Shown: one piece after another, positions 1 through 64,000 of the stretch
Position numbering within the stretch: the stretch's first letter is position 1
How the letters are laid out: each line of letters starts with the position of its first letter
From: Patescibacteria group bacterium
GTDB lineage: Bacteria; Patescibacteriota; Minisyncoccia; Phycocordibacterales; Phycocordibacteraceae
Direction of reading: 5' to 3'
Assembly (NCBI GenBank): GCA_040390125.1
Contig: JAZJYZ010000001.1
Span: 668,210 to 732,209 of the forward strand
Length of the DNA stretch: 64,000 bases
Notes under the pieces: model-generated
Databases searched by the model: none
The model's input: only the letters and a program-made list of their open reading frames with translations
What the model was told of the DNA's origin: nothing
Translations under genes and position numbers: made by a program

Positions 1-112
1 CCACAATGGCCATCGCAGTTTCCTTGCGAAAAAAATGTGGATGATACCTATTCCCCGGTGTCGGAATAAAGTAGTTCTTGATGTGCCAAAAGAATTTTTT
101 CATTTTTTTAAA

Positions 113-2062
113 TTATGGCAATGATTTGCCGAGGGATGCACCAACGTTTGCAATGACGCTAGCATCTGCACCAAACGATTGAAGAAGCTCGAGTATCGCT
201 GAAACTTGAGCGTCACTGAGTGTTTGTGTACTCACTGTTGGTGTTTTCTGTACTACCCCCTTATTTAGTATCTCACGTGTCTTGGGGCCAACAACGCCGA
301 CAGAGGGGAGAGTGTTCTTTTCCTGGTACGCCTTCACTGCTTTTTCAGTCAAAGTACCAAAATAAGAAGTGATAGGGCCAGAATACAGACCCTCATCACG
401 AAGTCGCTCTTGTAGAGCTTTCACGTCCTCACCTTTTGAACCAACAATAAGCGTGCGAGTAAAATTGAACGTAGATGCTCCTAAAACACTCCCCTCGTCT
501 GCAACTGTTCCCTCTGACGTACTACTTACTGCACTTACCCCACTGACTACACCAGAGGAAACTGCTCCGACACTGGAAGCACTAGAAATAGGAACTCCAC
601 CGATAATTCCCCCACCGCCTCCACCTCCTCCGCCACTTGAGGCAGGGGTCGGTGTTGGAGTTGGAGTAGGCACATGCACACTCGCAAAATAGGATGCTTT
701 TGTAGTTTGAAACGAACAAAGCCCATCTGCTACAACACAAGTTGTGGAAACTAACCCGTCTTGGGTCCATCCACTCGTGAGATCAAGCGAACGATAGACA
801 GAAAGCGTTGTTCCGTTTAATGCAGTACCAACGTATATATTCAACGTCACTGACTGTGAAAATTCGAGTCCGAACCCCGCAATTCCCCACTGCAGTGCCC
901 CATCAATCAGAGCGTCAGTCGCAACATTAGCGAACGTAGAGCCGTCTAGAGATACGGTTGAAATATCTGCCGGTGATAGAGTGCTGGCGTCGCTCCTCGT
1001 TATTGAGGTGCCAACAGGAATTGCGATTGTGGATGTGCCAACTCCTGAAGCGACCGAGAATGTCGTTGTTGCTGTTTGATCAATAGGCACAATAGCCAAG
1101 GATGAGCTCGCCATAAACGAAAGGAGAGGGTCAGCAAAGGCAACGCTAAAAAGAGACGAGGTTGCAGTGGTGTTGCCAGCCCCATCAAGTGCGTTCACGG
1201 TAAACGTATGTGTGCCCCCTAGAAGTCCACCAATGAGCGACACACAGTCCACAAGTGATACCCCGTCGAGAACACAATCGAGCGTAGTGGTATTCGAATC
1301 AGTTGCAAAAACACTTGGAGTCAAAGACTGACCCGTCGTGGTGGCATATTCAGGGGTAACAATTGAAATAACTGGCACGATGGTGTCGATGTTTGCAAGA
1401 GTAACAGTGCTCGCACCAGTGTTGCCCAAAGAATCGTTAAAAGTAAAAACAAAAGAATCGTTAGAGGTGAATAGGTGTGCGTTCGTATTTATAGATGAAA
1501 ACACCTCTGCGGTAGTGGTTGAAAGAAGAGCACATACGCCTTTATTTGTTGGAGTGGTGGAACTGTATGATAAAAACTCTCCCGAGCGACTCACACACTC
1601 GGCTGAATCGGTAGCGTCCGGAAGAAGAAAGAAGGCAAACTCAGGCGTAGATGCAATGGTCTGCTTCACTGCTGAAACAGAGAGAGACGCTAACACATCA
1701 CCCTCCGTAGCAATTGTTTGAAGTGATACGGTGATAGTGCCGTCAACAAGAGAAGTGGTATCAAAGGAGAAGGAATAGGTTTTTGAATCAAGGCTTGCGA
1801 ACACTTTTTCATCTGTGAGGGTAGTACCCACTGAATCTACCAAGGTGACAGTAGACGTGCCCGACCGAAACGTGCCACCAATACCATCAAGACCAGAACT
1901 CCCACTTACTACTATTGCGGTTTGGTTGAGAGACGTGATGGTGTCCGACCCCCCATCAACCAACATCGATGGAGTTGCGGCAAGCGTAGGGGTCGCAAAA
2001 AAACACACTGCGAAAGCAAAAGAAATGACCCCAAACCAATACACCCTATGAAGACTGGACAC
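113..2062 (-). CDS. Secreted Ser/Thr-rich surface protein with C-terminal peptidoglycan-binding (PG_binding_1-like) domain
   Basis: 649-aa ORF. N-terminal signal peptide MSSLHRVYWFGVISFAFAVCFFATPTLAA. PTPTPTP linker and Gly9 run. C-terminal peptidoglycan-binding motif GSKGEDVKALQERLRDEGLY...VGPKTREIL. Confidence 0.7.
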   Translation of the reverse strand: MSSLHRVYWFGVISFAFAVCFFATPTLAATPSMLVDGGSDTITSLNQTAIVVSGSSGLDGIGGTFRSGTSTVTLVDSVGTTLTDEKVFASLDSKTYSFSFDTTSLVDGTITVSLQTIATEGDVLASLSVSAVKQTIASTPEFAFFLLPDATDSAECVSRSGEFLSYSSTTPTNKGVCALLSTTTAEVFSSINTNAHLFTSNDSFVFTFNDSLGNTGASTVTLANIDTIVPVISIVTPEYATTTGQSLTPSVFATDSNTTTLDCVLDGVSLVDCVSLIGGLLGGTHTFTVNALDGAGNTTATSSLFSVAFADPLLSFMASSSLAIVPIDQTATTTFSVASGVGTSTIAIPVGTSITRSDASTLSPADISTVSLDGSTFANVATDALIDGALQWGIAGFGLEFSQSVTLNIYVGTALNGTTLSVYRSLDLTSGWTQDGLVSTTCVVADGLCSFQTTKASYFASVHVPTPTPTPTPASSGGGGGGGGGIIGGVPISSASSVGAVSSGVVSGVSAVSSTSEGTVADEGSVLGASTFNFTRTLIVGSKGEDVKALQERLRDEGLYSGPITSYFGTLTEKAVKAYQEKNTLPSVGVVGPKTREILNKGVVQKTPTVSTQTLSDAQVSAILELLQSFGADASVIANVGASLGKSLP

Positions 2063-2134
2063 AGATAGAATAGTAGCAAACTGGAGCCAGAAACAGTAGA
2101 CGAGAATGGCTCTATACGGGTATACAATGCAGGA

Positions 2135-2980
2135 ATGAAGCGTTGGCTGATTTCAGTAAGTGTAGTAATACTCATCGCACTACTCTCAACACCTTTGCAG
2201 GTTGCCGCCGAAACAGCTTCCGCAGGGATTCCTGAGGGAAATATTTGGCTTTCGAAAAGGACTCTCACTGAAGGAGAATCGGTTCGCATATTTTTGCCTG
2301 TCTATAATGCGAGCGCAGTAAAGATTTCTGGCGATGCAGTCTTTTCTGTCGATGCGATACAAGTGGGTACTGCACATTTTGAACTTGACGTTGGAAACTC
2401 CACAATAGTATCGAGTCCGTGGATCACAACTAAAGGACCACACTCAATAACGGCACGACTTGAAGGTGCTGTTGACGCAAAAACGGGTACCGAAATCGCC
2501 GTATCAGCAAACACGGAAACACTTGCTGTTGATGTAACTGAACGACCACCTGCACCCGTATTAGTGCAAGCACTTGCGAGTGTTGCTGACGTTGCACAAA
2601 ACACTGCGGCCGCTCTGCTTCCTGTTGTCTCCTCAGTTGCTGGTGCAGTATTTGATCAAACTGAAGAAATAAGAAAAAGTGCAGTAGTTGCACTTGAAAA
2701 TTCGTTGAACGGAACAGATGCTTCATCCGATACAACCGCACCGCAGGGGTTAGTGTTAGGTGCTGAAACATATCGTGCACCTGATCTAGGAAATGGGCTC
2801 GTAGCTTCCGCAATTACTGCACCCGCATCAACAGGTTTCATGCGTATACTCCAGAGCATACTTCTCTTTCTTATAAGTTACGTATGGATATTTTATCCGC
2901 TCTTGATTTTGATTCTTCTTGCAATTTTATATGTCATAGGAAAAGGACTATCCCGCAAGAAAGCAGGGGCTAGGTTCTAG
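2135..2980 (+). CDS. Hypothetical secreted protein with C-terminal transmembrane anchor
   Basis: 281-aa ORF. Signal peptide MKRWLISVSVVILIALLSTPLQVAA. C-terminal hydrophobic helix ILLFLISYVWIFYPLLILILLAILYVI followed by a basic tail. Confidence 0.6.
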   Translation: MKRWLISVSVVILIALLSTPLQVAAETASAGIPEGNIWLSKRTLTEGESVRIFLPVYNASAVKISGDAVFSVDAIQVGTAHFELDVGNSTIVSSPWITTKGPHSITARLEGAVDAKTGTEIAVSANTETLAVDVTERPPAPVLVQALASVADVAQNTAAALLPVVSSVAGAVFDQTEEIRKSAVVALENSLNGTDASSDTTAPQGLVLGAETYRAPDLGNGLVASAITAPASTGFMRILQSILLFLISYVWIFYPLLILILLAILYVIGKGLSRKKAGARF

Positions 2981-3040
2981 CTTCTAGGTGCTAGTTTAAA
3001 TTTCTGAAAGCTAGAAGCTAACAGCTAGCACCTAGAACCT
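2969..3040. repeat. Heptamer-periodic ctag-type, roughly palindromic intergenic element between convergent genes
   Basis: Left arm aggttctag/cttctag/gtgctag, centre tttaaatttctgaaag, right arm ctagaag/ctaacag/ctagcac/ctagaacc (reverse-complement 7-mers). The same design recurs in more than 12 other intergenic gaps in this window. Confidence 0.8.
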
Positions 3041-3053
3041 TTCAAAAGGCTCC

Positions 3054-3869
3054 TCAGAGGAGCATCAATATCGCTACAGCAAGTAAAACCCGATACACCG
3101 CAAACACATACAAGGGGTGTGTGCGGAGGAACTGCAGGAGGAAGTGGATCGCAAGAAGACCGCTCACAAATGCAACAACACTCCCAAGAATGAGCGGAGT
3201 GCCAATGACAGTAAATGCTCCCGCTCCATTAAGTTCAAAAAATTTCTTTAGCCCCGCTCCAAGAATAATAGGCACAGAAAGTAAAAAGCCAAAGCGTGCA
3301 GATGCTTCTCGTGAAAGCCCCAAAAACAGCCCACCTGAAATTGTCATGCCGGAACGGCTCATCCCCGGAATGAGTGCAAGGGATTGAAAAAATCCTATAC
3401 AGAGACTTCTCCAAAAACCTACCGCCTCTACACCAAGAGAAGTTTCCTTACGTTTTGACACATACTCCGCTACAAGAAAGACAACTGAGCCTGCAATGAG
3501 TGCATAGGCTACAAGATGAGTATTTCGAAACAATGTGTCCATGGTCTTCTCCAAAAAAAGACCAAAAATAATGGCGGGTATTGTGCCCACAATAAGTGCA
3601 ATGAGGAGTCGTGAGCTTTCTGCTTCTACAGGTTTCCCCAGCACCCTTTTAAGTGCAGTGTGTGCCAGATTCAATAAATCCTTAAAAAAGTACACTACAA
3701 CGGCAAGAATAGTGCCGAACTGCAACACCGCATCGACAGCAAGGCCATTTGCAGTGTTTGCACCAAGAATCTCCCGTACCACAATGAGATGCCCAGAAGA
3801 AGAAATTGGAAGAAACTCCGTAATTCCTTGCACGAGTCCCAAAATGCTAAAAATAAGCCAATCTCCCAT
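3054..3869 (-). CDS. uppP: Undecaprenyl-diphosphatase (UppP/BacA)
   Basis: 271 aa, multi-TM. Motifs GITEFLPISSSGHL and PGMSRSGMTISGG are characteristic of BacA/UppP. Confidence 0.9.
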   Translation of the reverse strand: MGDWLIFSILGLVQGITEFLPISSSGHLIVVREILGANTANGLAVDAVLQFGTILAVVVYFFKDLLNLAHTALKRVLGKPVEAESSRLLIALIVGTIPAIIFGLFLEKTMDTLFRNTHLVAYALIAGSVVFLVAEYVSKRKETSLGVEAVGFWRSLCIGFFQSLALIPGMSRSGMTISGGLFLGLSREASARFGFLLSVPIILGAGLKKFFELNGAGAFTVIGTPLILGSVVAFVSGLLAIHFLLQFLRTHPLYVFAVYRVLLAVAILMLL

Positions 3870-3915
3870 GGTGCTCTTCGTGGTATCCTATCATGTAATA
3901 CTAACTAGAATTCCT

Positions 3916-4683
3916 ATGCTTGAAAAACAAAATCTCGCCCTCCCTATTGCCATTGTTATTGCAGGAGCACTCATAGGCGGTTCGCTCTTCTTTGTGGGGC
4001 GTACGAATGCACCGGCTACGGATACCACACCCGCAGTCGCACAAAAAGACATACCCGGCGTAACTTCTGCAGACCACAGTATGGGTAGCATTGATGCACC
4101 AATAGTCATTGTTGAATACACCGACCTTGAGTGCCCGTTCTGTAAACAGTTTGATGGCACGATGAAGCAAGTAGTTGCAAATTATGGTGGCAAAGTTGCA
4201 TGGGTTACCCGTAACTTCCCTCTTCAGCAACTCCATCCAAATGCACCAAAGCTCGCGCTCGGAGCTGAGTGTGTTGCATCACTTGGAGGCAATGATGCAT
4301 ATTGGAAATTCCTTGATTCTATCTTTCTCCAAGCACCCATCAACACCTTCTTCGACATGACCAAGCTCACATCAACTGCTGAAGGTGTCGGAGTAAATGG
4401 AAAAGAATTTAATACATGTGTTGCGAGCGGAACATTCCAGGAAAAGATAACCAACGAATTCAACGATGCAGTGGGTGCCGGAGGCCAAGGAACACCCTTC
4501 TCTGTTATTGTCCTCAAAGACGGAATGTCGAACAGCACCAAGAAAGCCCTTGGAGATCTTCAAGCAACTCTCCAGCCTGGAACTCTCTTAGTATCCAAAG
4601 GAGGTAAGCAAATCGGCATGGGTGGCTCCCAGCCTATGGAAATAATCCGCAGTGTGCTCGATGTACTTCTGGCAGGAAAGTAG
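3916..4683 (+). CDS. DsbA-like thiol:disulfide oxidoreductase (thioredoxin fold), membrane-anchored
   Basis: CPFC active site in IVEYTDLECPFCKQF, with an N-terminal TM helix. The ORF track starts at 3535, which would overlap uppP on the opposite strand. The ATG at 3916 (MLEKQNL...) is taken as the start. Confidence 0.75.
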   Translation: MLEKQNLALPIAIVIAGALIGGSLFFVGRTNAPATDTTPAVAQKDIPGVTSADHSMGSIDAPIVIVEYTDLECPFCKQFDGTMKQVVANYGGKVAWVTRNFPLQQLHPNAPKLALGAECVASLGGNDAYWKFLDSIFLQAPINTFFDMTKLTSTAEGVGVNGKEFNTCVASGTFQEKITNEFNDAVGAGGQGTPFSVIVLKDGMSNSTKKALGDLQATLQPGTLLVSKGGKQIGMGGSQPMEIIRSVLDVLLAGK

Positions 4684-4692
4684 CATTTAAGA

Positions 4693-4769
4693 AGGTGCTA
4701 GCTTCTAGGTTCTAGGTGCTAGCTTTAACTTCCGAAAGCTAGAACCTAGTACCTAGTCCCTAGTACCTC
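4693..4769. repeat. ctag-type heptamer-periodic palindromic element between convergent gene ends
   Basis: aggtgctagcttctaggttctaggtgctagc - tttaacttccgaaagc - tagaacctagtacctagtccctagtacctc. The arms are near-reverse-complements built from NNNctag 7-mers. Confidence 0.8.
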
Positions 4770-5594
4770 TTATAGTCTGAGTCGGTAGATGTCAAAAGAA
4801 TTCTCGCCTTCGAACATGTCTGAAGGGTTTGGAAGGTACATACGCTCCCTGAGTATTTCGGCACTCGCATCATTAATGAGTCGATGAAATACTTCGAAGT
4901 CTTCTTCACATTCCTTAAAATCCAATACGTAGCGACGCATCTGGGATGAGCCATCGGCATTCTTTCTCTTTTTGCACTCGTACACAATGAAACGCCTGAC
5001 TGGTTTACCAAAAAGAGCTCCGACGGTGTAGTAGTTAAACATCGCCTGCAGTACAAAAAGTGGTTTATTGGCACCACTCTTACTGAATGAATCAACAAAT
5101 TTGTGATCCACAATGTCGACCGCTCCTTTTTCAACACGAGATTCAACCACTAAGTCAGAAATCGCTTTCACCGGGAGCGGTAGTCCTGGAACTTCTGCCA
5201 TACCCATAACTTCAATCCCTAAGACTTTATGTTTTGGTGGACGCTCTAAATAGAAAGACACTGCTTGCAAGTAATCTTTCTCCATCGAAAGCCTTTTCTC
5301 TTTTTGTGCTCGCTTACTCTTTGCTTTACCAAACTGTACTTCAAAGTCCGGAACATTTCGTAGGTACTCCAGCCCTAATGCGATAGACGCTTCTTTTGAA
5401 AGTCCGCTATAAAAATGCTGAAGCGCCACGTGCCCAGAGCGTCCAATGATGCCTGCGGGCGTGGACGGCGTGTCTCGCACATTTTCAACATACCGCTTGT
5501 ACCACGCCAGAGGGTTCCTCAAGAAGGATATCAAGGAAGAATGGCTCCAGTGTTTTATGGGATACTTTGATTTCTTACTCGAAGCCTTTTTCAC
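4770..5594 (-). CDS. PD-(D/E)XK (RecB/Cas4-like) nuclease-fold protein, hypothetical
   Basis: 274 aa with a GTG start. N-terminal HWSHSSLISFLRNPLAWYKRY resembles the RecB-family nuclease N-motif. VDIVDHK resembles the hhDYK catalytic motif. Assignment rests on motifs only. Confidence 0.5.
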   Translation of the reverse strand: MKKASSKKSKYPIKHWSHSSLISFLRNPLAWYKRYVENVRDTPSTPAGIIGRSGHVALQHFYSGLSKEASIALGLEYLRNVPDFEVQFGKAKSKRAQKEKRLSMEKDYLQAVSFYLERPPKHKVLGIEVMGMAEVPGLPLPVKAISDLVVESRVEKGAVDIVDHKFVDSFSKSGANKPLFVLQAMFNYYTVGALFGKPVRRFIVYECKKRKNADGSSQMRRYVLDFKECEEDFEVFHRLINDASAEILRERMYLPNPSDMFEGENSFDIYRLRL

Positions 5595-5658
5595 TTATTC
5601 ATTATACCTGTAGGGCTTTTGGCTTACAGGTTTTGGCTTTTAGGGAGATAAGGAGATA

Positions 5659-5696
5659 GAAAAAATAAATAACCACTACAGTTAACTGCAGTGGTT
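5659..5696 (-). terminator. Intrinsic terminator (hairpin aaccactacag-ttaa-ctgcagtggtt then a U-run on the minus strand)
   Basis: 11-bp stem with one mismatch and loop ttaa. Plus-strand A-run 5659-5670 gives the U-tract for minus-strand transcripts. It lies just downstream of the 5720..5938 ORF. Confidence 0.55.
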
Positions 5697-5719
5697 ATTG
5701 TTCTAATTAAATACTGCAA

Positions 5720-5938
5720 TCACCCCTTGAGAATCTCCCGCATCACATACTCCCCGACATGCCGTGCAGCTACAGCTACACCAACAATAGCCATAAACGC
5801 AGTTATAGCAGATGCCACGAAAACGGGAGTAGCCCACCCAAAAAATAATGCTTTACGAGATATAGCATTCAGTTTTTTTGAAATTTCAGTGGAAAGTCCA
5901 GCGGGAAGATTTTCAGGTTTTCCTGGTGTTTCAGACAT
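5720..5938 (-). CDS. Small membrane protein (72 aa), hypothetical
   Basis: ATG start. One central TM helix ALFFGWATPVFVASAITAFMAIVGVAVAA. Followed by the terminator hairpin at 5671. Confidence 0.4.
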   Translation of the reverse strand: MSETPGKPENLPAGLSTEISKKLNAISRKALFFGWATPVFVASAITAFMAIVGVAVAARHVGEYVMREILKG

Positions 5939-5953
5939 ATGATCTATATTGAA

Positions 5954-5975
5954 ATGTGGGGATTGTTCCCCACAT
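5954..5975 (-). terminator. Possible terminator hairpin downstream of rpoD
   Basis: atgtgggg-attgtt-ccccacat, an 8-bp GC-rich stem 70 nt past the rpoD stop. The following U-tract on the minus strand is weak. Confidence 0.3.
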
Positions 5976-6042
5976 ACTCATTATATCATATATATTACAT
6001 TTATCAATAGCTTATGCGGGAGACCTCGTAGGTCCTACATAT

Positions 6043-7323
6043 TTAGTATGAGCGGAGTCTTTTGGCTTTGCCGTGAGTGCGGATTTTTTCAAGTGCTTTT
6101 GCTTCAATCTGACGAATACGCTCACGAGTAACACCAAACTCCTGCCCTACCTCTTCGAGTGTGTGGTAAATGCCATCTTCAAGCCCATGACGCATTGCCA
6201 AAATTTTTCTTTCTTTTGGTGTGAGATCGCCCAAGATTTCGTGAAGCTGTTCAACAAGAATGCGATGAGCTGTTTCTTGGTCAGGCGTTGGGAGTGAATG
6301 GTCTGCAACGAAGTCACCACGAGCTGAGGCATCGTCATCATCCGATGAGCTGATAGGTGCCTCCAAAGAGAGTGTCTCTTGGTTGATTTGTTCAATCTGG
6401 TAGACCTTCTCAACATCGACACCCATCTCTGCAGAAATTTCTTCGGGCATCGGATCACGACCGAGGTCTTGTTCGAGTCTTCGTACTATTTGCTTGTACT
6501 TGGCAATCGTCTCCACCATGTGCACCGGAATACGAATAGTGCGTGATTGGTCCGCAAGAGCACGAGTGATGGCTTGTCGAATCCACCACGTAGCGTACGT
6601 AGAAAACTTATATCCTTTAGTGTAATCAAATTTATCAACGGCCTTGAAGAGTCCTAAGTTCCCTTCCTGAATGAGGTCGAGGAGTGACAAGTCCGATGAA
6701 CGTGATGCATATTTCTTTGCAATGGAAACAACGAGGCGAAGGTTTGCTCTCGCAAGAAGATTCTTTGCTTCTTCATCTCCTTCGGTGATACGTTTTGCAA
6801 GAGCTCGCTCTTCAGGACCCGTGAGGAGTGGATACTGGCCGATCTCACGCAAATACATTTGAATAGAGTCGTGTGCCGAGCCCTCGCCCCTGTAGCCCCC
6901 ACGCATTACCACCTCATCAGGCACTTCTTCGAGCATTCCACCTGACTCCAAGACATCAACACCTGATGTTGAAAGTCGCTCGTAGAGCTCTTCAAGAAAG
7001 ACTACATTCTCTTCGATCGTTGGAAATTCCTTTAAAATTTCATTGTACGTAACATAGCCACGCTCCTTACCTTTACCAATCAGACGTGAAGCTTTTGTCT
7101 CAAGAAGAGCACGCTTCTTACCAGAGAGTGCTTTAGCGGGCTTAGGTGCCTTTACCTTTGCTACCTTCTTTGCTGGTGCTTTCCCTTTGCGGAGCGGGAC
7201 CTTCTTTGCAGGCTTACTCTTTTGCTTCCCTGCTGGACGCACGACCTTCTTCACCACCTTTTTGCGGGGAGACGCCTTAACTGGCTTTTTTACCTTTTTG
7301 GATGTTGTTTTTTTCTTTGCCAT
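6043..7323 (-). CDS. rpoD: RNA polymerase sigma-70 factor RpoD with Lys-rich N-terminal tail
   Basis: Regions 2-4 are conserved ([57 protein letters not shown]). The N-terminal ~75 residues are KKxK/AKK repeats instead of an acidic region 1.1. Confidence 0.95.
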
Positions 7324-7349
7324 AGATGAAATATTAGTGAACTCTATCC

Positions 7350-9149
7350 TTAGTGGAGCTTCAAAGCAAGCACGCTGAGCTCCTGCATGAGCGTCTCAGT
7401 TTTCGAATCATCATGTGCCATTTCGGCGACCCGCAATGATGCAAGAACTTCACGATAGCGTTCATGCCGAGATTCTTTCAAAAGTGCATCATACACTTCC
7501 TCGACCGCACTCTGTCGAAGCGATTCATCTTCATGACGCTCCAGAAAGAAATCGGCTTCGAATAATGCGGCACTGGTGTCCGTCGGGGCTTCGAGCAATA
7601 ATCGCAAACGCTCTTCGGAAAGCGCCCCCTTGAGGGCATTCAAGGCTAACTCGGCACCCGACTCATCTTTCTTTTCCTTATAGAGAAGTAGGAGCCCGAA
7701 TACAAGACGCTCGAGCACATCACCTCGTGACAAGAAAGGCTGGGACTGCGTTAGTACTGAGTTCTGAGTACTGAGTACTGAGCTCGGACTCTGGACTCTC
7801 GACTCTGAACTCTGAACTTTTTTAAGTTCCGCAATCACCGCATCCTCTCCAACTTGAAGCACTTCTGCAACACGCTTAATGAAATGTGCCTGGTCTATTT
7901 TGTGAGGAATCATTGCGACGTACGGTAGAACGGTACGGGAAACTTCAAGGCGGAATGTTCGTGCGTCATACTTAGCATCCGCAATGTGTGCAAGGTAAAA
8001 ATCAACCACGTGAAGAGCTCCTTTGACCGCCACTCTAAATGATTCTTTGTTTTCGAGAAGCATGTCTGCAGGGTCCTTCTCTGGGGGGAGTTTTACTATT
8101 TTTACGTCGAGACCAATCTGTAGCGCTATGCCAGCGGCACGCCCTGCAGCCGAGATGCCTGCCCTATCACCGTCATAGGCTATGAGGAGGTTACCGGTGT
8201 AGCGTTTTATTATTTCTGCGTGTGGAAGTGTAAACGCAGTTCCTGAGGTTGCGAGTGCGTTCCGATACCCTGCTTGGTGAGCCATGAGTAAATCAAGCTG
8301 TCCTTCAACGAGAAGTGCCGCACCGAGCTCTCGAATACCGTCACGTGCACGGTCAAGACCATAGAGTGCACGTGATTTATCGAATACAGGAGTTTCCGGA
8401 GAATTCAGATACTTGGCTTGCGGGTGCTTTTCATCGTCTTCAAAAATGCGGCCCGAAAACCCAATAACTCTCCCTGAAATATCCTTAATGGGAAACATGA
8501 TGCGACCACGAAACCGATCGTACGTCCGTGCCAAAGGCACGGACGAGTTCTGAGTTCCTAGTTCTGAGTTCTGAGTTAACTCTGGACTCGGAACTCTAGA
8601 CTCTGAACTTTCCTGCTGTTTCACTAGTCCCGCACGCTCCAAAAGAGCATCATCAAAATTCTTTTCAAGCAAAAAGTCCCGGAGACTATGCCACGCATTC
8701 GACGCATACCCCAAAGACCATGAAGATATAGTTTCTTCTGTTAACCCTCGCTTCGTGAGGTAGGTAAAAGCGTCTGGCTTTTCTTTGAGGGTCGCAGAGA
8801 AAAAACCATTAGCTGTTTCAAGAACAGAATACAAACGTTCACGCAAATCACGCTCACCAGGTTTCTCATCTTCTAGAGGGACGCCTGCTTTTTCTGCCAG
8901 CATTTTTAAGGAACCGCGAAAATCCACTCCTTCCATCTCTTGTAGGAATGTAAACATATCGCCTCCTTTGCCTGAGGAAAAACAGTGATACAAACCTCGG
9001 TCAGGAGAAACAAAAAATGAAGGGGTCTTTTCTTTCGTGAATGGAGAAAGCCCCTTGTAGTACTTCCCCGCACGTGTGAGCTTCACGTACTGCTGTACCA
9101 CTTCAAGAATAGTGAGTCGTTCCTTAATTTTATTGACGGTGTCGCTCAT
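7350..9149 (-). CDS. dnaG: DNA primase DnaG
   Basis: CHC2 zinc finger [15 protein letters not shown] and TOPRIM region EGQLDLL / YDGDRAG. Contains two in-frame low-complexity insertions (listed as repeats below). Confidence 0.9.
7750..7815. repeat. gagt(a/t)ct / gactctg heptamer mini-element inserted in frame inside dnaG
   Basis: agtactgagttctgagtactgagtactgagctc-ggactctggactctcgactctgaactctgaact, translated on the minus strand as [23 protein letters not shown]. Confidence 0.75.
8545..8618. repeat. Second copy of the gagttct/gactctg mini-element inside dnaG
   Basis: gagttctgagttcctagttctgagttctgagttaactctggactcggaactctagactctgaact, translated as [23 protein letters not shown]. Confidence 0.75.
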
Positions 9150-9150
9150 A

Positions 9151-9191
9151 GATTAGCCACTAGCCATTAGAGTTTAGCCACTAGGGTTAGG
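9151..9191. repeat. tagccac/tagggtt heptamer element overlapping the 3' end of the HAD gene
   Basis: gattagccactagccattagagtttagccactagggttagg. It encodes the last residues (LTLVAKL) of the HAD protein and fills the dnaG-HAD gap. Confidence 0.7.
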
Positions 9192-9790
9192 ATATCTTCG
9201 AAATCCTGGAAACAATAGTCGGCGTCGGGTGAAGACTTCCACATGAGAGCAGTCTGAAGCCCAAGGCTTTTTGCAGGTTTGAGTTCTTTTTCGACGCTAT
9301 CCCCCACAAACAGTATATTCTCTGCTGGTAGGTTTGAGAGCTGAATCATTAAATGAAAGCCATCGAGTGCGGGTTTCGGATTCTTAACTTCTTGAGGGCC
9401 CAAGAGATGTGTGAACCATGCCGAATCTATTCCTAGAGCGGGAAAGAATTTGTCTGCTTGAACATTAGAAAAGATTGATATGGGAACAATTTCTCTGAGA
9501 CGCTGTAATACATCAGGAATGTTGGGGTTAGCGAGTTTTAAGAGGGATTCTGGATCTGCCGAAGCATACCGCTCCGACCAATACCCATCAGGTAATCCTA
9601 AAGAAGCAAAGATTGCCGAATGGCTTTTATGTTTCTCGAAAAGCGATTCGTATTCTTCAATCAACTCCGGCGTAACGGGCTTACCAACAACATCCGCATA
9701 CGAACCATAGCGCAATTTTGCATGTGCAGGCTTATCCAAGCGAACAATCGTCTCGCTAAAATCAAACCAGATGTGTTTAATGGAGCCCAT
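9167..9790 (-). CDS. HAD-superfamily hydrolase-like protein
   Basis: 207 aa. Motif I-like IWFDFSET and motif III-like FVGDSVEKE. Family assignment only. Confidence 0.6.
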   Translation of the reverse strand: MGSIKHIWFDFSETIVRLDKPAHAKLRYGSYADVVGKPVTPELIEEYESLFEKHKSHSAIFASLGLPDGYWSERYASADPESLLKLANPNIPDVLQRLREIVPISIFSNVQADKFFPALGIDSAWFTHLLGPQEVKNPKPALDGFHLMIQLSNLPAENILFVGDSVEKELKPAKSLGLQTALMWKSSPDADYCFQDFEDILTLVAKL

Positions 9791-9878
9791 AGAGATATAG
9801 AAGGTAGAGCGTAGAGCGTAGTCGGTAGTTAAGAGTAGAAAGACTAAGTCGTTTCTAATTTCTACTCTCTACCCACTA
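9791..9878. repeat. gtagagc / ctctac heptamer-periodic element between the HAD start and the rpoC end
   Basis: tagaaggtagagcgtagagcgtagtcggtagttaagagtag ... tttctaatttctactctctacccactac. Same 7-nt periodic, half-palindromic design as the other intergenic elements. Confidence 0.7.
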
Positions 9879-9887
9879 CATTCTTGC

Positions 9888-12800
9888 TTACGCTATGTCA
9901 GAGATCCTCTCCCTCGCCTCATCTCGTTCCATTTCAAGTTCCATTTCTCTTGCACGCTTCTCCTGGAATGCCTGCACACGAGCGTGCTTCTTACTACCTA
10001 CAAAGCCTGTTCCCGCAGGAATAAGTCGTCCAACAATAACGTTCTCCTTAAGTCCTGCAAGAAGGTCAACGGTGCCCTTAAGAGATGCGGTGATAAGAGT
10101 TCTTGTTGTGTGCTGGAAGGATGCCGCTGAAAGGAAGCTCTTGCGGTTCAACGAGACTTCAGTAATACCCAAAACCAAACGTTCATACTTGAGTACCTCT
10201 TTTCCTGCTTCTTCGAGTTCACGATTAGCGCTGTGGGCTGTTCGCATTTCAATAGCCTCACCCTTAACGAATGAACTATCTCCAGGGTCAGTAACTCGAA
10301 CACGTGAGAACATCTGACGAATGATAACTTCCATGTGCTTGTGTGACACTGGAGCACCCTGAAGGTCATAAATCTTTGCCACTTCATCAATCATGTAGTC
10401 TTGGAGTTTTTGAGCACCAGCAAGCTTGAAGAGCTCGTCAAGGTCGATAGAACCGTCAGTGAGCGTATCGCCCTTTTCTACATGCATTCCGGCTTTCACC
10501 ATTGCTACACGTCTTGCAGGGACTTCGTATTCTATTTTGTCTTTCTTGTCTGAAGACTGATCAGGGAGAAGCACAATCGTCTTTACACCCATGTCATCCC
10601 GAACTTCACTGATGTCCCCTGCAACTTCAGCTAAAATTGCGGCAGCCTTAGGAGGTCGCTTATCGAACAATTCTTCAATACGAGGAAGTCCGTTCGTGAT
10701 GTCGCCACCGATAGTTGCAACACCTCCTGTGTGGAAAGTACGCATGGTGAGCTGAGTTCCTGGTTCACCAATGGCTTGTGCTGCGATTGTTCCAACAGCC
10801 TCACCGATATCAATGATTTCACGAGTCGCAAGGTCAGAGCCATAACATTTCTGGCAAATACCTTTCTCTGAAGCACACGACATTGGAGAGCGTACGGTTG
10901 CCTCTTCAACGCCTGCTTTTGCAATTGCTGTTGCGTCTTCTTTCAAAAGGAATGCACCTCGTTTCCATGTTTTGTCTCCTACAGTGATTTCTTTTGCAAG
11001 CACTCGCCCAACAATAAGCTTTCCAAGGTCAGCCTCCATACCTGTGGAGCGCATACGGTTAATGGCGAGCCCGAGCTTGGTGCCACAGTCAGCTTCAGAA
11101 ATCATGATGTCTTGTGCAACATCGAAGAGTCTGCGAGTAAGATACCCTGCATGTGCAGTCTTCAAGGCCGTGTCGGTCAAGCCTTTTCTCGAGCCGTGCG
11201 TCGTAGTGAAGTATTCAGTTGGTGTAAGTCCTTCTTTCATTGAAGAGACCACGGGGAATTCAATAACACCTCCTGCGGTGTTGGTCACCAAACCTTTCAT
11301 ACCCGCCATTTGGGAGAGCTGTCGAACCGATCCTCGAGCTCCTGACACCACCATGGTGTATACCGATGAGAGAGTGTTCAAGGAAGGCAAAATCTCCTTC
11401 TCAATGTCCCCTACTGCTTTCTGCCATATCTCAATGGTGAGACGCATTTTTTCTTCCGCCGTCAAAAGACCGTTTTCGTACTGTGTTGTCATTTCTTGCA
11501 CTTCCTTCCGAGCCGCTTCTACGAGCTTCTTCTTAGCTTCTGGAACCGCAAGGTCATCGAAGCTGAAAGAAACACCCGACTTGGTTGCGAATTGGAAACC
11601 GAAATGTTTGATTTTATCGAGAATTCCTGGCGTCTTTTCAAGACCGTAAATCAAAATGACATCGTCAACAAGTTTGCCGAGCTGAGTCTTCTTTATTTCA
11701 GAATTGATGAAGAGGTAATCTTTTGGAAGGATTGAGTTGAAGAGAAGTCGTCCCACAGTGGTCTCAAAACGCTCACCTTTGAACGCTGCGTACTTAGGGT
11801 TGTCTTTTGTTGGCTCCACTGAAATCTTTGCGTGAATACCCACATCGCCGAAGTCGTACGCAAGAATCGCTGCGTTTGGACTCTGGAAATATTTTCCCTC
11901 ACCTTTTTCGTTTGGAATATCTCGAGTCATCCAGTAAATACCAAGAGCGATGTCGAGAGGCTTCTCAAAGATAACTGGCTGGCCTGATCCCGGCTTCAAT
12001 ACATTCTTTGCAGCCGACATAATCGTTTCGGCTTCCATTTGTGCTTCAGCAGAAAGAGGGACGTGTACAGCCATTTGGTCACCGTCGAAGTCAGCGTTGA
12101 ATGCAGGACAAACGAGCGGGTGGAGTTGAATAGCGTTGCCTTCAATAAGACGTGGACGGAAAGCCTGAATACCTTGACGGTGAAGCGTAGGAGCACGGTT
12201 CAAGAGTACGTGTTTGCCTTGAATCACCTCCTCTAAAATGGCCCACACTTCTGGAATTCCCTCTTCAATAAGCCTGCCTGCTCCACGGATGTTGTGAGCA
12301 AGTTCACGCTCTAAGAGTTTTGCAATAATGAACGGACGGAAAAGTTCCAATGCCATCTTCTTTGGAAGACCACATTCATCGAGTTTAAGTTCAGGTCCAA
12401 CAACGATAACGGAGCGTCCTGAGTAGTCGACACGCTTACCAAGGAGGTTGAATCGGAAATACCCTTGCTTTGATTTCAAGTAGTCAGCGAGTGATTTCAG
12501 GGGTCTGCGCTGTGCCTGACTTGCAGCTGAAAATGCTGCACCGCCACGGCGAATTGAGTTGTCGAGAAGTGCATCGACTGCTTCCTGCAAGATGCGCTTT
12601 TCGTTTCTTAGAATTACTTCTGGAGCATAAATATCCCGCAACTTCACGAGACGGTTATTGCGGTTAATAACCCGGCGATACAAGTCGTTCACGTCTGATG
12701 TTGCGTGGCGTCCAGACTCAAGAGCAACCATAGGGCGAAGTGCCGGAGGCGTTACGGGAATACGAGTCAAGAACATCCACTCAGGACGAACGCCGGCCTT

Positions 12801-13595
12801 AATCATGGAGCGGATCAAGGAGAGTCTCTTACCGAGTTTCTCACGCTCCGCTGCACCAGCTTTCAGGAGCTGTGCTTCAAGCTCTTTGACGAGCTTGTCC
12901 ATATCGAGTGATTTGAAAATAGTATGGATAGCTTCAGCACCAATACCTGCTTCAAAGAATGTGCCGTATTTGACCGAGAAGCGGTGGTACTCAATTTCGT
13001 CGAGCACAACGCCTGGCTGAATGCGTTCGATGTCGCCTTTTGCGGCGGTCATCAATGCCTTCAATTCTGTTTGTGCTTTTTCGTTCGTAACTGCTTTGAA
13101 CTTTGTCTTATACTCGCTCTCAAGTTCACGGAGTACCCGATCACGCTCCTCAGTATTTACTTTTGTAACGATGTACCCAGCGAAGTAGACAACCTTCTCA
13201 GCGTCAGTTGCGGACACTCCGAGGATAAGTGCAATTCTCGAAGGAACTGATCTCAAAAACCAGATGTGTGCAACAGGACTTGCAAGCTCAATGTGACCCA
13301 TGCGCTCTCTGCGGACAATTGCACGTGTTACTTCAACGTTACATTTTTCACAGACAATGCCACGGAAGCGAGGTCCTTTGTACTTACCGCAGTAACACTC
13401 AAAGTCCCGTTCAGGACCGAAAATACGCTCATCGAAAAGACCATCCTTTTCAGAGCGTTGTGTGCGGTAGTTGATGGTTTCAGGTTTTCTGATCTCTCCC
13501 CATGACCAATCCAAAATGCGTTCAGGACTTGCGACCTTAAGGCCGACCCAATCGAAATTGGATGTATCGATGACTTTTCCTCTTTTTTGATCCAT
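9888..13595 (-). CDS. rpoC: DNA-directed RNA polymerase subunit beta-prime
   Basis: 1235 aa. NADFDGDQMAVH catalytic motif and a zinc-binding CYCGKYKGPRFRGIVCEKC N-terminus. Confidence 0.97.
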   Translation of the reverse strand: MDQKRGKVIDTSNFDWVGLKVASPERILDWSWGEIRKPETINYRTQRSEKDGLFDERIFGPERDFECYCGKYKGPRFRGIVCEKCNVEVTRAIVRRERMGHIELASPVAHIWFLRSVPSRIALILGVSATDAEKVVYFAGYIVTKVNTEERDRVLRELESEYKTKFKAVTNEKAQTELKALMTAAKGDIERIQPGVVLDEIEYHRFSVKYGTFFEAGIGAEAIHTIFKSLDMDKLVKELEAQLLKAGAAEREKLGKRLSLIRSMIKAGVRPEWMFLTRIPVTPPALRPMVALESGRHATSDVNDLYRRVINRNNRLVKLRDIYAPEVILRNEKRILQEAVDALLDNSIRRGGAAFSAASQAQRRPLKSLADYLKSKQGYFRFNLLGKRVDYSGRSVIVVGPELKLDECGLPKKMALELFRPFIIAKLLERELAHNIRGAGRLIEEGIPEVWAILEEVIQGKHVLLNRAPTLHRQGIQAFRPRLIEGNAIQLHPLVCPAFNADFDGDQMAVHVPLSAEAQMEAETIMSAAKNVLKPGSGQPVIFEKPLDIALGIYWMTRDIPNEKGEGKYFQSPNAAILAYDFGDVGIHAKISVEPTKDNPKYAAFKGERFETTVGRLLFNSILPKDYLFINSEIKKTQLGKLVDDVILIYGLEKTPGILDKIKHFGFQFATKSGVSFSFDDLAVPEAKKKLVEAARKEVQEMTTQYENGLLTAEEKMRLTIEIWQKAVGDIEKEILPSLNTLSSVYTMVVSGARGSVRQLSQMAGMKGLVTNTAGGVIEFPVVSSMKEGLTPTEYFTTTHGSRKGLTDTALKTAHAGYLTRRLFDVAQDIMISEADCGTKLGLAINRMRSTGMEADLGKLIVGRVLAKEITVGDKTWKRGAFLLKEDATAIAKAGVEEATVRSPMSCASEKGICQKCYGSDLATREIIDIGEAVGTIAAQAIGEPGTQLTMRTFHTGGVATIGGDITNGLPRIEELFDKRPPKAAAILAEVAGDISEVRDDMGVKTIVLLPDQSSDKKDKIEYEVPARRVAMVKAGMHVEKGDTLTDGSIDLDELFKLAGAQKLQDYMIDEVAKIYDLQGAPVSHKHMEVIIRQMFSRVRVTDPGDSSFVKGEAIEMRTAHSANRELEEAGKEVLKYERLVLGITEVSLNRKSFLSAASFQHTTRTLITASLKGTVDLLAGLKENVIVGRLIPAGTGFVGSKKHARVQAFQEKRAREMELEMERDEARERISDIA

Positions 13596-13619
13596 ATGTT
13601 TTAGGGGTTAGGAAAACGA

Positions 13620-16600
13620 TTAGGAGCGATCAGCTCTATTTCTATTAAATTTTCGTGTAGGTGTTGCGTCTGGGTCTGAGCCGTCATTTCTTCCAAGAAT
13701 CACATCAAGACAGAGGCCCCGGAGGTGGTTGACGAGCACATTGAATGCCGCAGGCGTATGGGTGTGTTCAATGGGACGACGCTTCACGATTGCATCAAAT
13801 GCGGCAGAGCGTCCTTGGATGTCGTCAGACTTAATAGTGAGCATTTCTCGCAAGGTATACGCAGCGCCGTAACCCAAGAGTGCCCACACTTCCATTTCTC
13901 CGAATCGCTGACCACCGTTTTGAGCTTTACCGCCGAGTGGTTGCTGAGTAATAAGAGAGTATGGACCGATTGAGCGCATGTGGATCTTGTCTTCAACCAT
14001 GTGGTGCAGTTTCAAGATGTACATGTAGCCAACGGCAATATCTTGTGCAAATTGCTCACCGGTGCGTCCGTCAAACAGTGGCATCGTTCCAGATTCTGCA
14101 AAACCAGCACTCTTCAACTCTCCACGTATTTCAGTTTCAGTAACGCCAGAGAAGGATGGAACAATAGCCTGATAGTTTAATGTGTGTGCCGCAAGGCCTA
14201 AGTGCATTTCAAGAATCTGTCCTAAGTTCATGCGGGAAGGAATACCAAGGGGTGTCAAAATGACATCAATTGGTTCTCCGTCTGCACCATATGGCATGTC
14301 CTCCACTGGCAACACTCTCGAGATAACGCCTTTGTTACCGTGACGTCCTGCGAGTTTGTCGCCCACAGAAACGTTTCGAAGTTGTGCAATGGTGATGTAA
14401 ATTTTCTTGATAGTTCCTGATTCCAAGCTATTGCCTCGCTCTCTTGAGAACACTTGTACGCCAATAACTCGGCCACGCTTTCCTCCCTCCATGCGGAGCG
14501 ATGTATCTTTCACGTCTTTTGCTTTGTCGCCGAAAATGGAACGGAGCAAGCGCTCTTCTGGAGTAAGCTGTGTTTCTCCCTTTGGTGTTACTTTTCCCAC
14601 CAAAATGTCGCCAGGCCTGACTTCTGCACCAACACGCACAATTCCCTCTTCGTCGAGATTGCGAAGTTTCACTTCAGAGACGTTAGGGATGTCTGGTGTC
14701 GTAATCTCGGGTCCTAGCTTTGTGTCACGAACAGCTACATCAAATTCCTCAATATGAATTGTTGAGAACTTATTGTTCTGCACAAGTCTTTCAGAAATGA
14801 TGATGGCGTCTTCGTAGTTGTTACCGCTCCAGCTCATGAATGCAACTTTGACGTTCTGTCCAAGTGCGAGCTGTCCGTTGTCTGAAGAGGAGGTGTCGGC
14901 AAGCAAGTCTCCACGCTTCACTTTCTGATTTAAAGAAACTGATGGGCGGTGGTTGAAGCACGAGAACTCGTTTGTCATTGAGAATGGCTCAAGTTTGTAT
15001 TCATGGCTCTTACCTTTTTCGTCCTTAACTACAATGTGCTGTGAGTCTACAGTCGTAACCGTACCTGGCTCTTTTGCGTAGATAAGGCGTCCAGTGTCTC
15101 TCGCTGCCATTTCCTCAATACCTGTTGCAACAATAGGTGCCTCAGGCTGGACGCATGGCGTTGCTTGTTTTTGCATGTTCGAACCCATGAGCGCTCTGTT
15201 TGCGTCATCGTTCTCAACGAATGGGATCATTGAAGTAGCAATTGAGAACATTTGGTTGGTTGCAATGTCCATGAATTTAATTTCATCTTTGGGAACGAGA
15301 ACAGGCTCACCATGGCGACGTGCTTCCACATAATCTTCAGTAAGTGTGTTGCCATTCAGTGCAACTGCTGCGTGTGCAATTGGATACTGTGCTTCTTCGA
15401 ATGCGTTCATGTACACAATCTCATCTGTCACCTTGCCCTTCACCACTTTTGCGTAAGGAGTTTCGATGATGCCGAAATCGTTGATGCGAGCGTATGTTGC
15501 AAGACGCAAAATGAGACCAATGTTCTGACCTTCAGGAGTTTGAATTGGGCAAAGGCGTCCGTAGTGCGAAGTGTGCACGTCACGAACTTCAAAGCCGGCA
15601 CGCTCACGTGTTAAGCCTCCGGGACCGAGTGCTGAAACAGTGCGGAGGTTTTCAAGCTCATCCAAAATGTTCTGCTGAGCAGCAAGCTGAGAAAGTTGGT
15701 TTGCAGTAAAGAATTCTTTAATTGCAGCTGCGAGTGGTCGTGGGTTCACGAGCTGTGTTGGAAGTGTTGTTTCAACGTCAATGGTCGACATTCTGTCTTG
15801 AATGTTTCGCTTCATGCGAGACAAACCAACACGAACACGTGCCTCAAGGAGTTCACCAATCTGACGGACACGACGGAAACCAAGGTGGTCAATGTCGTCG
15901 CCTTCAGCACCTGGAGTGTTATTTAATTCAATGATGTGAGAGACGATCAATACGATATCGTCCATGGAAAGAGTTCGAATATCGAGCTCCTTTTTGTCCA
16001 TCGACAAGTTAAAGCGTTGATTGAACCGGTGACGTCCTGGGTATGAAAGGTCATAGCGTTCAGGCGAGAAGATGCTCTTCACGTATTCACGAGCAGTGTC
16101 AGGAGTTGCAAGGTCACCATCACGAAGACGGCGGTATATCTCTATATATGCTTGCTCTATCGCCTTTGCAGAGTCTTTCTCCAACGTTGCCTGTATCGCA
16201 GCCTTACCTCCGGGAATGCGCTCAAAAAGAGTTACGAGGTCACGGTCAAATGATGCACCGAGAACACGAAGAAGTGTCGTTACCGGAAACTTACGCTTGC
16301 GGTCAATCTTTACGAAAATAGCACCGTCAGCTTCTGAATCAATTTCAATCCATGCACCACGGGCTGGAATTATTTTTGCACCAAAGCAAACCTTGCCACG
16401 CATTTCGCCAGCTGAAAAAAATACACCGAAGGAACGTGCAAGCTGAGGAACAATGACACGCTCGACACCGTTAATGATGAAGGTGCCGTGCTCGGTCATT
16501 ATCGGAAAATCTGCAAGGAAAATTGGTTGCTCTTTTTTCGAGCCGAGCATTTTGTTGGTCAAACGAACAGTAGCTTTGAGTGGTGCGTCATAGGTCATCT

Positions 16601-16838
16601 TCTGCTCTTTTGCTCCATACTCATCAATCTTCGGCTCGCCGAGTTCAAAAGAAACGAACTCGAGTTCGAATTTTTTCTTTGAATAATCCATAACAGGAGA
16701 AAACTCCTTGAAGAGATCCTTCATGCCTTCGGAAATGAACGCACGGAAGCTCGCCACCTGAGGTGCTACGAGGTCAGGCATCGGAACACGGGGCGCACGG
16801 TACTTAGAGAATCTTTTCTGAGGTAGTGATTTTGCCAT
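13620..16838 (-). CDS. rpoB: DNA-directed RNA polymerase subunit beta
   Basis: 1072 aa. Conserved beta-subunit blocks (GPGGLTRERAGFEVRDVH, NMQRQAVP-like segment, C-terminal GGQRFGEMEVWAL). Confidence 0.97.
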   Translation of the reverse strand: MAKSLPQKRFSKYRAPRVPMPDLVAPQVASFRAFISEGMKDLFKEFSPVMDYSKKKFELEFVSFELGEPKIDEYGAKEQKMTYDAPLKATVRLTNKMLGSKKEQPIFLADFPIMTEHGTFIINGVERVIVPQLARSFGVFFSAGEMRGKVCFGAKIIPARGAWIEIDSEADGAIFVKIDRKRKFPVTTLLRVLGASFDRDLVTLFERIPGGKAAIQATLEKDSAKAIEQAYIEIYRRLRDGDLATPDTAREYVKSIFSPERYDLSYPGRHRFNQRFNLSMDKKELDIRTLSMDDIVLIVSHIIELNNTPGAEGDDIDHLGFRRVRQIGELLEARVRVGLSRMKRNIQDRMSTIDVETTLPTQLVNPRPLAAAIKEFFTANQLSQLAAQQNILDELENLRTVSALGPGGLTRERAGFEVRDVHTSHYGRLCPIQTPEGQNIGLILRLATYARINDFGIIETPYAKVVKGKVTDEIVYMNAFEEAQYPIAHAAVALNGNTLTEDYVEARRHGEPVLVPKDEIKFMDIATNQMFSIATSMIPFVENDDANRALMGSNMQKQATPCVQPEAPIVATGIEEMAARDTGRLIYAKEPGTVTTVDSQHIVVKDEKGKSHEYKLEPFSMTNEFSCFNHRPSVSLNQKVKRGDLLADTSSSDNGQLALGQNVKVAFMSWSGNNYEDAIIISERLVQNNKFSTIHIEEFDVAVRDTKLGPEITTPDIPNVSEVKLRNLDEEGIVRVGAEVRPGDILVGKVTPKGETQLTPEERLLRSIFGDKAKDVKDTSLRMEGGKRGRVIGVQVFSRERGNSLESGTIKKIYITIAQLRNVSVGDKLAGRHGNKGVISRVLPVEDMPYGADGEPIDVILTPLGIPSRMNLGQILEMHLGLAAHTLNYQAIVPSFSGVTETEIRGELKSAGFAESGTMPLFDGRTGEQFAQDIAVGYMYILKLHHMVEDKIHMRSIGPYSLITQQPLGGKAQNGGQRFGEMEVWALLGYGAAYTLREMLTIKSDDIQGRSAAFDAIVKRRPIEHTHTPAAFNVLVNHLRGLCLDVILGRNDGSDPDATPTRKFNRNRADRS

Positions 16839-16867
16839 CTTAGATTTTATTAACGATTGCTAATGAG

Positions 16868-16954
16868 TTTATAAAATCTTAGACCCCGTTAAATACATTG
16901 AGGAACTCAATGTCCCGCCTGGCGGGATTTAACGGGGTTAAGTCGTTTATAATC
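16868..16954 (-). promoter_or_regulatory. Structured element (three-way hairpin) in the rpoB 5' leader
   Basis: Outer stem cttagaccccgttaaat / atttaacggggt(t)aag encloses inner hairpins acattgag-gaa-ctcaatgt and cccgcc-t-ggcggg. It sits 30-115 nt upstream of the rpoB ATG. Confidence 0.45.
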
Positions 16955-17078
16955 GTCCCCAAAAGGGACTCATTAAACGTCTAAACACGCAAAAAGCGCG
17001 CCCTGCGTTTTTCTTTATATGGGTACTAAAAATCAAAACCCACTACTCCTTTTACACAATCAAAAGTGGTTATAAAAG

Positions 17079-17107
17079 AGTATATCTGAAGGCACCGTGA
17101 AGGTCAA
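17079..17107 (-). promoter_or_regulatory. Sigma-70-type promoter for rpoBC (TTGACC -17 nt- TATACT)
   Basis: Minus strand reads cTTGACCttcacggtgccttcagaTATACT, a near-consensus -35/-10 with 17-nt spacing. The predicted TSS at about 17072 gives a ~235-nt leader. Confidence 0.45.
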
Positions 17108-17195
17108 GGACTTATGCTTTATATACACAACCAATAGGAGGATTGAGACCAGGCTTGATTGTGCGATCTGATCTTGGTCCGCCCAATACAATGTA

Positions 17196-17558
17196 TCAAT
17201 TCAGAGCACTGAGAGCCAGTTCAAGCCAGCGTCTTTTTGCTTCCCCTGTAAGACCTCGTCTCCTCAAAATCACGATTTTTATTAACTCTCTACTCATTGC
17301 GGGAGAATAAAAATGTGCGAGGCCGTTCATTTCATCAAAATAGTCATTATGTTCGCCCTTCCACCTCCGCTCAGTATCCTTTTGTCGATCCAACTCCAGC
17401 GAGCGAGACATGACGCTTCCTTTAAGCAACCAAGAGTGATAACCAGCAATGTCAGATTCACGCGCAGACCGGTCTAATACGTGTCCTAACTGGCGTGCAT
17501 TTAAATACCCTTCTGGAGCAACACCGTACTTCTCCCTACAGCCTTCTAATACACCCAT
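17196..17558 (-). CDS. Hypothetical protein (120 aa)
   Basis: ATG-initiated ORF between the tandem repeat and the rpoB leader. No recognisable motif. Confidence 0.45.
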   Translation of the reverse strand: MGVLEGCREKYGVAPEGYLNARQLGHVLDRSARESDIAGYHSWLLKGSVMSRSLELDRQKDTERRWKGEHNDYFDEMNGLAHFYSPAMSRELIKIVILRRRGLTGEAKRRWLELALSALN

Positions 17559-17664
17559 AGAAAAATAGTATATTCTTTAAAATTTCTTTTTCAAAGTTGC
17601 CGTTCGTCCCTCCTATTTCCTGCCTCGAGGACGAGGTATCGGAAATTCCTGTCTTCGCAGGATC

Positions 17665-17868
17665 GGAAGAAACGCAAAACTATTCCTGTTTCGTTCCTCC
17701 TAAAACCTGTCTCGCTTGCTCGACAACGGTTTTTGCCGCAAAACGGCACCGGAAGAAACGCAAAACTATTCCTGTTTCGTTCCTCCTAAAACCTGTCTCG
17801 CTTGCTCGACAACGGTTTTTGCCGCAAAACGGCACCGGAAGAAACGCAAAACTATTTGCGTTTCTTCC
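17665..17868. repeat. 86-bp tandem direct repeat, 2 full copies plus a partial third ending in a perfect hairpin
   Basis: Unit ggaagaaacgcaaaactattcctgtttcgttcctcctaaaacctgtctcgcttgctcgacaacggtttttgccgcaaaacggcacc at 17665 and 17751. Third copy 17837-17868 is ggaagaaacgcaaa-acta-tttgcgtttcttcc (14-bp perfect stem). A degenerate copy precedes at about 17600-17664. Confidence 0.9.
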
Positions 17869-18616
17869 AAGCTTCAATCTTAGCGTGATTACCTGAAAGA
17901 AGAACTTTCGGAACCTTGTGATTCTTCCCCGCCCATTTAAAAATCTCCGGTCTGGTATAGACCTCCGAGCTAGAAATTCTCTCTTCTTCCACGGACTCAA
18001 ATTTTCCCAAAACACCAGGAATCTGGCGAGCAACAGCATCAATCACGACCATGGCTGGCAACTCCCCTCCAGTGAGAGTGTAAGAACCTACAGAAATTTT
18101 CTTCGCTTTCAATATCTTCTGAACCCGTGCATCAATACCCTCGTAATGCCCACATATCAGCACCACCTGCTTCTTAATGGCAGACATCGTATGTCTGCCA
18201 TTTTTACTCATCAATATTCTGGGTTTACGAAACCCAGAATATTGAGAATGAGCTAGGAGGCGGGCGTCTTTGTTTGTAAATTGCTTCCCCGATGCATCGA
18301 AAAAATAAATAACTGCCCCAGAACTCTGGACTCTGGACTTGGAACTCTGAACTTTTCTCAAAGCGGCTTCTACCGCTTTGAGAAACGGTTCTGCCTGAAG
18401 CACCATGCCAGGGCCACCTCCGTACGGGCGACCATCTACCTTTATGTAGGGCTTATCAGTTTTTTTAGTTACTTTTACAAAATCTCGTGGATTATAAAAT
18501 TTCACTTTAATGTGTTTATCCCGAATCGCTCGCCCAATGATGGAGGACGCAAGATATGAATCAAACGCCTCAGGAAAGAGCGTGACTACGTGAAAAGTCA
18601 GTGGCGTTTTTTTCAT
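17852..18616 (-). CDS. trmD: tRNA (guanine37-N1)-methyltransferase TrmD
   Basis: LTFHVVTLFPEAFDSYL and GGGPGMVL motifs. Contains an in-frame mini-element insertion (VQSSKSRVQSS). Its stop codon lies in the loop of the terminal repeat hairpin. Confidence 0.93.
   Translation of the reverse strand: MKKTPLTFHVVTLFPEAFDSYLASSIIGRAIRDKHIKVKFYNPRDFVKVTKKTDKPYIKVDGRPYGGGPGMVLQAEPFLKAVEAALRKVQSSKSRVQSSGAVIYFFDASGKQFTNKDARLLAHSQYSGFRKPRILMSKNGRHTMSAIKKQVVLICGHYEGIDARVQKILKAKKISVGSYTLTGGELPAMVVIDAVARQIPGVLGKFESVEEERISSSEVYTRPEIFKWAGKNHKVPKVLLSGNHAKIEAWKKRK
18310..18347. repeat. Half-copy (gaactct/gactctg type) of the dnaG mini-element inserted in frame in trmD
   Basis: cagaactctggactctggacttggaactctgaactttt, near-identical to the right arm of the dnaG insertions, translated as KVQSSKSRVQSSG. 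Confidence 0.7.
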
Positions 18617-18631
18617 GAAAATCCTCCAAAG

Positions 18632-18811
18632 TTAAGCTTCGAAATCAAGAATAACTCCTTTCCCGTCTTCTTTATTTTTTCGAGGTTCTTGTGTATGTTC
18701 TTTTGGAGGTCTTTCACCAAGCCCTGTTCGAACTATTGGCTTCACAGGTTGCACACGCCTAGAGTCTCTACCCAAGAAACCCTTTCCTCCAATGCTCGTT
18801 ATTTCACTCAT
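18632..18811 (-). CDS. Small basic hypothetical protein (59 aa) immediately upstream of trmD
   Basis: ATG ORF MSEITSIGGKGFLGRDSRRVQPVKPIVRTGLGERPPKEHTQEPRKNKEDGKGVILDFEA. It is below the ORF-track length cutoff. It occupies the slot where rimM usually sits. No motif recognised. Confidence 0.3.
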   Translation of the reverse strand: MSEITSIGGKGFLGRDSRRVQPVKPIVRTGLGERPPKEHTQEPRKNKEDGKGVILDFEA

Positions 18812-18919
18812 ATGTTAATTATACAACAAAATAAACAAAACACAAAGTCTCTAGGAATATAAAACACTCCGATTAATCGGAGTGTTTTATATCATTGTGG
18901 AATCTCCACGTACAAATTA

Positions 18920-19333
18920 TCAGAGGCGAAGATCTCCAAGGGCTTCGTCAATGGAGCGTGAAGCGGAACCTTGTTCTCCCCTGTCTGCCGGAGCGGAAAA
19001 AGAAGGGGCACTCATTGGGCCAGAGTTAGAAGTCCCCATCGATGAGCTTCCCATGAAGCCTGTGCCCATTGAGCGACTTCCACCTACGGGTTCGTTAATT
19101 TTCAAATTCACTCGTGCGTTGTTCTTCATACCAACGACACGAAGAAGGATACGAATTGCCTTTGCGGTGTTGCCAGAGCGACCAATCACCTTACCCATGT
19201 CTGCAGGATTTACATCCATCGTAAGCAAAACTCCCATCTCATCCACCTGACGATTAACCTTCACGTCGCTTGGGTTATCGACGAGCATCTTAACTACATA
19301 TTCCAGAAACTCCTGATCCTGATTATTGTCCAT
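18920..19333 (-). CDS. KH-domain RNA-binding protein (UPF0109/YlqC-like) with Gly/Ser/Met-rich C-terminal tail
   Basis: KH core VIGRSGNTAKAIRILLRVVG (GxxG). Conserved neighbourhood with trmD. 50-aa low-complexity C-terminal tail. Confidence 0.7.
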   Translation of the reverse strand: MDNNQDQEFLEYVVKMLVDNPSDVKVNRQVDEMGVLLTMDVNPADMGKVIGRSGNTAKAIRILLRVVGMKNNARVNLKINEPVGGSRSMGTGFMGSSSMGTSNSGPMSAPSFSAPADRGEQGSASRSIDEALGDLRL

Positions 19334-19420
19334 AGCGGGATATTTATCTTTGTAAATCAGCCATTAATGACTGCTCAAAACAGTATCACGCAAAACTCTA
19401 AAGTGGTCAACAAGGCTCTC

Positions 19421-19621
19421 TTACTGGATGCCACCTGCCCGCTCGGTATGTACCCCCAAAAGATCTAGAATTTTTTGAAGCATCCGCCCACCATCGTTAT
19501 ACTTCCCCGCTTTATCAAAACGATAGAGTTGAATTTCGAGCCCAATTAATGAATCAGGCGGGTAACATCCATCAATATATTTTGAATAATCGGGACATGA
19601 GGGACCTGCATTTAAACGCAT
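19421..19621 (-). CDS. Hypothetical small ORF (66 aa), doubtful
   Basis: ORF-track only, no motif. Lies in a 630-bp region of low coding signal. Confidence 0.2.
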   Translation of the reverse strand: MRLNAGPSCPDYSKYIDGCYPPDSLIGLEIQLYRFDKAGKYNDGGRMLQKILDLLGVHTERAGGIQ

Positions 19622-19659
19622 ACGAGAAATCTATACTATAAAAACAAGGATTCAAATTT

Positions 19660-19860
19660 TCAAATTATCTGCCCTAATCCAAGGGCATGACATACTCCCC
19701 TTATACCTCCTCTTATTAAGACAATGCTCTCATGATCTTCGGTTGCGGTTGCGACTTTCAGATCTGTGAGAAGATTATCAAGATCCAGAAGAAGTGCCTT
19801 ACGTATATCATCCTCCAGAAACGCCGCCGACAATCTCTTCGTTTCATGCTGAACGACCAT
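19660..19860 (-). CDS. Hypothetical small ORF (66 aa), doubtful
   Basis: ORF-track only, no motif. Possibly a gene remnant together with 19421..19621. Confidence 0.2.
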   Translation of the reverse strand: MVVQHETKRLSAAFLEDDIRKALLLDLDNLLTDLKVATATEDHESIVLIRGGIRGVCHALGLGQII

Positions 19861-19966
19861 GCACTACTAATAAACCTAAAAAACTAATATGTCAAAGCTC
19901 ACAATGATTTCGTTACATTACTTGAAACCCCTAGCCCCCAAACACTAAACGCTATACACTGCCAAA

Positions 19967-21367
19967 ATGTCTTCCCCAACCTCCCTCATTATTTTCGGTG
20001 CCACGGGAGACCTTGCTACAAAGAAAGTTATTCCAGCTCTTTTCTACCTCTTTGAAAAAGAAAAGCTCCCCGCACACTTCAATATCATTGGCGTGTCGAG
20101 ACGTGCAATGTCCGAGACTGCGTTTCGTGAATCGATGGAAGAAGTAATATTAAAAAATGCTCGTGTACAAGTAGATCAGCGTGCTCTTGATAAATTTCTA
20201 GATCTTTTCACATTCAGCCAAGTAAAATTCGATGAAGAAAATGGATATCAAGAGCTTGCGGACGCCCTCGATACAAAAGACCACTCGCAAGGAAAAACAA
20301 ATCGCCTTCTCTATCTTGCTCTCCCACCAAAAACCTTACCGTCAATTTTTACGCACCCTGGTTTTCAAGCACTCGTGAAGCAAGGTGCTGTTGGAGGAAT
20401 GTTGCCGAGAGTCATTGTTGAAAAACCTTTTGGTGTCGACGCTTCGTCGGCTGAGGTACTCGAAAAAAGTCTCGCCACCTGCTTCACAGAAGAGCAGATA
20501 TATCGTGTTGACCATTACCTAGCAAAAGATCTTTTGCAAAGCGTCATTGATTTTCGCTTCGACAACAACCTGCTTGAACACGAATGGAACAACCAATCCA
20601 TAGCATCAATACGAGTACGCCTCTTCGAGACCTTGGGTGTAGAAAACCGAGGCTGGTTTTATGACCACACGGGGGCACTCCGAGACGTAGGACAAAACCA
20701 CATGCTCGAAATGCTCGCGCTCATTACGATGGAAAAACCCGAAAGCTTTGAAGATGAACACCTGCGACTTAAACGTCTAGAGATACTCCGTGCACTCAAA
20801 ACACCAACTGATGACACCGCAACTCAAACAACATTCCGAGCACAACACGCTGGCTATCAATCCATTGAAGGTGTGGAGCCTGATTCAACAACTGAAACAT
20901 TTTTCAGTATACAAACTGAACTCGACCTTCCTCGCTGGCAGGGCGTTCCAATATACCTAGAAGCAGGAAAGCGAATGCATGAGAGTAGAAAAGAGGTCAT
21001 CATTTCCTTCAAAGCCCCGTATAAAAACAACGTCATATTCAGACTGGACCCGCAAGAGGAAATAGTAATTGAATTTCTTACGAAAAAACCAGGCATCCTT
21101 GAGAGCGGTATTGAGAAACGTGCATTCACATTCAAACTCCACGAAACTCCGTCCACTACTCAAAACATCGCCGAGTACGCAAAGATGATGCTGGACGCCG
21201 TTTCTGGAGATCAAAAGCTTTTCGTGAGTGCAGACGAAGTACGTGCGACGTGGAAATTTACGGACGCAATACGGGCACTCTGGGAAAAAAACCTCGTCCC
21301 CCTTGCCTCGTATGCACCAGACACTGACGAAGCAGTTGTTCAAGCGAATGCTATTATTCTGAAATAA
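19967..21367 (+). CDS. zwf: Glucose-6-phosphate 1-dehydrogenase
   Basis: IIFGATGDLATKKVIPALF NADP-binding region, EKPFG and RVDHYLAKD active-site motifs. Confidence 0.93.
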   Translation: MSSPTSLIIFGATGDLATKKVIPALFYLFEKEKLPAHFNIIGVSRRAMSETAFRESMEEVILKNARVQVDQRALDKFLDLFTFSQVKFDEENGYQELADALDTKDHSQGKTNRLLYLALPPKTLPSIFTHPGFQALVKQGAVGGMLPRVIVEKPFGVDASSAEVLEKSLATCFTEEQIYRVDHYLAKDLLQSVIDFRFDNNLLEHEWNNQSIASIRVRLFETLGVENRGWFYDHTGALRDVGQNHMLEMLALITMEKPESFEDEHLRLKRLEILRALKTPTDDTATQTTFRAQHAGYQSIEGVEPDSTTETFFSIQTELDLPRWQGVPIYLEAGKRMHESRKEVIISFKAPYKNNVIFRLDPQEEIVIEFLTKKPGILESGIEKRAFTFKLHETPSTTQNIAEYAKMMLDAVSGDQKLFVSADEVRATWKFTDAIRALWEKNLVPLASYAPDTDEAVVQANAIILK

Positions 21368-21378
21368 TTTTGAACGGA

Positions 21379-22317
21379 ATGAAAAAAGAAATCGCTATAG
21401 TGGGATTGGGAAAAATGGGTAGCGCAATGGCTCGCCGGATGATGGAGAAAGGTTGGAAGGTTGTTGGCCTTGACCGCTCTTTGGAAACTCTTGAGACAAT
21501 GAAAGCCGAAGGAGTTGTAACGGTTTCTTCGTACAGCGAAATGGCAGCAGCTCTTACCGCCCCGAGAATCGTCTGGCTCTTTTTGCCTCCTCAGAAAAAC
21601 CTCGAAGAGGAACGCATCGTCGATCAAGAACTTTTTAATCCGGACGGGATCGTAAGTACTCTTGTAGCGGAGGACATTGTTATTGACGGCGGAAATTCCT
21701 TTTTCAAAGAAGCTGCACCGCGTGCTGAAAAACTCAAAGCGAAAGGTATTAATTTCATCGATGCAGGAACCTCAGGAGGACCTGCGGGTGCACGTAGCGG
21801 TGCATGCCTCATGATTGGAGGTGAAAGAAAAACTTTTGAATCAATAGAAGAACTCTTCAAAGATTTTGCACTCGAAGATGGTTATCGTTTCTTTGACGGT
21901 CATGGTGCAGGGCACTTTGTGAAAATGGTTCATAACGGCATTGAGTACGGAATGATGCAAACAATTGCCGAAGGGTTCGAATTACTAAAGAAGTCCGACT
22001 ACGCTCTTGATCTAGAGCGGGTTACCGACATCTATAATAATGGCTCCGTCATAGAATCCAGGCTCGTGGGATGGCTCGGTAACGCCTTCAAAGAAAGTAG
22101 CCAAAATTTGGATGGTATTTCATCAACCGTCCAGCATAATGGTGAAGGCGAATGGACAATACAAGCGGCAAAAGAAGCGGGAGTTGATGTGCACACGATT
22201 GAACACGCACTCCAGTTTCGTCTTGAATCAGAAAAGAACCCACGCTTCGCAGGTAAGGTGCTATCGGCAATGCGAAAGCAATTTGGTGGTCACAACGTTA
22301 AAGAAAAGCCCGAATAG
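21379..22317 (+). CDS. gnd: 6-phosphogluconate dehydrogenase (decarboxylating), short ~310-aa form
   Basis: IAIVGLGKMGSAMARRM Rossmann motif, DGGNSFF and VKMVHNGIEYGMMQ. The ATG at 21379 is preferred over the TTG at 21370. Confidence 0.88.
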   Translation: MKKEIAIVGLGKMGSAMARRMMEKGWKVVGLDRSLETLETMKAEGVVTVSSYSEMAAALTAPRIVWLFLPPQKNLEEERIVDQELFNPDGIVSTLVAEDIVIDGGNSFFKEAAPRAEKLKAKGINFIDAGTSGGPAGARSGACLMIGGERKTFESIEELFKDFALEDGYRFFDGHGAGHFVKMVHNGIEYGMMQTIAEGFELLKKSDYALDLERVTDIYNNGSVIESRLVGWLGNAFKESSQNLDGISSTVQHNGEGEWTIQAAKEAGVDVHTIEHALQFRLESEKNPRFAGKVLSAMRKQFGGHNVKEKPE

Positions 22318-22327
22318 TCGGGCTTTT
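22306..22327 (+). terminator. Intrinsic terminator of zwf-gnd overlapping the gnd stop codon
   Basis: agcccga-ata-gtcgggc hairpin followed by tttt. Confidence 0.55.
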
Positions 22328-22359
22328 CTAGTTCAGAGTTCTTAGTTCCTAGTCTTGAG
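22328..22359. repeat. Intergenic copy (left-arm type) of the gagttct mini-element between gnd and rpsP
   Basis: ctagttcagagttcttagttcctagtcttgagtt, the same 7-mers as the dnaG and trmD insertions. Confidence 0.7.
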
Positions 22360-22776
22360 TTATGCGGAAACTTCTTCTGAGGTAGTCTCTTCTGCAACCA
22401 CTTCTTCCGCAACAACCTCTGGTTCAGAAGCGACTTCGGCTGCCGGTTCACTTTTTGATCCCTTCGGATCCGACGAAGCGTCGCCTGCTTCACTTTTTAC
22501 TATCGGAGTCTTCTTTCCGAGCACATTCACCTTCTTACCCTCTATGACCTTATTCGTTATGAGGAGGTTATTGACGGTTCCTGAGAGCTGAGCGCCCATA
22601 GAAATCCAGTGCTTTACTCGTTCAGCGTTAATAACAGTGTGTTTGGTCTTTGGATTGTAGGAGCCGAGGACTTGGAGCGGGTGCCCAGCCTTAGGACTTC
22701 TCTGTTTCTCGAGAACGACTATACGAAATGCCGGATTATTCTTCCGTCCCGTGCGTTGAAATCTGATTGTAAGCAT
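22360..22776 (-). CDS. rpsP: 30S ribosomal protein S16 with acidic C-terminal extension
   Basis: MLTIRFQRTGRKNNPAFRIVVLEKQRSPK...LGSYNP is typical of S16. The C-terminal 45 aa is E/V/A-rich. Confidence 0.9.
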   Translation of the reverse strand: MLTIRFQRTGRKNNPAFRIVVLEKQRSPKAGHPLQVLGSYNPKTKHTVINAERVKHWISMGAQLSGTVNNLLITNKVIEGKKVNVLGKKTPIVKSEAGDASSDPKGSKSEPAAEVASEPEVVAEEVVAEETTSEEVSA

Positions 22777-23037
22777 GCGATGAACTCTAACAGAAAGAGC
22801 TTAAAAGGTCAAAAGAGGATTAGCCTCTGGGACGAAACATGTGCCGAAGGGTTAGAAAATGTTCCGGAGAGAAGGGTCCTCCTGAGCATAAAGAACAGGG
22901 GTATTTCAATAAATTTCCACGACTATCCACGCGAGGAAGATCACTTAAGAAGTTTTCTCGGTCTATGCCTTCTCCAGCCATATCTTTACAGTAACTTATA
23001 TTATCATTTTGTCAATCTCCATGGTACACTGACTTGA

Positions 23038-24978
23038 ATGAAGAACGGTAATAAAGAAAAGTCACCGAGTGGCTCCTCTGAGCCCTCAAAGAAAGGGGCT
23101 CGTATTAAGACAGTCATAAGCATCACCCGAAGCGGAAAGGGGTTTTTACTTGACCCTGACGGAGATGCGGTTGTCTATCGTGAAAACCTAGGCAGTGCCC
23201 TTTCGGGCGACGTAGTGGAAGCACTCGTGACAATGCGTGGGAAGGTAAAGGTGGGTCGTGTACTTAAAGTCCTAGAGCGAAAAACTAGTTCGTTCGTCGG
23301 AGAAATAGTAAGAACACCCCAAGGAATGATGCTCCGCCCCGACGACGGACGGGTCTATTTTGACTTCAAAATCACTGGGAGCTCTGGTGCACCAGAAGGA
23401 CACAAGGCAATTATTGATGTTCTGGACTGGAATACCCCAACCCCCGAAGGAAAGATTAGGAGCATCATTGGACGTGCCGGTGAACATGAGACGGAAATTC
23501 ATGCCATCATCCTTTCAAAAGGATTCGAGGGCGACTTCCCTGCCGATGTCCTCAAGGAGGCTGGGGATCTCTACAAAGATGCATGGAATGAGGACGAAAT
23601 AAAAACCCGCCGTGACTTCCGTGACACCCTTACTTTCACCATTGACCCTGACACTGCGAAAGACTTCGATGATGCCATTTCATACAAAGCGCTTCCTGAT
23701 GGAAGTATGGAAGTAGGTATTCACATTGCAGACGTCACGCACTTCGTTCGTCCAGGAACATCACTTGATCGTGAAGCATACAAGCGTGCAACGAGCGTAT
23801 ACATGGTTGATAGAACGGTGCCCATGCTTCCGCCACAACTTTCAGAAGATTTGTGTAGTTTGAAACCCAATGTTGATAGGCTCGCATTCTCCGCAGTGTT
23901 TACCGTGAAAGACAATCAGGTAAAAGAGCGTTGGTTTGGACGCACTATCATTCGCTCACAAAAACGCTTCACTTACGATGATGCCGATGTCTCTCTTAAA
24001 GATGCAACAGCACCACTCCACTCAGAAATAAACGTCCTATGGAAATTCGCTGAAACTTTGAAGCGAGAACGGAGAGAAAAAGGTGCCATTATGTTTGGCT
24101 CTGAAGAAATAAAGCCTGTTTTGGATGAGAGCGGAAAAGTAACTGGTTTCAAAAAAACTCTCTACACAGAATCACATCAACTCATTGAAGAGTTAATGCT
24201 CCTCGCTAACCGTGAAGTGGCTACATTTGTTTCTGAGAAATTAGGCAAGAAAAATCGCCTCTTCGTGTACCGCATCCACGACGTGCCGAACGCAGAAAAA
24301 CTAGACGAGCTTGCGGTGTTTTTGCGTGCCATAGGGCACCAACTCACGCTCAACAAAAAAGGAGCTGTCGGGCAAGATATCAACAAACTTCTGAAAGACA
24401 TCGAGGGGGAACCTGAAGAGCGTCTCATTAAAACAGCAACCATCCGCTCAATGGCAAAGGCGGTTTACACAACAAAGAACATCGGGCACTACGGCCTTGC
24501 GTTCGAGAATTACGCCCACTTCACCTCCCCAATACGCCGTTATCCCGACACGATGGTACACCGAACACTCGCCACCGTCCTTTCAGGAAAGAAAGTTACC
24601 GATGACCCGGAAGAGCAAGAGCGCCGAGCAATTCATGCATCTGAGCGAGAAGTAGCGGCCGCTGAAGCCGAACGTGCGAGCGTGAAAATGAAGCAAGTTG
24701 AGTACTTTGCAAACTTCATCGGAGCCGAGCGAGACGGCGTTGTTTCCGGCGTTACCGAGTGGGGTATCTACGTGAGCGACAACGAAACCTCTGCCGACGG
24801 CATGGTGCGTCTCACCTCTCTCACCGACGACACGTACGAATTCGATAAGAAGAAATACGCAGCCATAGGCCAGCGAACAAAGCGAGTAATTCGCCTCGGT
24901 GACCCCGTTCGCTTCATCGTTGAACGTGCCGACCTCGAGGAGCGTACTCTCGATTTCAAGCTCATCCAGCCCGACTAA
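23038..24978 (+). CDS. rnr: Ribonuclease R (RNB-family 3'-5' exoribonuclease)
   Basis: RNB catalytic region FTIDPDTAKDFDDAIS...HIADVTHFV, a cold-shock-like N-terminus and a C-terminal S1 domain. Confidence 0.9.
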   Translation: MKNGNKEKSPSGSSEPSKKGARIKTVISITRSGKGFLLDPDGDAVVYRENLGSALSGDVVEALVTMRGKVKVGRVLKVLERKTSSFVGEIVRTPQGMMLRPDDGRVYFDFKITGSSGAPEGHKAIIDVLDWNTPTPEGKIRSIIGRAGEHETEIHAIILSKGFEGDFPADVLKEAGDLYKDAWNEDEIKTRRDFRDTLTFTIDPDTAKDFDDAISYKALPDGSMEVGIHIADVTHFVRPGTSLDREAYKRATSVYMVDRTVPMLPPQLSEDLCSLKPNVDRLAFSAVFTVKDNQVKERWFGRTIIRSQKRFTYDDADVSLKDATAPLHSEINVLWKFAETLKRERREKGAIMFGSEEIKPVLDESGKVTGFKKTLYTESHQLIEELMLLANREVATFVSEKLGKKNRLFVYRIHDVPNAEKLDELAVFLRAIGHQLTLNKKGAVGQDINKLLKDIEGEPEERLIKTATIRSMAKAVYTTKNIGHYGLAFENYAHFTSPIRRYPDTMVHRTLATVLSGKKVTDDPEEQERRAIHASEREVAAAEAERASVKMKQVEYFANFIGAERDGVVSGVTEWGIYVSDNETSADGMVRLTSLTDDTYEFDKKKYAAIGQRTKRVIRLGDPVRFIVERADLEERTLDFKLIQPD

Positions 24979-25002
24979 TACCTTCATACAGAGATTTTCT
25001 CC

Positions 25003-25026
25003 TGTGCAACCTCCGGAGGTTGCACA
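25003..25026. repeat. 24-bp perfect palindrome tgtgcaacctccggaggttgcaca (TGTGC-N14-GCACA family) at the rnr 3' end
   Basis: Exact reverse-complement symmetry. A second identical copy is at 40229. The related copies 31836 and 40451 share the ends and the central ccgg. Confidence 0.85.
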
Positions 25027-25110
25027 GCTACTTACGAAGTGCATCTTGGCAAATTTTTCTGCATCAGAATCCAACGACCAAATTCTTTTTGATTCTGCTC
25101 TTTCAATTTC

Positions 25111-25536
25111 TTATATCCGAGCTTTATATAGAAATCCACTGCACCAAAGACTGGCTTCCAAATGCATACTCCTCACCTTTTGTGCACCTGCAACCTGCTC
25201 AAGGTGCCCTACGGTCCGTGCGCCTAATCCCTGTCCCTGGTATGCGGGCATGACATAGAGCGTTTGCAATATACCGCATCCGAAAAATCTCTTCTTATAA
25301 GAACCAGTAGCGACAATGTCATTTCCTTCAGTAAGAACAACAGAGTGGCGAGTGCGTGAAAGCACCGCAAGATGTTTAGGGGTAATGTGCGCAACTAAAT
25401 GATCAATAACTCGTTTCGGGTAATGTTTTATATTGACCTCAATAAGAGTTTTTTTGATTAGGTCAGAAACTTCTTCAGCGTCAGATTCATGAAATCGACG
25501 CAGAGAAATTGTTGGTTTTTCTAATTTTTTTTCCAT
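25111..25536 (-). CDS. GNAT-family N-acetyltransferase
   Basis: Acetyl-CoA motif QGQGLGARTVGHLEQVA. The ATG at 25536 (MEKKLEKP) is preferred. Its leader is duplicated in front of the next gene. Confidence 0.75.
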   Translation of the reverse strand: MEKKLEKPTISLRRFHESDAEEVSDLIKKTLIEVNIKHYPKRVIDHLVAHITPKHLAVLSRTRHSVVLTEGNDIVATGSYKKRFFGCGILQTLYVMPAYQGQGLGARTVGHLEQVAGAQKVRSMHLEASLWCSGFLYKARI

Positions 25537-25584
25537 AGAGAAAAAGCTAAATTTTTTAAATACTATCTGCCAAACTCTACACAA

Positions 25585-25794
25585 CTAATAACAAGATCTG
25601 TGTTCCTGACATCGGTACTGCACCTCATCCCAGGTGCGAGGAAACGAGTAAATAGCAGGTTGCCTGCAATTACCGAAATTACACGTATTCCCTTCCGGAC
25701 TGTATGGTCCACCAATCTTAAATAAGGCTTCGAAGTCTGCATCTCGTTTTCTCTGCATCCGGCGAGCGAATGCGTTTTCTTTATTTTCTCCCAT
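25585..25794 (-). CDS. Small Cys-rich hypothetical protein (69 aa)
   Basis: MGENKENAF... contains CNFGNC and CQEHRSC. Preceded by the same ~27-nt leader as the GNAT gene. Confidence 0.4.
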   Translation of the reverse strand: MGENKENAFARRMQRKRDADFEALFKIGGPYSPEGNTCNFGNCRQPAIYSFPRTWDEVQYRCQEHRSCY

Positions 25795-25851
25795 AGCAAA
25801 AAGCTTAAATTTTTTAAGAGAGCTATTCATATATATAAAAAGTTGAGCGCA

Positions 25852-26169
25852 CTACAGCGCCCAACGATTCACCAAAACAAAAAGCGTTTGAATATCAAGA
25901 CCGCTGTTCCCAAGAACGATGCGGGACAGGCTTCCAGCTTTTATGCTTTGGACAGGTCGGATCATGTTGTCTTCTTTTGACTGAACGAGTTCTGGTAAGA
26001 GAGACTCGTACCCACGCACACGTGCAGGCTTTTTCAGATGAATTATAGGCTTCAGGCATAGGAAAAATTTAGTTTTCATAAGGAGAGCTATTCGGGAATA
26101 TGAAAATGTGTCAGCGCATACTGCGCCAAAATACGGAACTACATACAAAAAATTAATTGGAAAGCTCAT
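25852..26169 (-). CDS. Hypothetical protein (105 aa from ATG 26169; the GTG-extended ORF reaches 26232)
   Basis: ORF-track only, no motif. The ATG start avoids overlap with the upstream ORF. Confidence 0.35.
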   Translation of the reverse strand: MSFPINFLYVVPYFGAVCADTFSYSRIALLMKTKFFLCLKPIIHLKKPARVRGYESLLPELVQSKEDNMIRPVQSIKAGSLSRIVLGNSGLDIQTLFVLVNRWAL

Positions 26170-26176
26170 ATTTTTC

Positions 26177-26392
26177 TCAAGTACGATATATGATTCTTCG
26201 AAATCGTGGTATTTCTTCCCTGTGTACTTCACCTAGAGAGCAACCACAGTCTCTGCAATATCCTTTGAATACCTTTCTACCGTTTTTAGCTGTTTCTACT
26301 TCACGGTACACTCCGTGATGTTTTTTCTGCTCTGCTTCAAGACCAGAACATAGTGGAGCACTGACTGACTCAGGACTGAATAGTGATGACAT
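26177..26392 (-). CDS. Small Cys-rich hypothetical protein (71 aa); C-terminal part of a TAA-split ORF
   Basis: CRDCGC motif. An in-frame 43-aa ORF (26402..26533) ends at a TAA four codons upstream of this gene's ATG. Confidence 0.4.
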   Translation of the reverse strand: MSSLFSPESVSAPLCSGLEAEQKKHHGVYREVETAKNGRKVFKGYCRDCGCSLGEVHREEIPRFRRIIYRT

Positions 26393-26401
26393 ACAAATGA
26401 A

Positions 26402-26533
26402 TTACCAACCAAACCTGTGCTCGGCTTTGCACTCAGGTTTTATAATTCGGAAACCCCACTCATCAAACTCGCTACATATGCAACGCTCGCGAGGCTTCAG
26501 TGGCTCCCATATTGCTATAGATTCGATAGACAT
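26402..26533 (-). CDS. 43-aa Cys-containing ORF in frame with 26177..26392, separated from it by a single TAA
   Basis: MSIESIAIWEPLKPRERCICSEFDEWGFRIIKPECKAEHRFGW then stop. Below the ORF-track cutoff. Either an independent micro-gene or the N-terminal part of an interrupted gene. Confidence 0.3.
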   Translation of the reverse strand: MSIESIAIWEPLKPRERCICSEFDEWGFRIIKPECKAEHRFGW

Positions 26534-26593
26534 AGAGAAAAAACATTAATTGCATAAGGGATTCTTCTTGCTTTGTTTGGTAAGTTCTTAAAC

Positions 26594-26869
26594 TTACCTT
26601 CTTTCGTGCGTAGGGCAATCCCAATGAGGTTTACGTACACCTTTGACTGTTTTACAGAAGCAGGGCTGTCCAATGCCAGCGTCTCGATTTACTTTTGGGA
26701 TTCGAATCGTTCCACCAAAGAGCATTCTCGTCATGTAGCGTAAATTGAATTCTGCCACTTCAGGAGCGATAGCTCGCAAGCGAGCGAGATCCGCTTGAAT
26801 TCTTCGACGTAAGATGTCGGATTCGTTGCTACGCCAATTATATTTGGGATCTGTTGGTTCAAATGCCAT
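26594..26869 (-). CDS. Hypothetical protein (91 aa) with C-terminal CxC...HWDCPTH motif
   Basis: ATG start. Possible zinc-binding motif CFCKTVKGVRKPHWDCPTHERR. Confidence 0.4.
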   Translation of the reverse strand: MAFEPTDPKYNWRSNESDILRRRIQADLARLRAIAPEVAEFNLRYMTRMLFGGTIRIPKVNRDAGIGQPCFCKTVKGVRKPHWDCPTHERR

Positions 26870-27063
26870 AGGAAAAAATTAGATTGGTGGTAAAAGAGAC
26901 TATTACTGTTATGTGAAAATTTCTGGGCTTATGCCCAGAAATAAAAACCGAAGAAATAGAAAGCGACAGCACTGATGATGCCAGTTGGCTTGAGGTCAAT
27001 GGCTATCGCTTTAGTCATTACTACGCATGGTATCAAAAATACCCTACGTGTCAATTAACAAAG

Positions 27064-27258
27064 CTAGCGTAGATGAGGAGGTATTTCCTTAGCCTCTCTA
27101 TTTCGGATAACTGACAATGCTCTTCTTCGTGCGCCCGCTATCGACTCTCCACCACGTCTAGTAATTCTTACAATGTGCTTTGCTCGTGCTTTACGTCTTT
27201 GATCTGGGGTTAAATCTGCTGGTACTCCTCCCAATGAAACTCCTTCAAAGTTTGCCAT
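27064..27258 (-). CDS. Small basic hypothetical protein (64 aa)
   Basis: ATG ORF MANFEGVSLGG..., Arg-rich (RRKARAKHIVRITRRGG). No recognised family. Confidence 0.35.
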   Translation of the reverse strand: MANFEGVSLGGVPADLTPDQRRKARAKHIVRITRRGGESIAGARRRALSVIRNREAKEIPPHLR

Positions 27259-27319
27259 ATGAATATTCGATTATCAGTAACCTAAGCAGTATAAAGAAAA
27301 ACCATCTTCAACACAAAGT

Positions 27320-28594
27320 TCAAAGTGTTCCCCTATCACGACGTGCCTGAAGAATGCGATCGGCACCTAAAACGAATGCGGAAACACGGTACGGTACGCC
27401 ATGCTCGGTAGCAATTCTCGACACATTCCCCCACGCCTCATGCATATACTCTTTCAGTAAATCATTCACTTCGTCACGCTTCATTGCACGACCAGTTTTT
27501 CCTTGCATCCATTCAAAGTACGAAACAGTCACACCACCAGCGTTTGCAAGCACATCAGGGATAACAGGGATACTTCGCTTTTCAAGTTCCACATCCCCCT
27601 CTGCAGTCGTAGGGCCATTCGCAAGTTCAAGAACGACTTTTGCTTTCACACCCTCTGCCACCTCTTTTGTGAGAACACCGTCAAGCGCCGCTGGGACAAG
27701 AATATCGGCGTCCATTACGAGTACGGCGTTCGGCTCACCTAATGTCACACCCTCCGCTCGAAGCTTGCTCTCATCGCATACCGAGCCCTTGCAATACACA
27801 TCCTGCACCGACTGTCGTTGGCTCTTAATGTGAATGAACACATTAGGGTCAAGACCCTTCTCACTCATTACTGCACCTTTTGAGTCGGCAATGCCGACGA
27901 TTTTGTATCCACGCTCGTGAAGCAGGCTCGCAATGGTAGCTCCTGCGTTTCCAAAGCCATGAATGGCAACACGAAGACCTTTAGGATTCATCTGCTTTTC
28001 TTTGAGATACGCTTCAAGGGTAAATACTCCACCCATGGCAGTTGCGGTGTCTCTCCCTGGCAAACCCCCAAGAGAAATAGGTTTCCCCGTGAATGTAGCG
28101 GGAGCACTTTTGCCAATAATTTTTTCATACTCATCGAGCATCACTCCCATGATTTCACCGTTCGTATACACATCAGGTGCTGGAACGTCGGTATCGGGCC
28201 CTAGATGCTCATGCATTGAACGAACAAACGCACGAGACACTCCATGAATCTCCTCTTTGGAGGCTGATTTTGGATTAAACATCACACCTCCCTTTCCTCC
28301 ACCAAGTGGAATATCAACAACAGCACATTTAATTGCCATCATTGCTGCTAAAGACTTCACTTCATCCAAGTCAGCATCTGGATGAAAGCGAATACCGCCC
28401 TTGTAGGGGCCACGTGCGTTTGAAAACTGAACACGGTACGCAGGGAGTTCAACTGCAACTCCCCCTACTGTAACTGAAAGCTTTTTTTCAATGACACGGT
28501 CAGGCTCCAAAAGCACCTTTGCTTCCTCGGCAGAGAGCTTGAGAAGCTCCGTAATTCGTTTTACATGCGAGCGATATTGATCGAATGCGTTCAT
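27320..28594 (-). CDS. gdhA: Glutamate dehydrogenase (Glu/Leu/Phe/Val dehydrogenase family)
   Basis: KGGIRFHPDADLDEVKSLAAMMAIKCAVVDIPLGGGKGG catalytic region and GFGNAGATIASLLHERG Rossmann motif. Confidence 0.93.
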   Translation of the reverse strand: MNAFDQYRSHVKRITELLKLSAEEAKVLLEPDRVIEKKLSVTVGGVAVELPAYRVQFSNARGPYKGGIRFHPDADLDEVKSLAAMMAIKCAVVDIPLGGGKGGVMFNPKSASKEEIHGVSRAFVRSMHEHLGPDTDVPAPDVYTNGEIMGVMLDEYEKIIGKSAPATFTGKPISLGGLPGRDTATAMGGVFTLEAYLKEKQMNPKGLRVAIHGFGNAGATIASLLHERGYKIVGIADSKGAVMSEKGLDPNVFIHIKSQRQSVQDVYCKGSVCDESKLRAEGVTLGEPNAVLVMDADILVPAALDGVLTKEVAEGVKAKVVLELANGPTTAEGDVELEKRSIPVIPDVLANAGGVTVSYFEWMQGKTGRAMKRDEVNDLLKEYMHEAWGNVSRIATEHGVPYRVSAFVLGADRILQARRDRGTL

Positions 28595-28597
28595 GAT

Positions 28598-28897
28598 TTA
28601 AAAGAATATAAAACGCTTTTTTGCTTTCTCACGTGGTTTATTAAGCGATGTATGACGGAAAAGAAAATCCTCCGTAGAATTGTTAGTTTCAGAAACGAGC
28701 CTAAGGCGCTGCTCAAGGAGGAGTGCAAGTGGATTTTCTTTGGAAATCCTCAATATGGGGATTAATCTTCTTTCAATTTCTCCCAAACTAAGGGCCCGCA
28801 GATTCTCGAACAGCCTTCTATCATGGTTTGCCGAGCCATATATCGTATCTTTCTGGCTTTCAAGTGAAAGTCGTACGCTCTCAGGACTCATGACCAT
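28598..28897 (-). CDS. Hypothetical protein (99 aa), ends 4 nt upstream of gdhA
   Basis: ATG start MVMSPES. No motif. Confidence 0.4.
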   Translation of the reverse strand: MVMSPESVRLSLESQKDTIYGSANHDRRLFENLRALSLGEIERRLIPILRISKENPLALLLEQRLRLVSETNNSTEDFLFRHTSLNKPREKAKKRFIFF

Positions 28898-28922
28898 GAA
28901 GAAAAGTTTACTTTGCTACCTA

Positions 28923-31100
28923 CTATTTCGCAACTTTCACAGCCTCTTCAAGTTTGACTGAAAGCACCTTCGAAACACCGTCGTTGCCCATGGTGATGCC
29001 ATAAAGAATTCCTGCCCGAGACATCGTTTCTCGATTGTGAGTGATGATGGCGAGCTGAGATTTTTTTGAGAGTGCCTCAACCATGTCGCCGTACCTGCGA
29101 CTATTTGACTCATCAAGTGCGGCATCGGTTTCATCAAGCATAAGAAACGGTGGTGGATTCACAGACGACATTGCAAAAATAAGCGCAATTGATGTCAATG
29201 TACGCTCCCCGCCTGAGAGCATGACCAAACTCTTTACACGCTTTCGAGGAATAGAGAGCGAGATATCAATTCCTGACGAGGTTTCTTCAGTTTCACGCTC
29301 CGCATCTCCGCCTTCCTCATCAAAAACATTCTCTGCTTTCCGCCGTACCGGCTCCTCAATACGTACCAATGACGCCGAACCACCGTCAAACATTAAAGCA
29401 AAGAACTTAGTGAACTCAGTGTTAATGGCATCAATACCTTCCGTAAAACGCACACTGAGTTCCGCTTCGAGGTTTTGTATTAATCCTTTTAAGGATACCG
29501 ACGCTGTTTCAAGATCAGCAAGTTCACGCTCTAGAAACGCTTCACGCTCGCTTGCCTCTTTATATTCTTTCATCACGTCAGCACTGGCACTCGTGCCCAT
29601 TTCCTCAAGGCGTATCTTGGTTTTCTCAAGCTCTCGCTTCTCTTGTGCTTGTGCGTCCCGAGACACAGATTCAATGACTAGAGAAGAATACGAAAGAGCT
29701 TCCCTACCAATAAGTGTTCCGGCCTCTAGCAAGTCACGTTCAAACTCAGCTTTTTCTAAACCAAGTCGCCCCATTTCACCTTCAAGCATATTCAAACGGT
29801 GCCTAACATCACGCTCGGCAGTGGCGAGACTGAAAAGAGCTCGTTCTTTTTCACGTTCATTCGTTCTCGCAGTATCAAGCTCGGTTCTGATGGTATCCAG
29901 CGATTCTGAAAGCTCTGTTTCTTTTTGAGCAAACTCTTTCTCGGCGTTCATCGCAAGCTCTCGTTCACGCTTGAGATGTGCCACATCCTCCGAGTCGTTT
30001 GCAGTAGTCGCAGTCAGCACTTTGAATCTGGCAAAGTACTCACGGAAAAAGGAAAGTACTTCCGCTATAGGACTATTAGAAAATCCATTGAGTGCCCTCT
30101 CTCCTTCCTCAACTAATTGCGAAACCTCCGAGAGAGGCAGGCTCGCATTACTCATCGTCCTTTCCAGAGCTTCAATCTGGCCTTCAAATCGTGACGCTTT
30201 TCTGAGTGCCTCTGCACGTGAACTCCTCGCACTATCAAGAGCACTTGATATTTCAAGAATGGCACTTCCACGTTTGTCTTCATCAGACTGTGCTAGAGCC
30301 TGCTTTGCCTCCGCTACTTTTCCAGCGATTTCCGCAAGCTCCTGACGCCTTTCTAAAAGTTCACTCTCAAATTGAGAGCTTGCCGCCCCCAGATAGGATT
30401 CTTCACGTTTGAAATATGTCTGAAAACGGAGGGTGGCAGATGCACGTAACACCTCAGCTTTCTCGACTTTCTCAACCTGCTTTTTTAGAAAGCGCAAATG
30501 CGGAGCAATCTCACGACGAAGCGCCTCCACTTGGCGCATATTTTCTTCTGTCTTCTGGAGCTTACGTAGGGACTCTTCGAGTTTATATTGATATGCCTTG
30601 AGACCAAGCGCATCTTCGAGCATTTCCCTGCGTTCACGTGGCGGAGCAGAGAGTATCTTGTCGGCTTCGCCTTGAGAGATGATGTGATGCCCGGTAGCCC
30701 CAATGTTTGCTCCTGCCAGTAATTCAAGAATGTCTTTCAGACGCACCTGGCTTCCGTTCAAGCGATACTCGTTGGTGCCATCCCTATTTACCACCCGCTC
30801 AATAACCACTTCATCAAAATCAAGATTTAAGAAACGTGACGTGTTGTCAAAGGCAATAGCCACCGATGCACGATTAGCTCGGGGTGTTGTTGCAGAACCA
30901 TTCCAAATAAGATCTTCACCACGCTTTCCACGCATCGATTTCATTGACTGTTCGCCCAATACGAAACGCACCGCTTCTGCGACGTTTGATTTACCTGAGC
31001 CGTTCGGGCCCACAATGGCAACTACTGACGTATTGAAATCAAAGCTAGTCTTCTTAGCAAAAGACTTAAAGCCCGCAATGTCGAGGCGAGTGAGATGCAT
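28923..31100 (-). CDS. smc: SMC-family ATPase, unusually short (725 aa)
   Basis: N-terminal Walker A FKSFAKKTSFDF...VGPNGSGKSNVAEAVRFVLGEQS. C-terminal signature/Walker B LSGGERTLTSIALIFA...LMLDETDAALD. Long coiled-coil in between. Confidence 0.8.
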   Translation of the reverse strand: MHLTRLDIAGFKSFAKKTSFDFNTSVVAIVGPNGSGKSNVAEAVRFVLGEQSMKSMRGKRGEDLIWNGSATTPRANRASVAIAFDNTSRFLNLDFDEVVIERVVNRDGTNEYRLNGSQVRLKDILELLAGANIGATGHHIISQGEADKILSAPPRERREMLEDALGLKAYQYKLEESLRKLQKTEENMRQVEALRREIAPHLRFLKKQVEKVEKAEVLRASATLRFQTYFKREESYLGAASSQFESELLERRQELAEIAGKVAEAKQALAQSDEDKRGSAILEISSALDSARSSRAEALRKASRFEGQIEALERTMSNASLPLSEVSQLVEEGERALNGFSNSPIAEVLSFFREYFARFKVLTATTANDSEDVAHLKRERELAMNAEKEFAQKETELSESLDTIRTELDTARTNEREKERALFSLATAERDVRHRLNMLEGEMGRLGLEKAEFERDLLEAGTLIGREALSYSSLVIESVSRDAQAQEKRELEKTKIRLEEMGTSASADVMKEYKEASEREAFLERELADLETASVSLKGLIQNLEAELSVRFTEGIDAINTEFTKFFALMFDGGSASLVRIEEPVRRKAENVFDEEGGDAERETEETSSGIDISLSIPRKRVKSLVMLSGGERTLTSIALIFAMSSVNPPPFLMLDETDAALDESNSRRYGDMVEALSKKSQLAIITHNRETMSRAGILYGITMGNDGVSKVLSVKLEEAVKVAK

Positions 31101-31112
31101 GCAAGCATTATA

Positions 31113-31148
31113 GAATAGCTTTCAGCTTTCAGGTGTGAGCTTTCAGGG
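31113..31148. repeat. agctttcag-type heptamer element upstream of smc
   Basis: atagctttcagctttcaggtgtgagctttcaggg, built from the same 7-mers as the elements at 35118, 50175 and 63259. Confidence 0.6.
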
Positions 31149-31177
31149 AGGAAAAAAATCACCACTACTTTACTTTT

Positions 31178-31501
31178 TTACTCAGGTACGATAATCAATT
31201 CAATCTTTCGAGACATTTTACGTGCTTTTAAAAGTCGATCAATCCCTAAAAAACCAAAAATCAGCATCAAACCGGCACCAACCATGCTATGCACATAGTT
31301 AGGATCAGACTCAGGAGTTGCGTTAAAAGCCAAGTGCGATATCAACTCTGAAATGAATGGAGCAGAGAGACCCAAACCTGCGAAAATAGCTGCTAGTTTT
31401 TTATTCAAGCGAGCACTCTGTGCACGAGCAGATTGACTAGCAAGACCGACCACCTCTTCAAGTGTTGTCCCGTTACGATGTTTTTCTGCCATCTTGGACA
31501 T
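31178..31501 (-). CDS. Hypothetical membrane protein (107 aa)
   Basis: ATG start. Two hydrophobic segments. Confidence 0.45.
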   Translation of the reverse strand: MSKMAEKHRNGTTLEEVVGLASQSARAQSARLNKKLAAIFAGLGLSAPFISELISHLAFNATPESDPNYVHSMVGAGLMLIFGFLGIDRLLKARKMSRKIELIIVPE

Positions 31502-31574
31502 TGTATAATAAAAATACTATTTGTCAAATAACCTGTAAAATCTGACTAGCCTCGCAAAGTCTAGGTGTTGCACA

Positions 31575-31604
31575 AATAAAAAACCGCCCGAAGGGCGGTT
31601 TTTA
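31575..31604 (-). terminator. Bidirectional intrinsic terminator (A-run, ccgccc-gaag-ggcgg, T-run)
   Basis: aaaaaaccgcccgaagggcggttttt, a GC hairpin flanked by an A-tract and a T-tract, just downstream of the 31615..31776 ORF. Confidence 0.75.
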
Positions 31605-31614
31605 AACGAAACGA

Positions 31615-31776
31615 CTAGGCCAGTTTATCTGTAGGCTCTATTGCCCTCAATACCTCATCAGAAGGACCTGGTGGATTCTTCCACGTATCCGCAGTCAACG
31701 GCGTCTTTGGACGTGATGTTCTTGGCTTCCGCCATGCAAACATGTCGTATGCTTTTTCTGGTGCTTTTGTTGTCAT
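31615..31776 (-). CDS. Small hypothetical protein (53 aa from ATG; the TTG-extended ORF reaches 31806)
   Basis: MTTKAPEKAYDMFAWRKPRTSRPKTPLT.... Supported mainly by the clean terminator downstream. Confidence 0.3.
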   Translation of the reverse strand: MTTKAPEKAYDMFAWRKPRTSRPKTPLTADTWKNPPGPSDEVLRAIEPTDKLA

Positions 31777-31835
31777 GTCGGGAAAATAACACAACAATAC
31801 CCGCAATGCAAGAGGAGTAATTTTAGCCCGTTTTT

Positions 31836-31859
31836 TGTGCTACACCCGGGTGTAGCACA
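31836..31859. repeat. 24-bp perfect palindrome tgtgctacacccgggtgtagcaca downstream of rnc
   Basis: Exact palindrome flanked by tttttt and aaa. An identical copy is at 40451. Confidence 0.85.
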
Positions 31860-31907
31860 AAGTACCCCTCTTTCCCTAAACACTAAACACTGTCCACTAA
31901 ACCCTAA

Positions 31908-32630
31908 CTAGTCTTTCTCTTGTAGTGCTTTCTTAGCAGCGTTTTGTTCGGCTTCTTGCTTTGACTTCCCTTCTCCTTCCGCAAGTTCAATATCTCCAAC
32001 TGACACTGAAACTACAAACTGCTTGTCATGGTCAGGACCTTCCGCACGCACTGTTTCGTACCTAGGGGTCATGCCGTATTTTGCTTGAGCAAATTCCTGG
32101 AACTCACTCTTCGCATCTCTCCATGCACCCGTTGCCAAGACTTCTGGCATGCGTGTAATGACGTGACGGTTTATGAAGTCAGCAGCACCTTGGTACCCCT
32201 GGTCCATATAGAGTGCTCCAACGATTGCTTCAAAGGCATTTGCAAGAATAGTTGCACGAGCACGACCAAGGTCCCTTGCTTCTCCTTTGGAGAGGAGTAA
32301 ACAATCATTTACACCAAGCTCTTCAGCAATACCGGCAAGCATGACTGCGTTCACAAGGGCAGCACGATAGTTGGTGAGATCGCCTTCGTTAGAGTCAGGG
32401 TAGGCACGAAACAAATGGTCAGTCACTGCAAGCTCTAAGACGGCGTCTCCTAAAAATTCAAGACGCTCATTGTGCTCACCTGCCTGTGCAGGGTTGCCCA
32501 CTGAGCGTGATTCATTTATGTATGAGCGGTGTGTAAAAGCAGTATCGATAAAAATCGGATTCTTGAATGAAATTCCTGCACGAGTTTCAAATTGCTCTCG
32601 TGCTTTCTTATGAGCATCGGTTATGGCCAT
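31908..32630 (-). CDS. rnc: Ribonuclease III
   Basis: Signature ERLEFLGDAVLELAVTDHLF and a C-terminal dsRBD. Confidence 0.92.
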   Translation of the reverse strand: MAITDAHKKAREQFETRAGISFKNPIFIDTAFTHRSYINESRSVGNPAQAGEHNERLEFLGDAVLELAVTDHLFRAYPDSNEGDLTNYRAALVNAVMLAGIAEELGVNDCLLLSKGEARDLGRARATILANAFEAIVGALYMDQGYQGAADFINRHVITRMPEVLATGAWRDAKSEFQEFAQAKYGMTPRYETVRAEGPDHDKQFVVSVSVGDIELAEGEGKSKQEAEQNAAKKALQEKD

Positions 32631-33508
32631 AATCGTTTTGTTTCTCTTACACCAGACTCTATCATCTCAGAAAGGTCGTCGTATACAGGTATGCCCAGGA
32701 GTTCCTCTTCAGCAAACCAACGGGCATCTTTAATGCCACCAGAAACTTGAGCAGTAAGCGGTACGAGCTCTGGAGCACACGCAAGAAAATAACCAACAGT
32801 TCGAACAATACGCCCAACACCCGGCTCATGAGCAATAAACTCATGCTCTCCGAGTGCCCCTTTGATTTCAATCTCGACGCCTAAGTCTTCTTTCATTGCA
32901 CGCCTTGCTGCTGAATCAGACAATTCATCCTCGGTACATTTTGATTTTGGCAGTGTCCAACGATCAAAGGCATCGAGAACGAGCGCAACGTGTACTTTGC
33001 CATCCACAACTGCCGTAAGCACCACACCACCTAAGTGCTCATGAGGAAGCGGGGTGGAATCTTTTGGAACATCGTCTTTACCCGGGCTTCCGATAGAGCG
33101 ATATACAGCTCCAAGTACTCCGTTCACGAATTTACCACTTGAGTCAGAACCATACGCCTTTGCGAGTTCAATCGCTTCATTCAATGCAACTTTTGGTGGC
33201 ACCTCTTCTTTGTTTGCGAAGAGAAGCTCGTAAAGCCCAATGCGAAGTATGTTTCTATCAATAGGGGCAATTTTATCAAGGGGCCACTGCGGTGCAGACG
33301 TCGCCATAACCTCATCAATTTCAGATTGTTTTGCAAGGATGCCGTCAAGCAAGGATTCTGCAAAAGGACCATCAGAATCACCCTCTGCAAAATCCTTTAA
33401 GTTCCGTGCAAGTATTGCCTTAGCGGGGTCATGAGTGAAGGTGCCTTGAGCGTCACACTCAAAAAGCGTTTGAAGAACATGAGAGCGTGAGAGGTGTCGG
33501 GAAGACAT
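32621..33508 (-). CDS. nusB: NusB-like antitermination domain fused to a C-terminal NUDIX hydrolase domain
   Basis: N-terminal half has the NusB fold (HVLQTLFECD..., LAKAYGSDSSGKFVNGVLG). C-terminal half has a Nudix box variant WTLPKSKCTEDELSDSAARRAMKEDLGVE. The ATG at 33508 is preferred over the TTG at 33571. Overlaps the rnc start by 10 nt. Confidence 0.7.
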   Translation of the reverse strand: MSSRHLSRSHVLQTLFECDAQGTFTHDPAKAILARNLKDFAEGDSDGPFAESLLDGILAKQSEIDEVMATSAPQWPLDKIAPIDRNILRIGLYELLFANKEEVPPKVALNEAIELAKAYGSDSSGKFVNGVLGAVYRSIGSPGKDDVPKDSTPLPHEHLGGVVLTAVVDGKVHVALVLDAFDRWTLPKSKCTEDELSDSAARRAMKEDLGVEIEIKGALGEHEFIAHEPGVGRIVRTVGYFLACAPELVPLTAQVSGGIKDARWFAEEELLGIPVYDDLSEMIESGVRETKRLWP

Positions 33509-33592
33509 AGTTAGAGAGTGGAAAGTGGAAGGTAGAAAGTAGAAACAAAATCTCAAGGTACAGAATAGCAAAAAATAACCTGCGTATGCAGG

Positions 33593-33901
33593 CTATTTTG
33601 CTTGTTTCGATTTCTTTGGAAGTTTCTTAGTTTCCTCCTTTACTTTCGGTTCCTCAGTTGCTTTTTCTTTTGCAGGTCCGGATTCCTGCTGACGACGAGT
33701 TGCTGATTTTTTAGCACGGAGTGCTCGGGCTGAGGCTTTGTCCATAACTGAACGGCCACGGTACATGGTTCCATCTAAAAGGGCACGGTGGCGTGGGTGT
33801 GCTGTACCGTCCTTTGCAGAAGTAAGCTGCATCTTCTTCAAAGCGTGGTGCGAACGGCGATTTGCCGTGTGCGCCCTCGTATGTCTCATTCGTACTACCA
33901 T
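33593..33901 (-). CDS. rpmF: 50S ribosomal protein L32 with Lys/Glu-rich C-terminal extension
   Basis: MRHTRAHTANRRSHHALK...DGTAHPRHRA...YRGRSV matches the L32 signature region. A ~45-aa basic/acidic tail follows. Confidence 0.7.
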   Translation of the reverse strand: MVVRMRHTRAHTANRRSHHALKKMQLTSAKDGTAHPRHRALLDGTMYRGRSVMDKASARALRAKKSATRRQQESGPAKEKATEEPKVKEETKKLPKKSKQAK

Positions 33902-34128
33902 GCGTTCGAAGATACCAGAAAACCCCTAAAACAGCAAGGTTTTGAGTATAAAGACTTCCCTGAAAACTGAAACCTGACAGCTAAAAGCTGGCCTATTTCG
34001 CACACTTGAGTGCAGTCAAAAATATCTCAGATGCGAGGCACGAGCGAGCACCGTACCGAGCCATATCGAGCATATGGTGAAGGGAGGAGCGGAGTGAGGA
34101 ACGATGCAGATGAAGATTTTAGACGCAC

Positions 34129-34518
34129 TCAACGCATTGCGTCGGTGAATTCTTTAAGCACACTCTCAGTCGCTTCCGCCAACGCATGTACCAGCTCCTC
34201 TTGATTGAATTTTGTACGGAAAAACCCTGCCACTGCATTTAAATCAGGCTCTGTTCCCGGCTCAAAACCATTACCCATTTCCGCAAGCTCTTTTTTGTCG
34301 TCATCAGAAAGTCTCTCACCAAGTCGGACCAAAAGATCGGCGGCGATGGCTTCCATCAAATTTTGCTCCACCTCTTTTCGCTCATCATCAGGCACACGAA
34401 GTTCATTCAGGGTTTCATCAACGTAGCCGTACAGGGCTACCACCCGCTCGGCTAATTCTGGGTCAATAGGTAAATCAGGAACCTGTCCTCCTTGCACATC
34501 CTGTGGTTCATCGCTCAT
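34129..34518 (-). CDS. Acidic hypothetical protein (129 aa), overlaps the rnhB start by 4 nt
   Basis: ATG start. Strongly acidic (D/E-rich). No motif recognised. Confidence 0.45.
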   Translation of the reverse strand: MSDEPQDVQGGQVPDLPIDPELAERVVALYGYVDETLNELRVPDDERKEVEQNLMEAIAADLLVRLGERLSDDDKKELAEMGNGFEPGTEPDLNAVAGFFRTKFNQEELVHALAEATESVLKEFTDAMR

Positions 34519-35117
34519 GAGACAATAGTATCATTGACGATTCTCGAAAGAAAACTCATCCGGTGGATGGGTGAAGGACCGTATTCTTTAATAGCCTGAA
34601 TGTGTGATGCAGTCCCATACCCTTTATGCTTCTCAAAACCATATTGAGGTTGTTCCCCTGCAATCTTTACCATCAAGCGATCACGAGTAACTTTCGCAAC
34701 GATTGAAGCGAGCATAATGGCAGGAATCAATCCATCGCCACCAATAACAGTCTCTTGTTCATATTCAAAAGGTGCCTTGAGAGAACCATCAAGATATATT
34801 TTCCCTTCTCTGGGGTTAGGCATAAGTTTTCGCACGCCCTGCTCGAGCGCATGTGAAATAGCGTACGAGATTCCTTTTGTATCTATCACGTTTGAGCTCG
34901 ACAAGCACACGACTGCACGCACGCTTCCAACTTTCATTTCTTCTTGAAGACGCAGAAACAATAATTCACGTTTTTTCTCTGAAAGTTTTTTAGAATCGTT
35001 GAGCCCTGGAAATGCAGTGAGTAAATCAAAACCACTCTCTATCGCAACTACCCCCACGGCAACGGGTCCTGCCAAGGGTCCCCTGCCCGCTTCGTCAATT
35101 CCGAGAATGTAAGTCAT
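34515..35117 (-). CDS. rnhB: Ribonuclease HII
   Basis: ILGIDEAGRGPLAGPVAVGVV N-terminal catalytic motif. 200 aa. Confidence 0.92.
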   Translation of the reverse strand: MTYILGIDEAGRGPLAGPVAVGVVAIESGFDLLTAFPGLNDSKKLSEKKRELLFLRLQEEMKVGSVRAVVCLSSSNVIDTKGISYAISHALEQGVRKLMPNPREGKIYLDGSLKAPFEYEQETVIGGDGLIPAIMLASIVAKVTRDRLMVKIAGEQPQYGFEKHKGYGTASHIQAIKEYGPSPIHRMSFLSRIVNDTIVS

Positions 35118-35220
35118 AGCTTCTAGCTTTCAGCCTATAGCTTATAGGGAGGAAAGAAAGGTTTTTTGGGATATTGGATGTGTAAAGCTGGAAGCTGACA
35201 GCTGGAAGCTGTAAGCTACT
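35118..35220. repeat. Composite agcttctag / agctggaag heptamer element filling the divergent rnhB-dnaE gap
   Basis: agcttctagctttcagcctatagcttataggg ... aaagctggaagctgacagctggaagctgtaagctact. The central AT-rich 35 nt (ttttttgggatattggatgtgt) probably carries the divergent promoters. Confidence 0.7.
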
Positions 35221-35224
35221 GGGA

Positions 35225-38200
35225 ATGTCCTCCTTCTCCCACCTCTCCGCACACAGTCACTACAGCCTGCTTGACGGCATAGTTCAAATAGATGCACTCG
35301 TAAACACTGCGATGTTCTACGGGATGCCCGCACTTGCACTCACTGACCGCAATAACTTGTATGGTGCAATTGAGTTTTACAAAGCATGCAAAAAAGCTGG
35401 CATCAAACCAATCCTCGGTATCGACGCAGACATAGCTATTGCCGACACTGAAGACCACATAATTTTTCTTGCAGAAACAAACGAAGGGTATCAGCATCTT
35501 TTAAAACTAATCTCACACGCATATCTAGACCTGTCTAAAGAGACGGGAGGAAACGCTCTACCAAAAGTAACCGCCGAACATATACAAAAATATGGCAAAG
35601 GCTTAATTGCACTCATTCCCGACACTGCACTGGTGCGCAGAAATTCCGAAGCCCTTGTAGAGGTGCTCCGGCAGGGCCTCGGAAAAGAAAGTGTGTATGC
35701 CCGACTTGGCTGGAATGGTGGCAGGGATCAACAACTTCGCATTGCGGGAATTGCAAAAGCGCTCGAACTCAATCTCGTTGCATCAGACGACACGTATTAT
35801 TTAAAACCTGAAGATAGGCAAGCACGTGACATCGTACGCAGGATTGCCGTTCCTGGAGTTCCGGCAGACCCTTCTGACCTGGCTTTTTGTAGTGTAGAAA
35901 CCGCCACTGAGCGTTACCGTGATTTTCCAGAAGCACTCGCAAACGTAGAGGCAATCGCCAATCGTACTGACGTAACGTTGAACTTAGGCTCATGGGTATT
36001 TCCTCACTTTCCTCTCCCCAAAGGAGCCAGTTATGAAACTGAGCTGAAAAACGCCATAGAAAAAGGACTCACGGAAAGAAAAATGGAAGCGACGAGCGAA
36101 GTACGAGAACGCATCGACTACGAGCTTTCAATCATCAGTACCAAAGGTTTTGCCCCGTACTTCCTTACGGTGGCAGACCTACTTGCATACGCCAGAAATC
36201 ACGGAATACTCACGACGACCCGTGGTTCTGCGGCAGGATCTCTCGTTTCATATTTGACCGGCATTACGAACGTAGACCCAATGGCGTATCGCCTCCCCTT
36301 CGAGCGATTCTTGAATCCCGAACGTCCTTCAGCACCCGACATCGACATGGACTTTGCCGACAATCGCCGAGACGAAATGATTCAGTACGCCAAAGAAAAG
36401 TATGGTGAAGAGTGTGTGGCACAAATAGGAACCTTCGGAACCATGATGGCACGTGCGGCGGTCAGAGATGTCGCACGTGCATTAGGGTATCCGTATGGCG
36501 TGGGCGACAGAATCGCAAAGTTAATTCCCATGGGGTCACAAGGATTTCCCATGACCATTAAGAAAGCCCTCGAGATAGAAGATGAACTGAAAAAACTATA
36601 CCAATCAGATGAGGACGCTGAAATCATCATCGACACAGCAAAACAAATAGAAGGAAATGCCCGACATATTTCCATCCACGCAGCAGGCATCGTCATCGCA
36701 CCCACCGCAGTGTCTGACTTCGTGCCAGTGCAGTTTGAACCCTCCGGCAGTGCAATCATTACGCAGTACGATATGCATGAAGTTGAAGATGCAGGACTTT
36801 TGAAATTCGATTTCCTTGGACTTACTAACCTCTCCATTCTTGGAGACTCCGTTGAAAGAGTCATCGCAAGAAAGGGCGAACGAGTGGACATTGAAAACAT
36901 CCCACTCGATGACAAGAAAACATTTGCAATGCTCGCCCGAGGCGAAACTGGTGGCGTGTTCCAGCTCGGAGGCTCCGGCATGACACATTATCTGAAAAGC
37001 CTAAAACCATCATCTATTCACGACATCAATGCCATGGTGGCTCTGTACCGCCCAGGACCAATGGAATCAATTCCGGAGTACATTGAACGCAAACACAACC
37101 CCGCTCTCGTAACATATTTGGATCCACGAATGAAAGATATATTGGACCGCTCGTACGGCATCATCACCTATCAGGACGACGTGCTTTTAATAGCAATCAC
37201 CTTGGCCGGCTATTCATGGCTTGAGGCTGATCAGCTACGAAAAGCTATGGGCAAAAAAATTCCCGCAGAAATGGAGGCACAAAAAGAGAAGTTTATTCAG
37301 GGTTGCTTGGAGCACGGAAAATTGCAAAAAACAAAAGCTGAAAGTTTGTGGAAACTCATTGAACCGTTTGCCGCATACGGCTTCAACAAAGGACACGCCG
37401 CCTCGTACGGAAAAGTCGCCTATCAGACGGCATACATGAAGGCCAACCACACGGAAGACTACATGGCAGCACTTCTCTCGGCAGACTCAGGGAATGTCGA
37501 GCGCATTGCAGACGATGTAGCAGAATGTGAGCGTATTGGCATCCGGGTTCTTCCGCCCGACATCAACGAATCATTTGAATCGTTCACTGTCATTGCAGGA
37601 GGGATGATCCGATTCGGACTCTCCACCATAAAAAACTTCGGTGAGGGAGCATCAAAGGCAGTAATCGAAGAGCGCTACAGGGGTGGAAAATTCACTTCCA
37701 TAGGCGACGTGCTTTCCCGCTTGCCGGGAAGCATCTTGAACCGACGTGCCCTGGAGTCACTCATAAAATGCGGTGTATTCGATGCGTTCAATAATCGTGG
37801 CATTCTCTTGGGCAACATTGAAAAACTACTTTTGTTTGCAAAAGATGCGGGCGCAACTTCTGCAGGACAGGACTCTTTGTTTGGAGCTATGCCTGCGACT
37901 ACTAATATCGCACTGAATCCCGCTCCGGCACTCTCACAAATTGAGATGCTGAATTCTGAAAAAGAACTTTTAGGTGTGTATGTTTCAGGACATCCGCTCG
38001 ACCAATTTAAAGTGGAGCTTGCGAAATATCCTCACTCAATTAAATTCGCACGTGCCGAAGAGAGAAACGGCTACCCCCTGGTCGTGTGTGGTGTCATTGA
38101 AAGCATAAAAACAATTCTTACAAAGAAGGGCGACAAAATGGCATTCATCACCATCACTGACAAAGATGGCTTCATAGAAACAGTTGCCTTCCCTGAGGTC

Positions 38201-38317
38201 TACAAAACGAACGCCAGCGTGATAACTGAAGGAACCTGCGTTCTCTTCAAGGGCAAGCTTTCAAAACGAAATGGCGAACCATCGATTTTGATTGAGAAAG
38301 TCAAAGAGCTCAAGTAG
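35225..38317 (+). CDS. dnaE: DNA polymerase III alpha subunit, compact 1030-aa form
   Basis: PHP domain HLSAHSHYSLLDG. Polymerase core (palm/fingers) recognisable. Shorter than the ~1160-aa E. coli DnaE. Confidence 0.9.
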   Translation: MSSFSHLSAHSHYSLLDGIVQIDALVNTAMFYGMPALALTDRNNLYGAIEFYKACKKAGIKPILGIDADIAIADTEDHIIFLAETNEGYQHLLKLISHAYLDLSKETGGNALPKVTAEHIQKYGKGLIALIPDTALVRRNSEALVEVLRQGLGKESVYARLGWNGGRDQQLRIAGIAKALELNLVASDDTYYLKPEDRQARDIVRRIAVPGVPADPSDLAFCSVETATERYRDFPEALANVEAIANRTDVTLNLGSWVFPHFPLPKGASYETELKNAIEKGLTERKMEATSEVRERIDYELSIISTKGFAPYFLTVADLLAYARNHGILTTTRGSAAGSLVSYLTGITNVDPMAYRLPFERFLNPERPSAPDIDMDFADNRRDEMIQYAKEKYGEECVAQIGTFGTMMARAAVRDVARALGYPYGVGDRIAKLIPMGSQGFPMTIKKALEIEDELKKLYQSDEDAEIIIDTAKQIEGNARHISIHAAGIVIAPTAVSDFVPVQFEPSGSAIITQYDMHEVEDAGLLKFDFLGLTNLSILGDSVERVIARKGERVDIENIPLDDKKTFAMLARGETGGVFQLGGSGMTHYLKSLKPSSIHDINAMVALYRPGPMESIPEYIERKHNPALVTYLDPRMKDILDRSYGIITYQDDVLLIAITLAGYSWLEADQLRKAMGKKIPAEMEAQKEKFIQGCLEHGKLQKTKAESLWKLIEPFAAYGFNKGHAASYGKVAYQTAYMKANHTEDYMAALLSADSGNVERIADDVAECERIGIRVLPPDINESFESFTVIAGGMIRFGLSTIKNFGEGASKAVIEERYRGGKFTSIGDVLSRLPGSILNRRALESLIKCGVFDAFNNRGILLGNIEKLLLFAKDAGATSAGQDSLFGAMPATTNIALNPAPALSQIEMLNSEKELLGVYVSGHPLDQFKVELAKYPHSIKFARAEERNGYPLVVCGVIESIKTILTKKGDKMAFITITDKDGFIETVAFPEVYKTNASVITEGTCVLFKGKLSKRNGEPSILIEKVKELK

Positions 38318-38392
38318 GTTATAGGTTTTAGGGGATAGGTTTTAGTTTTCCCGATTTTAAACTAGCACCTATAACCTAGTCCCTAGAACCTG
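38318..38392. repeat. taggtt/aacctag heptamer palindromic element between dnaE and thrS
   Basis: gttataggttttaggggataggttttag - ttttcccgattttaaac - tagcacctataacctagtccctagaacc. Confidence 0.75.
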
Positions 38393-38414
38393 CCCTCTAT
38401 GCTATATTTTCAAA

Positions 38415-40154
38415 ATGCCTGAAGAACTAGAACATAAACGCCACACTCTCGCCCACCTCATGGCATCGGCGATTATGAACCTCTGGCCTGACGCCAAGCG
38501 CACTATTGGTCCTGCCATAGACGACGGCTTCTATTTTGACTTTGAATTTTCAAATCCCCTTTCTGAAAAAGATTTTCCTAGGATTGAGAAAGAGATGCGA
38601 AAGCTTTTACCGAGTTGGAAAGCGTTTGAACGCTCTGAACTTACTCGAGACGAAGCGAAGAAAGAATACCCGGGCAACCCCTACAAGCATGAACTGATAG
38701 ACGAGTTCACTGCGGATGGCTCTAAAGTGAGTTTCTATAAATCCGGCGACTACTCTGATTTATGTCGTGGGGGACATGTGGAAAATCCGAGTACCGATAT
38801 AAAACCTGATTCGTTCAAGCTTGATCGCATTGCGGGAGCCTACTGGCGAGGTGACGAAAAGAATCCCATGCTTACTCGCATCTATGCTCTTGCATTTGAT
38901 ACAAAAGAAGAACTCGATGCGTACTTAGTGCGACGTGAAGAAGCAAAAAAACGAGACCACCGCAAAATTGCACGTGAGCAGGGGCTCCTTGTCTTTTCCG
39001 ATCTCGTTGGTTCGGGAATGCCACTGTTCACCCCGAAAGGAAATATCATCCGCTCTGAGATAATCAATCTTTCACGTGAGCTCAATAATGAACTTGGGTT
39101 TGGCGAGGTACACACGCCAAACATGAACAAGGGCGAGCTATTCAAAATTTCTGGTCACTACGACAAATACAAGGAGGACATGCTCCAAGTGGAGTCTCAG
39201 TATGTCGAAGATGAGATGTTCCTAAAGCCCATGAACTGCCCTCAACATACACAGATTTATGCATCACAGCCAAGGTCCTACCGTGACTTACCTGTCCGCT
39301 TCAGTGACTTTGCCGTCCTCTACCGTGATGAGCGTCCAGGAGAGCTTTCAGGATTAACCCGGCTTCGAGCATTCTCACAAGACGATGGACATATTTTCTG
39401 TAGAGAAGATCAGGTTGAAGAAGAAATATCCAACGTCCTCAATGCCATTCAGAAAATCCTGAAAATCTACAAAATTGATTATTGGATGCGACTCTCGCTC
39501 CGTGATCCGGCAAAGAAAGAAAAATACCTCGGAGGCGACGAAGTGTGGGAAAAATCAGAGCCAATCATGCGAACACTCCTAGAGAAAAAGAATATCGACT
39601 TTAAGGAAGTGGTTGGCGACGCTGCATTTTACGGTCCCAAAATAGACATCATGGCAGTTGATGCCATTGGTCGTGAGTGGCAAATTTCAACCATCCAGCT
39701 CGACTTCAACATGCCAGGACGCTTCGAGCTTGCCTACATGGACAAGGATGGCGTTGAAAAAACTCCCGTCATGATTCACCGAGCACTTATTGGTTCTCCT
39801 GATAGATTCATGGGAGTACTCATTGAGCATTACGCAGGCGCCTTTCCCCTCTGGCTCTCGCCTGTGCAAGTAAAGGTCCTTCCTGTTTCTGAAAAGCATA
39901 ACGACTACGGAAAAAAAGTTCTTGCTGAACTGAAAGCAGCAAACATCCGTGCAGAAATTGATGACGCAAACGAGTCGTTAGGTAAAAAAATACGAAACGC
40001 AAAAAAAGAAAAAACTCCCTATCTGTTTGTGGTGGGAGATAAAGAAGTTGAGGCAGGCACTGTGTCTGTAGAAAACCGCACGGCTTCAGAAGGAGCAATG
40101 GCAACTACTGACATTCTCACTCGTATTTCAAAAGAAATTACTGAACGCTCTTAA
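38415..40154 (+). CDS. thrS: Threonine--tRNA ligase lacking the N-terminal TGS domain
   Basis: Begins in the editing-domain region HTLAHLMASAIMNLWPDAKRTIGPAIDDGFYFDFEF. Class-II motifs, including HRALIGSPDRFMGVLIEHYAG, and an anticodon-binding C-terminus. Confidence 0.9.
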   Translation: MPEELEHKRHTLAHLMASAIMNLWPDAKRTIGPAIDDGFYFDFEFSNPLSEKDFPRIEKEMRKLLPSWKAFERSELTRDEAKKEYPGNPYKHELIDEFTADGSKVSFYKSGDYSDLCRGGHVENPSTDIKPDSFKLDRIAGAYWRGDEKNPMLTRIYALAFDTKEELDAYLVRREEAKKRDHRKIAREQGLLVFSDLVGSGMPLFTPKGNIIRSEIINLSRELNNELGFGEVHTPNMNKGELFKISGHYDKYKEDMLQVESQYVEDEMFLKPMNCPQHTQIYASQPRSYRDLPVRFSDFAVLYRDERPGELSGLTRLRAFSQDDGHIFCREDQVEEEISNVLNAIQKILKIYKIDYWMRLSLRDPAKKEKYLGGDEVWEKSEPIMRTLLEKKNIDFKEVVGDAAFYGPKIDIMAVDAIGREWQISTIQLDFNMPGRFELAYMDKDGVEKTPVMIHRALIGSPDRFMGVLIEHYAGAFPLWLSPVQVKVLPVSEKHNDYGKKVLAELKAANIRAEIDDANESLGKKIRNAKKEKTPYLFVVGDKEVEAGTVSVENRTASEGAMATTDILTRISKEITERS

Positions 40155-40189
40155 TCGACTAATCAGAGTTAACTGCCAAAATCACCCCT

Positions 40190-40216
40190 CATGTAGGACA
40201 TACGATGTCCTACATG
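40190..40216 (+). terminator. Perfect 12-bp hairpin catgtaggacat-acg-atgtcctacatg downstream of thrS
   Basis: Exact stem 36 nt after the thrS stop. No U-tract. Immediately followed by the 24-bp palindrome at 40229. Confidence 0.4.
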
Positions 40217-40228
40217 GTTATCTTCGTT

Positions 40229-40252
40229 TGTGCAACCTCCGGAGGTTGCACA
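40229..40252. repeat. 24-bp palindrome tgtgcaacctccggaggttgcaca (second copy)
   Basis: Identical to 25003-25026. Confidence 0.85.
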
Positions 40253-40450
40253 AACACAAATATTACTTGGGGGAATGAGTCGCAGTTTGCTGCAGAAATG
40301 CTTCTACCACGCCCTTTGGAGCTCGTCGCATCAAGTCCAGGAAGAACTTATACCTACTACCTCCCCTGCCAAGACCCCACCAGACATTTACGAGTTGCTC
40401 TAGGGTTACCGGTTTTAAAGCCTCTCGATGTTCCATATTTTTGATGTATT

Positions 40451-40474
40451 TGTGCTACACCCGGGTGTAGCACA
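40451..40474. repeat. 24-bp palindrome tgtgctacacccgggtgtagcaca (second copy)
   Basis: Identical to 31836-31859. Lies 60 nt past the 3' end of the adhesin gene. Confidence 0.85.
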
Positions 40475-40533
40475 AAATTGGTGGGATTAATCTGCGGGCT
40501 GTCACACCTTCCCTTCTCATACGTTTTAGTTAA

Positions 40534-43500
40534 TTATCCTACCACCTCAAATGCTTGAGCAAGAGCGAGCTTCACACCAGTGAATGGTGAAGCATACACG
40601 GTGTCGAGGGAGTGCGTGAAGATATTCACGAGACTCGCAAGCTGTTCATCCGAAAGGTGTGATGCTGAATCTGCAAGAGTCGTGTCTACTGCAGGACGAT
40701 TGTCTTTACGAGTACGGTACAAGGTGTCGAGTACAGTTGCAGTGGAGGTTAGAAGTGCAGTTGGGCTCACTCCATCGTGTTCGAATGAACGAATGATACC
40801 GAAAGCGACGTCACGATTTCCTAGTGCGACAGCACCTGCGAATGCAGAAGCTCCGGCGGTGTCGATGGTCTTTGTTGGTGTATCTACCGAAATAGGAGCT
40901 GGTTCAGAAGGTGCGAATGCAGATGCAGTTGGAGGAACTATTGGTGTTCCCTTCTCGGTACCAGCAAGATCCGCAAAACGATCAGTGGTGAGCATAACCC
41001 AGCCATTTTCACGAGGTACGGTGCGAACTGCTTCGTTCAAAATGTTACCGAAGATACGGAGTGCCTCAACTCTGTCTGGAGATGCCGAGACTGCAAGCGT
41101 TACTGCTTCTGGCGACATGAGTACGCCAGCTGCGTGTGCACGAGATTCAATGACATCACGAACATCAGGAACTCCGTCTACTGCTGGAGTCTTTGCTTGA
41201 GGAGGAGGAACAACAACAGCAGCAGTAAACGCAGGTACTACAGGAGCCACTGGTGCTCTGTATGCTACAGGTGCTGGGGCAACACTCTCTGTAAATGCAG
41301 GTGCAGTCTGATGCACTGGTATATCAGCATTTGGATATGGAGTTCCATAAAGAGCTTCACGTTGATGTTCATGTACTTCAGCAGGACTTTGATGTTGCGG
41401 AATAAAGCGTCCACCTGCATATCCGAGAATGTAACGAATACCTCCCTTACCTGCCACGAAGTACGCAGCGAAAGCTGAGAGGAGTCCTATGGCAAGCCAG
41501 AAAAGAATAGTGAGCGCAGGTCCTGCATCAAAGCCCGTGTACGGAATTTGTGAGAGCGAAACGAACGCCAATGGTTGGTTAGTGAGTTGTTTGAACATGA
41601 CTACGTTTGGCTGGTCTAACCCGCCACCACAACTCGTTGTACATCCCGAAGGCGGAGTAACAATGACAGTTCGCTGACATGACGCAGTGCCGTTCGGACC
41701 TGTGAATGTTCCTGTGTAGGTCGTATCGCTCGGTGGGAACATATCAATGGAGCCTCCCGCAACCGGACTTACTGAACCAATACCTCCAGTGATAGAACCA
41801 CTCGTGGCGTTAGCACTCGTCCACGACACAGTGACACTCTCTCCGGTTCGTATTGAAGAACGAGAAACTGTAATCGTACATGCAGGCCCTGGTGTCGTTA
41901 CTGTAATAGTAGTCTGGCACGTAGCGGTAGCACCAAACCCACTGGTGACAGTCATGGTGTAAGTAATCGTGTTTGAAATCGAAACTGCAGTAGCGCCAGA
42001 AATTACCGGAGTCACTGCGCCAACGCCATGATCAATGGATGCAGATACAGCATTCGTGGTTGTCCACGAGAGCGCTGAAGCATCTCCCGCATTCACGGAG
42101 GAAGGTGTTGCACTCAAAACACATGCAGGAGTTGCAGGTGGTGTTACGACAATCGTCTGCTGACACGTTACCGTGCCACCAGCGCCCGTTGCGGTAAGAG
42201 CATAGGTTGTTGAAGAAGCTGGTGAGACTGATCGGGAACCGTTTGCAGTAACAGAGCCAATACCTTGAGTTATATTCACAGAGCTCGCATTCGTGGTAGT
42301 CCACGTTAACGTGGAGGATCCACCCGAAGAAATAGTTGAGGGCGTTGCATCAAGAGTACAGGTTGGTGCTGGGTTTGGTGTCACGGTAACACTCACACCA
42401 CAAAGCACTGAGCCGCCAGGACCCGTTGCGGTGAGGCTGTACGTATGTGTGCCGTTGCCAAGAGGTGGAGTGAAATCGAAGGAACCAGAAAGACCTTGAG
42501 GGACTGGAATCGTTGGCGACGCAGTAGTAGGAGTAACAACAACCGCAGTTGCGTTTGTAGTGCTCCAGCTTATTTGATTTTTTGAAAGATCAATAGAGCA
42601 GACAGGCGCAGGAGACACCGTCACGGTAATTATTTTTTGGCACGTCACCGTGCCACCAGGACCCGTTGCGGTAAGAGTGTACGTAGTGGTAACCGTTGGA
42701 TGCACGCTTGCGGAGCCATTAGTAGCTACTGCACCAATTCCTGGAACAATACTTACTGATGTTGCGTACGCAGTCGTCCACGAAAGTGTTGCTGAATTGC
42801 CCGCAGTAATAGTTGAAACCGAAGCGGTCAAACTACACGATGGTGCAGGGTTGCTAGCAACCGTAATAGTTTTCTGACACGTCACCGTGCCACCAGCGCC
42901 CGTTGCGGTGAGGGTGTACGTAGTCGTGACGGAAGGGACGACAATAACTGAACCGTTCGCTAACGATTGCGAGCCCACACCTTGGTCGATAGAGATGGTA
43001 GATACGTTAGCGGTAGTCCACGAAAGTATCGCCGAACCTCCTGGAATAACACCAGAAGATGCAACTACCGTTGAAGGAGACGCATCAAGCGTACAGAAAG
43101 GCGCAGAAGGAGGTGGGTCAATGTGTATCGTACCCATGCAGACTACTGAGCCTCCAGCACCAGTGGCAGTGAGTGTGTACGAATGGACACCCGGTCCCAA
43201 GTCAGGATTGAAATTGAACGAACCATTAAGCCCAGGACTTGGAATGGCAGGAGAACCAGTGGTCGAAACGAGTGTCACAGAGCTTGCATGAATGGTTGTC
43301 CAGGAAATTGCACTTGGTGACAAATCAAGAATACAAACAGGTAATGGCGCAGGAATCACCGTAACACCTTGTGCACACGTAACTGTGCCTCCCGGACCCG
43401 TTGCGGTGAGTGTATACACCGTCGAGGAGTTCGGCGAAACAGAAGTCGAACCGTTTTGCGTAACACTGCCAATACCCTGATTGATGTTTACAGAAGTAAC

Positions 43501-44298
43501 ATTCGTAGTGGTCCAAGAAAGTGTTGACGAACCACCCTCATTGATTGAGGTTGGATTGGCACTCAGCGTACACGTCGGTGCAGGCTCAGGAGTAATAGTA
43601 ACGGTGACAGCACAAAGAACTGATCCACCAGGACCTGTTGCGGTTAAGTTGTATGTGTGAGTACCAGAGCCAAGAGCAGGTACAAAGTTATAAGAACCTG
43701 AAAGTCCGTGCGGAGCCGGAACAACCGGAGAGCCCGCAGTCAAAGTGTTTATAGTGACGGACGTTGCGTTTACGGTGTTCCAAATAAGTCGATCTTTTGA
43801 AAGGTCAGCAGAACATACAGGCATCGGAGATGACTCGACAACGATAGTTTTCTGGCAGGTCACGGTGCCGCTCGGTCCTGAGCCGGTGAGCGTATAAGTT
43901 GTCGTTACAGAAGGCGAAACGCTAGTGGAACCGTTCTTGGCTACAGTACCAACTCCATTATCAATGGAAACAACGGTGACTTTCTTAGTGGTCCATGAGA
44001 GCGTTGCCGACTCACCGGCAGAAATTTGACTTGGTGCACCATCAAGCTTGCATGAGGGCGGCACTCCACCGCCCCCACCGCCTCTGTCTTCCGTATTTTC
44101 ATAAGGACCGTTCTGGTAGCCCCAAAGGAAGAAGTCGACGTAGCCACAACCACCACAACCAACTCCTGCTGCTTCTGCAGTTATAGAAGTCTGATCAAAA
44201 GAAAGATTTGCAACGTCCATTGAAAACCATGCGCCAATCGAAAAAACGGCGATAATCGCTACGATGAGGAGTCCTGATTTTTTTACGATGTTTGTCAT
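40534..44298 (-). CDS. Giant surface adhesin with ~9 tandem Cys-bracketed Ig-like domains, an internal IPYTG sorting signal plus TM segment, and a 300-aa C-terminal domain
   Basis: 1254 aa. Signal/anchor MTNIVKKSGLLIVAIIAVFSIGAW. Repeated ~85-aa units PxC.L.A.PS.I..G.S.TLSWTT.N..SV.I..GIG.V..NGS.SV.P...TTYTLTATGPGGTVTCQ. Residues 918-956 read SQIPYTGFDAGPALTILFWLAIGLLSAFAAYFVAGKGGIRY. Confidence 0.8.
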   Translation of the reverse strand: MTNIVKKSGLLIVAIIAVFSIGAWFSMDVANLSFDQTSITAEAAGVGCGGCGYVDFFLWGYQNGPYENTEDRGGGGGGVPPSCKLDGAPSQISAGESATLSWTTKKVTVVSIDNGVGTVAKNGSTSVSPSVTTTYTLTGSGPSGTVTCQKTIVVESSPMPVCSADLSKDRLIWNTVNATSVTINTLTAGSPVVPAPHGLSGSYNFVPALGSGTHTYNLTATGPGGSVLCAVTVTITPEPAPTCTLSANPTSINEGGSSTLSWTTTNVTSVNINQGIGSVTQNGSTSVSPNSSTVYTLTATGPGGTVTCAQGVTVIPAPLPVCILDLSPSAISWTTIHASSVTLVSTTGSPAIPSPGLNGSFNFNPDLGPGVHSYTLTATGAGGSVVCMGTIHIDPPPSAPFCTLDASPSTVVASSGVIPGGSAILSWTTANVSTISIDQGVGSQSLANGSVIVVPSVTTTYTLTATGAGGTVTCQKTITVASNPAPSCSLTASVSTITAGNSATLSWTTAYATSVSIVPGIGAVATNGSASVHPTVTTTYTLTATGPGGTVTCQKIITVTVSPAPVCSIDLSKNQISWSTTNATAVVVTPTTASPTIPVPQGLSGSFDFTPPLGNGTHTYSLTATGPGGSVLCGVSVTVTPNPAPTCTLDATPSTISSGGSSTLTWTTTNASSVNITQGIGSVTANGSRSVSPASSTTYALTATGAGGTVTCQQTIVVTPPATPACVLSATPSSVNAGDASALSWTTTNAVSASIDHGVGAVTPVISGATAVSISNTITYTMTVTSGFGATATCQTTITVTTPGPACTITVSRSSIRTGESVTVSWTSANATSGSITGGIGSVSPVAGGSIDMFPPSDTTYTGTFTGPNGTASCQRTVIVTPPSGCTTSCGGGLDQPNVVMFKQLTNQPLAFVSLSQIPYTGFDAGPALTILFWLAIGLLSAFAAYFVAGKGGIRYILGYAGGRFIPQHQSPAEVHEHQREALYGTPYPNADIPVHQTAPAFTESVAPAPVAYRAPVAPVVPAFTAAVVVPPPQAKTPAVDGVPDVRDVIESRAHAAGVLMSPEAVTLAVSASPDRVEALRIFGNILNEAVRTVPRENGWVMLTTDRFADLAGTEKGTPIVPPTASAFAPSEPAPISVDTPTKTIDTAGASAFAGAVALGNRDVAFGIIRSFEHDGVSPTALLTSTATVLDTLYRTRKDNRPAVDTTLADSASHLSDEQLASLVNIFTHSLDTVYASPFTGVKLALAQAFEVVG

Positions 44299-44333
44299 GG
44301 TTTTTAGTTAGTATTGAAAATTGATAATTAAAT

Positions 44334-45041
44334 TTATAGCGTTTCGATGGCAATCAAGTCCGCTTTCACTTCATAACGCTTTGTCTTTTGCTTACCAAAT
44401 GAATCGCACGTAACCAGTGTGAGTGTTGGTGCACCAACACCGAGTGCAACTTCCGCATCGCCAGCATCCACATAGTCGATAGAGACAATACGGTAGCGAT
44501 ACGTAGAGTCGCTAGAGTACACAAGCACTTCATCACCTGGCCGAACATTCTGAAGTCCATTGAAAGCTTTAAACGCCTGATTTTTAACAACAGGCAGATA
44601 GCTCTGATGTCCGAAGATGAATACCGTTCCGTCCTCTCCAAGAAGTGCCGAACCTGGATAGCGAACTGCTCCATGAAGAAGTGCCGAATCCAGTGCCTCT
44701 ACTTTTGTAGATGAAGGATTACCAATTGGTGTGTCTATACCCACCTTAGGAATGACAAGACGAACCGGAGCGTTCGCAATCTTTGATACGGCCGCAACTT
44801 GCTTTGCAGACACAGTTTTAACTTCTGCTTCTTCGGCAATCGGCGCCGAAGCCTGAAACGTTACAGTGGATGCTTCTGCGATATTCGAAGTATTTGAGAT
44901 TGCACCCGGTGACTCTGGTACAAAATCAATGGCGAAGAGAACGACTGAAATCGCAAAGAACAATACCAAGAACACCGTCAAAAATTCCCACGGTCTGAGC
45001 GTTGGACGTTCAATATTCGGTAATTTCTTTTTTCCATCCAT
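44334..45041 (-). CDS. Sortase-family transpeptidase
   Basis: N-terminal TM anchor. Catalytic His in FIFGHQSYL, Cys in TLTLVTCDS (TLxTC motif) and a conserved Arg region RYRIVSID. Confidence 0.85.
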   Translation of the reverse strand: MDGKKKLPNIERPTLRPWEFLTVFLVLFFAISVVLFAIDFVPESPGAISNTSNIAEASTVTFQASAPIAEEAEVKTVSAKQVAAVSKIANAPVRLVIPKVGIDTPIGNPSSTKVEALDSALLHGAVRYPGSALLGEDGTVFIFGHQSYLPVVKNQAFKAFNGLQNVRPGDEVLVYSSDSTYRYRIVSIDYVDAGDAEVALGVGAPTLTLVTCDSFGKQKTKRYEVKADLIAIETL

Positions 45042-45147
45042 ACTTCAAAAAACTATTCCGCACCAAACTGATGGAACGTTCTGCGCAGTTTCCGTTTCAT
45101 ATAGTACATCATAGAATATGTTTTGTCAATAGTCATACAATCCACCA

Positions 45148-47586
45148 TTATTTCTTCTTCAAGTCAGCAAACACACCAATTTCAACCTCTTTTTTGATTG
45201 CACGCTGAAGGAAACCGAATATGGTATCAGGAGAACCATCTGTGGTTGTAAACTCCGCCAAGCCTTTTTCTTTACCTCCTGGGGACAACACTTCTCCATA
45301 CAAATGCAGGCGACCACCAAGCTCTCGAATCTCAGCATCATTCAAAATATCCCCAAAGACCGCCTTAAGAGCGATAAATCTCTCCCCTTCTGTCTTCCCA
45401 GCTATAAATGCTTCAGGAATTTTCGACAAAAATACTTTTTCAAGTCGACCTACATCAGCATCGCTAGTCTCTATACCTGGAATAATTCCTCGCCCAATGA
45501 AATTGAGTTGATTGTTGATAATCTCAGTGCGAGTACGTCCAATTTCGGATGTCTCTAATATACCGTTGTGATTCAAGTCAGTGCCCGGAACTAGAATATT
45601 GGGAACTCCGTCTTTTACTAGATCTGTATCAACACCCGTAAGAGGAATCACATCTCCAGGAAAAAGTATTGTTCTGTCATCCATACGATGAGCACCCGTC
45701 AAACGCAAGGTCTCACCATCTCCAGTGATAGCACCCTGGAATTGTGCTTCAGTCGTAATAGTCATCGACTTCCCGTTCACTTCAACGAACGGATGAGAAA
45801 ATTGCCCAGTTTTCAAATCAAGACAAAGATACTCCATCTTGCCAGTGAGGCTACTTGTAAACTTGATGTATACAAATTTACTCTCAATATTTGCTTGATA
45901 GTCTGGACCAAGAACGCCCTCTTTCACTGATGCTAAAACATACTCCTTCGCCTGAAGTGCACTCTCGCCAATGTAATTTATACCTACAAGATTTGAAATA
46001 CGATCCGCTGAACTACATTGATCCAAGCAATCAGCAATAATAGTGCCGCCAGACTGCATCCACCACTGATTTCTATTGACCACAAGTTCAGGTGGACTTG
46101 GAGGTGTCTCGAGCGGAGGAAGAGGTGGAGGAGGGGTTCCAGGAGGCGTAACAATTTTATCTTCGTAGAGTGAAAAATTCCAACAAGATTGCCCACCAGT
46201 AACCTTTCCTTCGGGAACATCAATGACGACATTGTGCAAAAAACCACGTGAATCAGTATAAGGAAACGAAAACTGCTCTGCTTTATACATTGGAGGAGTG
46301 CCACCTCTAAACCCAGGCTCTCTGCTTGCATCAAACACAACTCTATCTGCTCCAGCTCCGAGTACCTGTGGCACACCCTTAACCCTGAAGGCCTGTGCTT
46401 CCCACGCTCTCTTTATAAACTCTACATATTGTGGGTTCTCATTTAAGCCTTGTGCAGTCGCAGCCTTCATAAAGGCATTTCCAGCTTCAGGATTCATGCC
46501 ACCTTTGATAAGCATATTGAGTGCGTCACGTATTGAAGGTTGAGCGAACGCCTCTGCTCGAGTGCGTGCCCATGGTGCATCACCGAAGTGTGTAATAAAT
46601 TGATTTCTTCCTCCAGTTGGAACAAGTTCAGCAGCGGAGGCAGGGCCACCAAGAACGACCCGTGCACCAGTTTCAAGACCGTGCAAGGCATTATTGCCAA
46701 GCTCAGCTAAGCCTGCACGAAACTGCCAGTAACTACCTTCACCGTTGGCAATGCTCTCGGCGACTTTGCTACCCCAAGCGTTAGCAAGGTGGTCGTTAAG
46801 CAATTGATCGGAGAGGTTCGAAGAGAGATGAGCGAGAGAGTCTCCCGCAACCACAAATGTTCCGACAGAAGTCAGAACACCAGCACCCCACCGTGCGGAA
46901 AAGCGCCACAATTTTGAATTACGACGTTCTTTAAGAAGTTTGGCGTTTTCACTGACGAATTGTTCATGAGTCTTTCCTACTGCTTTTGCCTCAACTTCTT
47001 TTTTTGCTATATCAGATGCGACCCTCGAGCTCACAGTGCCAATCAACTCTTTACGCTTGAGAACTTTAGAGATCACGAATCCCGGAATAATTGATGCGAC
47101 AGCCCTGGTTCCACCTCCCACTGCTACAAACCCAACACCCCCTGCAAGACCTACGATTTTGCTTACAAGAAGACTCGTGTGCTTCCCTGCCGCTTTATCT
47201 GCTTCTGCATACAAGAATCTTTCTGCTGCCTCATTGTCAAAAGCCTGAAACAGGAAATTTCGATACACGGAAACCGAAGACCGGTACTGTGCGAGTGCTA
47301 CATCGAAATCGGCTTTGTGTTCAGGGGCAATGCTACGTCCCGTCATTTTACTGAATTTTTGTGGCACTCGATCGAATGCATCTCGAGCCTGCTTCACTCG
47401 AGCGAGAAGCGTCTCACTTATCCTTTTGAATTCTTTAACCGCCTCTTCTTTTTCAATATCGACAGAAGTCTTCTCGCGAAAAGGATTTTTCTTTTTTGCA
47501 AAACTAACCGCACTCTCAAAGCCCGCTCTCAATGAGACTGGAGGTTTGGATGGGTGTCCTTCTAAAGCGGGTGCATCAACAGACAT
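45148..47586 (-). CDS. Large hypothetical membrane protein (812 aa) with Pro-rich segment
   Basis: ATG start. Two predicted TM helices (about aa 140-175 and 235-255). PPGTPPPPLPPLETPPSPPEL tract. No family recognised. Confidence 0.55.
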   Translation of the reverse strand: MSVDAPALEGHPSKPPVSLRAGFESAVSFAKKKNPFREKTSVDIEKEEAVKEFKRISETLLARVKQARDAFDRVPQKFSKMTGRSIAPEHKADFDVALAQYRSSVSVYRNFLFQAFDNEAAERFLYAEADKAAGKHTSLLVSKIVGLAGGVGFVAVGGGTRAVASIIPGFVISKVLKRKELIGTVSSRVASDIAKKEVEAKAVGKTHEQFVSENAKLLKERRNSKLWRFSARWGAGVLTSVGTFVVAGDSLAHLSSNLSDQLLNDHLANAWGSKVAESIANGEGSYWQFRAGLAELGNNALHGLETGARVVLGGPASAAELVPTGGRNQFITHFGDAPWARTRAEAFAQPSIRDALNMLIKGGMNPEAGNAFMKAATAQGLNENPQYVEFIKRAWEAQAFRVKGVPQVLGAGADRVVFDASREPGFRGGTPPMYKAEQFSFPYTDSRGFLHNVVIDVPEGKVTGGQSCWNFSLYEDKIVTPPGTPPPPLPPLETPPSPPELVVNRNQWWMQSGGTIIADCLDQCSSADRISNLVGINYIGESALQAKEYVLASVKEGVLGPDYQANIESKFVYIKFTSSLTGKMEYLCLDLKTGQFSHPFVEVNGKSMTITTEAQFQGAITGDGETLRLTGAHRMDDRTILFPGDVIPLTGVDTDLVKDGVPNILVPGTDLNHNGILETSEIGRTRTEIINNQLNFIGRGIIPGIETSDADVGRLEKVFLSKIPEAFIAGKTEGERFIALKAVFGDILNDAEIRELGGRLHLYGEVLSPGGKEKGLAEFTTTDGSPDTIFGFLQRAIKKEVEIGVFADLKKK

Positions 47587-47781
47587 ATTTAAATTATTTA
47601 TAGAAAATCTTTAGGGAAATATCAATTTCGAATCTGACGAACAGTATCACGCTAAAATGGCTTTGTCAAGCCTCTGTAACGGTACCCTTTCATAGCCGGC
47701 TAACAAGAGTTCTCATTACGAATGAGTTAGAGCTCAAGTGAAAGCTTGACAATAGTAATCTTATATGATATACAGTGTTTT

Positions 47782-48864
47782 ATGGAAAACGATGTAAAAA
47801 AGAACCAGTCACGCTTAGGAGGAGTCGCCGTTCGTGCACTCGCTATTTTTGGCTTCCTTGCGATTATCATTGTAGGTATGTGGGGCTCTGTCCAAGTGGC
47901 ACGAGGTGTCCCTAATGCATTCTCATCACTTGCCTCGGCGGTTGCAAGCTTTACTTCAGTCTTCATTCCTGCGGGAGAGAAAATTACTCTTTCAACGGCA
48001 TCATTTACATTAAACTCAAACGAGCCTTTCACTATTTCATGGAGACACGATAAGAAAAGTCTCGACGGCTCATACACCTTCCGCTACGACTGTGCAGACG
48101 CTGTCTACTTCAACTCCCCTACTATTTCTGGTACTCCAGCGACTATTTACTGCAATACCTCTTTCAACTTTTTGAACTCAGGCAACCAGATTACGCTCAT
48201 TCCTGTCTCATCTAATAACCGCTTCGTTGACGTGCAGGTCTTCATTGACTTCACTCCAAACGGCGCTTCCCGCCCTACCGTTACCGGGCAAACCACGTTT
48301 ACTATTGTGAACAATGGCAACACAACCAGCCCAGGAACACTTGCTCCTGCAACTACTACGCCAACCACTGTTACTCCTAAGCCAGTCACCCCAACGCCAG
48401 TAACGCCTCGTCCTGTCACTCCTGGCCCTACACAAACAGGCGTCTACCCAGTCACCGGTGGAGTGGCAGTCTCTGATCCGAACGGCTACGTTGACCTTAC
48501 CGCACGCATCATTGAAGTAGGTATCGTCGACAAGACAACGGGCGTCTTTACCGCAAGCTCAACACCAACCCGTGCAAACAATCGTATTGCGGTACGCTTT
48601 GCAGTCGAGAACATCGGGACTAAGACCTCGCCAACGTTCGACTTCAATGCGGTGCTTCCAACACTCCCTTCAAACATCTTTTCAGCACCTATGCAACAGT
48701 CTCTCGCTCCCGGCGACCGCATTGAGTTCACGGTAGGGTTCGACAGCTTCAATAGCTCAAAGCCAGACGGACTCTTTGTGGTCAACATCGACCCATCAAA
48801 CCGCATCAACGAACGCAATAAGGTTAACAACATCGTGCAGTACACAATTACGACGAGACCGTAA
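47782..48864 (+). CDS. Membrane-anchored surface protein with Thr/Pro linker and C-terminal CARDB-like domain
   Basis: ATG at 47782 is preferred over the TTG at 47746. N-terminal TM AIFGFLAIIIVGMW. TPKPVTPTPVTPRPVTPGP linker. The C-terminus (DLTARIIEVGIV...ENIGTKTSPTFDFNAVLP...SLAPGDRIEFTVGF...INERNKVNN) matches the CARDB pattern. Confidence 0.65.
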   Translation: MENDVKKNQSRLGGVAVRALAIFGFLAIIIVGMWGSVQVARGVPNAFSSLASAVASFTSVFIPAGEKITLSTASFTLNSNEPFTISWRHDKKSLDGSYTFRYDCADAVYFNSPTISGTPATIYCNTSFNFLNSGNQITLIPVSSNNRFVDVQVFIDFTPNGASRPTVTGQTTFTIVNNGNTTSPGTLAPATTTPTTVTPKPVTPTPVTPRPVTPGPTQTGVYPVTGGVAVSDPNGYVDLTARIIEVGIVDKTTGVFTASSTPTRANNRIAVRFAVENIGTKTSPTFDFNAVLPTLPSNIFSAPMQQSLAPGDRIEFTVGFDSFNSSKPDGLFVVNIDPSNRINERNKVNNIVQYTITTRP

Positions 48865-48898
48865 GTAGGCTTTAGCCATTAGGGTATAGGGTTTAGTC
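48865..48898. repeat. tagggtt/tagccat heptamer element after the CARDB gene stop
   Basis: gtaggctttagccattagggtatagggtttagtc, the same 7-mers as the 9151-9191 element. Confidence 0.6.
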
Positions 48899-48925
48899 AA
48901 AAAGAATAAATTAAAATAAAAAGAT

Positions 48926-49060
48926 ATGAATGAATCAATGATGGAATGGTCTTTGGGACGTGCGACCGATGAAGGTAATTCACGCACGACCCGCAGACGC
49001 AGAGGTGCAGCGAGAGCGGGACTGAGAAAGCATTTTGAAGAACAATCACGTAACATATAA
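48926..49060 (+). CDS. Arg-rich micro-ORF (44 aa), doubtful
   Basis: MNESMMEWSLGRATDEGNSRTTRRRRGAARAGLRKHFEEQSRNI. Below the ORF-track cutoff. Followed by a terminator at 49115. Confidence 0.2.
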   Translation: MNESMMEWSLGRATDEGNSRTTRRRRGAARAGLRKHFEEQSRNI

Positions 49061-49114
49061 TCCGACGGGTGCGACCTGCCCTGAGGTCCGTTGCGGACTC
49101 GAAGGGACTCCAAG

Positions 49115-49146
49115 CAAAAAACTCTCCTTAGCCGGAGAGTTTTTAA
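49115..49146 (+). terminator. Bidirectional intrinsic terminator aaaaaactctcc-ttagcc-ggagagttttt
   Basis: 8-bp stem extended by A/T pairing and followed by a T-run. Lies between the CARDB gene and the palindrome cassette. Confidence 0.6.
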
Positions 49147-49186
49147 TTATGTATATTTTTTAATTTCATATCTTAATCACTGTCAT

Positions 49187-49220
49187 GTCTAAAAAATTAC
49201 CATATGGTAATTTTTTAGAC
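49187..49220. repeat. 34-bp perfect palindrome gtctaaaaaattaccat|atggtaattttttagac
   Basis: Exact reverse-complement symmetry centred on catatg, in an AT-rich region upstream of the 49355 ORF. Possible operator. Confidence 0.85.
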
Positions 49221-49244
49221 AGGTCATGTAGTGTGTGACTCTAC

Positions 49245-49266
49245 CCTATACGATCGATCGTATAGG
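49245..49266. repeat. 22-bp perfect palindrome cctatacgatcgatcgtatagg (left flank of the cassette)
   Basis: Exact palindrome. A near-identical copy ctatacgattgatcgtatag is at 50035-50060 on the other side of the 49355..49990 gene. Confidence 0.85.
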
Positions 49267-49354
49267 TTTCTAAGCGAATAGAGGCCTTAGACTGAAGGCT
49301 TTTGATTTCTAGGAATACCGTGATACCTTTCAACATAATTCACAGAGAAAACAT

Positions 49355-49990
49355 ATGGGGGATATGAATTTTTTTGAAACGGGGGGGGTGCAGGCAAACC
49401 TTAAAGATAGGCACGAAGAGCTTTTATCGGATGCACCAAGAGTGCAAGAAACTCTGCGAAGGCGAGCTGTATGGTTAGAGTCTGAGCTGGAGTCTGAAGA
49501 AAGAAAAAACACCTGGCAGAAATTTTGGGGTGCGTTATTAAGTCTCGATGGTCCAGAACAAAAGCTTTTTTTAAAAATACTGCGAGAAGGTGGCGGCGGC
49601 GGACGACCACTCCAACACAAAGGTGCGGTAAAAGGTCGGAAAAGAGGCCCCTACAAAAAAGAAAATCCAGATGCTCTAACGTCATCTGCAAGACAACTAG
49701 GGAGGCCTCGCCAAGAGAAAACAGTCAAAGAAATGTTACCTATTGCGATTCTCCCAAAAACAGAGCACGCAGGACATCCCAGAGAAGAAGTGGACATCGG
49801 GCCTCTTAGGGGAGGAATAAAAAAGACTTCTGTCTCTTCAGTCTCTGAACAAGACATAGCGAAGGCCGTCCAAAATCTCCGTTCCCATACAGGAAACCCT
49901 CTTGCAAGAAGAAGCGTGCGAACATTTTCAAATATTTTTAATGGGGCAGAAGAAATTGACTGGGGAAGATTTTTCAAAAAAATGAGGTAG
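49355..49990 (+). CDS. Basic hypothetical protein (211 aa) with a G8 homopolymer in codons 8-11
   Basis: ATG ORF MGDMNFFETGGVQ.... G8 run at 49381-49388. Rich in R/K, includes a GGGGG stretch. No family recognised. Flanked by matching palindromes. Confidence 0.5.
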   Translation: MGDMNFFETGGVQANLKDRHEELLSDAPRVQETLRRRAVWLESELESEERKNTWQKFWGALLSLDGPEQKLFLKILREGGGGGRPLQHKGAVKGRKRGPYKKENPDALTSSARQLGRPRQEKTVKEMLPIAILPKTEHAGHPREEVDIGPLRGGIKKTSVSSVSEQDIAKAVQNLRSHTGNPLARRSVRTFSNIFNGAEEIDWGRFFKKMR

Positions 49991-50034
49991 AGAAAAAATG
50001 AAACCGGAGAAGTAAACTATACGATTGATCGTAT

Positions 50035-50060
50035 AGTTTAAGTTTATGTACATATGAAGT
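50035..50060. repeat. Near-palindrome aaactatacgat-tg-atcgtatagttt (right flank of the cassette)
   Basis: Differs by one central base from the core of the 49245 palindrome. Confidence 0.8.
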
Positions 50061-50082
50061 GAATAAAAAAATACTACAGTTA

Positions 50083-50118
50083 ACTGTAGTATTTTTGGTG
50101 TCTTCCCTAAACCCTAGT
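50083..50118. terminator. Bidirectional intrinsic terminator A7-atactacag-ttaa-ctgtagtat-T5
   Basis: Perfect 9-bp stem with flanking A and T tracts. Shares the core ctacagttaactg(t/c)ag with the terminator at 5671. Serves the cassette gene (+) and gyrB (-). Confidence 0.7.
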
Positions 50119-50130
50119 GACTACTGGCTA

Positions 50131-50141
50131 CCCCCCCCCCC
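50131..50141. repeat. C11 homopolymeric tract
   Basis: ctggctaCCCCCCCCCCCtagc between the terminator and the gyrB 3' end. Confidence 0.8.
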
Positions 50142-50174
50142 TAGCTGTGGAGTGTTTTTTATTTGCCTTTTAAT

Positions 50175-50218
50175 CTAAAAAGCTGAAAGCTAACAGCTGA
50201 AACCTGAAAGCTAAAAAG
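50175..50218. repeat. agctgaa-type heptamer element abutting the gyrB stop
   Basis: ctaaaaagctgaaagctaacagctgaaacctgaaagctaaaaag. Confidence 0.7.
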
Positions 50219-52291
50219 TTAGATATCCAACGTCGCTGCTTTCGCATTCGACTGAATGAATGACTTTCTAGCTGGAACATCCGTGCCCATGAGGATGTCG
50301 AACACTCTGTCAGCGTCTTGTCCGTCCTCAACGTTTACTTGCTTCAAAACACGGCGAGCAGGGTCCATGGTGGTCTCCCACAACTCCTCTGGGTTCATTT
50401 CTCCCAATCCTTTGTAGCGTTGAATGGTTGGCTTTGCCTGCTTTTTAGTAGCCTTGCTTTCGCTCTCTTCTTCGGTTTCTTCTAAGTCAGTTTCCTCTAA
50501 GGATTCTTCAGTATTGAATTCTTCGCTCTTAATGCCACGAGCCTTTAGAAGTGCTTCCAATTCTGCTTCAGTTTGTAAGTAAAAAACCTCCTTACCAAAT
50601 TTTGCTTTGAAGAGCGGCGGCTGTGCAATGTACAAGAAGCCTCCGTCAATCACCCCACGGAAATAGCGATAGAAGAGCGTTAACAAAAGCGTGCGGATGT
50701 GTGCACCGTCTACGTCGGCGTCTGTTGCAATAATTATCTTGTGGTAGCGGAGTTTTGAAATATCAAACAAATCCCCTATCGCAGTACCCATTGCAATAAC
50801 CAGATTTTTAATTTCGTTAGATGCAAGCATTTTGTCGAGACGTGCACGCTCCACGTTCAAAATCTTTCCTCGAAGTGGCAAAATTGCTTGTGTACGCCTG
50901 TCCCGCCCTTGTTTTGAAGAGCCACCTGCTGAATCTCCCTCGACGATAAATATCTCTGATTCCCATGCGTTCTTTGTTTGGCAGTCAGCAAGTTTGCCTG
51001 GCAGTGTCATGCCGTCCAAGGCACCTTTGCGAAGCACAGAATCTTTCGCCGCTTTTGCAGCTTTGCGAGCTTTTAATGCAAGAAGCACTTTTCCGATGAT
51101 TGAACGAGCTTCATCGGGATGCTCCTCCAAGAACATGTTAAATCCCTCACTGAATGCAGTTTCAACTGCACCACGAGCTTCTACACTGCCTAACTTGCCC
51201 TTAGTCTGACCTTCAAATTGAATCTCACGAAGTTTTACTGAAATGATCGCAGTCAAACCTTCCAAAACATCTTCGCCGGTAAAGTTTTCGTCTGCCTCTT
51301 TTACAATATTATTTTTACGTGCGTATGAATTGAGCGTTCGAGTGAGTGCGGTTTTGAATCCTGTCACATGCGTTCCCCCTTCAGCGTTGTAGGTATTGTT
51401 GGCAAACGCCGTAATGCGTGCAGAAATATCGTCAACGTACTGCAATGCCACTTCTACTTGTACGTTATCTACTTCTTTCTCCACGTAGAAAACAGACGAG
51501 TGCACTGGTTTTTGAAAGCGGTTGTTGAAGGTGACGAGCGACTTCAGACCCCCCTCAAAATAGAATGTCTGGGACGGCACAAGAAGTCCCAAATCCCGGA
51601 AGTAACGCACATCAGCGAGGTCAATCTTTCCTGGGTATTCTCTCGCATCAATAATAGAAATACGCACACCCTTCACGAGGTACGCCTGCTGACGAAGGTG
51701 TTGCACAATTTTATTGAAATCATATTCAATAACAGGGAAAATCTGTGGATCAGCATCAAAAGTAATGACACTGCCACGCCAATCTGAAGAGCCTACCTTT
51801 TTTACTTTTGCACGTGCTTTGCCTCGGTCGTACTCCTGCAAATAGTAGCCACCATCACGATGAATTTCTGCCTTAGTGTAGGTTGAAAGTGCGTTCACGA
51901 CAGATACACCCACACCATGCAAACCGCCTGAAACTTTATAACCATCTCCACCGAACTTACCACCAGCGTGGAGAGTGGTCATAATAGTTTCAAGTGCTGA
52001 TACTTTTGTTTGCTTGTGAATGTCGACGGGAATACCACGGCCATTGTCAGCATTACGAATTCGGTTGTTAGGAAGAAGAGTTACTTCAATATCATCTGCG
52101 TGATTACCCATCGCTTCATCACGCGAGTTGTCGAACACTTCCCAGATGAGGTGATGCAACCCGTCCAAACCGGTTGTGCCGATATACATTCCGGGGCGCT
52201 TCCGCACTGGCTCCAAGCCCTCGAGAACGGTAATAGATTCAGCACTGTACCCCCCTGACTTTTTAGCTTCTTTCTTTGGTGTTTTTGCCAT
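50219..52291 (-). CDS. gyrB: DNA gyrase subunit B
   Basis: GHKL ATPase motifs HHLIWEVFDNSRDEAM and LHAGGKFGG. TOPRIM EGDSAGGS. C-terminal QRYKGLGEM. The ATG at 52291 (MAKTPKKEAKK...) is preferred over the GTG at 52336. Confidence 0.93.
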   Translation of the reverse strand: MAKTPKKEAKKSGGYSAESITVLEGLEPVRKRPGMYIGTTGLDGLHHLIWEVFDNSRDEAMGNHADDIEVTLLPNNRIRNADNGRGIPVDIHKQTKVSALETIMTTLHAGGKFGGDGYKVSGGLHGVGVSVVNALSTYTKAEIHRDGGYYLQEYDRGKARAKVKKVGSSDWRGSVITFDADPQIFPVIEYDFNKIVQHLRQQAYLVKGVRISIIDAREYPGKIDLADVRYFRDLGLLVPSQTFYFEGGLKSLVTFNNRFQKPVHSSVFYVEKEVDNVQVEVALQYVDDISARITAFANNTYNAEGGTHVTGFKTALTRTLNSYARKNNIVKEADENFTGEDVLEGLTAIISVKLREIQFEGQTKGKLGSVEARGAVETAFSEGFNMFLEEHPDEARSIIGKVLLALKARKAAKAAKDSVLRKGALDGMTLPGKLADCQTKNAWESEIFIVEGDSAGGSSKQGRDRRTQAILPLRGKILNVERARLDKMLASNEIKNLVIAMGTAIGDLFDISKLRYHKIIIATDADVDGAHIRTLLLTLFYRYFRGVIDGGFLYIAQPPLFKAKFGKEVFYLQTEAELEALLKARGIKSEEFNTEESLEETDLEETEEESESKATKKQAKPTIQRYKGLGEMNPEELWETTMDPARRVLKQVNVEDGQDADRVFDILMGTDVPARKSFIQSNAKAATLDI

Positions 52292-52475
52292 TTTGATATA
52301 AAAAAGAGCCCTTTCTAGCTCCTCATATTTTAGCACATTTCAGACTCCTTTTCCGCCCTTTTTACCCCCTGTTTTCGGCTCATTTCTTAGGTTATTTCCA
52401 TAACATATACGCCCATCTAACGTTGCTCTATTGTCTAATTCCCGGGAATAGTGGAATAGTTAGAATTGAGTCTTC

Positions 52476-53738
52476 CTAAATTCCCCAATTCGCACCGATA
52501 TCTTTTCGATACTGCAGACCATCAAACGTGATGCCTGAAACAGCCTGATATGCCTTTTTAGTCGCCTCTTCAGAGGTTTCGGCAGTTGCACTTACACTGA
52601 GCACTCTTCCTCCCGCAGTAATCACTTCTTTTTCTGTTTTCTCAGTTCCTGCATAAAAAACAACAACCGATGAATCGGCAATGGTGTCCAAGCCCTTTAT
52701 TGCGAACCCACTCGTATATTTTCCTGGGTATCCACCTGAAGCCATCACTACCGTACACGAAAAGTTTTTACTCCAACGAATTTCCCGGTTCACCAACCTC
52801 CCTTCCGCACAGTCGAGCATAATGTCCAGAAGGTCTGACTCGAGGAGCCTCATATACGATTGTGCCTCTGGGTCGCCAAATCGAGCATTAAATTCAATCA
52901 CACGAATACCGGCCTTTGTGATCATGAGTCCTGGATACAAAACTCCCTTGAAAGGAGTACCTTCATCCGCCATACCCTTAATGACAGGGAGTACTATTTT
53001 TTCTTCAACCTCTTTTAGAAAATCTGCGGAAACCGAAACTGGTGCTATGACACCCATACCTCCAGTGTTTGCGCCGGTATTACCGTCTCTCGCCCTCTTA
53101 TGGTCACGAGCGACAGGAAACAATTTCGCAGTGGTGCCATCGCAAAATGCATGAATCGATACTTCAGGACCTTCTAGAAATTCTTCAAATACCACAGTTT
53201 TTCCTGACTCGCCAAATGCCTCATCAACCATGAACGCCTTCAGTGTGCTTTCGGCCTCCTCGTGTGTTTGTGCTATCACCACACCCTTCCCCAATGCAAG
53301 CCCGTCTGCCTTAATGACAATAGGTAGTACTTGAGTTTTTGCGTAAGCAAGTGCTTCGTTGAATGTGGTGAATGTTGCAGACGAAGCGGTCGGGATTCCA
53401 TGCCGATTCATAAAGTCTTTGGAAAATGCTTTTGACCACTCCAACTTTGCGCCTGCCTTCGTGGGACCAAACGCAAGTACACCAGCCGTAGCTAAAGAAT
53501 TAACAATCCCAGAAGCAAGAAAATCATCGGGGCCAACCACCACAAGACCAATATCTTTCTCTTTGCAAAAACTAATAACGGCCTTGTGATCTTGTGTATT
53601 AATAGAAACATTCTCCCCAACGAGCAGAGTGCCCGCATTGCCTGGTGCAATATACAGTTTCGTACAGCGAGGCGACTGCGAAATCTTCCATGCGAGTGCA
53701 TGCTCTCTTCCCCCTCCTCCGATAACCAAAACATTCAT
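52476..53738 (-). CDS. purD: Phosphoribosylamine--glycine ligase
   Basis: MNVLVIGGGGREHALAWK N-terminus and an ATP-grasp core. Confidence 0.9.
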   Translation of the reverse strand: MNVLVIGGGGREHALAWKISQSPRCTKLYIAPGNAGTLLVGENVSINTQDHKAVISFCKEKDIGLVVVGPDDFLASGIVNSLATAGVLAFGPTKAGAKLEWSKAFSKDFMNRHGIPTASSATFTTFNEALAYAKTQVLPIVIKADGLALGKGVVIAQTHEEAESTLKAFMVDEAFGESGKTVVFEEFLEGPEVSIHAFCDGTTAKLFPVARDHKRARDGNTGANTGGMGVIAPVSVSADFLKEVEEKIVLPVIKGMADEGTPFKGVLYPGLMITKAGIRVIEFNARFGDPEAQSYMRLLESDLLDIMLDCAEGRLVNREIRWSKNFSCTVVMASGGYPGKYTSGFAIKGLDTIADSSVVVFYAGTEKTEKEVITAGGRVLSVSATAETSEEATKKAYQAVSGITFDGLQYRKDIGANWGI

Positions 53739-53753
53739 ACCGTTAACAGTATA

Positions 53754-54584
53754 CTAGCGCTCCTTTGTAACCTGCACGCTCATCTGCGGAACAGGAATGG
53801 TAATTTTTTCAGCCTCTAGGGTTTCCTTAATTTTTTCAACAACCATAAACAGTGTTGCACGCTCCTTGTCGGCATTATCAACCCACACACGAGCGAGCAT
53901 TTTAATGGCTGAATCACCAAAGCCTTCGGCAACAACGCTCGGCGCCGGTTCTTTGCGTACTCCTTTGATTTCGCTGAGTGTCTTTACAAGCACTTCTCGC
54001 ACACGAGGGACTGATTCTTGGTATGCAATGCCAAACGGCACCGCAATGCGAAGCTCTCCGTGAGATGAGTGATTGATCAACACTTCGTTTGCAATCTTCT
54101 GATTTGGAATAACTACGAACGTGTTATCGAGCGTACGAATACGTGTAGTACGCATCGTTATCTTCTGCACCCTGCCATACATGTCACCCACCGTAATCCA
54201 TTGGCCGATCTTGAATGGCTTATCCACGTAAATGAGAACGCCAGAGATAATGTTGGCAAGCGTGTCCTGTGCGGCAAATCCAAGTGCAATGCCGGCAATA
54301 CCGAGGCCCGCAACCGTAGCCGCAAGATTAATACCAATCTGCCCTGCAGCGATAACCACTGCTATAAGAAAAAGAAGTACACGATAGACGGTATTGACGA
54401 GAAGCTCAGCATTTACTTGCTGAACGCCTCTCCACGCTAAGAGGCGCATCAAGGGACGCTTAGTGAAGTGGTATATCACCCAAAAGACGAGCAGTATAAA
54501 AAAAGCAGAAAGAAGCTTCGGGAGCGATATGGTGAGTGCGGATATAAAACCCTCACTGTTAAATGCTTTACTAATTGCGTCCAT
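53754..54584 (-). CDS. Small-conductance mechanosensitive channel (MscS family)
   Basis: Three TM helices then the MscS beta-domain signature IGQWITVGDMYGRVQKITMRTTRIRTLDNTFVVIPN. Confidence 0.85.
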   Translation of the reverse strand: MDAISKAFNSEGFISALTISLPKLLSAFFILLVFWVIYHFTKRPLMRLLAWRGVQQVNAELLVNTVYRVLLFLIAVVIAAGQIGINLAATVAGLGIAGIALGFAAQDTLANIISGVLIYVDKPFKIGQWITVGDMYGRVQKITMRTTRIRTLDNTFVVIPNQKIANEVLINHSSHGELRIAVPFGIAYQESVPRVREVLVKTLSEIKGVRKEPAPSVVAEGFGDSAIKMLARVWVDNADKERATLFMVVEKIKETLEAEKITIPVPQMSVQVTKER

Positions 54585-54686
54585 ATTTCGAGCGTATCAT
54601 GAATTATTAATTTACGTTGAAAGGTTTATCTATACATTTCTTACTTTGATAGCCACACACAAAAAGTTAACATCTAAAATCTGAGT

Positions 54687-56456
54687 TTATCTCACTTCCC
54701 AACCCTGACTAGTAAGCCAGAGCGTCACCGACGCCATCCAGCCATTTGCTTCTTCATCGGTGAGGGTGCTTTCATCTGATTGAAATACAAGCCTGAACGC
54801 AAAGGACGTTCTTCCCTCTTTTGAAAATGTATCAAACAGTGTGCATCTCACAAGCATGGGCCCCGCATTCTGCATTATGTTGGACCTCGTAGATTCCACA
54901 TCAGTGGTGTCGGGAGCCCAAAAGGCAACATCCCGCACAATGAACGGATACAGAGAGAAAGGCTTGTACGGGCTCAAAACATACCGCTTGGGAACAAAAT
55001 CTCCGTCCGGTGCAATCTCTGGAATGTCCGGCACAGGCTCAGAAGTTTGAACAGCAATGCGTTCGCTATCTTTTGAAAATACCGTTCCCACCTCGAAGAC
55101 TTTTGACTCCACATTCGGAGCTACTGTAATGGGCGCATAGAGCTTTGCCTTCAGAAGAGCTTCTTTAAGATTTTCTGCAAGTGTGGTGCGAAGTGCCGGC
55201 TTCGTTTTGTCTAGTGGGTTTGCGAGCCACACTTCCCCTTTCTTTGCAAAAGACTGTGTAGACACTTCTGTGAATCCACGTTCAACCAAAAAGTCTTTGA
55301 CCCGTTCAATGCCACGAAACTTTGCTTGATCGACAGCTTCTGTAGAAGACAATTCAACAGCTTGTACACGGTCATACCCTAGTATGCGACCAACCTCTTC
55401 GACAATGTCTTCTGGAAGCGTAATATCTGTTCTTTCAAAAGGAGGAGTCACTGTAAACACTGTGCCCGCTACAGTTGTTGGAAGATCAAGACGACGAAGT
55501 ACATCCGTAACTTCGCTTTCTTTAAAATCTGCTCCCAGGATTGCATTGATACGTATCAGAGAAACGATAACTGGTGCACTCTGTGCAGGTTTTTTTGGAT
55601 ACACATCAACGACGCCCACGAGCTCCCCTCCCGCAACCTGCTTTAGGAGTGCAAGAATCGCATGCATACCATAGGCAGTAAGTTCAGGCGTTGGACGATT
55701 CTGATAGCGCTGTGAGGCATCAGTAAAGAGCTTCAGTTTTTGAGATGCTTTTCTGATGAGGGTACCATCGTAATTACCAACGGAAATGAAAAGATCGGTC
55801 GTGGATTCGGTGACTCCAGAAGTAAGTCCACCCTTGATTCCTGCGATATCAAGGAGAGACCCGCCAACAGCATCGGTGAAAGTAAACATTTCTTCAGTGA
55901 GCGTATATTCCTCTCCAGTAAGAGTCGTAATTTTTTCTCCAGTCTTTGCCCGTCGAATGTTGATTTTTACAACACCATTTTCGAGCTCCATCTTTCCAAC
56001 ATCGAACGCACCTGAGGGCTGACCAATATCAAGAAGAACGAAGTTGAGAACATCAACCACGTTATTGATTGAACGCTGACCTAGGGATTCAAGTGCATCT
56101 TTCAACCATGCCGGAGATGCACCTACTTTCACTCCTTTTACTAATGCTCCGGTGTGTCGAAGAACGTAGTCTGAATCTACCTCCACCGTAAGTTTGTCCG
56201 TCGTCGGAAACACTTCAAGTGGTTCCCGAAATGGATCATATTTAATCGGTATATTCAAAATTGCAGAGAGGTCTTTGGCAATGCCTCGGTGCGACAAACA
56301 ATCTGCTGCACGGTTTGGAAGTACTTTTACATCGAGAATATTCCCTTCGACCCCATCAATCTCGAAGGAGTGAAAAGTAAACGCATCTGCAATTACCTCA
56401 ACGCTCGGTAGTGGTTTTTCAAAGTATTTCTGAAGCCAATCGGTTGAAATTTTCAT
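54687..56456 (-). CDS. pheT: Phenylalanine--tRNA ligase beta subunit, short form lacking the N-terminal tRNA-binding domain
   Basis: 589 aa. B3/4-like and B5 regions and a C-terminal catalytic-like fold. Same operon as pheS. Confidence 0.8.
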   Translation of the reverse strand: MKISTDWLQKYFEKPLPSVEVIADAFTFHSFEIDGVEGNILDVKVLPNRAADCLSHRGIAKDLSAILNIPIKYDPFREPLEVFPTTDKLTVEVDSDYVLRHTGALVKGVKVGASPAWLKDALESLGQRSINNVVDVLNFVLLDIGQPSGAFDVGKMELENGVVKINIRRAKTGEKITTLTGEEYTLTEEMFTFTDAVGGSLLDIAGIKGGLTSGVTESTTDLFISVGNYDGTLIRKASQKLKLFTDASQRYQNRPTPELTAYGMHAILALLKQVAGGELVGVVDVYPKKPAQSAPVIVSLIRINAILGADFKESEVTDVLRRLDLPTTVAGTVFTVTPPFERTDITLPEDIVEEVGRILGYDRVQAVELSSTEAVDQAKFRGIERVKDFLVERGFTEVSTQSFAKKGEVWLANPLDKTKPALRTTLAENLKEALLKAKLYAPITVAPNVESKVFEVGTVFSKDSERIAVQTSEPVPDIPEIAPDGDFVPKRYVLSPYKPFSLYPFIVRDVAFWAPDTTDVESTRSNIMQNAGPMLVRCTLFDTFSKEGRTSFAFRLVFQSDESTLTDEEANGWMASVTLWLTSQGWEVR

Positions 56457-56503
56457 AATTAGAAAGTGGAAAGTAGGATATAGAAGGTAGATAACAACAT
56501 AGA

Positions 56504-56860
56504 TTATTTGTGAAGATATTTACGATAACCACCGATTAATGCTCCGAGATTCTTCAGCTTTTCCTTCAGAGATTCATATTTGGCTGTATCAATAAAGGAT
56601 AACTCAAAAGAGACAGCGAGAAGACTTTCTACTTCATTAAGAGAGCCGAGTGCCATATCAATGAAACGGCTATTATCTTTCTTTGATCCACGTCCTGCCC
56701 CTTCTGCAATATTTGAAGATATAGAAATAACGGCACGCCTTAATTGAGAAGTAAGTCCGAACATTTCTTCTTTTGGAAATTTACCCGTAAGAGAATATAT
56801 CTCAGTGGCAAGTACTACCGCTTCTTGCCAAATTTTTAGGTTTTCGTAAGTTTTTGCCAT
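56504..56860 (-). CDS. Four-helix-bundle protein (23S rRNA intervening-sequence protein family) inserted between pheS and pheT
   Basis: 118 aa. MAKTYENLKIWQEAVVLATEIYSLTGKFPKEEMFGLTSQLRRAVISISSNIAEG matches the conserved N-terminal pattern of this family. Confidence 0.75.
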   Translation of the reverse strand: MAKTYENLKIWQEAVVLATEIYSLTGKFPKEEMFGLTSQLRRAVISISSNIAEGAGRGSKKDNSRFIDMALGSLNEVESLLAVSFELSFIDTAKYESLKEKLKNLGALIGGYRKYLHK

Positions 56861-56869
56861 ATCTACTTT

Positions 56870-57616
56870 CTACACTCCACCCTCTACACTCTTACTATCA
56901 AATCCGTAGACGAATCTAGTATCACCCGAATGGAAAAGACGTACATCAGGAATCCCGTACTTCACCATTAAGAGTCTCTCAAGCCCTCCTCCGAACGCAA
57001 ACCCTTGCACCTTCTCAGAATCAAGTCCTGCATTTTTAAAAACGCTTGGATGAAGCATTCCGGCTCCCGCCATCTCGAGCCAACGTCCCTCTTTCCCTGG
57101 CGCCTCAAACCACACATCTATCTCAACTCCGGGCTCGACAAACGGAAAGAAGCTGGGACGAAAACGCACTTTTGTACCCTCACCTAAATATTCTTTGTAA
57201 AAACGGTCAAAGGTTCCCTTCAAGTGCCCGAGGGTAATCTCACCAGTGGGTGCCACCGCAAAGCCATCAAGTTGATAGAACTGAGCCTCGTGAGTCATGT
57301 CGGTTGCTTCGTTGCGAAATACCTTACCGGGATTTATGGTGCGCATTGAAGTAGCGCCAGATTTTGCCATTTCCTCAAGGCAACGAATAGTCACGGATGT
57401 ATCGTGAGTGCGGAGTACAAAGCCAGGACGGTCTTTTATCCAAAACGTGTCCTGCATGTCACGAGCAGGATGATCAGCCGGCACATTGAGAGCACTGAAA
57501 TTATGAAATTCATCCTCAAGTTCAGGCCCGTAGGCAATACTGAAACCCATGCGTCCGAAAATCTCCGCAATATCTCGGAGGGCGACAGAAATAGGGTGCA
57601 AGCGACCTTTTGGCAT
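56870..57616 (-). CDS. pheS: Phenylalanine--tRNA ligase alpha subunit, catalytic core only (248 aa)
   Basis: Class-II motifs FNFSALNVPADHPARDMQDTFW and GFAFGGGLERL. Lacks the usual N-terminal ~90 aa. Confidence 0.9.
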   Translation of the reverse strand: MPKGRLHPISVALRDIAEIFGRMGFSIAYGPELEDEFHNFSALNVPADHPARDMQDTFWIKDRPGFVLRTHDTSVTIRCLEEMAKSGATSMRTINPGKVFRNEATDMTHEAQFYQLDGFAVAPTGEITLGHLKGTFDRFYKEYLGEGTKVRFRPSFFPFVEPGVEIDVWFEAPGKEGRWLEMAGAGMLHPSVFKNAGLDSEKVQGFAFGGGLERLLMVKYGIPDVRLFHSGDTRFVYGFDSKSVEGGV

Positions 57617-57689
57617 ATGAAGAGTATACCTGTCCGAAACTCCGACTCAAAACCCGCTGTCGAAAAAACGAGGACTAAAAAGACAAAAA

Positions 57690-57756
57690 ACAATTTAAAA
57701 AGCAAAAAGAGCTGTATAGCATAATATGACGGTCGTCATATTATACTATACAGCTC
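57690..57756 (-). terminator. Intrinsic terminator of the PEGA-GT2 transcript (long hairpin then a U-run on the minus strand)
   Basis: gagctgtatagcataatatgac-ggtc-gtcatattatactatacagctc has ~22-bp arms with one mismatch. The plus-strand A-run 57690-57708 gives the U-tract. A second perfect 16-bp hairpin ggtacacgtggggcta-cctctagg-tagccccacgtgtacc lies just upstream at 57778-57817. Confidence 0.65.
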
Positions 57757-57851
57757 TAAACCCCACTTCGGTACATCGGTACACGTGGGGCTACCTCTAG
57801 GTAGCCCCACGTGTACCGAATCGAGCACTCCAAGCGCTGTATTAGAAACCC

Positions 57852-58709
57852 TTAGAAGCCAGAAATATCGTAGAGGACTTTACCGTCTTTAACTATCAAA
57901 GAACCGCTCACGATACGAAACTCTGCACCTGGCCGACTATAGAGTGGAACAACAAGCGGGATTGGGCGAACATCGTTTTCAGCGAGAAAGATGCCTGACT
58001 CCTTTGTCGCATACACAACACCGCCTGCAAAAAATCGAGCATCAGTAACTGTGTCCTTCCCTTTTTCAAGGAAAAACTCTTGAACGCACGCTGAGGGCTT
58101 CAGACAAAATGAACTCGGTGTGGAGCGAGGATCCTTGATCCAGCGAACAACTATATTGCCATTCTCTACATATAACTCGGTTCCACCTCGAGTAGCGGAG
58201 GGTGTTGATGTCGCATCTGTGTCACGAAGCGGTGAAGAAGTTGCTTGATTAGAAAATGCTTTAAGAAGTGCAGTGTACTCATTTCTTGAAACAGCATGAG
58301 TTGTGGAAGCGATTTGGCTCTCGTCGCCTATTTCTATTTCACGGATTGAAATCGATTGAGGTACAAGAAACGCCGCAACGTCAGTAACAATTCGTGGCTC
58401 TACCGTAATCTTCTTTACCCATGGGTAGTAACCATCTTTGGACACCTGCACTATATACGCTCCCTCAACAAGATTGTCCGTATAAAATGACCGAGTAAAA
58501 AGTCCGCTCACTCCTTCTTCTTTACCATTAATAACAACACTTGCGTCAGAGATGGGCACCGAAACATAAATCCCTCCTGTCTCCACAAGAGAAAAACCAT
58601 TAAACCGGTACCCCGAGGCGTAGAAGACTGCAATCGGTACCGTGCAAAGAAATGCCGTGACAGACACCGCAAGATAGACGAAGCGAGTTCTCGCTGAAAG
58701 GGGTTTCAT
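57852..58709 (-). CDS. Membrane-anchored PEGA-domain protein
   Basis: N-terminal TM. PEGA-like segment ASVVINGKEEGVSG...VEGAYIVQVSKDGYYPWVKKITVEP. Confidence 0.55.
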   Translation of the reverse strand: MKPLSARTRFVYLAVSVTAFLCTVPIAVFYASGYRFNGFSLVETGGIYVSVPISDASVVINGKEEGVSGLFTRSFYTDNLVEGAYIVQVSKDGYYPWVKKITVEPRIVTDVAAFLVPQSISIREIEIGDESQIASTTHAVSRNEYTALLKAFSNQATSSPLRDTDATSTPSATRGGTELYVENGNIVVRWIKDPRSTPSSFCLKPSACVQEFFLEKGKDTVTDARFFAGGVVYATKESGIFLAENDVRPIPLVVPLYSRPGAEFRIVSGSLIVKDGKVLYDISGF

Positions 58710-58741
58710 GTAGAAATCAGTATATCCGATACTAGTAGGTC

Positions 58742-60304
58742 TTAAACTCCTTTGGGTGGAGTACTGCTTGGTCTATTTTTTGGCGTCACCCAAAAACCAA
58801 GATACTTTGCAAAGAAGAGTCGCACTTGTGCATCGAGTCCTGGAATTGCACTAAAAATAACCATCGTAAACGGCACCAGTATCCACTGGAGTGCCATGGT
58901 AACACTTCGTCTCCAGGAATATTCTTGCGGACGTTGTGGGACAAGGTACATAAAGAAAATCGACGAGAAAACGAGCCCCGACATCGCAAGCGTTAAAAAC
59001 CACGTTGCTACAATCGGAAGATTGTAAGAAAGCACTGACGCATTAAACGCATGACCACCAATAAAAAGAGGAAGCCATCCAACAGCAAAAAGAATTAATG
59101 GATGTGTTGCCAGCGACCAAAACCCTTCAATCTGCACAAAAGAGAGGTGCAATTTTTTTGAAAATGGAATTCGTGGATTGTGCATAAAATTAAAAAGCAT
59201 GTACGCAATATTTTCAGCACCATACGACCACCTGCGATGCTGTTTGTACAAACTCCCCACCGTGCCAAACCAGCTTTTGGAAACGTTTGCATCCATAGAC
59301 ACCGGATAAGAAATTGGCACCACACGATAGTTCCCGTCGTAGTGAATGAAAAGATTAAAAAAGATTCGTGAATCTTCAGACACAACATTCTTCTGCCAGT
59401 AACCAGCATCAACCAGTGCACGCATAGACACGGCGTGCGAAGAGAATGTCGTAAGACGTTCAGGCATCTCTTGCTGAATCATTTGCCAAAACGTTGACGA
59501 ATATGCGAGCACTCTGGAGAGAATGGGTGCATTCCAAATATTATTGTTATAGAGAGGTACTGGCTGAAAGGATGCATGGAGTGGGTCATCCTCAGTAAGA
59601 AAATGCCACGTGAGGCAGGAAAAATAATCCGGATATATGACAGTGTCAACATCAAATGCAGACACGAGGGTGCGCTCTAAACTACTACCTCGTGCATCTA
59701 ATATCTTTGTCTTTGCCTCCTTGGCGGCGTACGCAATATTAGAACCTTTTCCTGGAAGCTCTCCAGGTGTACCCGATGGATGCACGGTAACCAGCACTTC
59801 CAAAAAATGATCCTTAAATTCTTGCTGTAGTCGCTCGGCTGTGTGACGAGCTTCTGGCCCCGCTCGCTCTTCGGACGCAATAACAACCGCAATCTGGTTT
59901 TTCGGGAAACGGGACTTCTCGAGTGCAGAAATACTCTCAGCAAGCACTTCGTAGGGTTCATTCGCAAACGGAAAAATAACAACGTGGAGGATATCGTGGT
60001 ACTTAAGATTCGAAAGGCGCTCCGTCCAATTCACTTCCATGTTGTGACGAAGTCGCTTGAAGTTATGCCACAGGTGAACTGAGAGAAAGATAGTCTTGAA
60101 AACCCAGTATCCTGAAAACAAAATAGTGAAGTACGCAGCGTAGGTTGGTGCAAAAAAAGAGAGTGCAACTAACCCAAAGAGTGTTCCAAATGAAAGTACC
60201 CCAGGAAGTATTTCAAACAGGCGATATATAAAACGGCTACGGCCAGTCAAATCGGAGGCCCTGCTCACATGCAGATACGGATCTTTTATCAGTGCGCTTT
60301 CCAT
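58742..60304 (-). CDS. Family-2 glycosyltransferase, processive (cellulose/chitin-synthase-like) membrane enzyme
   Basis: DXD (FDVDTVIYPDYF) and QxxRW (YKQHRRWSYG) motifs. Multiple TM helices at both ends. Confidence 0.8.
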   Translation of the reverse strand: MESALIKDPYLHVSRASDLTGRSRFIYRLFEILPGVLSFGTLFGLVALSFFAPTYAAYFTILFSGYWVFKTIFLSVHLWHNFKRLRHNMEVNWTERLSNLKYHDILHVVIFPFANEPYEVLAESISALEKSRFPKNQIAVVIASEERAGPEARHTAERLQQEFKDHFLEVLVTVHPSGTPGELPGKGSNIAYAAKEAKTKILDARGSSLERTLVSAFDVDTVIYPDYFSCLTWHFLTEDDPLHASFQPVPLYNNNIWNAPILSRVLAYSSTFWQMIQQEMPERLTTFSSHAVSMRALVDAGYWQKNVVSEDSRIFFNLFIHYDGNYRVVPISYPVSMDANVSKSWFGTVGSLYKQHRRWSYGAENIAYMLFNFMHNPRIPFSKKLHLSFVQIEGFWSLATHPLILFAVGWLPLFIGGHAFNASVLSYNLPIVATWFLTLAMSGLVFSSIFFMYLVPQRPQEYSWRRSVTMALQWILVPFTMVIFSAIPGLDAQVRLFFAKYLGFWVTPKNRPSSTPPKGV

Positions 60305-60325
60305 ATAACTTTTAGAGGCAGAAAA

Positions 60326-61288
60326 CTAATGCCGAAAAGCACGAATACCAGTAACTACCATAGCCACATTGCCTTCGTTGCATGCAAGGATAGACTCCTC
60401 ATCACGAATCGAGCCACCTGGGTGGATAATCGCAGAAACGCCTGCATTAATTAACACATCAGTAGCATCACGGAATGGGAAAAAAGCGTCAGACGCCACA
60501 CGAGCTCCTTTCATTCGCTCACCTGCCTTTGTGACACACAGCTCCGCACAACGCTTGCGGTCCTGCTGACCAACACCAGAAGCAATAAGTGTTTTGTTTT
60601 TTACAGCAACGACGGTGTTAGATTTCGAACTCCTGCAGATCGCCCAGGCGAACATGAGATCCTCTAGTTCTTCCGGAGAAGGCGTGCGTGCGGTCACGAC
60701 CTTCAAGGCAGAAGGTTCGATGGTGGCGCTGTCTGCGTCCTCGATGAGCATACCTCCACGAATCTTATGCATTGCCTTTGCGGTGAGAGGTATTGGATTT
60801 TGAAGTGCGATATTTGTGAGCACTCGGAGATTAGGTTTTTTTGCAAAAACCTGTAGAGCCTCTGGAGTGACGGAGGGTGCCATGAGTATCTCAAAGAAAT
60901 TGGCAATCATTTTTTCTGCAAGCGATGCATCAACTTCCCTATTGACCGCCATGATGCCACCAAACGCTGCCAAAGGGTCGCCCTCGTACCATGCAGAATG
61001 GTACGCATCCGCCAGATTTTCCCGGAGTGCAGCTCCACAAGGGTTGGTGTGTTTTACAATCACACAGCCTGCCTCAGCACCCCCCAAATGAGACAGGGCA
61101 AAAAGAGCTCCGTCCATATCAAGATAATTGTTGTATGAAAGCTCTTTACCCTGCAAAACTTTAAAATTCTGAATTGCCAGCGGGTCAGAACTCTCAGCCT
61201 CAATCTCATAAAACCCGCCCTCTTGATGAGGGTTCTCGCCGTAACGGAGCTTTGTGCTTTTGCCAAATTTAAGGGAATCAGAATTCAT
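60326..61288 (-). CDS. purH: AICAR transformylase domain protein (PurH C-terminal half only; no IMP cyclohydrolase/MGS domain)
   Basis: LRYGENPHQ, VKHTNPCG and C-terminal ASDAFFPFRDATDVLINAGVSAIIHPGGSIRDEE. The ATG at 61288 is used. The longer ORF to 61396 would run through the tRNA. Confidence 0.8.
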   Translation of the reverse strand: MNSDSLKFGKSTKLRYGENPHQEGGFYEIEAESSDPLAIQNFKVLQGKELSYNNYLDMDGALFALSHLGGAEAGCVIVKHTNPCGAALRENLADAYHSAWYEGDPLAAFGGIMAVNREVDASLAEKMIANFFEILMAPSVTPEALQVFAKKPNLRVLTNIALQNPIPLTAKAMHKIRGGMLIEDADSATIEPSALKVVTARTPSPEELEDLMFAWAICRSSKSNTVVAVKNKTLIASGVGQQDRKRCAELCVTKAGERMKGARVASDAFFPFRDATDVLINAGVSAIIHPGGSIRDEESILACNEGNVAMVVTGIRAFRH

Positions 61289-61325
61289 AACAGGAAAGAA
61301 CTTTGATTGTACCAGAAATCGGTTA

Positions 61326-61401
61326 TTTTTCTTATTGGAGCCGCCTCCCAGATTCGAACTGGGGACCTTCACTTTACAAAAGTGTTGCTCTACCAACTGA
61401 G
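61326..61401 (-). tRNA. tRNA-Thr (anticodon UGU)
   Basis: GCCGCCTTAGCTCAGTTGGTAGAGCAACACTTTTGTAAAGTGAAGGTCCCCAGTTCGAATCTGGGAGGCGGCTCCA. 7-bp acceptor stem, D-loop AGTTGGTA, anticodon loop TTTGTAA, T-loop TTCGAAT, CCA encoded. D-arm identical to E. coli tRNA-Thr. Confidence 0.85.
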
Positions 61402-61422
61402 CTAAGGCGGCAATGGTATGTA

Positions 61423-61827
61423 CTATACAGATTTTTCTTTCTCACCGCCATTACCTGAACTCATTTGAGGTTTCTCAGGAGCAATGGTCTTGAGGAAAGA
61501 TGACACTTCTTTCTTGCTGGTATTTGAAGTCGCCATCCGCATTCGGTATGAAAGTCGTGTAAGCGGTCTCTCCAAAGCACGAAGACCTGCGACAAGCAGA
61601 AGAACGCCTGCGTGAGTAGTTTGGCGGAGAAACATGAGAAATTGAAGTCGATAGTGACGAGGAATGCTCCCTGTGACGGAAGAGTGATACATCTCTATAA
61701 CCTTTTCATCAACTGCTGTACGTACTGGCGCCCACAAACGAACTCCTCGCTTTTCCTCAAATAGACGAAAAGCAACGAACACGCCGAGAAGAACAAGCGC
61801 AACTAGAAACATGACTATCCAGAGCAT
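61423..61827 (-). CDS. Hypothetical membrane protein (134 aa)
   Basis: ATG start. Two TM segments (MLWIVMFLVALVLLGVFVAF, AGVLLLVAGL). Ends 3 nt upstream of tsf. Confidence 0.45.
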   Translation of the reverse strand: MLWIVMFLVALVLLGVFVAFRLFEEKRGVRLWAPVRTAVDEKVIEMYHSSVTGSIPRHYRLQFLMFLRQTTHAGVLLLVAGLRALERPLTRLSYRMRMATSNTSKKEVSSFLKTIAPEKPQMSSGNGGEKEKSV

Positions 61828-61829
61828 AC

Positions 61830-62414
61830 TTATTTAGTAGAGAATCTCGTAAAGCGATCTATGTCAACGCGCTCGCCGAATTTCTGAATTGCTCCATCAA
61901 TCACAGCCTGGATAGTTTTTTCCGGATCTTTTATGTAGGTCTGCTCAAGCAAAACCAAGTTTTTTAAATACGCATCCACCTTTCCGCCAAGAATGGTTTC
62001 TTTGAGATTGTCCGGCTTCCCTTCTACTTCTTTTATAAAAAGTGCCTTAATTTCTTCTAACTTCTCGGGAGAAATTTCGTCGCGTCGTACATACTGCGGA
62101 TTTGATGCGGCAACTTGGAGCGCAAGATCACGTGCGAGTGCAACAAATTCTTCATTCTTAGCAACAAAGTCAGTTTCGGAACGCAAGATTAGCATCGAGC
62201 CGATTTCCTTATTGGAGTGTATGTATGATGCAACAATGCCAGCGGCGAGTGTTCGGTCTCCTTTTTTAGCGGCGAGTACGCCACTCTTTTTTGAAAGAAT
62301 CATGAGCGCCTTTTCCTTGTTGCCATCCGCCTCTACGAGAGCTGCTTTGCACTGCATAACAGAAATGCCTGTTTCTTCACGAAGTGCTTTGACCATGTCT
62401 GAAGTAATTTCCAT
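61830..62414 (-). CDS. tsf: Elongation factor Ts (short form)
   Basis: N-terminal UBA-like MVKALREETGISVMQCKAALVEADGNKEKAL. 194 aa. Confidence 0.9.
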   Translation of the reverse strand: MEITSDMVKALREETGISVMQCKAALVEADGNKEKALMILSKKSGVLAAKKGDRTLAAGIVASYIHSNKEIGSMLILRSETDFVAKNEEFVALARDLALQVAASNPQYVRRDEISPEKLEEIKALFIKEVEGKPDNLKETILGGKVDAYLKNLVLLEQTYIKDPEKTIQAVIDGAIQKFGERVDIDRFTRFSTK

Positions 62415-62471
62415 ATGAGAAGTATGCCTGACTATACATTTAAAGTCACGACCGCTTTTGCGTTCTTATTT

Positions 62472-63215
62472 CTAACTTTTGATTTCAGCTGCGCTCTCCT
62501 CTGCAGGAAGCACAACACGCCCCTTCGTTCCTTCACGATACGCATCGGTAACCTGTCCAAGGAAAAATAAAACAGACTCTTTTGATGCGTCGTTTCCAAC
62601 AATCGGATACTGCACCGCAGAGAGATCGCAATCAGAATTCATAATACCAACTACGGGAATGCCTAACGTTGCCGCTTCAGAGACTGCAATAGATTCAGCA
62701 CGGGTATCAACTATCAAAAGTGCGTCAGGAAGCTTCTCCATAGCGTTTAAACCAAGAAAATTTTCTTCAAGACGATTGATTTCACGATCAAAAAGAACTC
62801 GCTCCTTCTTTGTATATTTCTTTGCTGAGGCTCCGGTATCTCGCTCGCCAGTGAGTTCCTGCATCCGCTTGATACGACGTTTAATTTCAGTGAAATTAGT
62901 GAGTGTACCCCCAAGCCAGCGACCAGCGACATACGGCATACCGAGCTCAATGGCGGTAGTTTTGACAATATCTTTCATTTCCGGCTTGCCCCCAACAAAC
63001 AACACCGTCTTGCCATGTGCACCAAGCCCTCGAACAAAAGTGAGTGCGTTCTCCATAATAGGAGCCGTCTTAGTAAGGTCGAGAATATCAGTCTTATTTT
63101 TTGACCCGTAGACAAGGGATTTCATCGTCGCATGGCGTCGTGAACGGGAAAAGCCAAAGTGGGCCCCCACCTTAAAAAGGGCTTCGACGAGCGGTGAATC
63201 GGTATTCTGTGACAT
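62472..63215 (-). CDS. rpsB: 30S ribosomal protein S2
   Basis: FKVGAHFGFSRSRRH..., VLFVGGKPE and VAGRWLGGTLTNF motifs. The ATG at 63215 is preferred over the longer ORF. Confidence 0.92.
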   Translation of the reverse strand: MSQNTDSPLVEALFKVGAHFGFSRSRRHATMKSLVYGSKNKTDILDLTKTAPIMENALTFVRGLGAHGKTVLFVGGKPEMKDIVKTTAIELGMPYVAGRWLGGTLTNFTEIKRRIKRMQELTGERDTGASAKKYTKKERVLFDREINRLEENFLGLNAMEKLPDALLIVDTRAESIAVSEAATLGIPVVGIMNSDCDLSAVQYPIVGNDASKESVLFFLGQVTDAYREGTKGRVVLPAEESAAEIKS

Positions 63216-63258
63216 GCGGATTACTCTAACACAGAGGAAAGACTCGGGCAACGACGTA

Positions 63259-63337
63259 AAAAGCTGTCAGGTGCCAGCTGTCAGCTTTTAGCTTTTAAAT
63301 TCAAAGCTAGAACCTGGAAGCTGAAAGCTAGAAGCTT
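63259..63337. repeat. agctgtcag / agctggaag heptamer palindromic element between the release factor and rpsB
   Basis: aaaagctgtcaggtgccagctgtcagcttttagc - ttttaaattcaa - agctagaacctggaagctgaaagctagaagctttc. Confidence 0.75.
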
Positions 63338-64000
63338 TCAATCGGTTTCCGCTTCAGAGGCTTTTGCCTTAAGCGTTGCCAGAATATCACCTATGTTTCC
63401 CTCCAAAATAGACTCTATGTTATGCCACGACTCCTTGATACGGTGATCCGATACACGGTCCTGCGTAAAGTTGTACGTGCGTATCTTTTCAGACCGATCC
63501 CCCGTGCCAATTTGAGATTTACGATGTGCAGAGTGTTCTGCCGCCGCTTTTTCTTCCTCGTACGTTTCAAGCTTTGCGGAGAGAATCTGCATTGCCTTTT
63601 CACGATTTGCCTTCTGACTGCGCTCCGACTGTGCTCTCACTTCAAGCCCTGTAGGTTTGTGAATCAGGCGGACAGCTGTTTCCACTTTGTTGACGTTCTG
63701 TCCACCCGCTCCCCCAGAGCGAGAAAATTCCATCTCGATGTCAGCAGGATTCAATTCAAACTTCGGAAATTTTCGGAGTGGCAGTATCGCAACTGACGCA
63801 GTCGACGTGTGTATACGCCCTGATTTTTCGGTTACCGGAATACGCTGAACACGGTGTACACCAGTTTCATACCGAAGTGCATCATAGACACTCCTACCAG
63901 TCACCTCTATTGATTCAAGATTAGAATCAAGTATTTTTACTCCCCATCCCTGCCCTTCAGCGTACCGCATATACATGCGTGCCAAGTCTCCTGCAAAAAT
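63338..64000 (-). CDS. prfA: Peptide chain release factor (RF1-like), N-terminus outside the window
   Basis: GGQ motif [25 protein letters not shown]. The ORF runs through the window edge ([13 protein letters not shown]). RF1 versus RF2 is not firmly resolved; the PxT/SPF region is outside the window. Confidence 0.7.

Follow-up and report, generated by a model that had tools for sequence, protein, structure and literature searches.

A putative sortase sorting signal inside a surface protein is a conserved module of Paceibacteria

This locus raises the question of whether a sortase-type sorting signal lying in the interior of a surface protein serves the sortase encoded next to it, and what the part of the protein beyond the signal may be. 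The 1254-aa protein is encoded by an intact open reading frame (ORF) on the minus strand (40534..44298) of the window, the 64,000-nucleotide stretch of DNA that was analyzed; its gene starts 35 nt downstream of the stop codon of the sortase gene, and no terminator-like site was found between the two. All coordinates given below for this protein are on the minus strand. By a hydropathy scan, residues 8-27 (44218..44277) form a hydrophobic signal or anchor at the N-terminus, and residues 83-880 (41659..44052) form an ectodomain of about ten Cys-bounded Ig-like repeats of ~80 aa, to which no Pfam family matched. The length of the ectodomain is very variable across orthologues, placing the motif described below anywhere from residue ~135 to 1800.

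The translation reads IPYTG at residues 918-922 (41533..41547; codons ATT CCG TAC ACG GGC in the reverse complement), with the proposed scissile bond between T921 and G922, and continues directly with FDAG, a hydrophobic helix (P927-A949) and then G-KGGIR-Y. The transmembrane (TM) helix, residues 927-949 (41452..41520), is supported by hydropathy and by an AF2 helix (module residues 47-69) and bears conserved G-P..T..[FY]W....W[SA]...AY positions, while the basic stop-transfer sequence KGGIR occupies residues 951-955 (41434..41448). Translation, hydropathy and the AF2 helix together confirm what the first-pass annotation had read in the middle of this ORF: an IPYTG motif, a hydrophobic segment and KGGIR. 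The xPxTG motif sits 4-5 residues outside the TM helix, with the basic residues on the other side. Under the positive-inside rule, basic residues flank a membrane span on its cytoplasmic side, and the basic residues of KGGIR therefore place the C-terminal part of the protein in the cytoplasm.

That C-terminal part is long: 332 residues follow G922, in agreement with the earlier placement of the signal about 300 aa before the C-terminus, and 299 follow KGGIR. It comprises a Pro/Ala/Val-rich linker of low confidence (residues 957-1039, 41182..41430; pLDDT <50 and composition), a first domain resembling an AAA+ lid (residues 1040-1117, 40948..41181; pLDDT ~90) with the conserved sequence ESRAH...PRE(D/N)GW, and a second domain whose six-helix bundle resembles the collar (domain III) of clamp loaders (residues 1142-1254, 40537..40875). 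An artefactual fusion of two genes was ruled out, as the same continuous ORF is found in ~80 independent genomes.

We then compared the signal with classical sorting signals. An LPXTG-like pentapeptide is present, as is a hydrophobic span followed by positive residues, but the extreme C-terminal location is lacking, and this holds for the family as a whole: complete homologues (85 loci and ~200 database proteins) continue for 170-466 residues past the motif, and none of the ~250 examined ends right after the membrane span. A few shorter database entries, with 50-160 residues past the motif, look like fragmentary or truncated gene calls. Curated anchor models (PF00746 and the NCBIfam LPXTG models) left the isolated 58-aa signal unmatched at E<=1 for Pfam and E<=10 for NCBIfam, and no Pfam or NCBIfam family scored above threshold for the full protein, the isolated signal or the cytoplasmic part. 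The earlier description of a canonical tripartite signal is thus borne out in its three parts, but not in the word canonical: no curated anchor model recognizes the signal, and its conservation extends over some 40 residues.

Several observations bear on whether the motif could have arisen by chance. When all six-frame ORFs of the window were scanned with a relaxed pattern for an LPXTG-like motif plus a hydrophobic segment, six matches were obtained, of which the IPYTG site alone combines a true xPxTG with a credible gene. P, Y, T and G do not vary across 18 aligned homologues that are 27-68% identical to the window sequence. Being the sole credible match in the window and invariant in homologues, the IPYTG signal is more than a chance occurrence. 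A position table built from 253 unique homologous segments, together with the invariant alignment columns, extends the conserved signal to Q908-Y946 (QPLAFVSLSQ-IPYTG-FDAGP-ALTILFW...AAY; 41461..41577) and yields a signature of ~40 residues, PLA[FY]V[YS]LS[QE][IV]PYTG[FL][ED]xGPxxTxx[YF]W...AY, with conserved residues within the TM helix. The first position of the pentapeptide is I in 64%, V in 30%, L in 3% and M in 2% of homologues, and the X position is Tyr in 252 of the 253 segments. Nothing else in the surface protein is as well conserved as the PYTG motif, the cytoplasmic part having a mean column identity of 19%. An exhaustive HMMER scan with a profile of the signal (a 58-column alignment) recovered 1054 cluster representatives.

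The presence of the motif in 80 genome loci is circular as evidence, because the pattern used for seeding contained PYTG. A profile was therefore built from the cytoplasmic domain alone, and hence without the motif as seed. It retrieved 71 proteins, and xPYTG was found in every newly retrieved protein that extends upstream of the TM helix (38/38; 37 with [LIVM]PYTG and one with APYTG), while the 11 proteins without xPYTG are N-terminally truncated gene calls starting in or after the TM helix. An orthologue that keeps the TM segment and lacks the motif, a case that the first-pass annotation had named as telling against its reading, was accordingly not found among the cytoplasmic-domain homologues. 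Flanks and TM-helix residues conserved this strongly are atypical of a disposable sorting signal, and a role in structure or interaction would account for them as well. A second conserved P[FY]TG, 13 residues from the C-terminus, was rejected as the real signal: it lies within the confidently helical cytoplasmic domain, and no TM segment follows it.

The gene immediately upstream (44334..45041, minus strand) encodes a sortase of 235 aa, as had been proposed from its TLxTC, His and Arg residues. It matches PF04203 with 78 bits (cut-off 26.6, E=6.6e-22) and TIGR01076 with 40.4 against a cut-off of 39.35, and its catalytic triad consists of H145, C212 (in LTLVTC, the TLxTC motif) and R222, residues that are 97-100% conserved in 72 sortase orthologues. 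A basic N-terminus precedes a membrane anchor helix at approximately residues 17-39, from which, by the positive-inside rule, the catalytic domain, at about residues 90-235, is predicted to be extracytoplasmic. The enzyme scores below the NCBIfam sortase class models (C-F and SrtD; 33-37 bits vs cut-offs of 140-166), and as it fits none of the class models tested, its specificity cannot be read from homology. The TIGR03784 score (25.9, cut-off 158) likewise sets it outside the class GN family. Among PDB sequences, two class D sortases (2kw8 and 4d70) come closest, at a weak 35-37 bits, with the class C sortases 8t28, 24rr and 4g1h also among the matches. In a single-sequence AF2 model of pLDDT 41 the TM helix alone is confident, so that the enzyme is left without a structural class assignment.

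The two genes occur together throughout the class. A same-strand upstream sortase orthologue with an intact triad is present in 72/72 informative genomes, often 0-100 nt away or overlapping; in the other 13 of the 85 loci, which are uninformative, the contig breaks off within the gene or shortly upstream of it. Closed genomes in which the module occurs include CP174359.1, CP060229.1 and OY969413.1. The pair belongs to a class-wide syntenic block of five genes (CARDB / sortase, PYTG protein / ThrRS, DnaE), which places the PYTG protein gene two genes from dnaE; inheritance of gene order explains part of the adjacency of the sortase, which to that extent is not independent evidence. The divergent neighbor in the window encodes a membrane-anchored CARDB-domain protein of 372 aa (47746..48864, plus strand; Pfam CARDB 5.4e-7); 67 loci have an orthologue of it upstream of the sortase in divergent orientation, and this neighbor may belong to the sortase system. 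Neither it nor an 812-aa upstream protein has an xPxTG-plus-TM element, and both were rejected as sortase substrates. Neither the window nor ~1.5 Mb of flanking DNA from Paceibacteria was found to encode a classical C-terminal LPXTG-like substrate. The search of related genomes for the same architecture, suggested in the first-pass annotation, thus finds it recurring across Paceibacteria as a syntenic core locus, and the other obvious substrate that might have spoken against the pairing is missing from the locus. As judged from sequence, the internal-signal arrangement is a conserved module of Paceibacteria, and the data strongly support the core idea of that annotation, in which an internal sortase-type signal would serve the neighboring sortase and a C-terminal part of about 300 aa would be left in the membrane. 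That this part is cytoplasmic and resembles clamp-loader domains, and that the arrangement is class-wide rather than peculiar to the source genome, goes beyond what had been proposed.

The cytoplasmic part is predicted to fold like clamp-loader domains II and III. The modeled structure of its first domain, which is present in all 85 loci, matches the lids of RuvB, DnaA, Lon and clamp loaders, and the order of lid (domain II) followed by collar (domain III) is shared with clamp-loader subunits (DnaX gamma/tau, HolA delta, HolB delta' and RFC). Unlike those subunits, which have an AAA+ or AAA+-like domain I, the PYTG protein has no domain I, P-loop or Walker B; the place of domain I before the lid is taken by the TM helix and an 83-aa Pro/Ala linker, so that the lid and collar are tethered to the membrane. 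At the sequence level, PF12169 matches 3/75 members of the cytoplasmic-domain family (best E 0.004) and PF21694 matches 2/75, both below threshold, and a search of PDB sequences with the cytoplasmic-domain profile gave 0 matches at E<=10. An hhalign comparison of the cytoplasmic profile with a Paceibacteria DnaX (locus L084, the only DnaX in the fetched loci) was colinear but not significant (E=0.08), and homology to clamp loaders consequently stands on predicted structure.

These observations lead us to favor, with somewhat better than even confidence, a model in which the two genes encode a sortase and its dedicated substrate, a pair that belongs to the core features of Paceibacteria. The N-terminal signal would direct export of the 1254-aa protein, and the single TM helix (927-949) would retain it in the membrane, with the Ig-repeat array outside the cell and the last ~300 residues in the cytoplasm. 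The membrane-anchored sortase, presumed to be co-transcribed, would recognize the invariant juxtamembrane LSQ[IV]PYTG sequence, represented by the peptides LSQIPYTGFDAG, VSLSQIPYTGFDAG and QPLAFVSLSQIPYTGFDAGP, and cut between T921 and G922; the ectodomain would then pass through a thioester with Cys212 to a nucleophile of the envelope. The acceptor would most likely be a wall precursor, a wall polymer being plausible given that the window also encodes a PG_binding_1 protein and a UppP-like ORF, although another protein could take this role. What is left behind would be a conserved stub rather than a disposable tail, comprising G-F-[DE]-x-G-P, the conserved TM helix, the Pro/Ala linker and the lid-like and collar-like domains. 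Before cleavage this stub probably serves to oligomerize or dock the precursor, and/or it signals afterwards that cleavage has occurred.

Other readings of the same features were weighed against this model. The protein may never be cut, and may instead join the Ig array to the lid and collar as a single-pass receptor or adhesin that stays intact, while the sortase serves substrates encoded elsewhere; the PYTG-TM signature would then be a structural or interaction element, for example for helix packing in an oligomer or for docking to the CARDB neighbor. We consider this unlikely, if deserving of real weight: conservation does run past the pentapeptide to G, P, T, W and Y positions within the TM helix, conserved cytoplasmic domains make sense if they stay attached to an ectodomain, the signal matches no anchor HMM, and adjacency within a block syntenic with housekeeping genes could be inherited. 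It would, however, make a remarkable coincidence of an invariant P-Y-T-G at the exoplasmic membrane face beside a triad-intact, frequently overlapping sortase gene in all 72 informative genomes, and an alternative substrate is visible in no locus.

In a different scheme, the sortase would be a polymerase that joins T921 to a Lys of another copy, of the CARDB protein or of a variable neighbor, building a pilus-like Ig fiber whose basal subunit is held uncleaved in the membrane. [IV]PxTG rather than LPxTG is typical of the pilin substrates of class C sortases, such as RrgB with IPQTG, and the PYTG motif resembles these; the substrate consists of Ig-like domains, as pilins do, class C enzymes are among the PDB sequence matches, and a dedicated enzyme-substrate operon recalls pilus islands. 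We nevertheless regard polymerization as improbable, for the best PDB matches are class D, the class C NCBIfam model scores 33 against a cut-off of 160, the sortase shows no DP[FWY] lid motif on inspection by eye, and each locus has a single PYTG protein. The catalytic-domain match also reaches almost to the last residue of the enzyme, leaving no room for a C-terminal anchor. Cleavage by the sortase might also act as a site-1 event, in which the short GFDAGP stub exposes the TM helix to an intramembrane protease and the lid and collar are freed as a cytoplasmic signal. Conserved Gly and Pro residues at the exoplasmic end of the helix, with helix-breaking G-P..T residues, a folded cytoplasmic domain conserved at the end of a long flexible linker and a precedent for sortase remnants that carry information would all suit such a step; it is highly improbable in our estimation, being purely inferential, with no site-2 protease identified in the locus and no DNA-binding or sigma-like fold in the part released. 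We give very little credence to an extension of the cleavage model in which cutting would be a switch linking surface to chromosome: once the ectodomain is anchored or host-engaged, the Gly-initiated stub would oligomerize via its collar or be freed by intramembrane proteolysis, and would join or titrate the DnaX complex, coupling attachment to replication.

Returning to the favored pairing of sortase and cleaved substrate, it shares with classical LPXTG signals and their sortases (classes A-F) the xPxTG motif, the hydrophobic span, basic residues on the cytoplasmic side and a membrane-anchored enzyme with His/Cys/Arg and TLxTC. It differs in that the signal is internal, with two folded cytoplasmic domains among the residues beyond it, and in its conserved flanks and TM helix, its near-fixed Tyr and scores below threshold for both anchor HMMs and sortase class models. 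Dedicated pairs of one sortase and one substrate exist, such as the class GN 'marine' sortase with its target and SrtB with IsdC, and these likewise have one linked substrate gene, a family-specific motif variant and lineage-wide conservation; their targets end with the sorting signal, whereas the PYTG protein continues into a conserved cytoplasmic domain. In the streptococcal zinc metalloproteases of the Zmp/IgA1 type (IgA1 protease and ZmpB/C/D), localization depends on an atypical N-terminal LPXTG with membrane span(s) after it (PMC3518915, where Bender and Weiser 2006 is cited). They share with the PYTG protein a non-C-terminal motif followed by membrane span(s), but have the motif near the N-terminus, two TM segments and a large extracellular domain after it, whereas in the PYTG protein the large domain comes before and a cytoplasmic part after. 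In the C-pep circuit of S. gordonii, a two-component system detects, through its histidine kinase, what sortase A leaves of its substrates in the membrane (PMC11326707). This circuit offers a post-cleavage membrane fragment with its own function, like the proposed PYTG stub; the S. gordonii remnant is an ordinary short TM segment plus tail, whereas the PYTG stub would be ~330 aa with folded domains.

Sortases are enriched in CPR/Patescibacteria (PMC6744442), and the literature searched describes no substrate, motif or function for them; nor did Pfam, NCBIfam or that literature contain a description of an internal PYTG signal or of a lineage-wide anchoring variant. We infer that the PYTG module is a lineage-wide variant of Gram-positive surface-protein anchoring, in which cleavage would fall between T and G. 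A candidate sortase substrate, its recognition signature LSQ[IV]PYTG and a dedicated enzyme are now defined for the class Paceibacteria. If the model is true, this would be the first sortase substrate family whose leftover fragment is a conserved, folded cytoplasmic protein, and sortase processing could yield two functional products or control how surface and cytoplasm are connected across the membrane. A clamp-loader-like fold would not have been expected in the cytoplasmic part and makes one ask what that part binds; should the switch reading be true, these ultra-small episymbiotic bacteria would couple surface attachment to the replication of their DNA. With its hypervariable Ig-repeat ectodomain encoded in a core locus, the PYTG protein is a strong candidate for a host-contact or adhesion organelle of uncultured episymbionts.

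The surface protein under study (PYTG protein; 1254 aa) is encoded by an intact ORF at 40534..44298 (-) and carries IPYTG (I918-P-Y-T-G922) at 41533-41547 (-), where the reverse complement reads ATT CCG TAC ACG GGC. The motif and its surroundings read ...QPLAFVSLSQ-IPYTG-FDAG-PALTILFWLAIGLLSAFAAYFVA-G-KGGIR-Y..., and hydropathy analysis identified residues 927-949, predicted by AlphaFold to form a helix, and an N-terminal signal/anchor (residues 8-27) as the only strongly hydrophobic segments of the protein, which continues for 332 residues after G922. Immediately upstream, at 44334..45041 (-), lies a gene whose product matches Pfam Sortase (E=6.6e-22), begins with a TM helix and contains the catalytic residues H145, C212 (within LTLVTC) and R222; the 35-nt gap between the two genes is AT-rich and contains no terminator-like site. 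This sortase reaches none of the class-model cut-offs tested, and its closest solved structures are class D, with weak matches. ORF, codons, hydropathy and Pfam thus confirm the first-pass annotation as written in its report of an internal IPYTG, hydrophobic span and KGGIR beside a sortase. Its term "canonical" does not fit: the element is predicted to work like an LPXTG signal, yet two defining features of the LPXTG family are missing, since the signal is internal rather than C-terminal and is unmatched by curated models. Streptococcal Zmp proteases, whose LPXTG is not C-terminal, offer a precedent for a signal placed elsewhere than at the C-terminus. When all six-frame ORFs of the window were scanned with relaxed criteria, no further credible xPxTG-plus-TM element emerged, and no classical C-terminal LPXTG-like protein, nor any other obvious substrate of the kind that the annotation had named as counter-evidence, is encoded in the window or ~1.5 Mb of flanking Paceibacteria sequence.

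To the N-terminal side of the signal, residues 83-880 form ~10 Ig-like repeats about 80 aa long, with a Cys pair delimiting each repeat and no Pfam model to cover them; they lead into a short stretch rich in Gly and Cys, then a stalk. Directly after the TM come 83 Pro/Ala/Val-rich residues, modelled with low confidence, and two confidently modelled domains (residues 1040-1117 and 1142-1254; pLDDT 90-97). Given the basic residues behind the TM, the positive-inside rule predicts that this C-terminal part is cytoplasmic.

Residues 881-1254 served as query in a family search that yielded 20 homologues; when aligned, these share invariant P, Y, T and G, as well as two Leu and one each of Gly, Trp and Tyr in the flanks and TM. 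When a 58-column profile of the signal only was run with HMMER over 1.84 billion representatives, 1054 proteins matched at E<=1e-3, of which 311 passed E<=1e-10; among the best 150 of the 1054, complete proteins have the signal ~250-350 residues from the C-terminus, and the few with a shorter distance appear to be gene calls that are fragments or truncated. No complete protein among those examined stops just after the membrane span. The same architecture, sought in related genomes, was found as a family: scanning GTDB species representatives gave 374 pattern matches, 279 confirmed relatives and 80 fetched loci, labelled as Kaiser-, Nomura-, Taylor- and Campbellbacteria, generic Paceibacterota and Patescibacteria, and "Saccharibacteria", the last probably mislabelled.

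Because the scan pattern contained PYTG, motif presence in the fetched loci is circular, and the uncircular test used a profile (A3) built solely from the cytoplasmic part. All 38 newly retrieved A3 proteins that reach upstream of the TM contain xPYTG (37 [LIVM]PYTG, one APYTG), so that the cytoplasmic domain was never found among them without the PYTG-TM element; the 11 lacking xPYTG are N-terminally truncated gene calls that start inside or after the TM. Orthologues retaining the TM without the motif, which would have argued against a sorting signal, were therefore not found by this test. Taken over 253 unique segments, the consensus reads P-L-A-[FY]-V-[YS]-L-S-[QE]-[IV]-P-Y-T-G-[FL]-[ED]-[LA]-G-P-x-x-T-x-x-[YF]-W-(5)-W-[SA]-(3)-A-Y. 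Here L, P, T and G were imposed by the pattern used for extraction, but the homologue alignment shows them to be invariant independently; the X position of the motif is Tyr in 252 segments. The only departures among >250 sequences are APYTG (Ala for I/V at position 1) and PHTG (His for Tyr), rare variants seen in the database homologues P0190 and P0099. The internal PYTG arrangement is thus a family, not an accident.

In loci chosen without regard to sortase adjacency, an orthologous sortase lies upstream on the same strand in 72/85, frequently at 0-100 nt or overlapping, and its His, Cys and Arg are kept in 97-100% of linked sortases. The 13 loci in which no sortase was detected all have a contig end within the PYTG gene or shortly upstream of it, so linkage holds in 72/72 informative genomes; at locus L077 the 2 kb upstream encode the PYTG protein's own N-terminal part, broken by an N-run. 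In about 30 loci the pair is separated by a single additional gene that varies, or by a piece of the same gene. Synteny across the class extends to the whole order CARDB-protein(-) / sortase(+) PYTG-protein(+) / ThrRS(-) DnaE(-), and adjacency is therefore partly inherited gene order. This five-gene block occupies 35225-48864 of the window, and across L001-L084 ThrRS is found in 75 loci, CARDB in 67 and DnaE in 65. Owing to this synteny, almost all of the genomes encode the clamp-loader-like cytoplasmic domain at a distance of two genes from the Pol III alpha subunit, which may be coincidence.

The resemblance to clamp loaders emerged when the cytoplasmic model was compared to the PDB using Foldseek: the top 50 matches are clamp-loader subunits only (E. 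coli gamma/tau, delta and delta'; B. subtilis delta; RFC), the best with E=2.6e-5 over about 215 aligned columns, and the first domain, taken by itself, has further matches among AAA+ lids (RuvB, DnaA, Lon and Rubisco activase). No P-loop is present. The models therefore suggest a lid (domain II) plus collar (domain III), with ATPase domain I absent. As sequence-level support is weak (PF12169 matches 3/75 members, best E 0.004; PF21694 matches 2/75; hhalign to Paceibacteria DnaX is colinear at E=0.08; a PDB sequence profile search found nothing), we claim a predicted fold resemblance, not family membership. Lid and collar occur together in 79 loci and the lid only in four (L002, L064, L079, L083), near which no separate collar ORF was detected; since natural variants drop the collar and keep the lid, the lid, with its PREDGW motif, appears to be the indispensable element. 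A second conserved P[FY]TG (SPFTGVKLALAQAF; residues 1238-1241, 40576-40587 (-)) lies 11-13 residues before the C-terminus in most close homologues; it was rejected as a sortase motif and is probably a coincidental likeness, because it is inside the confidently helical collar with no TM behind it.

Divergent from the sortase is a conserved protein with a C-terminal CARDB domain (47746-48864 (+)), comprising an N-terminal TM anchor, Cys-pair domain, Thr/Pro-rich linker and the CARDB domain (invariant G259, N289, G291 and L320). It contains no sortase-type motif and could be a partner or acceptor in the sortase system. Directly upstream of the sortase, an 812-aa protein (45148-47586 (-)) is unmatched in Pfam and NCBIfam and features a hydrophobic, Gly-rich stretch as well as a Pro-rich linker; homologues occur in only 7 other loci, mostly the closest relatives of the window, and in one of these the gene lies between sortase and PYTG gene, a place taken in other lineages by a different variable gene (300-700 aa, signal peptide). 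A 281-aa secreted-looking protein (2135-2980 (+)), with an N-terminal signal peptide and no significant Pfam match, ends in ...TAPASTGFMRIL, ~35 hydrophobic residues and KGLSRKKAGARF, loosely resembling a C-terminal anchor; its P-x-S-T-G-F is close to P-Y-T-G-F. The primary sigma-70 factor (regions 1.1 to 4; 6043-7323 (-)) has an unusually Lys-rich N-terminal extension, and its gene adjoins one whose product begins like DnaG primase.

A stop-transfer helix retains the protein, and the motif lies exoplasmically within a few residues of the membrane, a geometry that suits a sortase. This geometry, the invariance of PYTG and the strict, operon-like association with a sortase whose triad is intact are best explained if the adjacent enzyme recognises the motif, which we predict with good confidence. 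That the protein is instead an uncleaved transmembrane adhesin whose motif is structural seems unlikely. With somewhat better than even confidence, the most likely outcome of recognition is that the sortase would cleave T921/G922 and pass the Ig-repeat ectodomain to an envelope acceptor. Pilus-like polymerisation, to which the likeness of [IV]PxTG to pilin motifs lends something, is improbable, and a sortase acting as site-1 protease to feed intramembrane proteolysis is more improbable still.

For the favoured transfer to the envelope, a wall polymer is a plausible acceptor, as the window encodes a secreted PG_binding_1-domain protein of 649 aa (113-2062 (-); E=5e-16) and an ORF assigned as UppP-like by its UppP/BacA-type motif only (GITEFLPISSSGHL; 3054-3869 (-)), gene content that speaks for a wall of the peptidoglycan type. 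Collar domains are oligomerisation elements of clamp loaders, and the conserved stub that cleavage would leave (TM, linker and two cytoplasmic domains) could therefore cluster or position precursors ahead of cleavage, or signal afterwards; functional sortase remnants in S. gordonii are a precedent. CPR bacteria have been reported to be enriched in sortases (PMC6744442), and the searched literature yielded no description of CPR sortase substrates or of the PYTG motif. What is new here is a lineage-wide dedicated sortase system, whose predicted substrate combines an internal signal with a conserved clamp-loader-like cytoplasmic domain.

Follow-up and report, generated by a model that had tools for sequence, protein, structure and literature searches.

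The block described here (48865-50141), from an uncultured, metagenome-assembled genome (MAG) of a Paceibacteria-type member of the Patescibacteria, is ordinary accessory DNA, and nothing in it marks a phase switch or a transposon. It is probably the strain-specific filling of a variable spacer between two convergent genes, one coding for a CARDB-domain protein and the other being gyrB, and consists of one fast-evolving gene (ORF211) together with hairpins that would act as terminators or insulators. All positions refer to the window, i.e. the whole 64-kb stretch of DNA that was analysed.

The CARDB-gyrB spacer in the source genome and its relatives

The spacer extends from 48865 to 50218 and separates the CARDB-domain gene on the plus strand from gyrB on the minus strand. 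The two anchor genes and the elements in the left part of the spacer are:

47746..48864, plus strand: left anchor, gene for a CARDB-domain protein (Pfam CARDB, E = 5e-7; 192 homologues; synteny kept in relatives)
48926..49060, plus strand: mini-ORF of 44 aa in the first slot of the spacer, a candidate gene (coding score +0.105 per codon)
49063..49122, plus strand: junction element J, composed of CGACGGGTGCGACC, a variable hairpin and GACTCCAAGCAAAAAAC, and running into the terminator
50219..52336, minus strand: right anchor, gyrB (Pfam domains precomputed on an identical Logan contig; shared synteny)

The NCBI start of the CARDB-domain gene is an ATG giving a protein of 360 aa. The gene order sortase, large protein, CARDB (plus), spacer, gyrB (minus), purD and mscS is kept in 10 relatives, counting only those with both flanks; the sequence of an eleventh, L011, ends within the spacer. 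The length of the spacer is 1354 bp in the source genome compared to 142-932 bp in these 10 relatives, and the mini-ORFs that it contains differ from relative to relative. In the first slot, the relatives carry unrelated mini-ORFs, namely a CxxC zinc-ribbon protein, a 95-aa protein, or ORFs of 51 and 41 aa. The junction element J was found in L007, L009, L011, L012, L015, L018, L025 and L026, and the minimal spacer, present in the most distant relatives, consists of J and the terminator only. In L018, the zinc-ribbon mini-ORF is flanked by a perfect 28-nt direct repeat of J, and in L015 the same terminator is doubled around a 150-nt insert holding a 46-bp palindrome centred on CGATCG. The insertion points vary among relatives, being located before J, after J or after the terminator, which argues against a single recombination site. 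When a consensus structure of J was computed, the terminator stem alone was recovered and the long and short forms aligned poorly.

The initial annotation had pointed out that the block is AT-rich relative to its neighbours. Its GC content is indeed lower than that of the genes (42.3% vs 47.1%) but ordinary when compared to the other intergenic DNA of the window (42.1%). The respective values are 45.3% for ORF211, 41.8% for the spacer including the ORF and 38.7% for the non-coding parts of the spacer. An origin of replication beside gyrB was considered and rejected, as neither TTATCCACA nor a relaxed DnaA box is present in 48865-50218 and the cumulative GC skew declines on either side of the block. 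A search of both strands of 47500-51000 against Rfam (E <= 1) gave no hit at the gathering score (best E = 0.03, the other two E > 0.9); in the whole window, a tRNA-Thr alone passed the Rfam gathering thresholds, and neither Rfam nor ARAGORN gave a hit within the block.

An insert between two copies of a terminator

The added DNA and its boundaries are defined by the following features:

49117..49144, no strand: T1, bidirectional intrinsic terminator conserved in the spacer (AAAAACTCTCC-TTAGCC-GGAGAGTTTTT; 11-bp stem between A5 and T5)
49155..50148 (approximate), plus strand: strain-specific insert of ~1 kb with 41.5% GC, missing from the 10 relatives with both flanks (boundaries by alignment)
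50149..50165, plus strand: T2, terminator remnant comprising right arm and tail (GGAGTGTTTTTTATTTG)

The idea of a variable, cassette-like block was borne out by this comparison: the flanking genes are kept, and the stretch from ~49155 to 50148 is lacking in 10 out of 10 relatives with both flanks. The insert sits between a full copy of the terminator (T1), which forms its left boundary, and a remnant of the right arm (T2), which forms its right boundary. T1 plus flank matches the gyrB-proximal terminator of L015 in 42 of 44 bases, and the window sequence 50149-50201 aligns to the right arm of the L013 terminator and the adjacent gyrB flank with a score that was reached in none of 200 shuffles. 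The terminator is doubled around the insert. The matched palindromes, on the other hand, are not the ends of the cassette as had been proposed, since pal1 and pal2 (see below) lie ~90 nt and 108 nt, respectively, inside the boundaries, and no second copy of the palindrome or of the cassette was found within the 64-kb window.

No integrase, transposase or other recombinase was found among the proteins of the window. The insert had no match in the phage and plasmid collections, a donor sequence was found in none of the protein, metagenome, phage or plasmid collections searched, and its DNA similarity to the spacers of L013 or L015 did not exceed that of shuffles. SRR26324623 yielded two separately assembled Logan contigs that match the window at 100% identity, G8 and C11 tracts included. 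They span 44782-49215 and 49192-53832 and both break within a 36-bp palindrome, so that the join across this palindrome comes from the MAG assembly alone.

ORF211 and its family

The gene carried by the insert and its candidate promoter element are:

49335..49340, plus strand: CATAAT, candidate -10 box, 14 nt before the ATG
49355..49990, plus strand: ORF211, basic protein of 211 aa, NCBI V4449_04095 (coding score, homology, predicted structure)

The start used here is the ATG at 49355; NCBI chose 49364. A consensus scan upstream of ORF211 gave no full sigma-70 promoter; for most genes of the window, the ATG is preceded at 6-10 nt by a TATACT-like box and not by a Shine-Dalgarno sequence. ORF211 has a pI of 10.0 with 39 K+R vs 28 D+E and is composed of an N-terminal helical domain (residues ~28-78) with the motif R..WL..E.R..FQ.FFGAL.SL..E..FL, a Gly/Lys/Arg-rich linker and a poorly predicted C-terminal half. 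AlphaFold2 predicted four helices within residues 12-78 with a pLDDT of 71-85, the remainder having values below 50. The in-frame coding score is +0.104 per codon, compared to a mean of -0.51 and a maximum of 0.068 off frame, and thus exceeds 145 of 145 off-frame scores. The bona fide genes of the window score 0.153-0.395, and ORF211 lies below all of them, which indicates atypical codon usage.

The earlier statement that the protein belongs to no recognisable family was confirmed, as ORF211 had no match in Pfam, PHROGs, PADLOC, NCBIfam or PDB. In these searches, with PDB queried by the single protein and by a profile, and in a Foldseek comparison of the AlphaFold2 model to PDB, no hit surpassed E ~ 0.01 for sequence or E ~ 1.7 for fold. 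Distant homologues of the N-terminal domain, with 29-38% identity, were detected in two relatives, L008 and L013, and there exclusively in the same spacer. HMMER over 1.84 billion representatives returned only ORF211 itself and P0122 (E = 1.6e-4), which sits in the CARDB-gyrB spacer of L008. Further members are ORF B of L008 (BLASTP 4e-8) and an 85-aa ORF of L013; pairwise BLASTP within the family gave 4e-8 and 2e-6, and the alignment of the four members (A4) has 12 invariant columns. We refer to these proteins as the 'FFGAL' family, which is defined in the present analysis by the N-terminal motif R..WL..E.R..F(Q/E).F(F/W)G.L..L..E..F(L/M) and the location in the CARDB-gyrB spacer; ORF211 shows both, and all members come from this spacer. 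A profile search of 5.8 billion proteins recovered two L008 proteins only, a scan of metagenome loci matched 129 pattern sites with 0 confirmed by tblastn, and a local HMM search over all compared loci returned the known members only. Two further ideas were rejected with hhalign probabilities below 1%, namely that the C-terminal half of ORF211 repeats the domain and that the 95-aa protein of L007 belongs to the family.

The initial annotation had reasoned that a conserved syntenic orthologue would speak against a mobile or phase-variable module. This applies in part, as the same spacer of two relatives contains distant homologues of the N-terminal domain, and conservation does not extend over the full length. 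ORF211 appears to be a real, fast-evolving gene, part of which could be young or decaying because its codon usage lies below the range of the genes and because homologues and a good model are lacking for its C-terminal 110 residues. The basic composition and the predicted disorder of the remainder of the protein suggest nucleic-acid binding.

Homopolymer tracts and heptamer arrays

The homopolymer tracts and the short tandem repeats of the spacer are:

48866..48900, plus strand: TAG-heptamer array right after the CARDB stop codon (TAGGCTT TAGCCAT TAGGGTA TAGGGTT TAGTCAA), left arm of an apparent bracketing inverted repeat
49381..49388, plus strand: G8 tract, codons 9-12 from ATG 49355 (6-9 from the NCBI start 49364), in the non-conserved N-terminal lead-in
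50103..50130, minus strand: TAG-heptamer array (TAGCCAG TAGTCAC TAGGGTT TAGGGAA), right arm of the apparent bracketing inverted repeat
50131..50141, plus strand: C11 tract (G11 on the minus strand), 35 nt past the right palindrome and adjoining the heptamer array
50178..50215, minus strand: heptamer repeats of the CTTTCAG/CTGTTAG type, five to six units, right after the gyrB stop codon (repeat scan)

Both tracts reported in the initial annotation are present, with G8 occupying codons 9-12 from the ATG at 49355 rather than codons 8-11. They are the only G/C runs of at least 7 nt in the 64 kb, and none occurs in ~117 kb of syntenic DNA of relatives; runs of at least 6 nt are depleted in the window (7 vs 14.7 in shuffles). 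G8 is a G/C homopolymer inside a coding region at which a change by one base shifts the frame, giving products of 40 aa (G7) or 16 aa (G9), and its slippage could switch ORF211 off. ORF211 might accordingly be read as a phase-variable contingency gene that is turned on and off by slipped-strand mispairing at G8, with C11 possibly tuning a neighbouring signal, and homopolymers close to gene 5' ends have been described as a regulatory device in prokaryotes (PMC2831843). We consider this reading unlikely. The lengths of G8 and C11 agree between the MAG and the Logan assembly, both being consensus sequences from one run (SRR26324623), and C11, being intergenic, borders a G-rich heptamer array and a dead terminator arm and has no gene or promoter that it could control. 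Furthermore, a run of 8 nt is at the low end for efficient slippage switching, and none of the papers listed in a literature search combined Patescibacteria with phase variation or homopolymer. C11 occupies the place expected for the left arm of the terminator remnant T2 and is better explained as part of the TAG-heptamer array and this remnant at the right junction. The occurrence of G8 and C11 within the same 1 kb counts against the block being a mere spacer filling and would be an unexplained coincidence if the tracts are functionless.

The TAG-heptamer arrays form a class of their own in this genome: the window contains 15 of them vs ~0.7 in shuffles, and this at period 7 only. Among the genomes checked, they are limited to the source genome and the L015 clade; the array on the CARDB side is conserved in L011, and repeats like those on the gyrB side are also found in L013 and L015. 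The outer inverted repeat 48873-48896/50107-50130 was rejected as a pair of element ends, as both arms are TAG-heptamer arrays of this genome-wide class.

Palindromes and hairpins around ORF211

The following palindromes and hairpins were located in the insert:

49186..49221, no strand: perfect 36-bp palindrome with A6 and T6 within the arms, shaped like a bidirectional terminator
49245..49266, no strand: pal1, perfect 22-bp palindrome (CCTATACGATCGATCGTATAGG), 89 nt upstream of the ATG
49281..49310, plus strand: hairpin 3, upstream of ORF211 (AGAGGCCTT-AGACTG-AAGGCTTTT), with a T-rich tail and a terminator- or attenuator-like shape
50013..50040, no strand: pal2, 28-bp hairpin of 13+2+13 (TAAACTATACGATTGATCGTATAGTTTA), 23 nt past the stop codon
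50067..50096, no strand: right terminator, perfect 15+15 palindrome (AAAAATACTACAGTTAACTGTAGTATTTTT) with A5 and T5 flanks, shaped like a bidirectional terminator

Most of these elements had been noticed before, and their description needed adjustment in part. The perfect 22-bp palindrome at 49245 is as stated, and its partner pal2 is near-identical but neither positioned at 50035 nor perfect, as its 20-bp core lies at 50017-50036 and the two central bases are mismatched. The upstream palindrome listed as 34 bp at 49187 is perfect, has a length of 36 bp and starts at 49186. Bidirectional terminators with A5 and T5 are present on both sides of the gene, with the coordinates corrected to 49117-49144 and 50067-50096. 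The RNA fold of the hairpin 3 region has a z-score of -4.05, and pal1 and pal2 have weak T-tails. The two palindromes match in 19 of 20 bases at a distance of 771 bp, for which the expectation in 100 shuffles of the window was 0.00, and are the only two copies in the 64 kb, both flanking ORF211.

Perfect palindromes are a general property of this DNA: the window contains 23 of them, 18 being intergenic, compared to 1.55 in shuffles, and identical or near-identical pairs occur at unrelated gene ends. Since the genome is full of perfect intergenic palindromes, some of which form two-copy families, terminator or insulator hairpins are the simplest reading of the twin palindromes, a function which we infer from their shape alone. 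In a scan for CTATACGATNGATCGTATAG across genome, viral and metagenome collections, eight distinct loci from several phyla were found, two in Paceibacteria, one each in Aureispira, Spirosoma and Geobacteraceae, and three on unassigned metagenome contigs; the Spirosoma stretch is also present as an IMG/VR viral contig. Most of these matches lie within longer, unrelated hairpins and, by an estimate that considers the abundance of perfect hairpins, they are not in excess over expectation, so that the palindrome was rejected as a cross-genome conserved motif and the matches were taken as coincidence. The odd one among them is L006, which shares a 26-nt identity with pal2.

The arrangement of pal1 and pal2 could also mean that a dimer of ORF211 binds these 20-bp dyads around its own gene and represses or loops the locus. 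The near-identity of the two sites and their position on either side of ORF211, with no such pair expected by chance, are consistent with such autoregulation, as are the pI of the protein and its compact helical domain followed by a disordered segment rich in Lys, Arg and Gly. The searches with ORF211 revealed, however, neither a helix-turn-helix nor another DNA-binding family or fold, palindromes of this kind are absent from the vicinity of its homologues in L008 and L013, and the location of pal2 downstream of the stop codon would be unusual for an operator. As two-copy perfect palindromes are common at unrelated gene ends of this genome where no such protein is encoded, the operator reading is not needed, and we regard autoregulation as distinctly unlikely.

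Possible capture, transposition or assembly artefact

The repeat-flanked units of the relatives raise the idea that the CARDB-gyrB spacer might be a dedicated capture site, at which ORF units would have recombined at hairpin or junction sequences (J, terminator, pal) and left direct repeats behind, resulting in an integron-like array without integrase in which G8 would be the on/off switch of the newest cassette. The arrangements J-ORF-J in L018, terminator-palindrome-terminator in L015 and T1-insert-T2 with pal1-ORF-pal2 in the source genome would be examples. This proposal is speculative, and we judge it to be quite improbable.

A small mobile element of the IS200/IS605-like, MITE-like or integron-cassette type, with pal1/pal2, G8/C11 or the heptamer inverted repeats as its ends, is very improbable. 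It would account for the block being an insertion relative to 10 relatives and for the directly duplicated terminator around it, for the repeat-flanked units of L018 and L015, and for the nested inverted repeats of the block, and the family genes of L008 are bracketed by N10 scaffold gaps. But pal1 and pal2 lie 90-108 nt inside the boundaries, neither ORF211 nor the rest of the 64 kb encodes an HUH transposase, TnpB, integrase or other recombinase, and no further copy of the palindrome, ORF family or cassette is present in the window. Likewise, a search of 5.8 billion proteins and of the phage and plasmid collections yielded no copy, the supposed outer inverted repeat is made of two copies of the genome-wide heptamer array, and the insertion points vary among relatives. 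By the usual tests for an insertion sequence the block is negative, since ORF211 is without transposase domain and the hairpins do not coincide with the insertion boundaries.

The least probable explanation regards ORF211 as a chance or decaying frame within non-coding filler, or the block as an artefact of assembly with a join at a palindrome or homopolymer: although ORF211 has a lower coding score than any bona fide gene of the window, its C-terminal half has no homologue and a pLDDT below 50, and both Logan contigs break in the 36-bp palindrome, with the join made by the MAG assembly alone, an open frame of 211 codons is expected only an estimated ~0.005 times in 1.3 kb at 46% GC, the in-frame score tops all 145 off-frame scores, the N-terminal domain is conserved at the protein level in three other genes, the independent k = 31 assembly contains the C11 junction and the link between ORF211 and gyrB, and the order from CARDB to gyrB is the same as in all relatives.

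Proposed origin of the spacer filling

Returning to the block as a strain-specific filling of a variable spacer, we propose that the ancestral spacer contained only J and one bidirectional terminator and that separate lineages then acquired separate mini-genes. In the source genome, ~1 kb (49155-50148) would have been added behind the terminator in an event that doubled it, incoming DNA having most likely been joined by illegitimate or short-homology recombination. The insert would have brought ORF211 with its N-terminal helical domain, which belongs to a tiny family so far seen only in the CARDB-gyrB spacer. Judged by their shape, the 36-bp palindrome, pal1, hairpin 3, pal2 and the A5-stem-T5 palindrome are putative transcription terminators or insulators that may protect ORF211 against read-through from CARDB and gyrB against antisense read-through. 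The pair pal1/pal2 would be a hairpin duplicated locally, as in the other two-copy terminator families of the genome, and C11 would be part of the G-rich TAG-heptamer array at the right junction.

The locus provides a worked example of how conspicuous palindromes and homopolymers in a Patescibacteria genome can be ordinary accessory DNA. It defines a new, very narrow family of small proteins and reveals a lineage that repeatedly swaps mini-genes in the one spacer that separates a surface-protein gene from gyrB. If the capture mechanism or the switching at G8 were true, this would be a first hint as to how tiny symbiotic bacteria with few mobile elements vary their accessory functions.

Comparison with known systems

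The contingency loci of the Neisseria, Campylobacter and Haemophilus type resemble ORF211 in having a poly-G tract near the 5' end of the coding region, where a shift by one base truncates the product. They differ from it in that the tract here has 8 nt only, the consensus lengths agree and C11 controls nothing recognisable; as far as our literature search shows, no contingency locus of the homopolymer type has been described in Patescibacteria. With regard to the heptamer arrays, intergenic TAACTGA direct repeats are known from Beggiatoaceae, Cyanobacteria and Bacteroidetes (PMC4679880). The arrays of the block are likewise short, intergenic tandem heptamers that adjoin stop or start codons and contain a stop triplet, but their unit is TAGNNNN, centred on CTAG and with a variable tail.

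Elements of the IS200/IS605 type and REP/MITE-like units share with the block the subterminal hairpins around a small ORF and the repeated palindrome families in the genome, but here no Y1 HUH transposase or TnpB was found, there is one copy in the window, and the hairpins are internal to the insert. The likeness to integron cassettes consists of small, mostly unannotated ORFs in one slot, each followed by an imperfect palindrome and some of them flanked by repeats, such as J-ORF-J in L018. In contrast to integrons, neither IntI nor another integrase was found among the proteins of the 64 kb or among the genes called at the relatives' loci, the hairpins are without the attC R/L core (GTTRRRY), the insertion points are variable and the repeated elements are ordinary terminators. 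Candidate attC cores (RYYYAAC ... GTTRRRY) were rejected, as the pal2 flanks AGTAAAC and GTTTAAG misfit by inspection and J and the terminator are an RNA-type leader and an intrinsic terminator, respectively.

Hypervariable accessory islets between core genes are a further system to which the spacer can be compared. As in these islets, the order of the flanks is kept, the content differs in nearly every relative, and the genes are small, unannotated and fast-evolving, with atypical codon usage and a slightly lower GC content. The spacer of the source genome differs from them in holding a single gene in ~1 kb with no mobility genes, and in that several of the units found in this spacer are flanked by duplicated terminator or junction sequence.

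The spacer and its counterparts in relatives

We consider it rather probable that the block is an insert, specific to this strain, that brought an accessory gene into a variable spacer; its decorations are of kinds usual in this genome. It occupies the whole spacer (1354 bp) that separates two convergent genes, in a window that carries the housekeeping genes rpoD, dnaG, rnr, smc, rnc, nusB, thrS, gyrB, purD, pheST, tsf and rpsB and, among its 64 kb of genes, no recombinase or phage gene. The features concerned are:

47746-48864 (+): CARDB-domain gene, left neighbour
48926-49060: 44-aa ORF
49063-49122: junction element J
49117-49144: left terminator T1
49186-49221: 36-bp perfect palindrome
49245-49266: pal1, perfect 22-bp palindrome
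49355-49990 (+): ORF211, the 211-aa ORF
49381-49388: G8 tract
50013-50040: pal2, a 13+2+13 hairpin
50067-50096: right terminator-like hairpin
50131-50141: C11 tract
50149-50165: right-arm remnant of a second terminator
50219-52336 (-): gyrB, right neighbour

The block had been described as AT-rich; with 41.8% GC in the spacer versus 42.1% in other intergenic DNA, it is ordinary.

CARDB protein homologues of 58-76% identity led to 11 syntenic loci in relatives, ten of them with both flanks. The order sortase, large protein, CARDB (+), spacer, gyrB (-), purD is constant, and the spacers (142-932 bp) vary in content. Two (L025, L026) hold J and a terminator and nothing else, three (L009, L011, L012) a zinc-ribbon mini-ORF (CxxC...CxxCxGxG), L007 a 95-aa ORF, L018 an L007-type 95-aa ORF plus a zinc-ribbon ORF, and L015 ORFs of 51 and 41 aa. 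In the window, the 44-aa ORF stands where L009, L011 and L012 have the zinc-ribbon mini-ORF; at its start it has a short DNA stretch in common with the L009 gene (AATCAATGATG...GGTCT), but it encodes no cysteine. It may be that gene in a diverged or decayed form.

J consists of CGACGGGTGCGACC, then a hairpin of variable sequence or none, then CTCCAAGCAAAAAC. It is present in nearly all relatives between the CARDB gene (or mini-ORFs) and the terminator (L018 3902-3929 and 4111-4138; L015 6418-6475; L025 4083-4150; L026 4083-4145), and where the spacer is shortest its start lies 6-9 nt past the stop codon of the CARDB gene. J may represent a conserved motif of a 3' UTR or of a small RNA; Rfam contained no match, and RNAalifold recovered the terminator stem alone. 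At L018 3898-4140, the zinc-ribbon mini-ORF, whose ATG abuts J, lies between direct repeats of J that are identical over 28 nt, and at L015 6469-6682 two copies of a 33-nt terminator enclose a 150-nt piece with a 46-bp palindrome (GACGGTATAGTATAAATTAACGATCGTTAACTTATACTATACCGTC) centred on CGATCG.

T1 and its flank equal the gyrB-proximal terminator of L015 at 42 of 44 bases, and window 50149-50201 aligns with the terminator right arm and gyrB flank of L013, with a score reached by none of 200 shuffles. The DNA between, about 49155-50148, is therefore extra, bracketed by a full terminator on the left and the right-arm remnant of a second copy on the right; C11 occupies the place expected for the left arm of this remnant. 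Such repeat-flanked units in three genomes suggest recombination at short hairpin or junction sequences.

ORF211 and its family

We take ORF211 to be a real, lineage-restricted gene. Its product has the same sequence as NCBI protein MES2135395.1 (locus tag V4449_04095), from a 748,944-bp MAG contig of 'Patescibacteria group bacterium'. As the initial annotation held, it is basic (pI 10.0) and of no recognisable family, with no match in family libraries or PDB sequences. A word-indexed search of 5.8 billion proteins returned only ORF211 itself, and one more protein, P0122 (37% identical over residues 17-99, E = 1.6e-4), came from a full HMMER scan of 1.84 billion representatives. Its gene lies in the same spacer of L008, next to that of its paralogue P0123. 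A third homologue, of 85 aa, is found in L013 and L014; profile and locus searches gave no further members. All four sequences have the motif R..WL..E.R..F(Q/E).F(F/W)G.L..L..E..F(L/M), followed by a Lys/Arg-rich tail. The family gene lies upstream of the conserved terminator in L008 and L013 and downstream of it in the window, and no residual similarity is left at the DNA level; the copies are thus either old and fast-evolving or separately acquired. The tandem pair in L008 is bracketed by two N10 scaffold gaps (9267-9276, 9931-9940), which hints at assembly trouble (repeats or population heterogeneity) at both cassette ends.

The in-frame coding score of ORF211 (+0.104 per codon) exceeds all 145 off-frame scores (maximum 0.068) and falls short of every one of the 29 reference genes (0.153-0.395); GC at third positions is 0.36 in ORF211 vs 0.42 in genes. 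In the AlphaFold2 model, residues 12-78 are predicted to form four helices (pLDDT 71-85) and the rest is disordered; Foldseek found no match to the model at E below 1. The standing of the C-terminal extension is uncertain. The basic, disordered segment suggests nucleic-acid binding. A CATAAT 14 nt before the ATG may be the gene's own promoter; a consensus scan found no full sigma-70 promoter upstream. Most window genes lack a Shine-Dalgarno sequence and have a box resembling TATACT/TATAAT that ends 6-10 nt ahead of the ATG (e.g. 2135, 19967, 28923-31100, 52476-53738, 56870-57616), which points to mRNAs with a very short leader or none in this organism.

Tracts and palindromes, with alternative readings

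A phase switch, proposed from the G8 and C11 tracts, is unlikely. Both tracts exist and are the only G/C runs of at least 7 in the 64 kb, this genome being depleted in such runs; about 117 kb of syntenic DNA of relatives has none. G8 falls in the non-conserved lead-in of ORF211, where G7 is predicted to give a product of 40 aa and G9 one of 16 aa, and an on/off switch would be mechanically possible. Both tracts recur in the consensus sequence of Logan contigs assembled separately from run SRR26324623.

Less probable still are operator sites for the encoded protein. The perfect pal1 and its near-identity to pal2 were borne out (19 of 20 bases equal; such a match in 0 of 100 shuffles). Pal2 itself exists, with its core at 50017-50036 rather than at 50035 and with its perfection lost to a central mismatch; the palindrome further upstream is likewise present, at 36 instead of 34 bp.

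A scan for perfect palindromes with arms of at least 9 and loops of at most 8 counted 23 in the window vs 1.55 in shuffles. Eighteen of the 23 are intergenic, and many of the palindromes are built like bidirectional terminators, as a stem between an A-run and a T-run. Terminator-like perfect palindromes form sequence families at unrelated gene ends:

31834-31861 and 40449-40476: identical 28-mer TTTGTGCTACACCCGGGTGTAGCACAAA
25002-25027 and 40226-40255: near-identical palindromes, TGTGCAACCTCCGGAGGTTGCACA
5668-5699 and 50067-50096: common core CTACAGTTAACTG

Hairpin families of two copies are thus nothing unusual in this genome. Three successive hairpins fold in the 210 nt before ORF211, past T1, and two after it; terminator-like hairpins on both sides had been correctly noted. 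Judged by shape, their simplest role would be termination and insulation between convergent genes. The 20-mer palindrome core occurs at eight distinct loci of several phyla in three collections, usually inside longer, unrelated hairpins; because perfect hairpins are very common, by our estimate this count calls for no shared origin. An oddity is a stretch of 26 nt that pal2 has in common with L006, a Paceibacterota locus. At L002 217-260, from an unrelated Parcubacteria MAG, the core sits in a C5/G5-extended, T-tailed hairpin 7 nt downstream of a C8 run, an echo of the palindrome and poly-C pairing in the window that is probably coincidence.

A mobile element, whether with the palindromes as terminal repeats or of integron type, is very unlikely: the hairpins lie away from the boundaries, and the block lacks the defining marks of such elements. 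The window has no transposase or integrase and no second copy of the block, the hairpins lack attC cores, and insertion points differ among relatives. That ORF211 is not a gene, or the block an artefact, is the least credible reading. Two separately assembled Logan contigs match the window base for base, one over 44782-49215 and the other over 49192-53832, and each has its break point within the 36-bp palindrome.

TAG-heptamer arrays

The apparent outer inverted repeat (48873-48896 / 50107-50130) resolves into two copies of a TAG-heptamer array. The window has 15 such arrays vs about 0.7 in shuffles, with period 7 only and always intergenic, among them:

2966-3034, 4694-4767, 9154-9188, 9798-9878, 38315-38385, 48866-48900, 50103-50130, 56474-56494

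Each comprises three to five TAGNNNN units (CTAG-centred) beside stop and start codons, and the 7-nt period places a stop codon in every one of the three frames. On the minus strand, C11 is a G11 tract that directly extends one array (TAG-G10, TAGCCAG, TAGTCAC, TAGGGTT, TAGGGAA); slippage in a G-rich unit is its probable origin. L015 has three arrays in 11 kb; seven other comparison loci, including the syntenic L007, L008, L009, L012 and L018, have none. The arrays are like the TAACTGA intergenic repeats of Beggiatoaceae and Cyanobacteria (PMC4679880).
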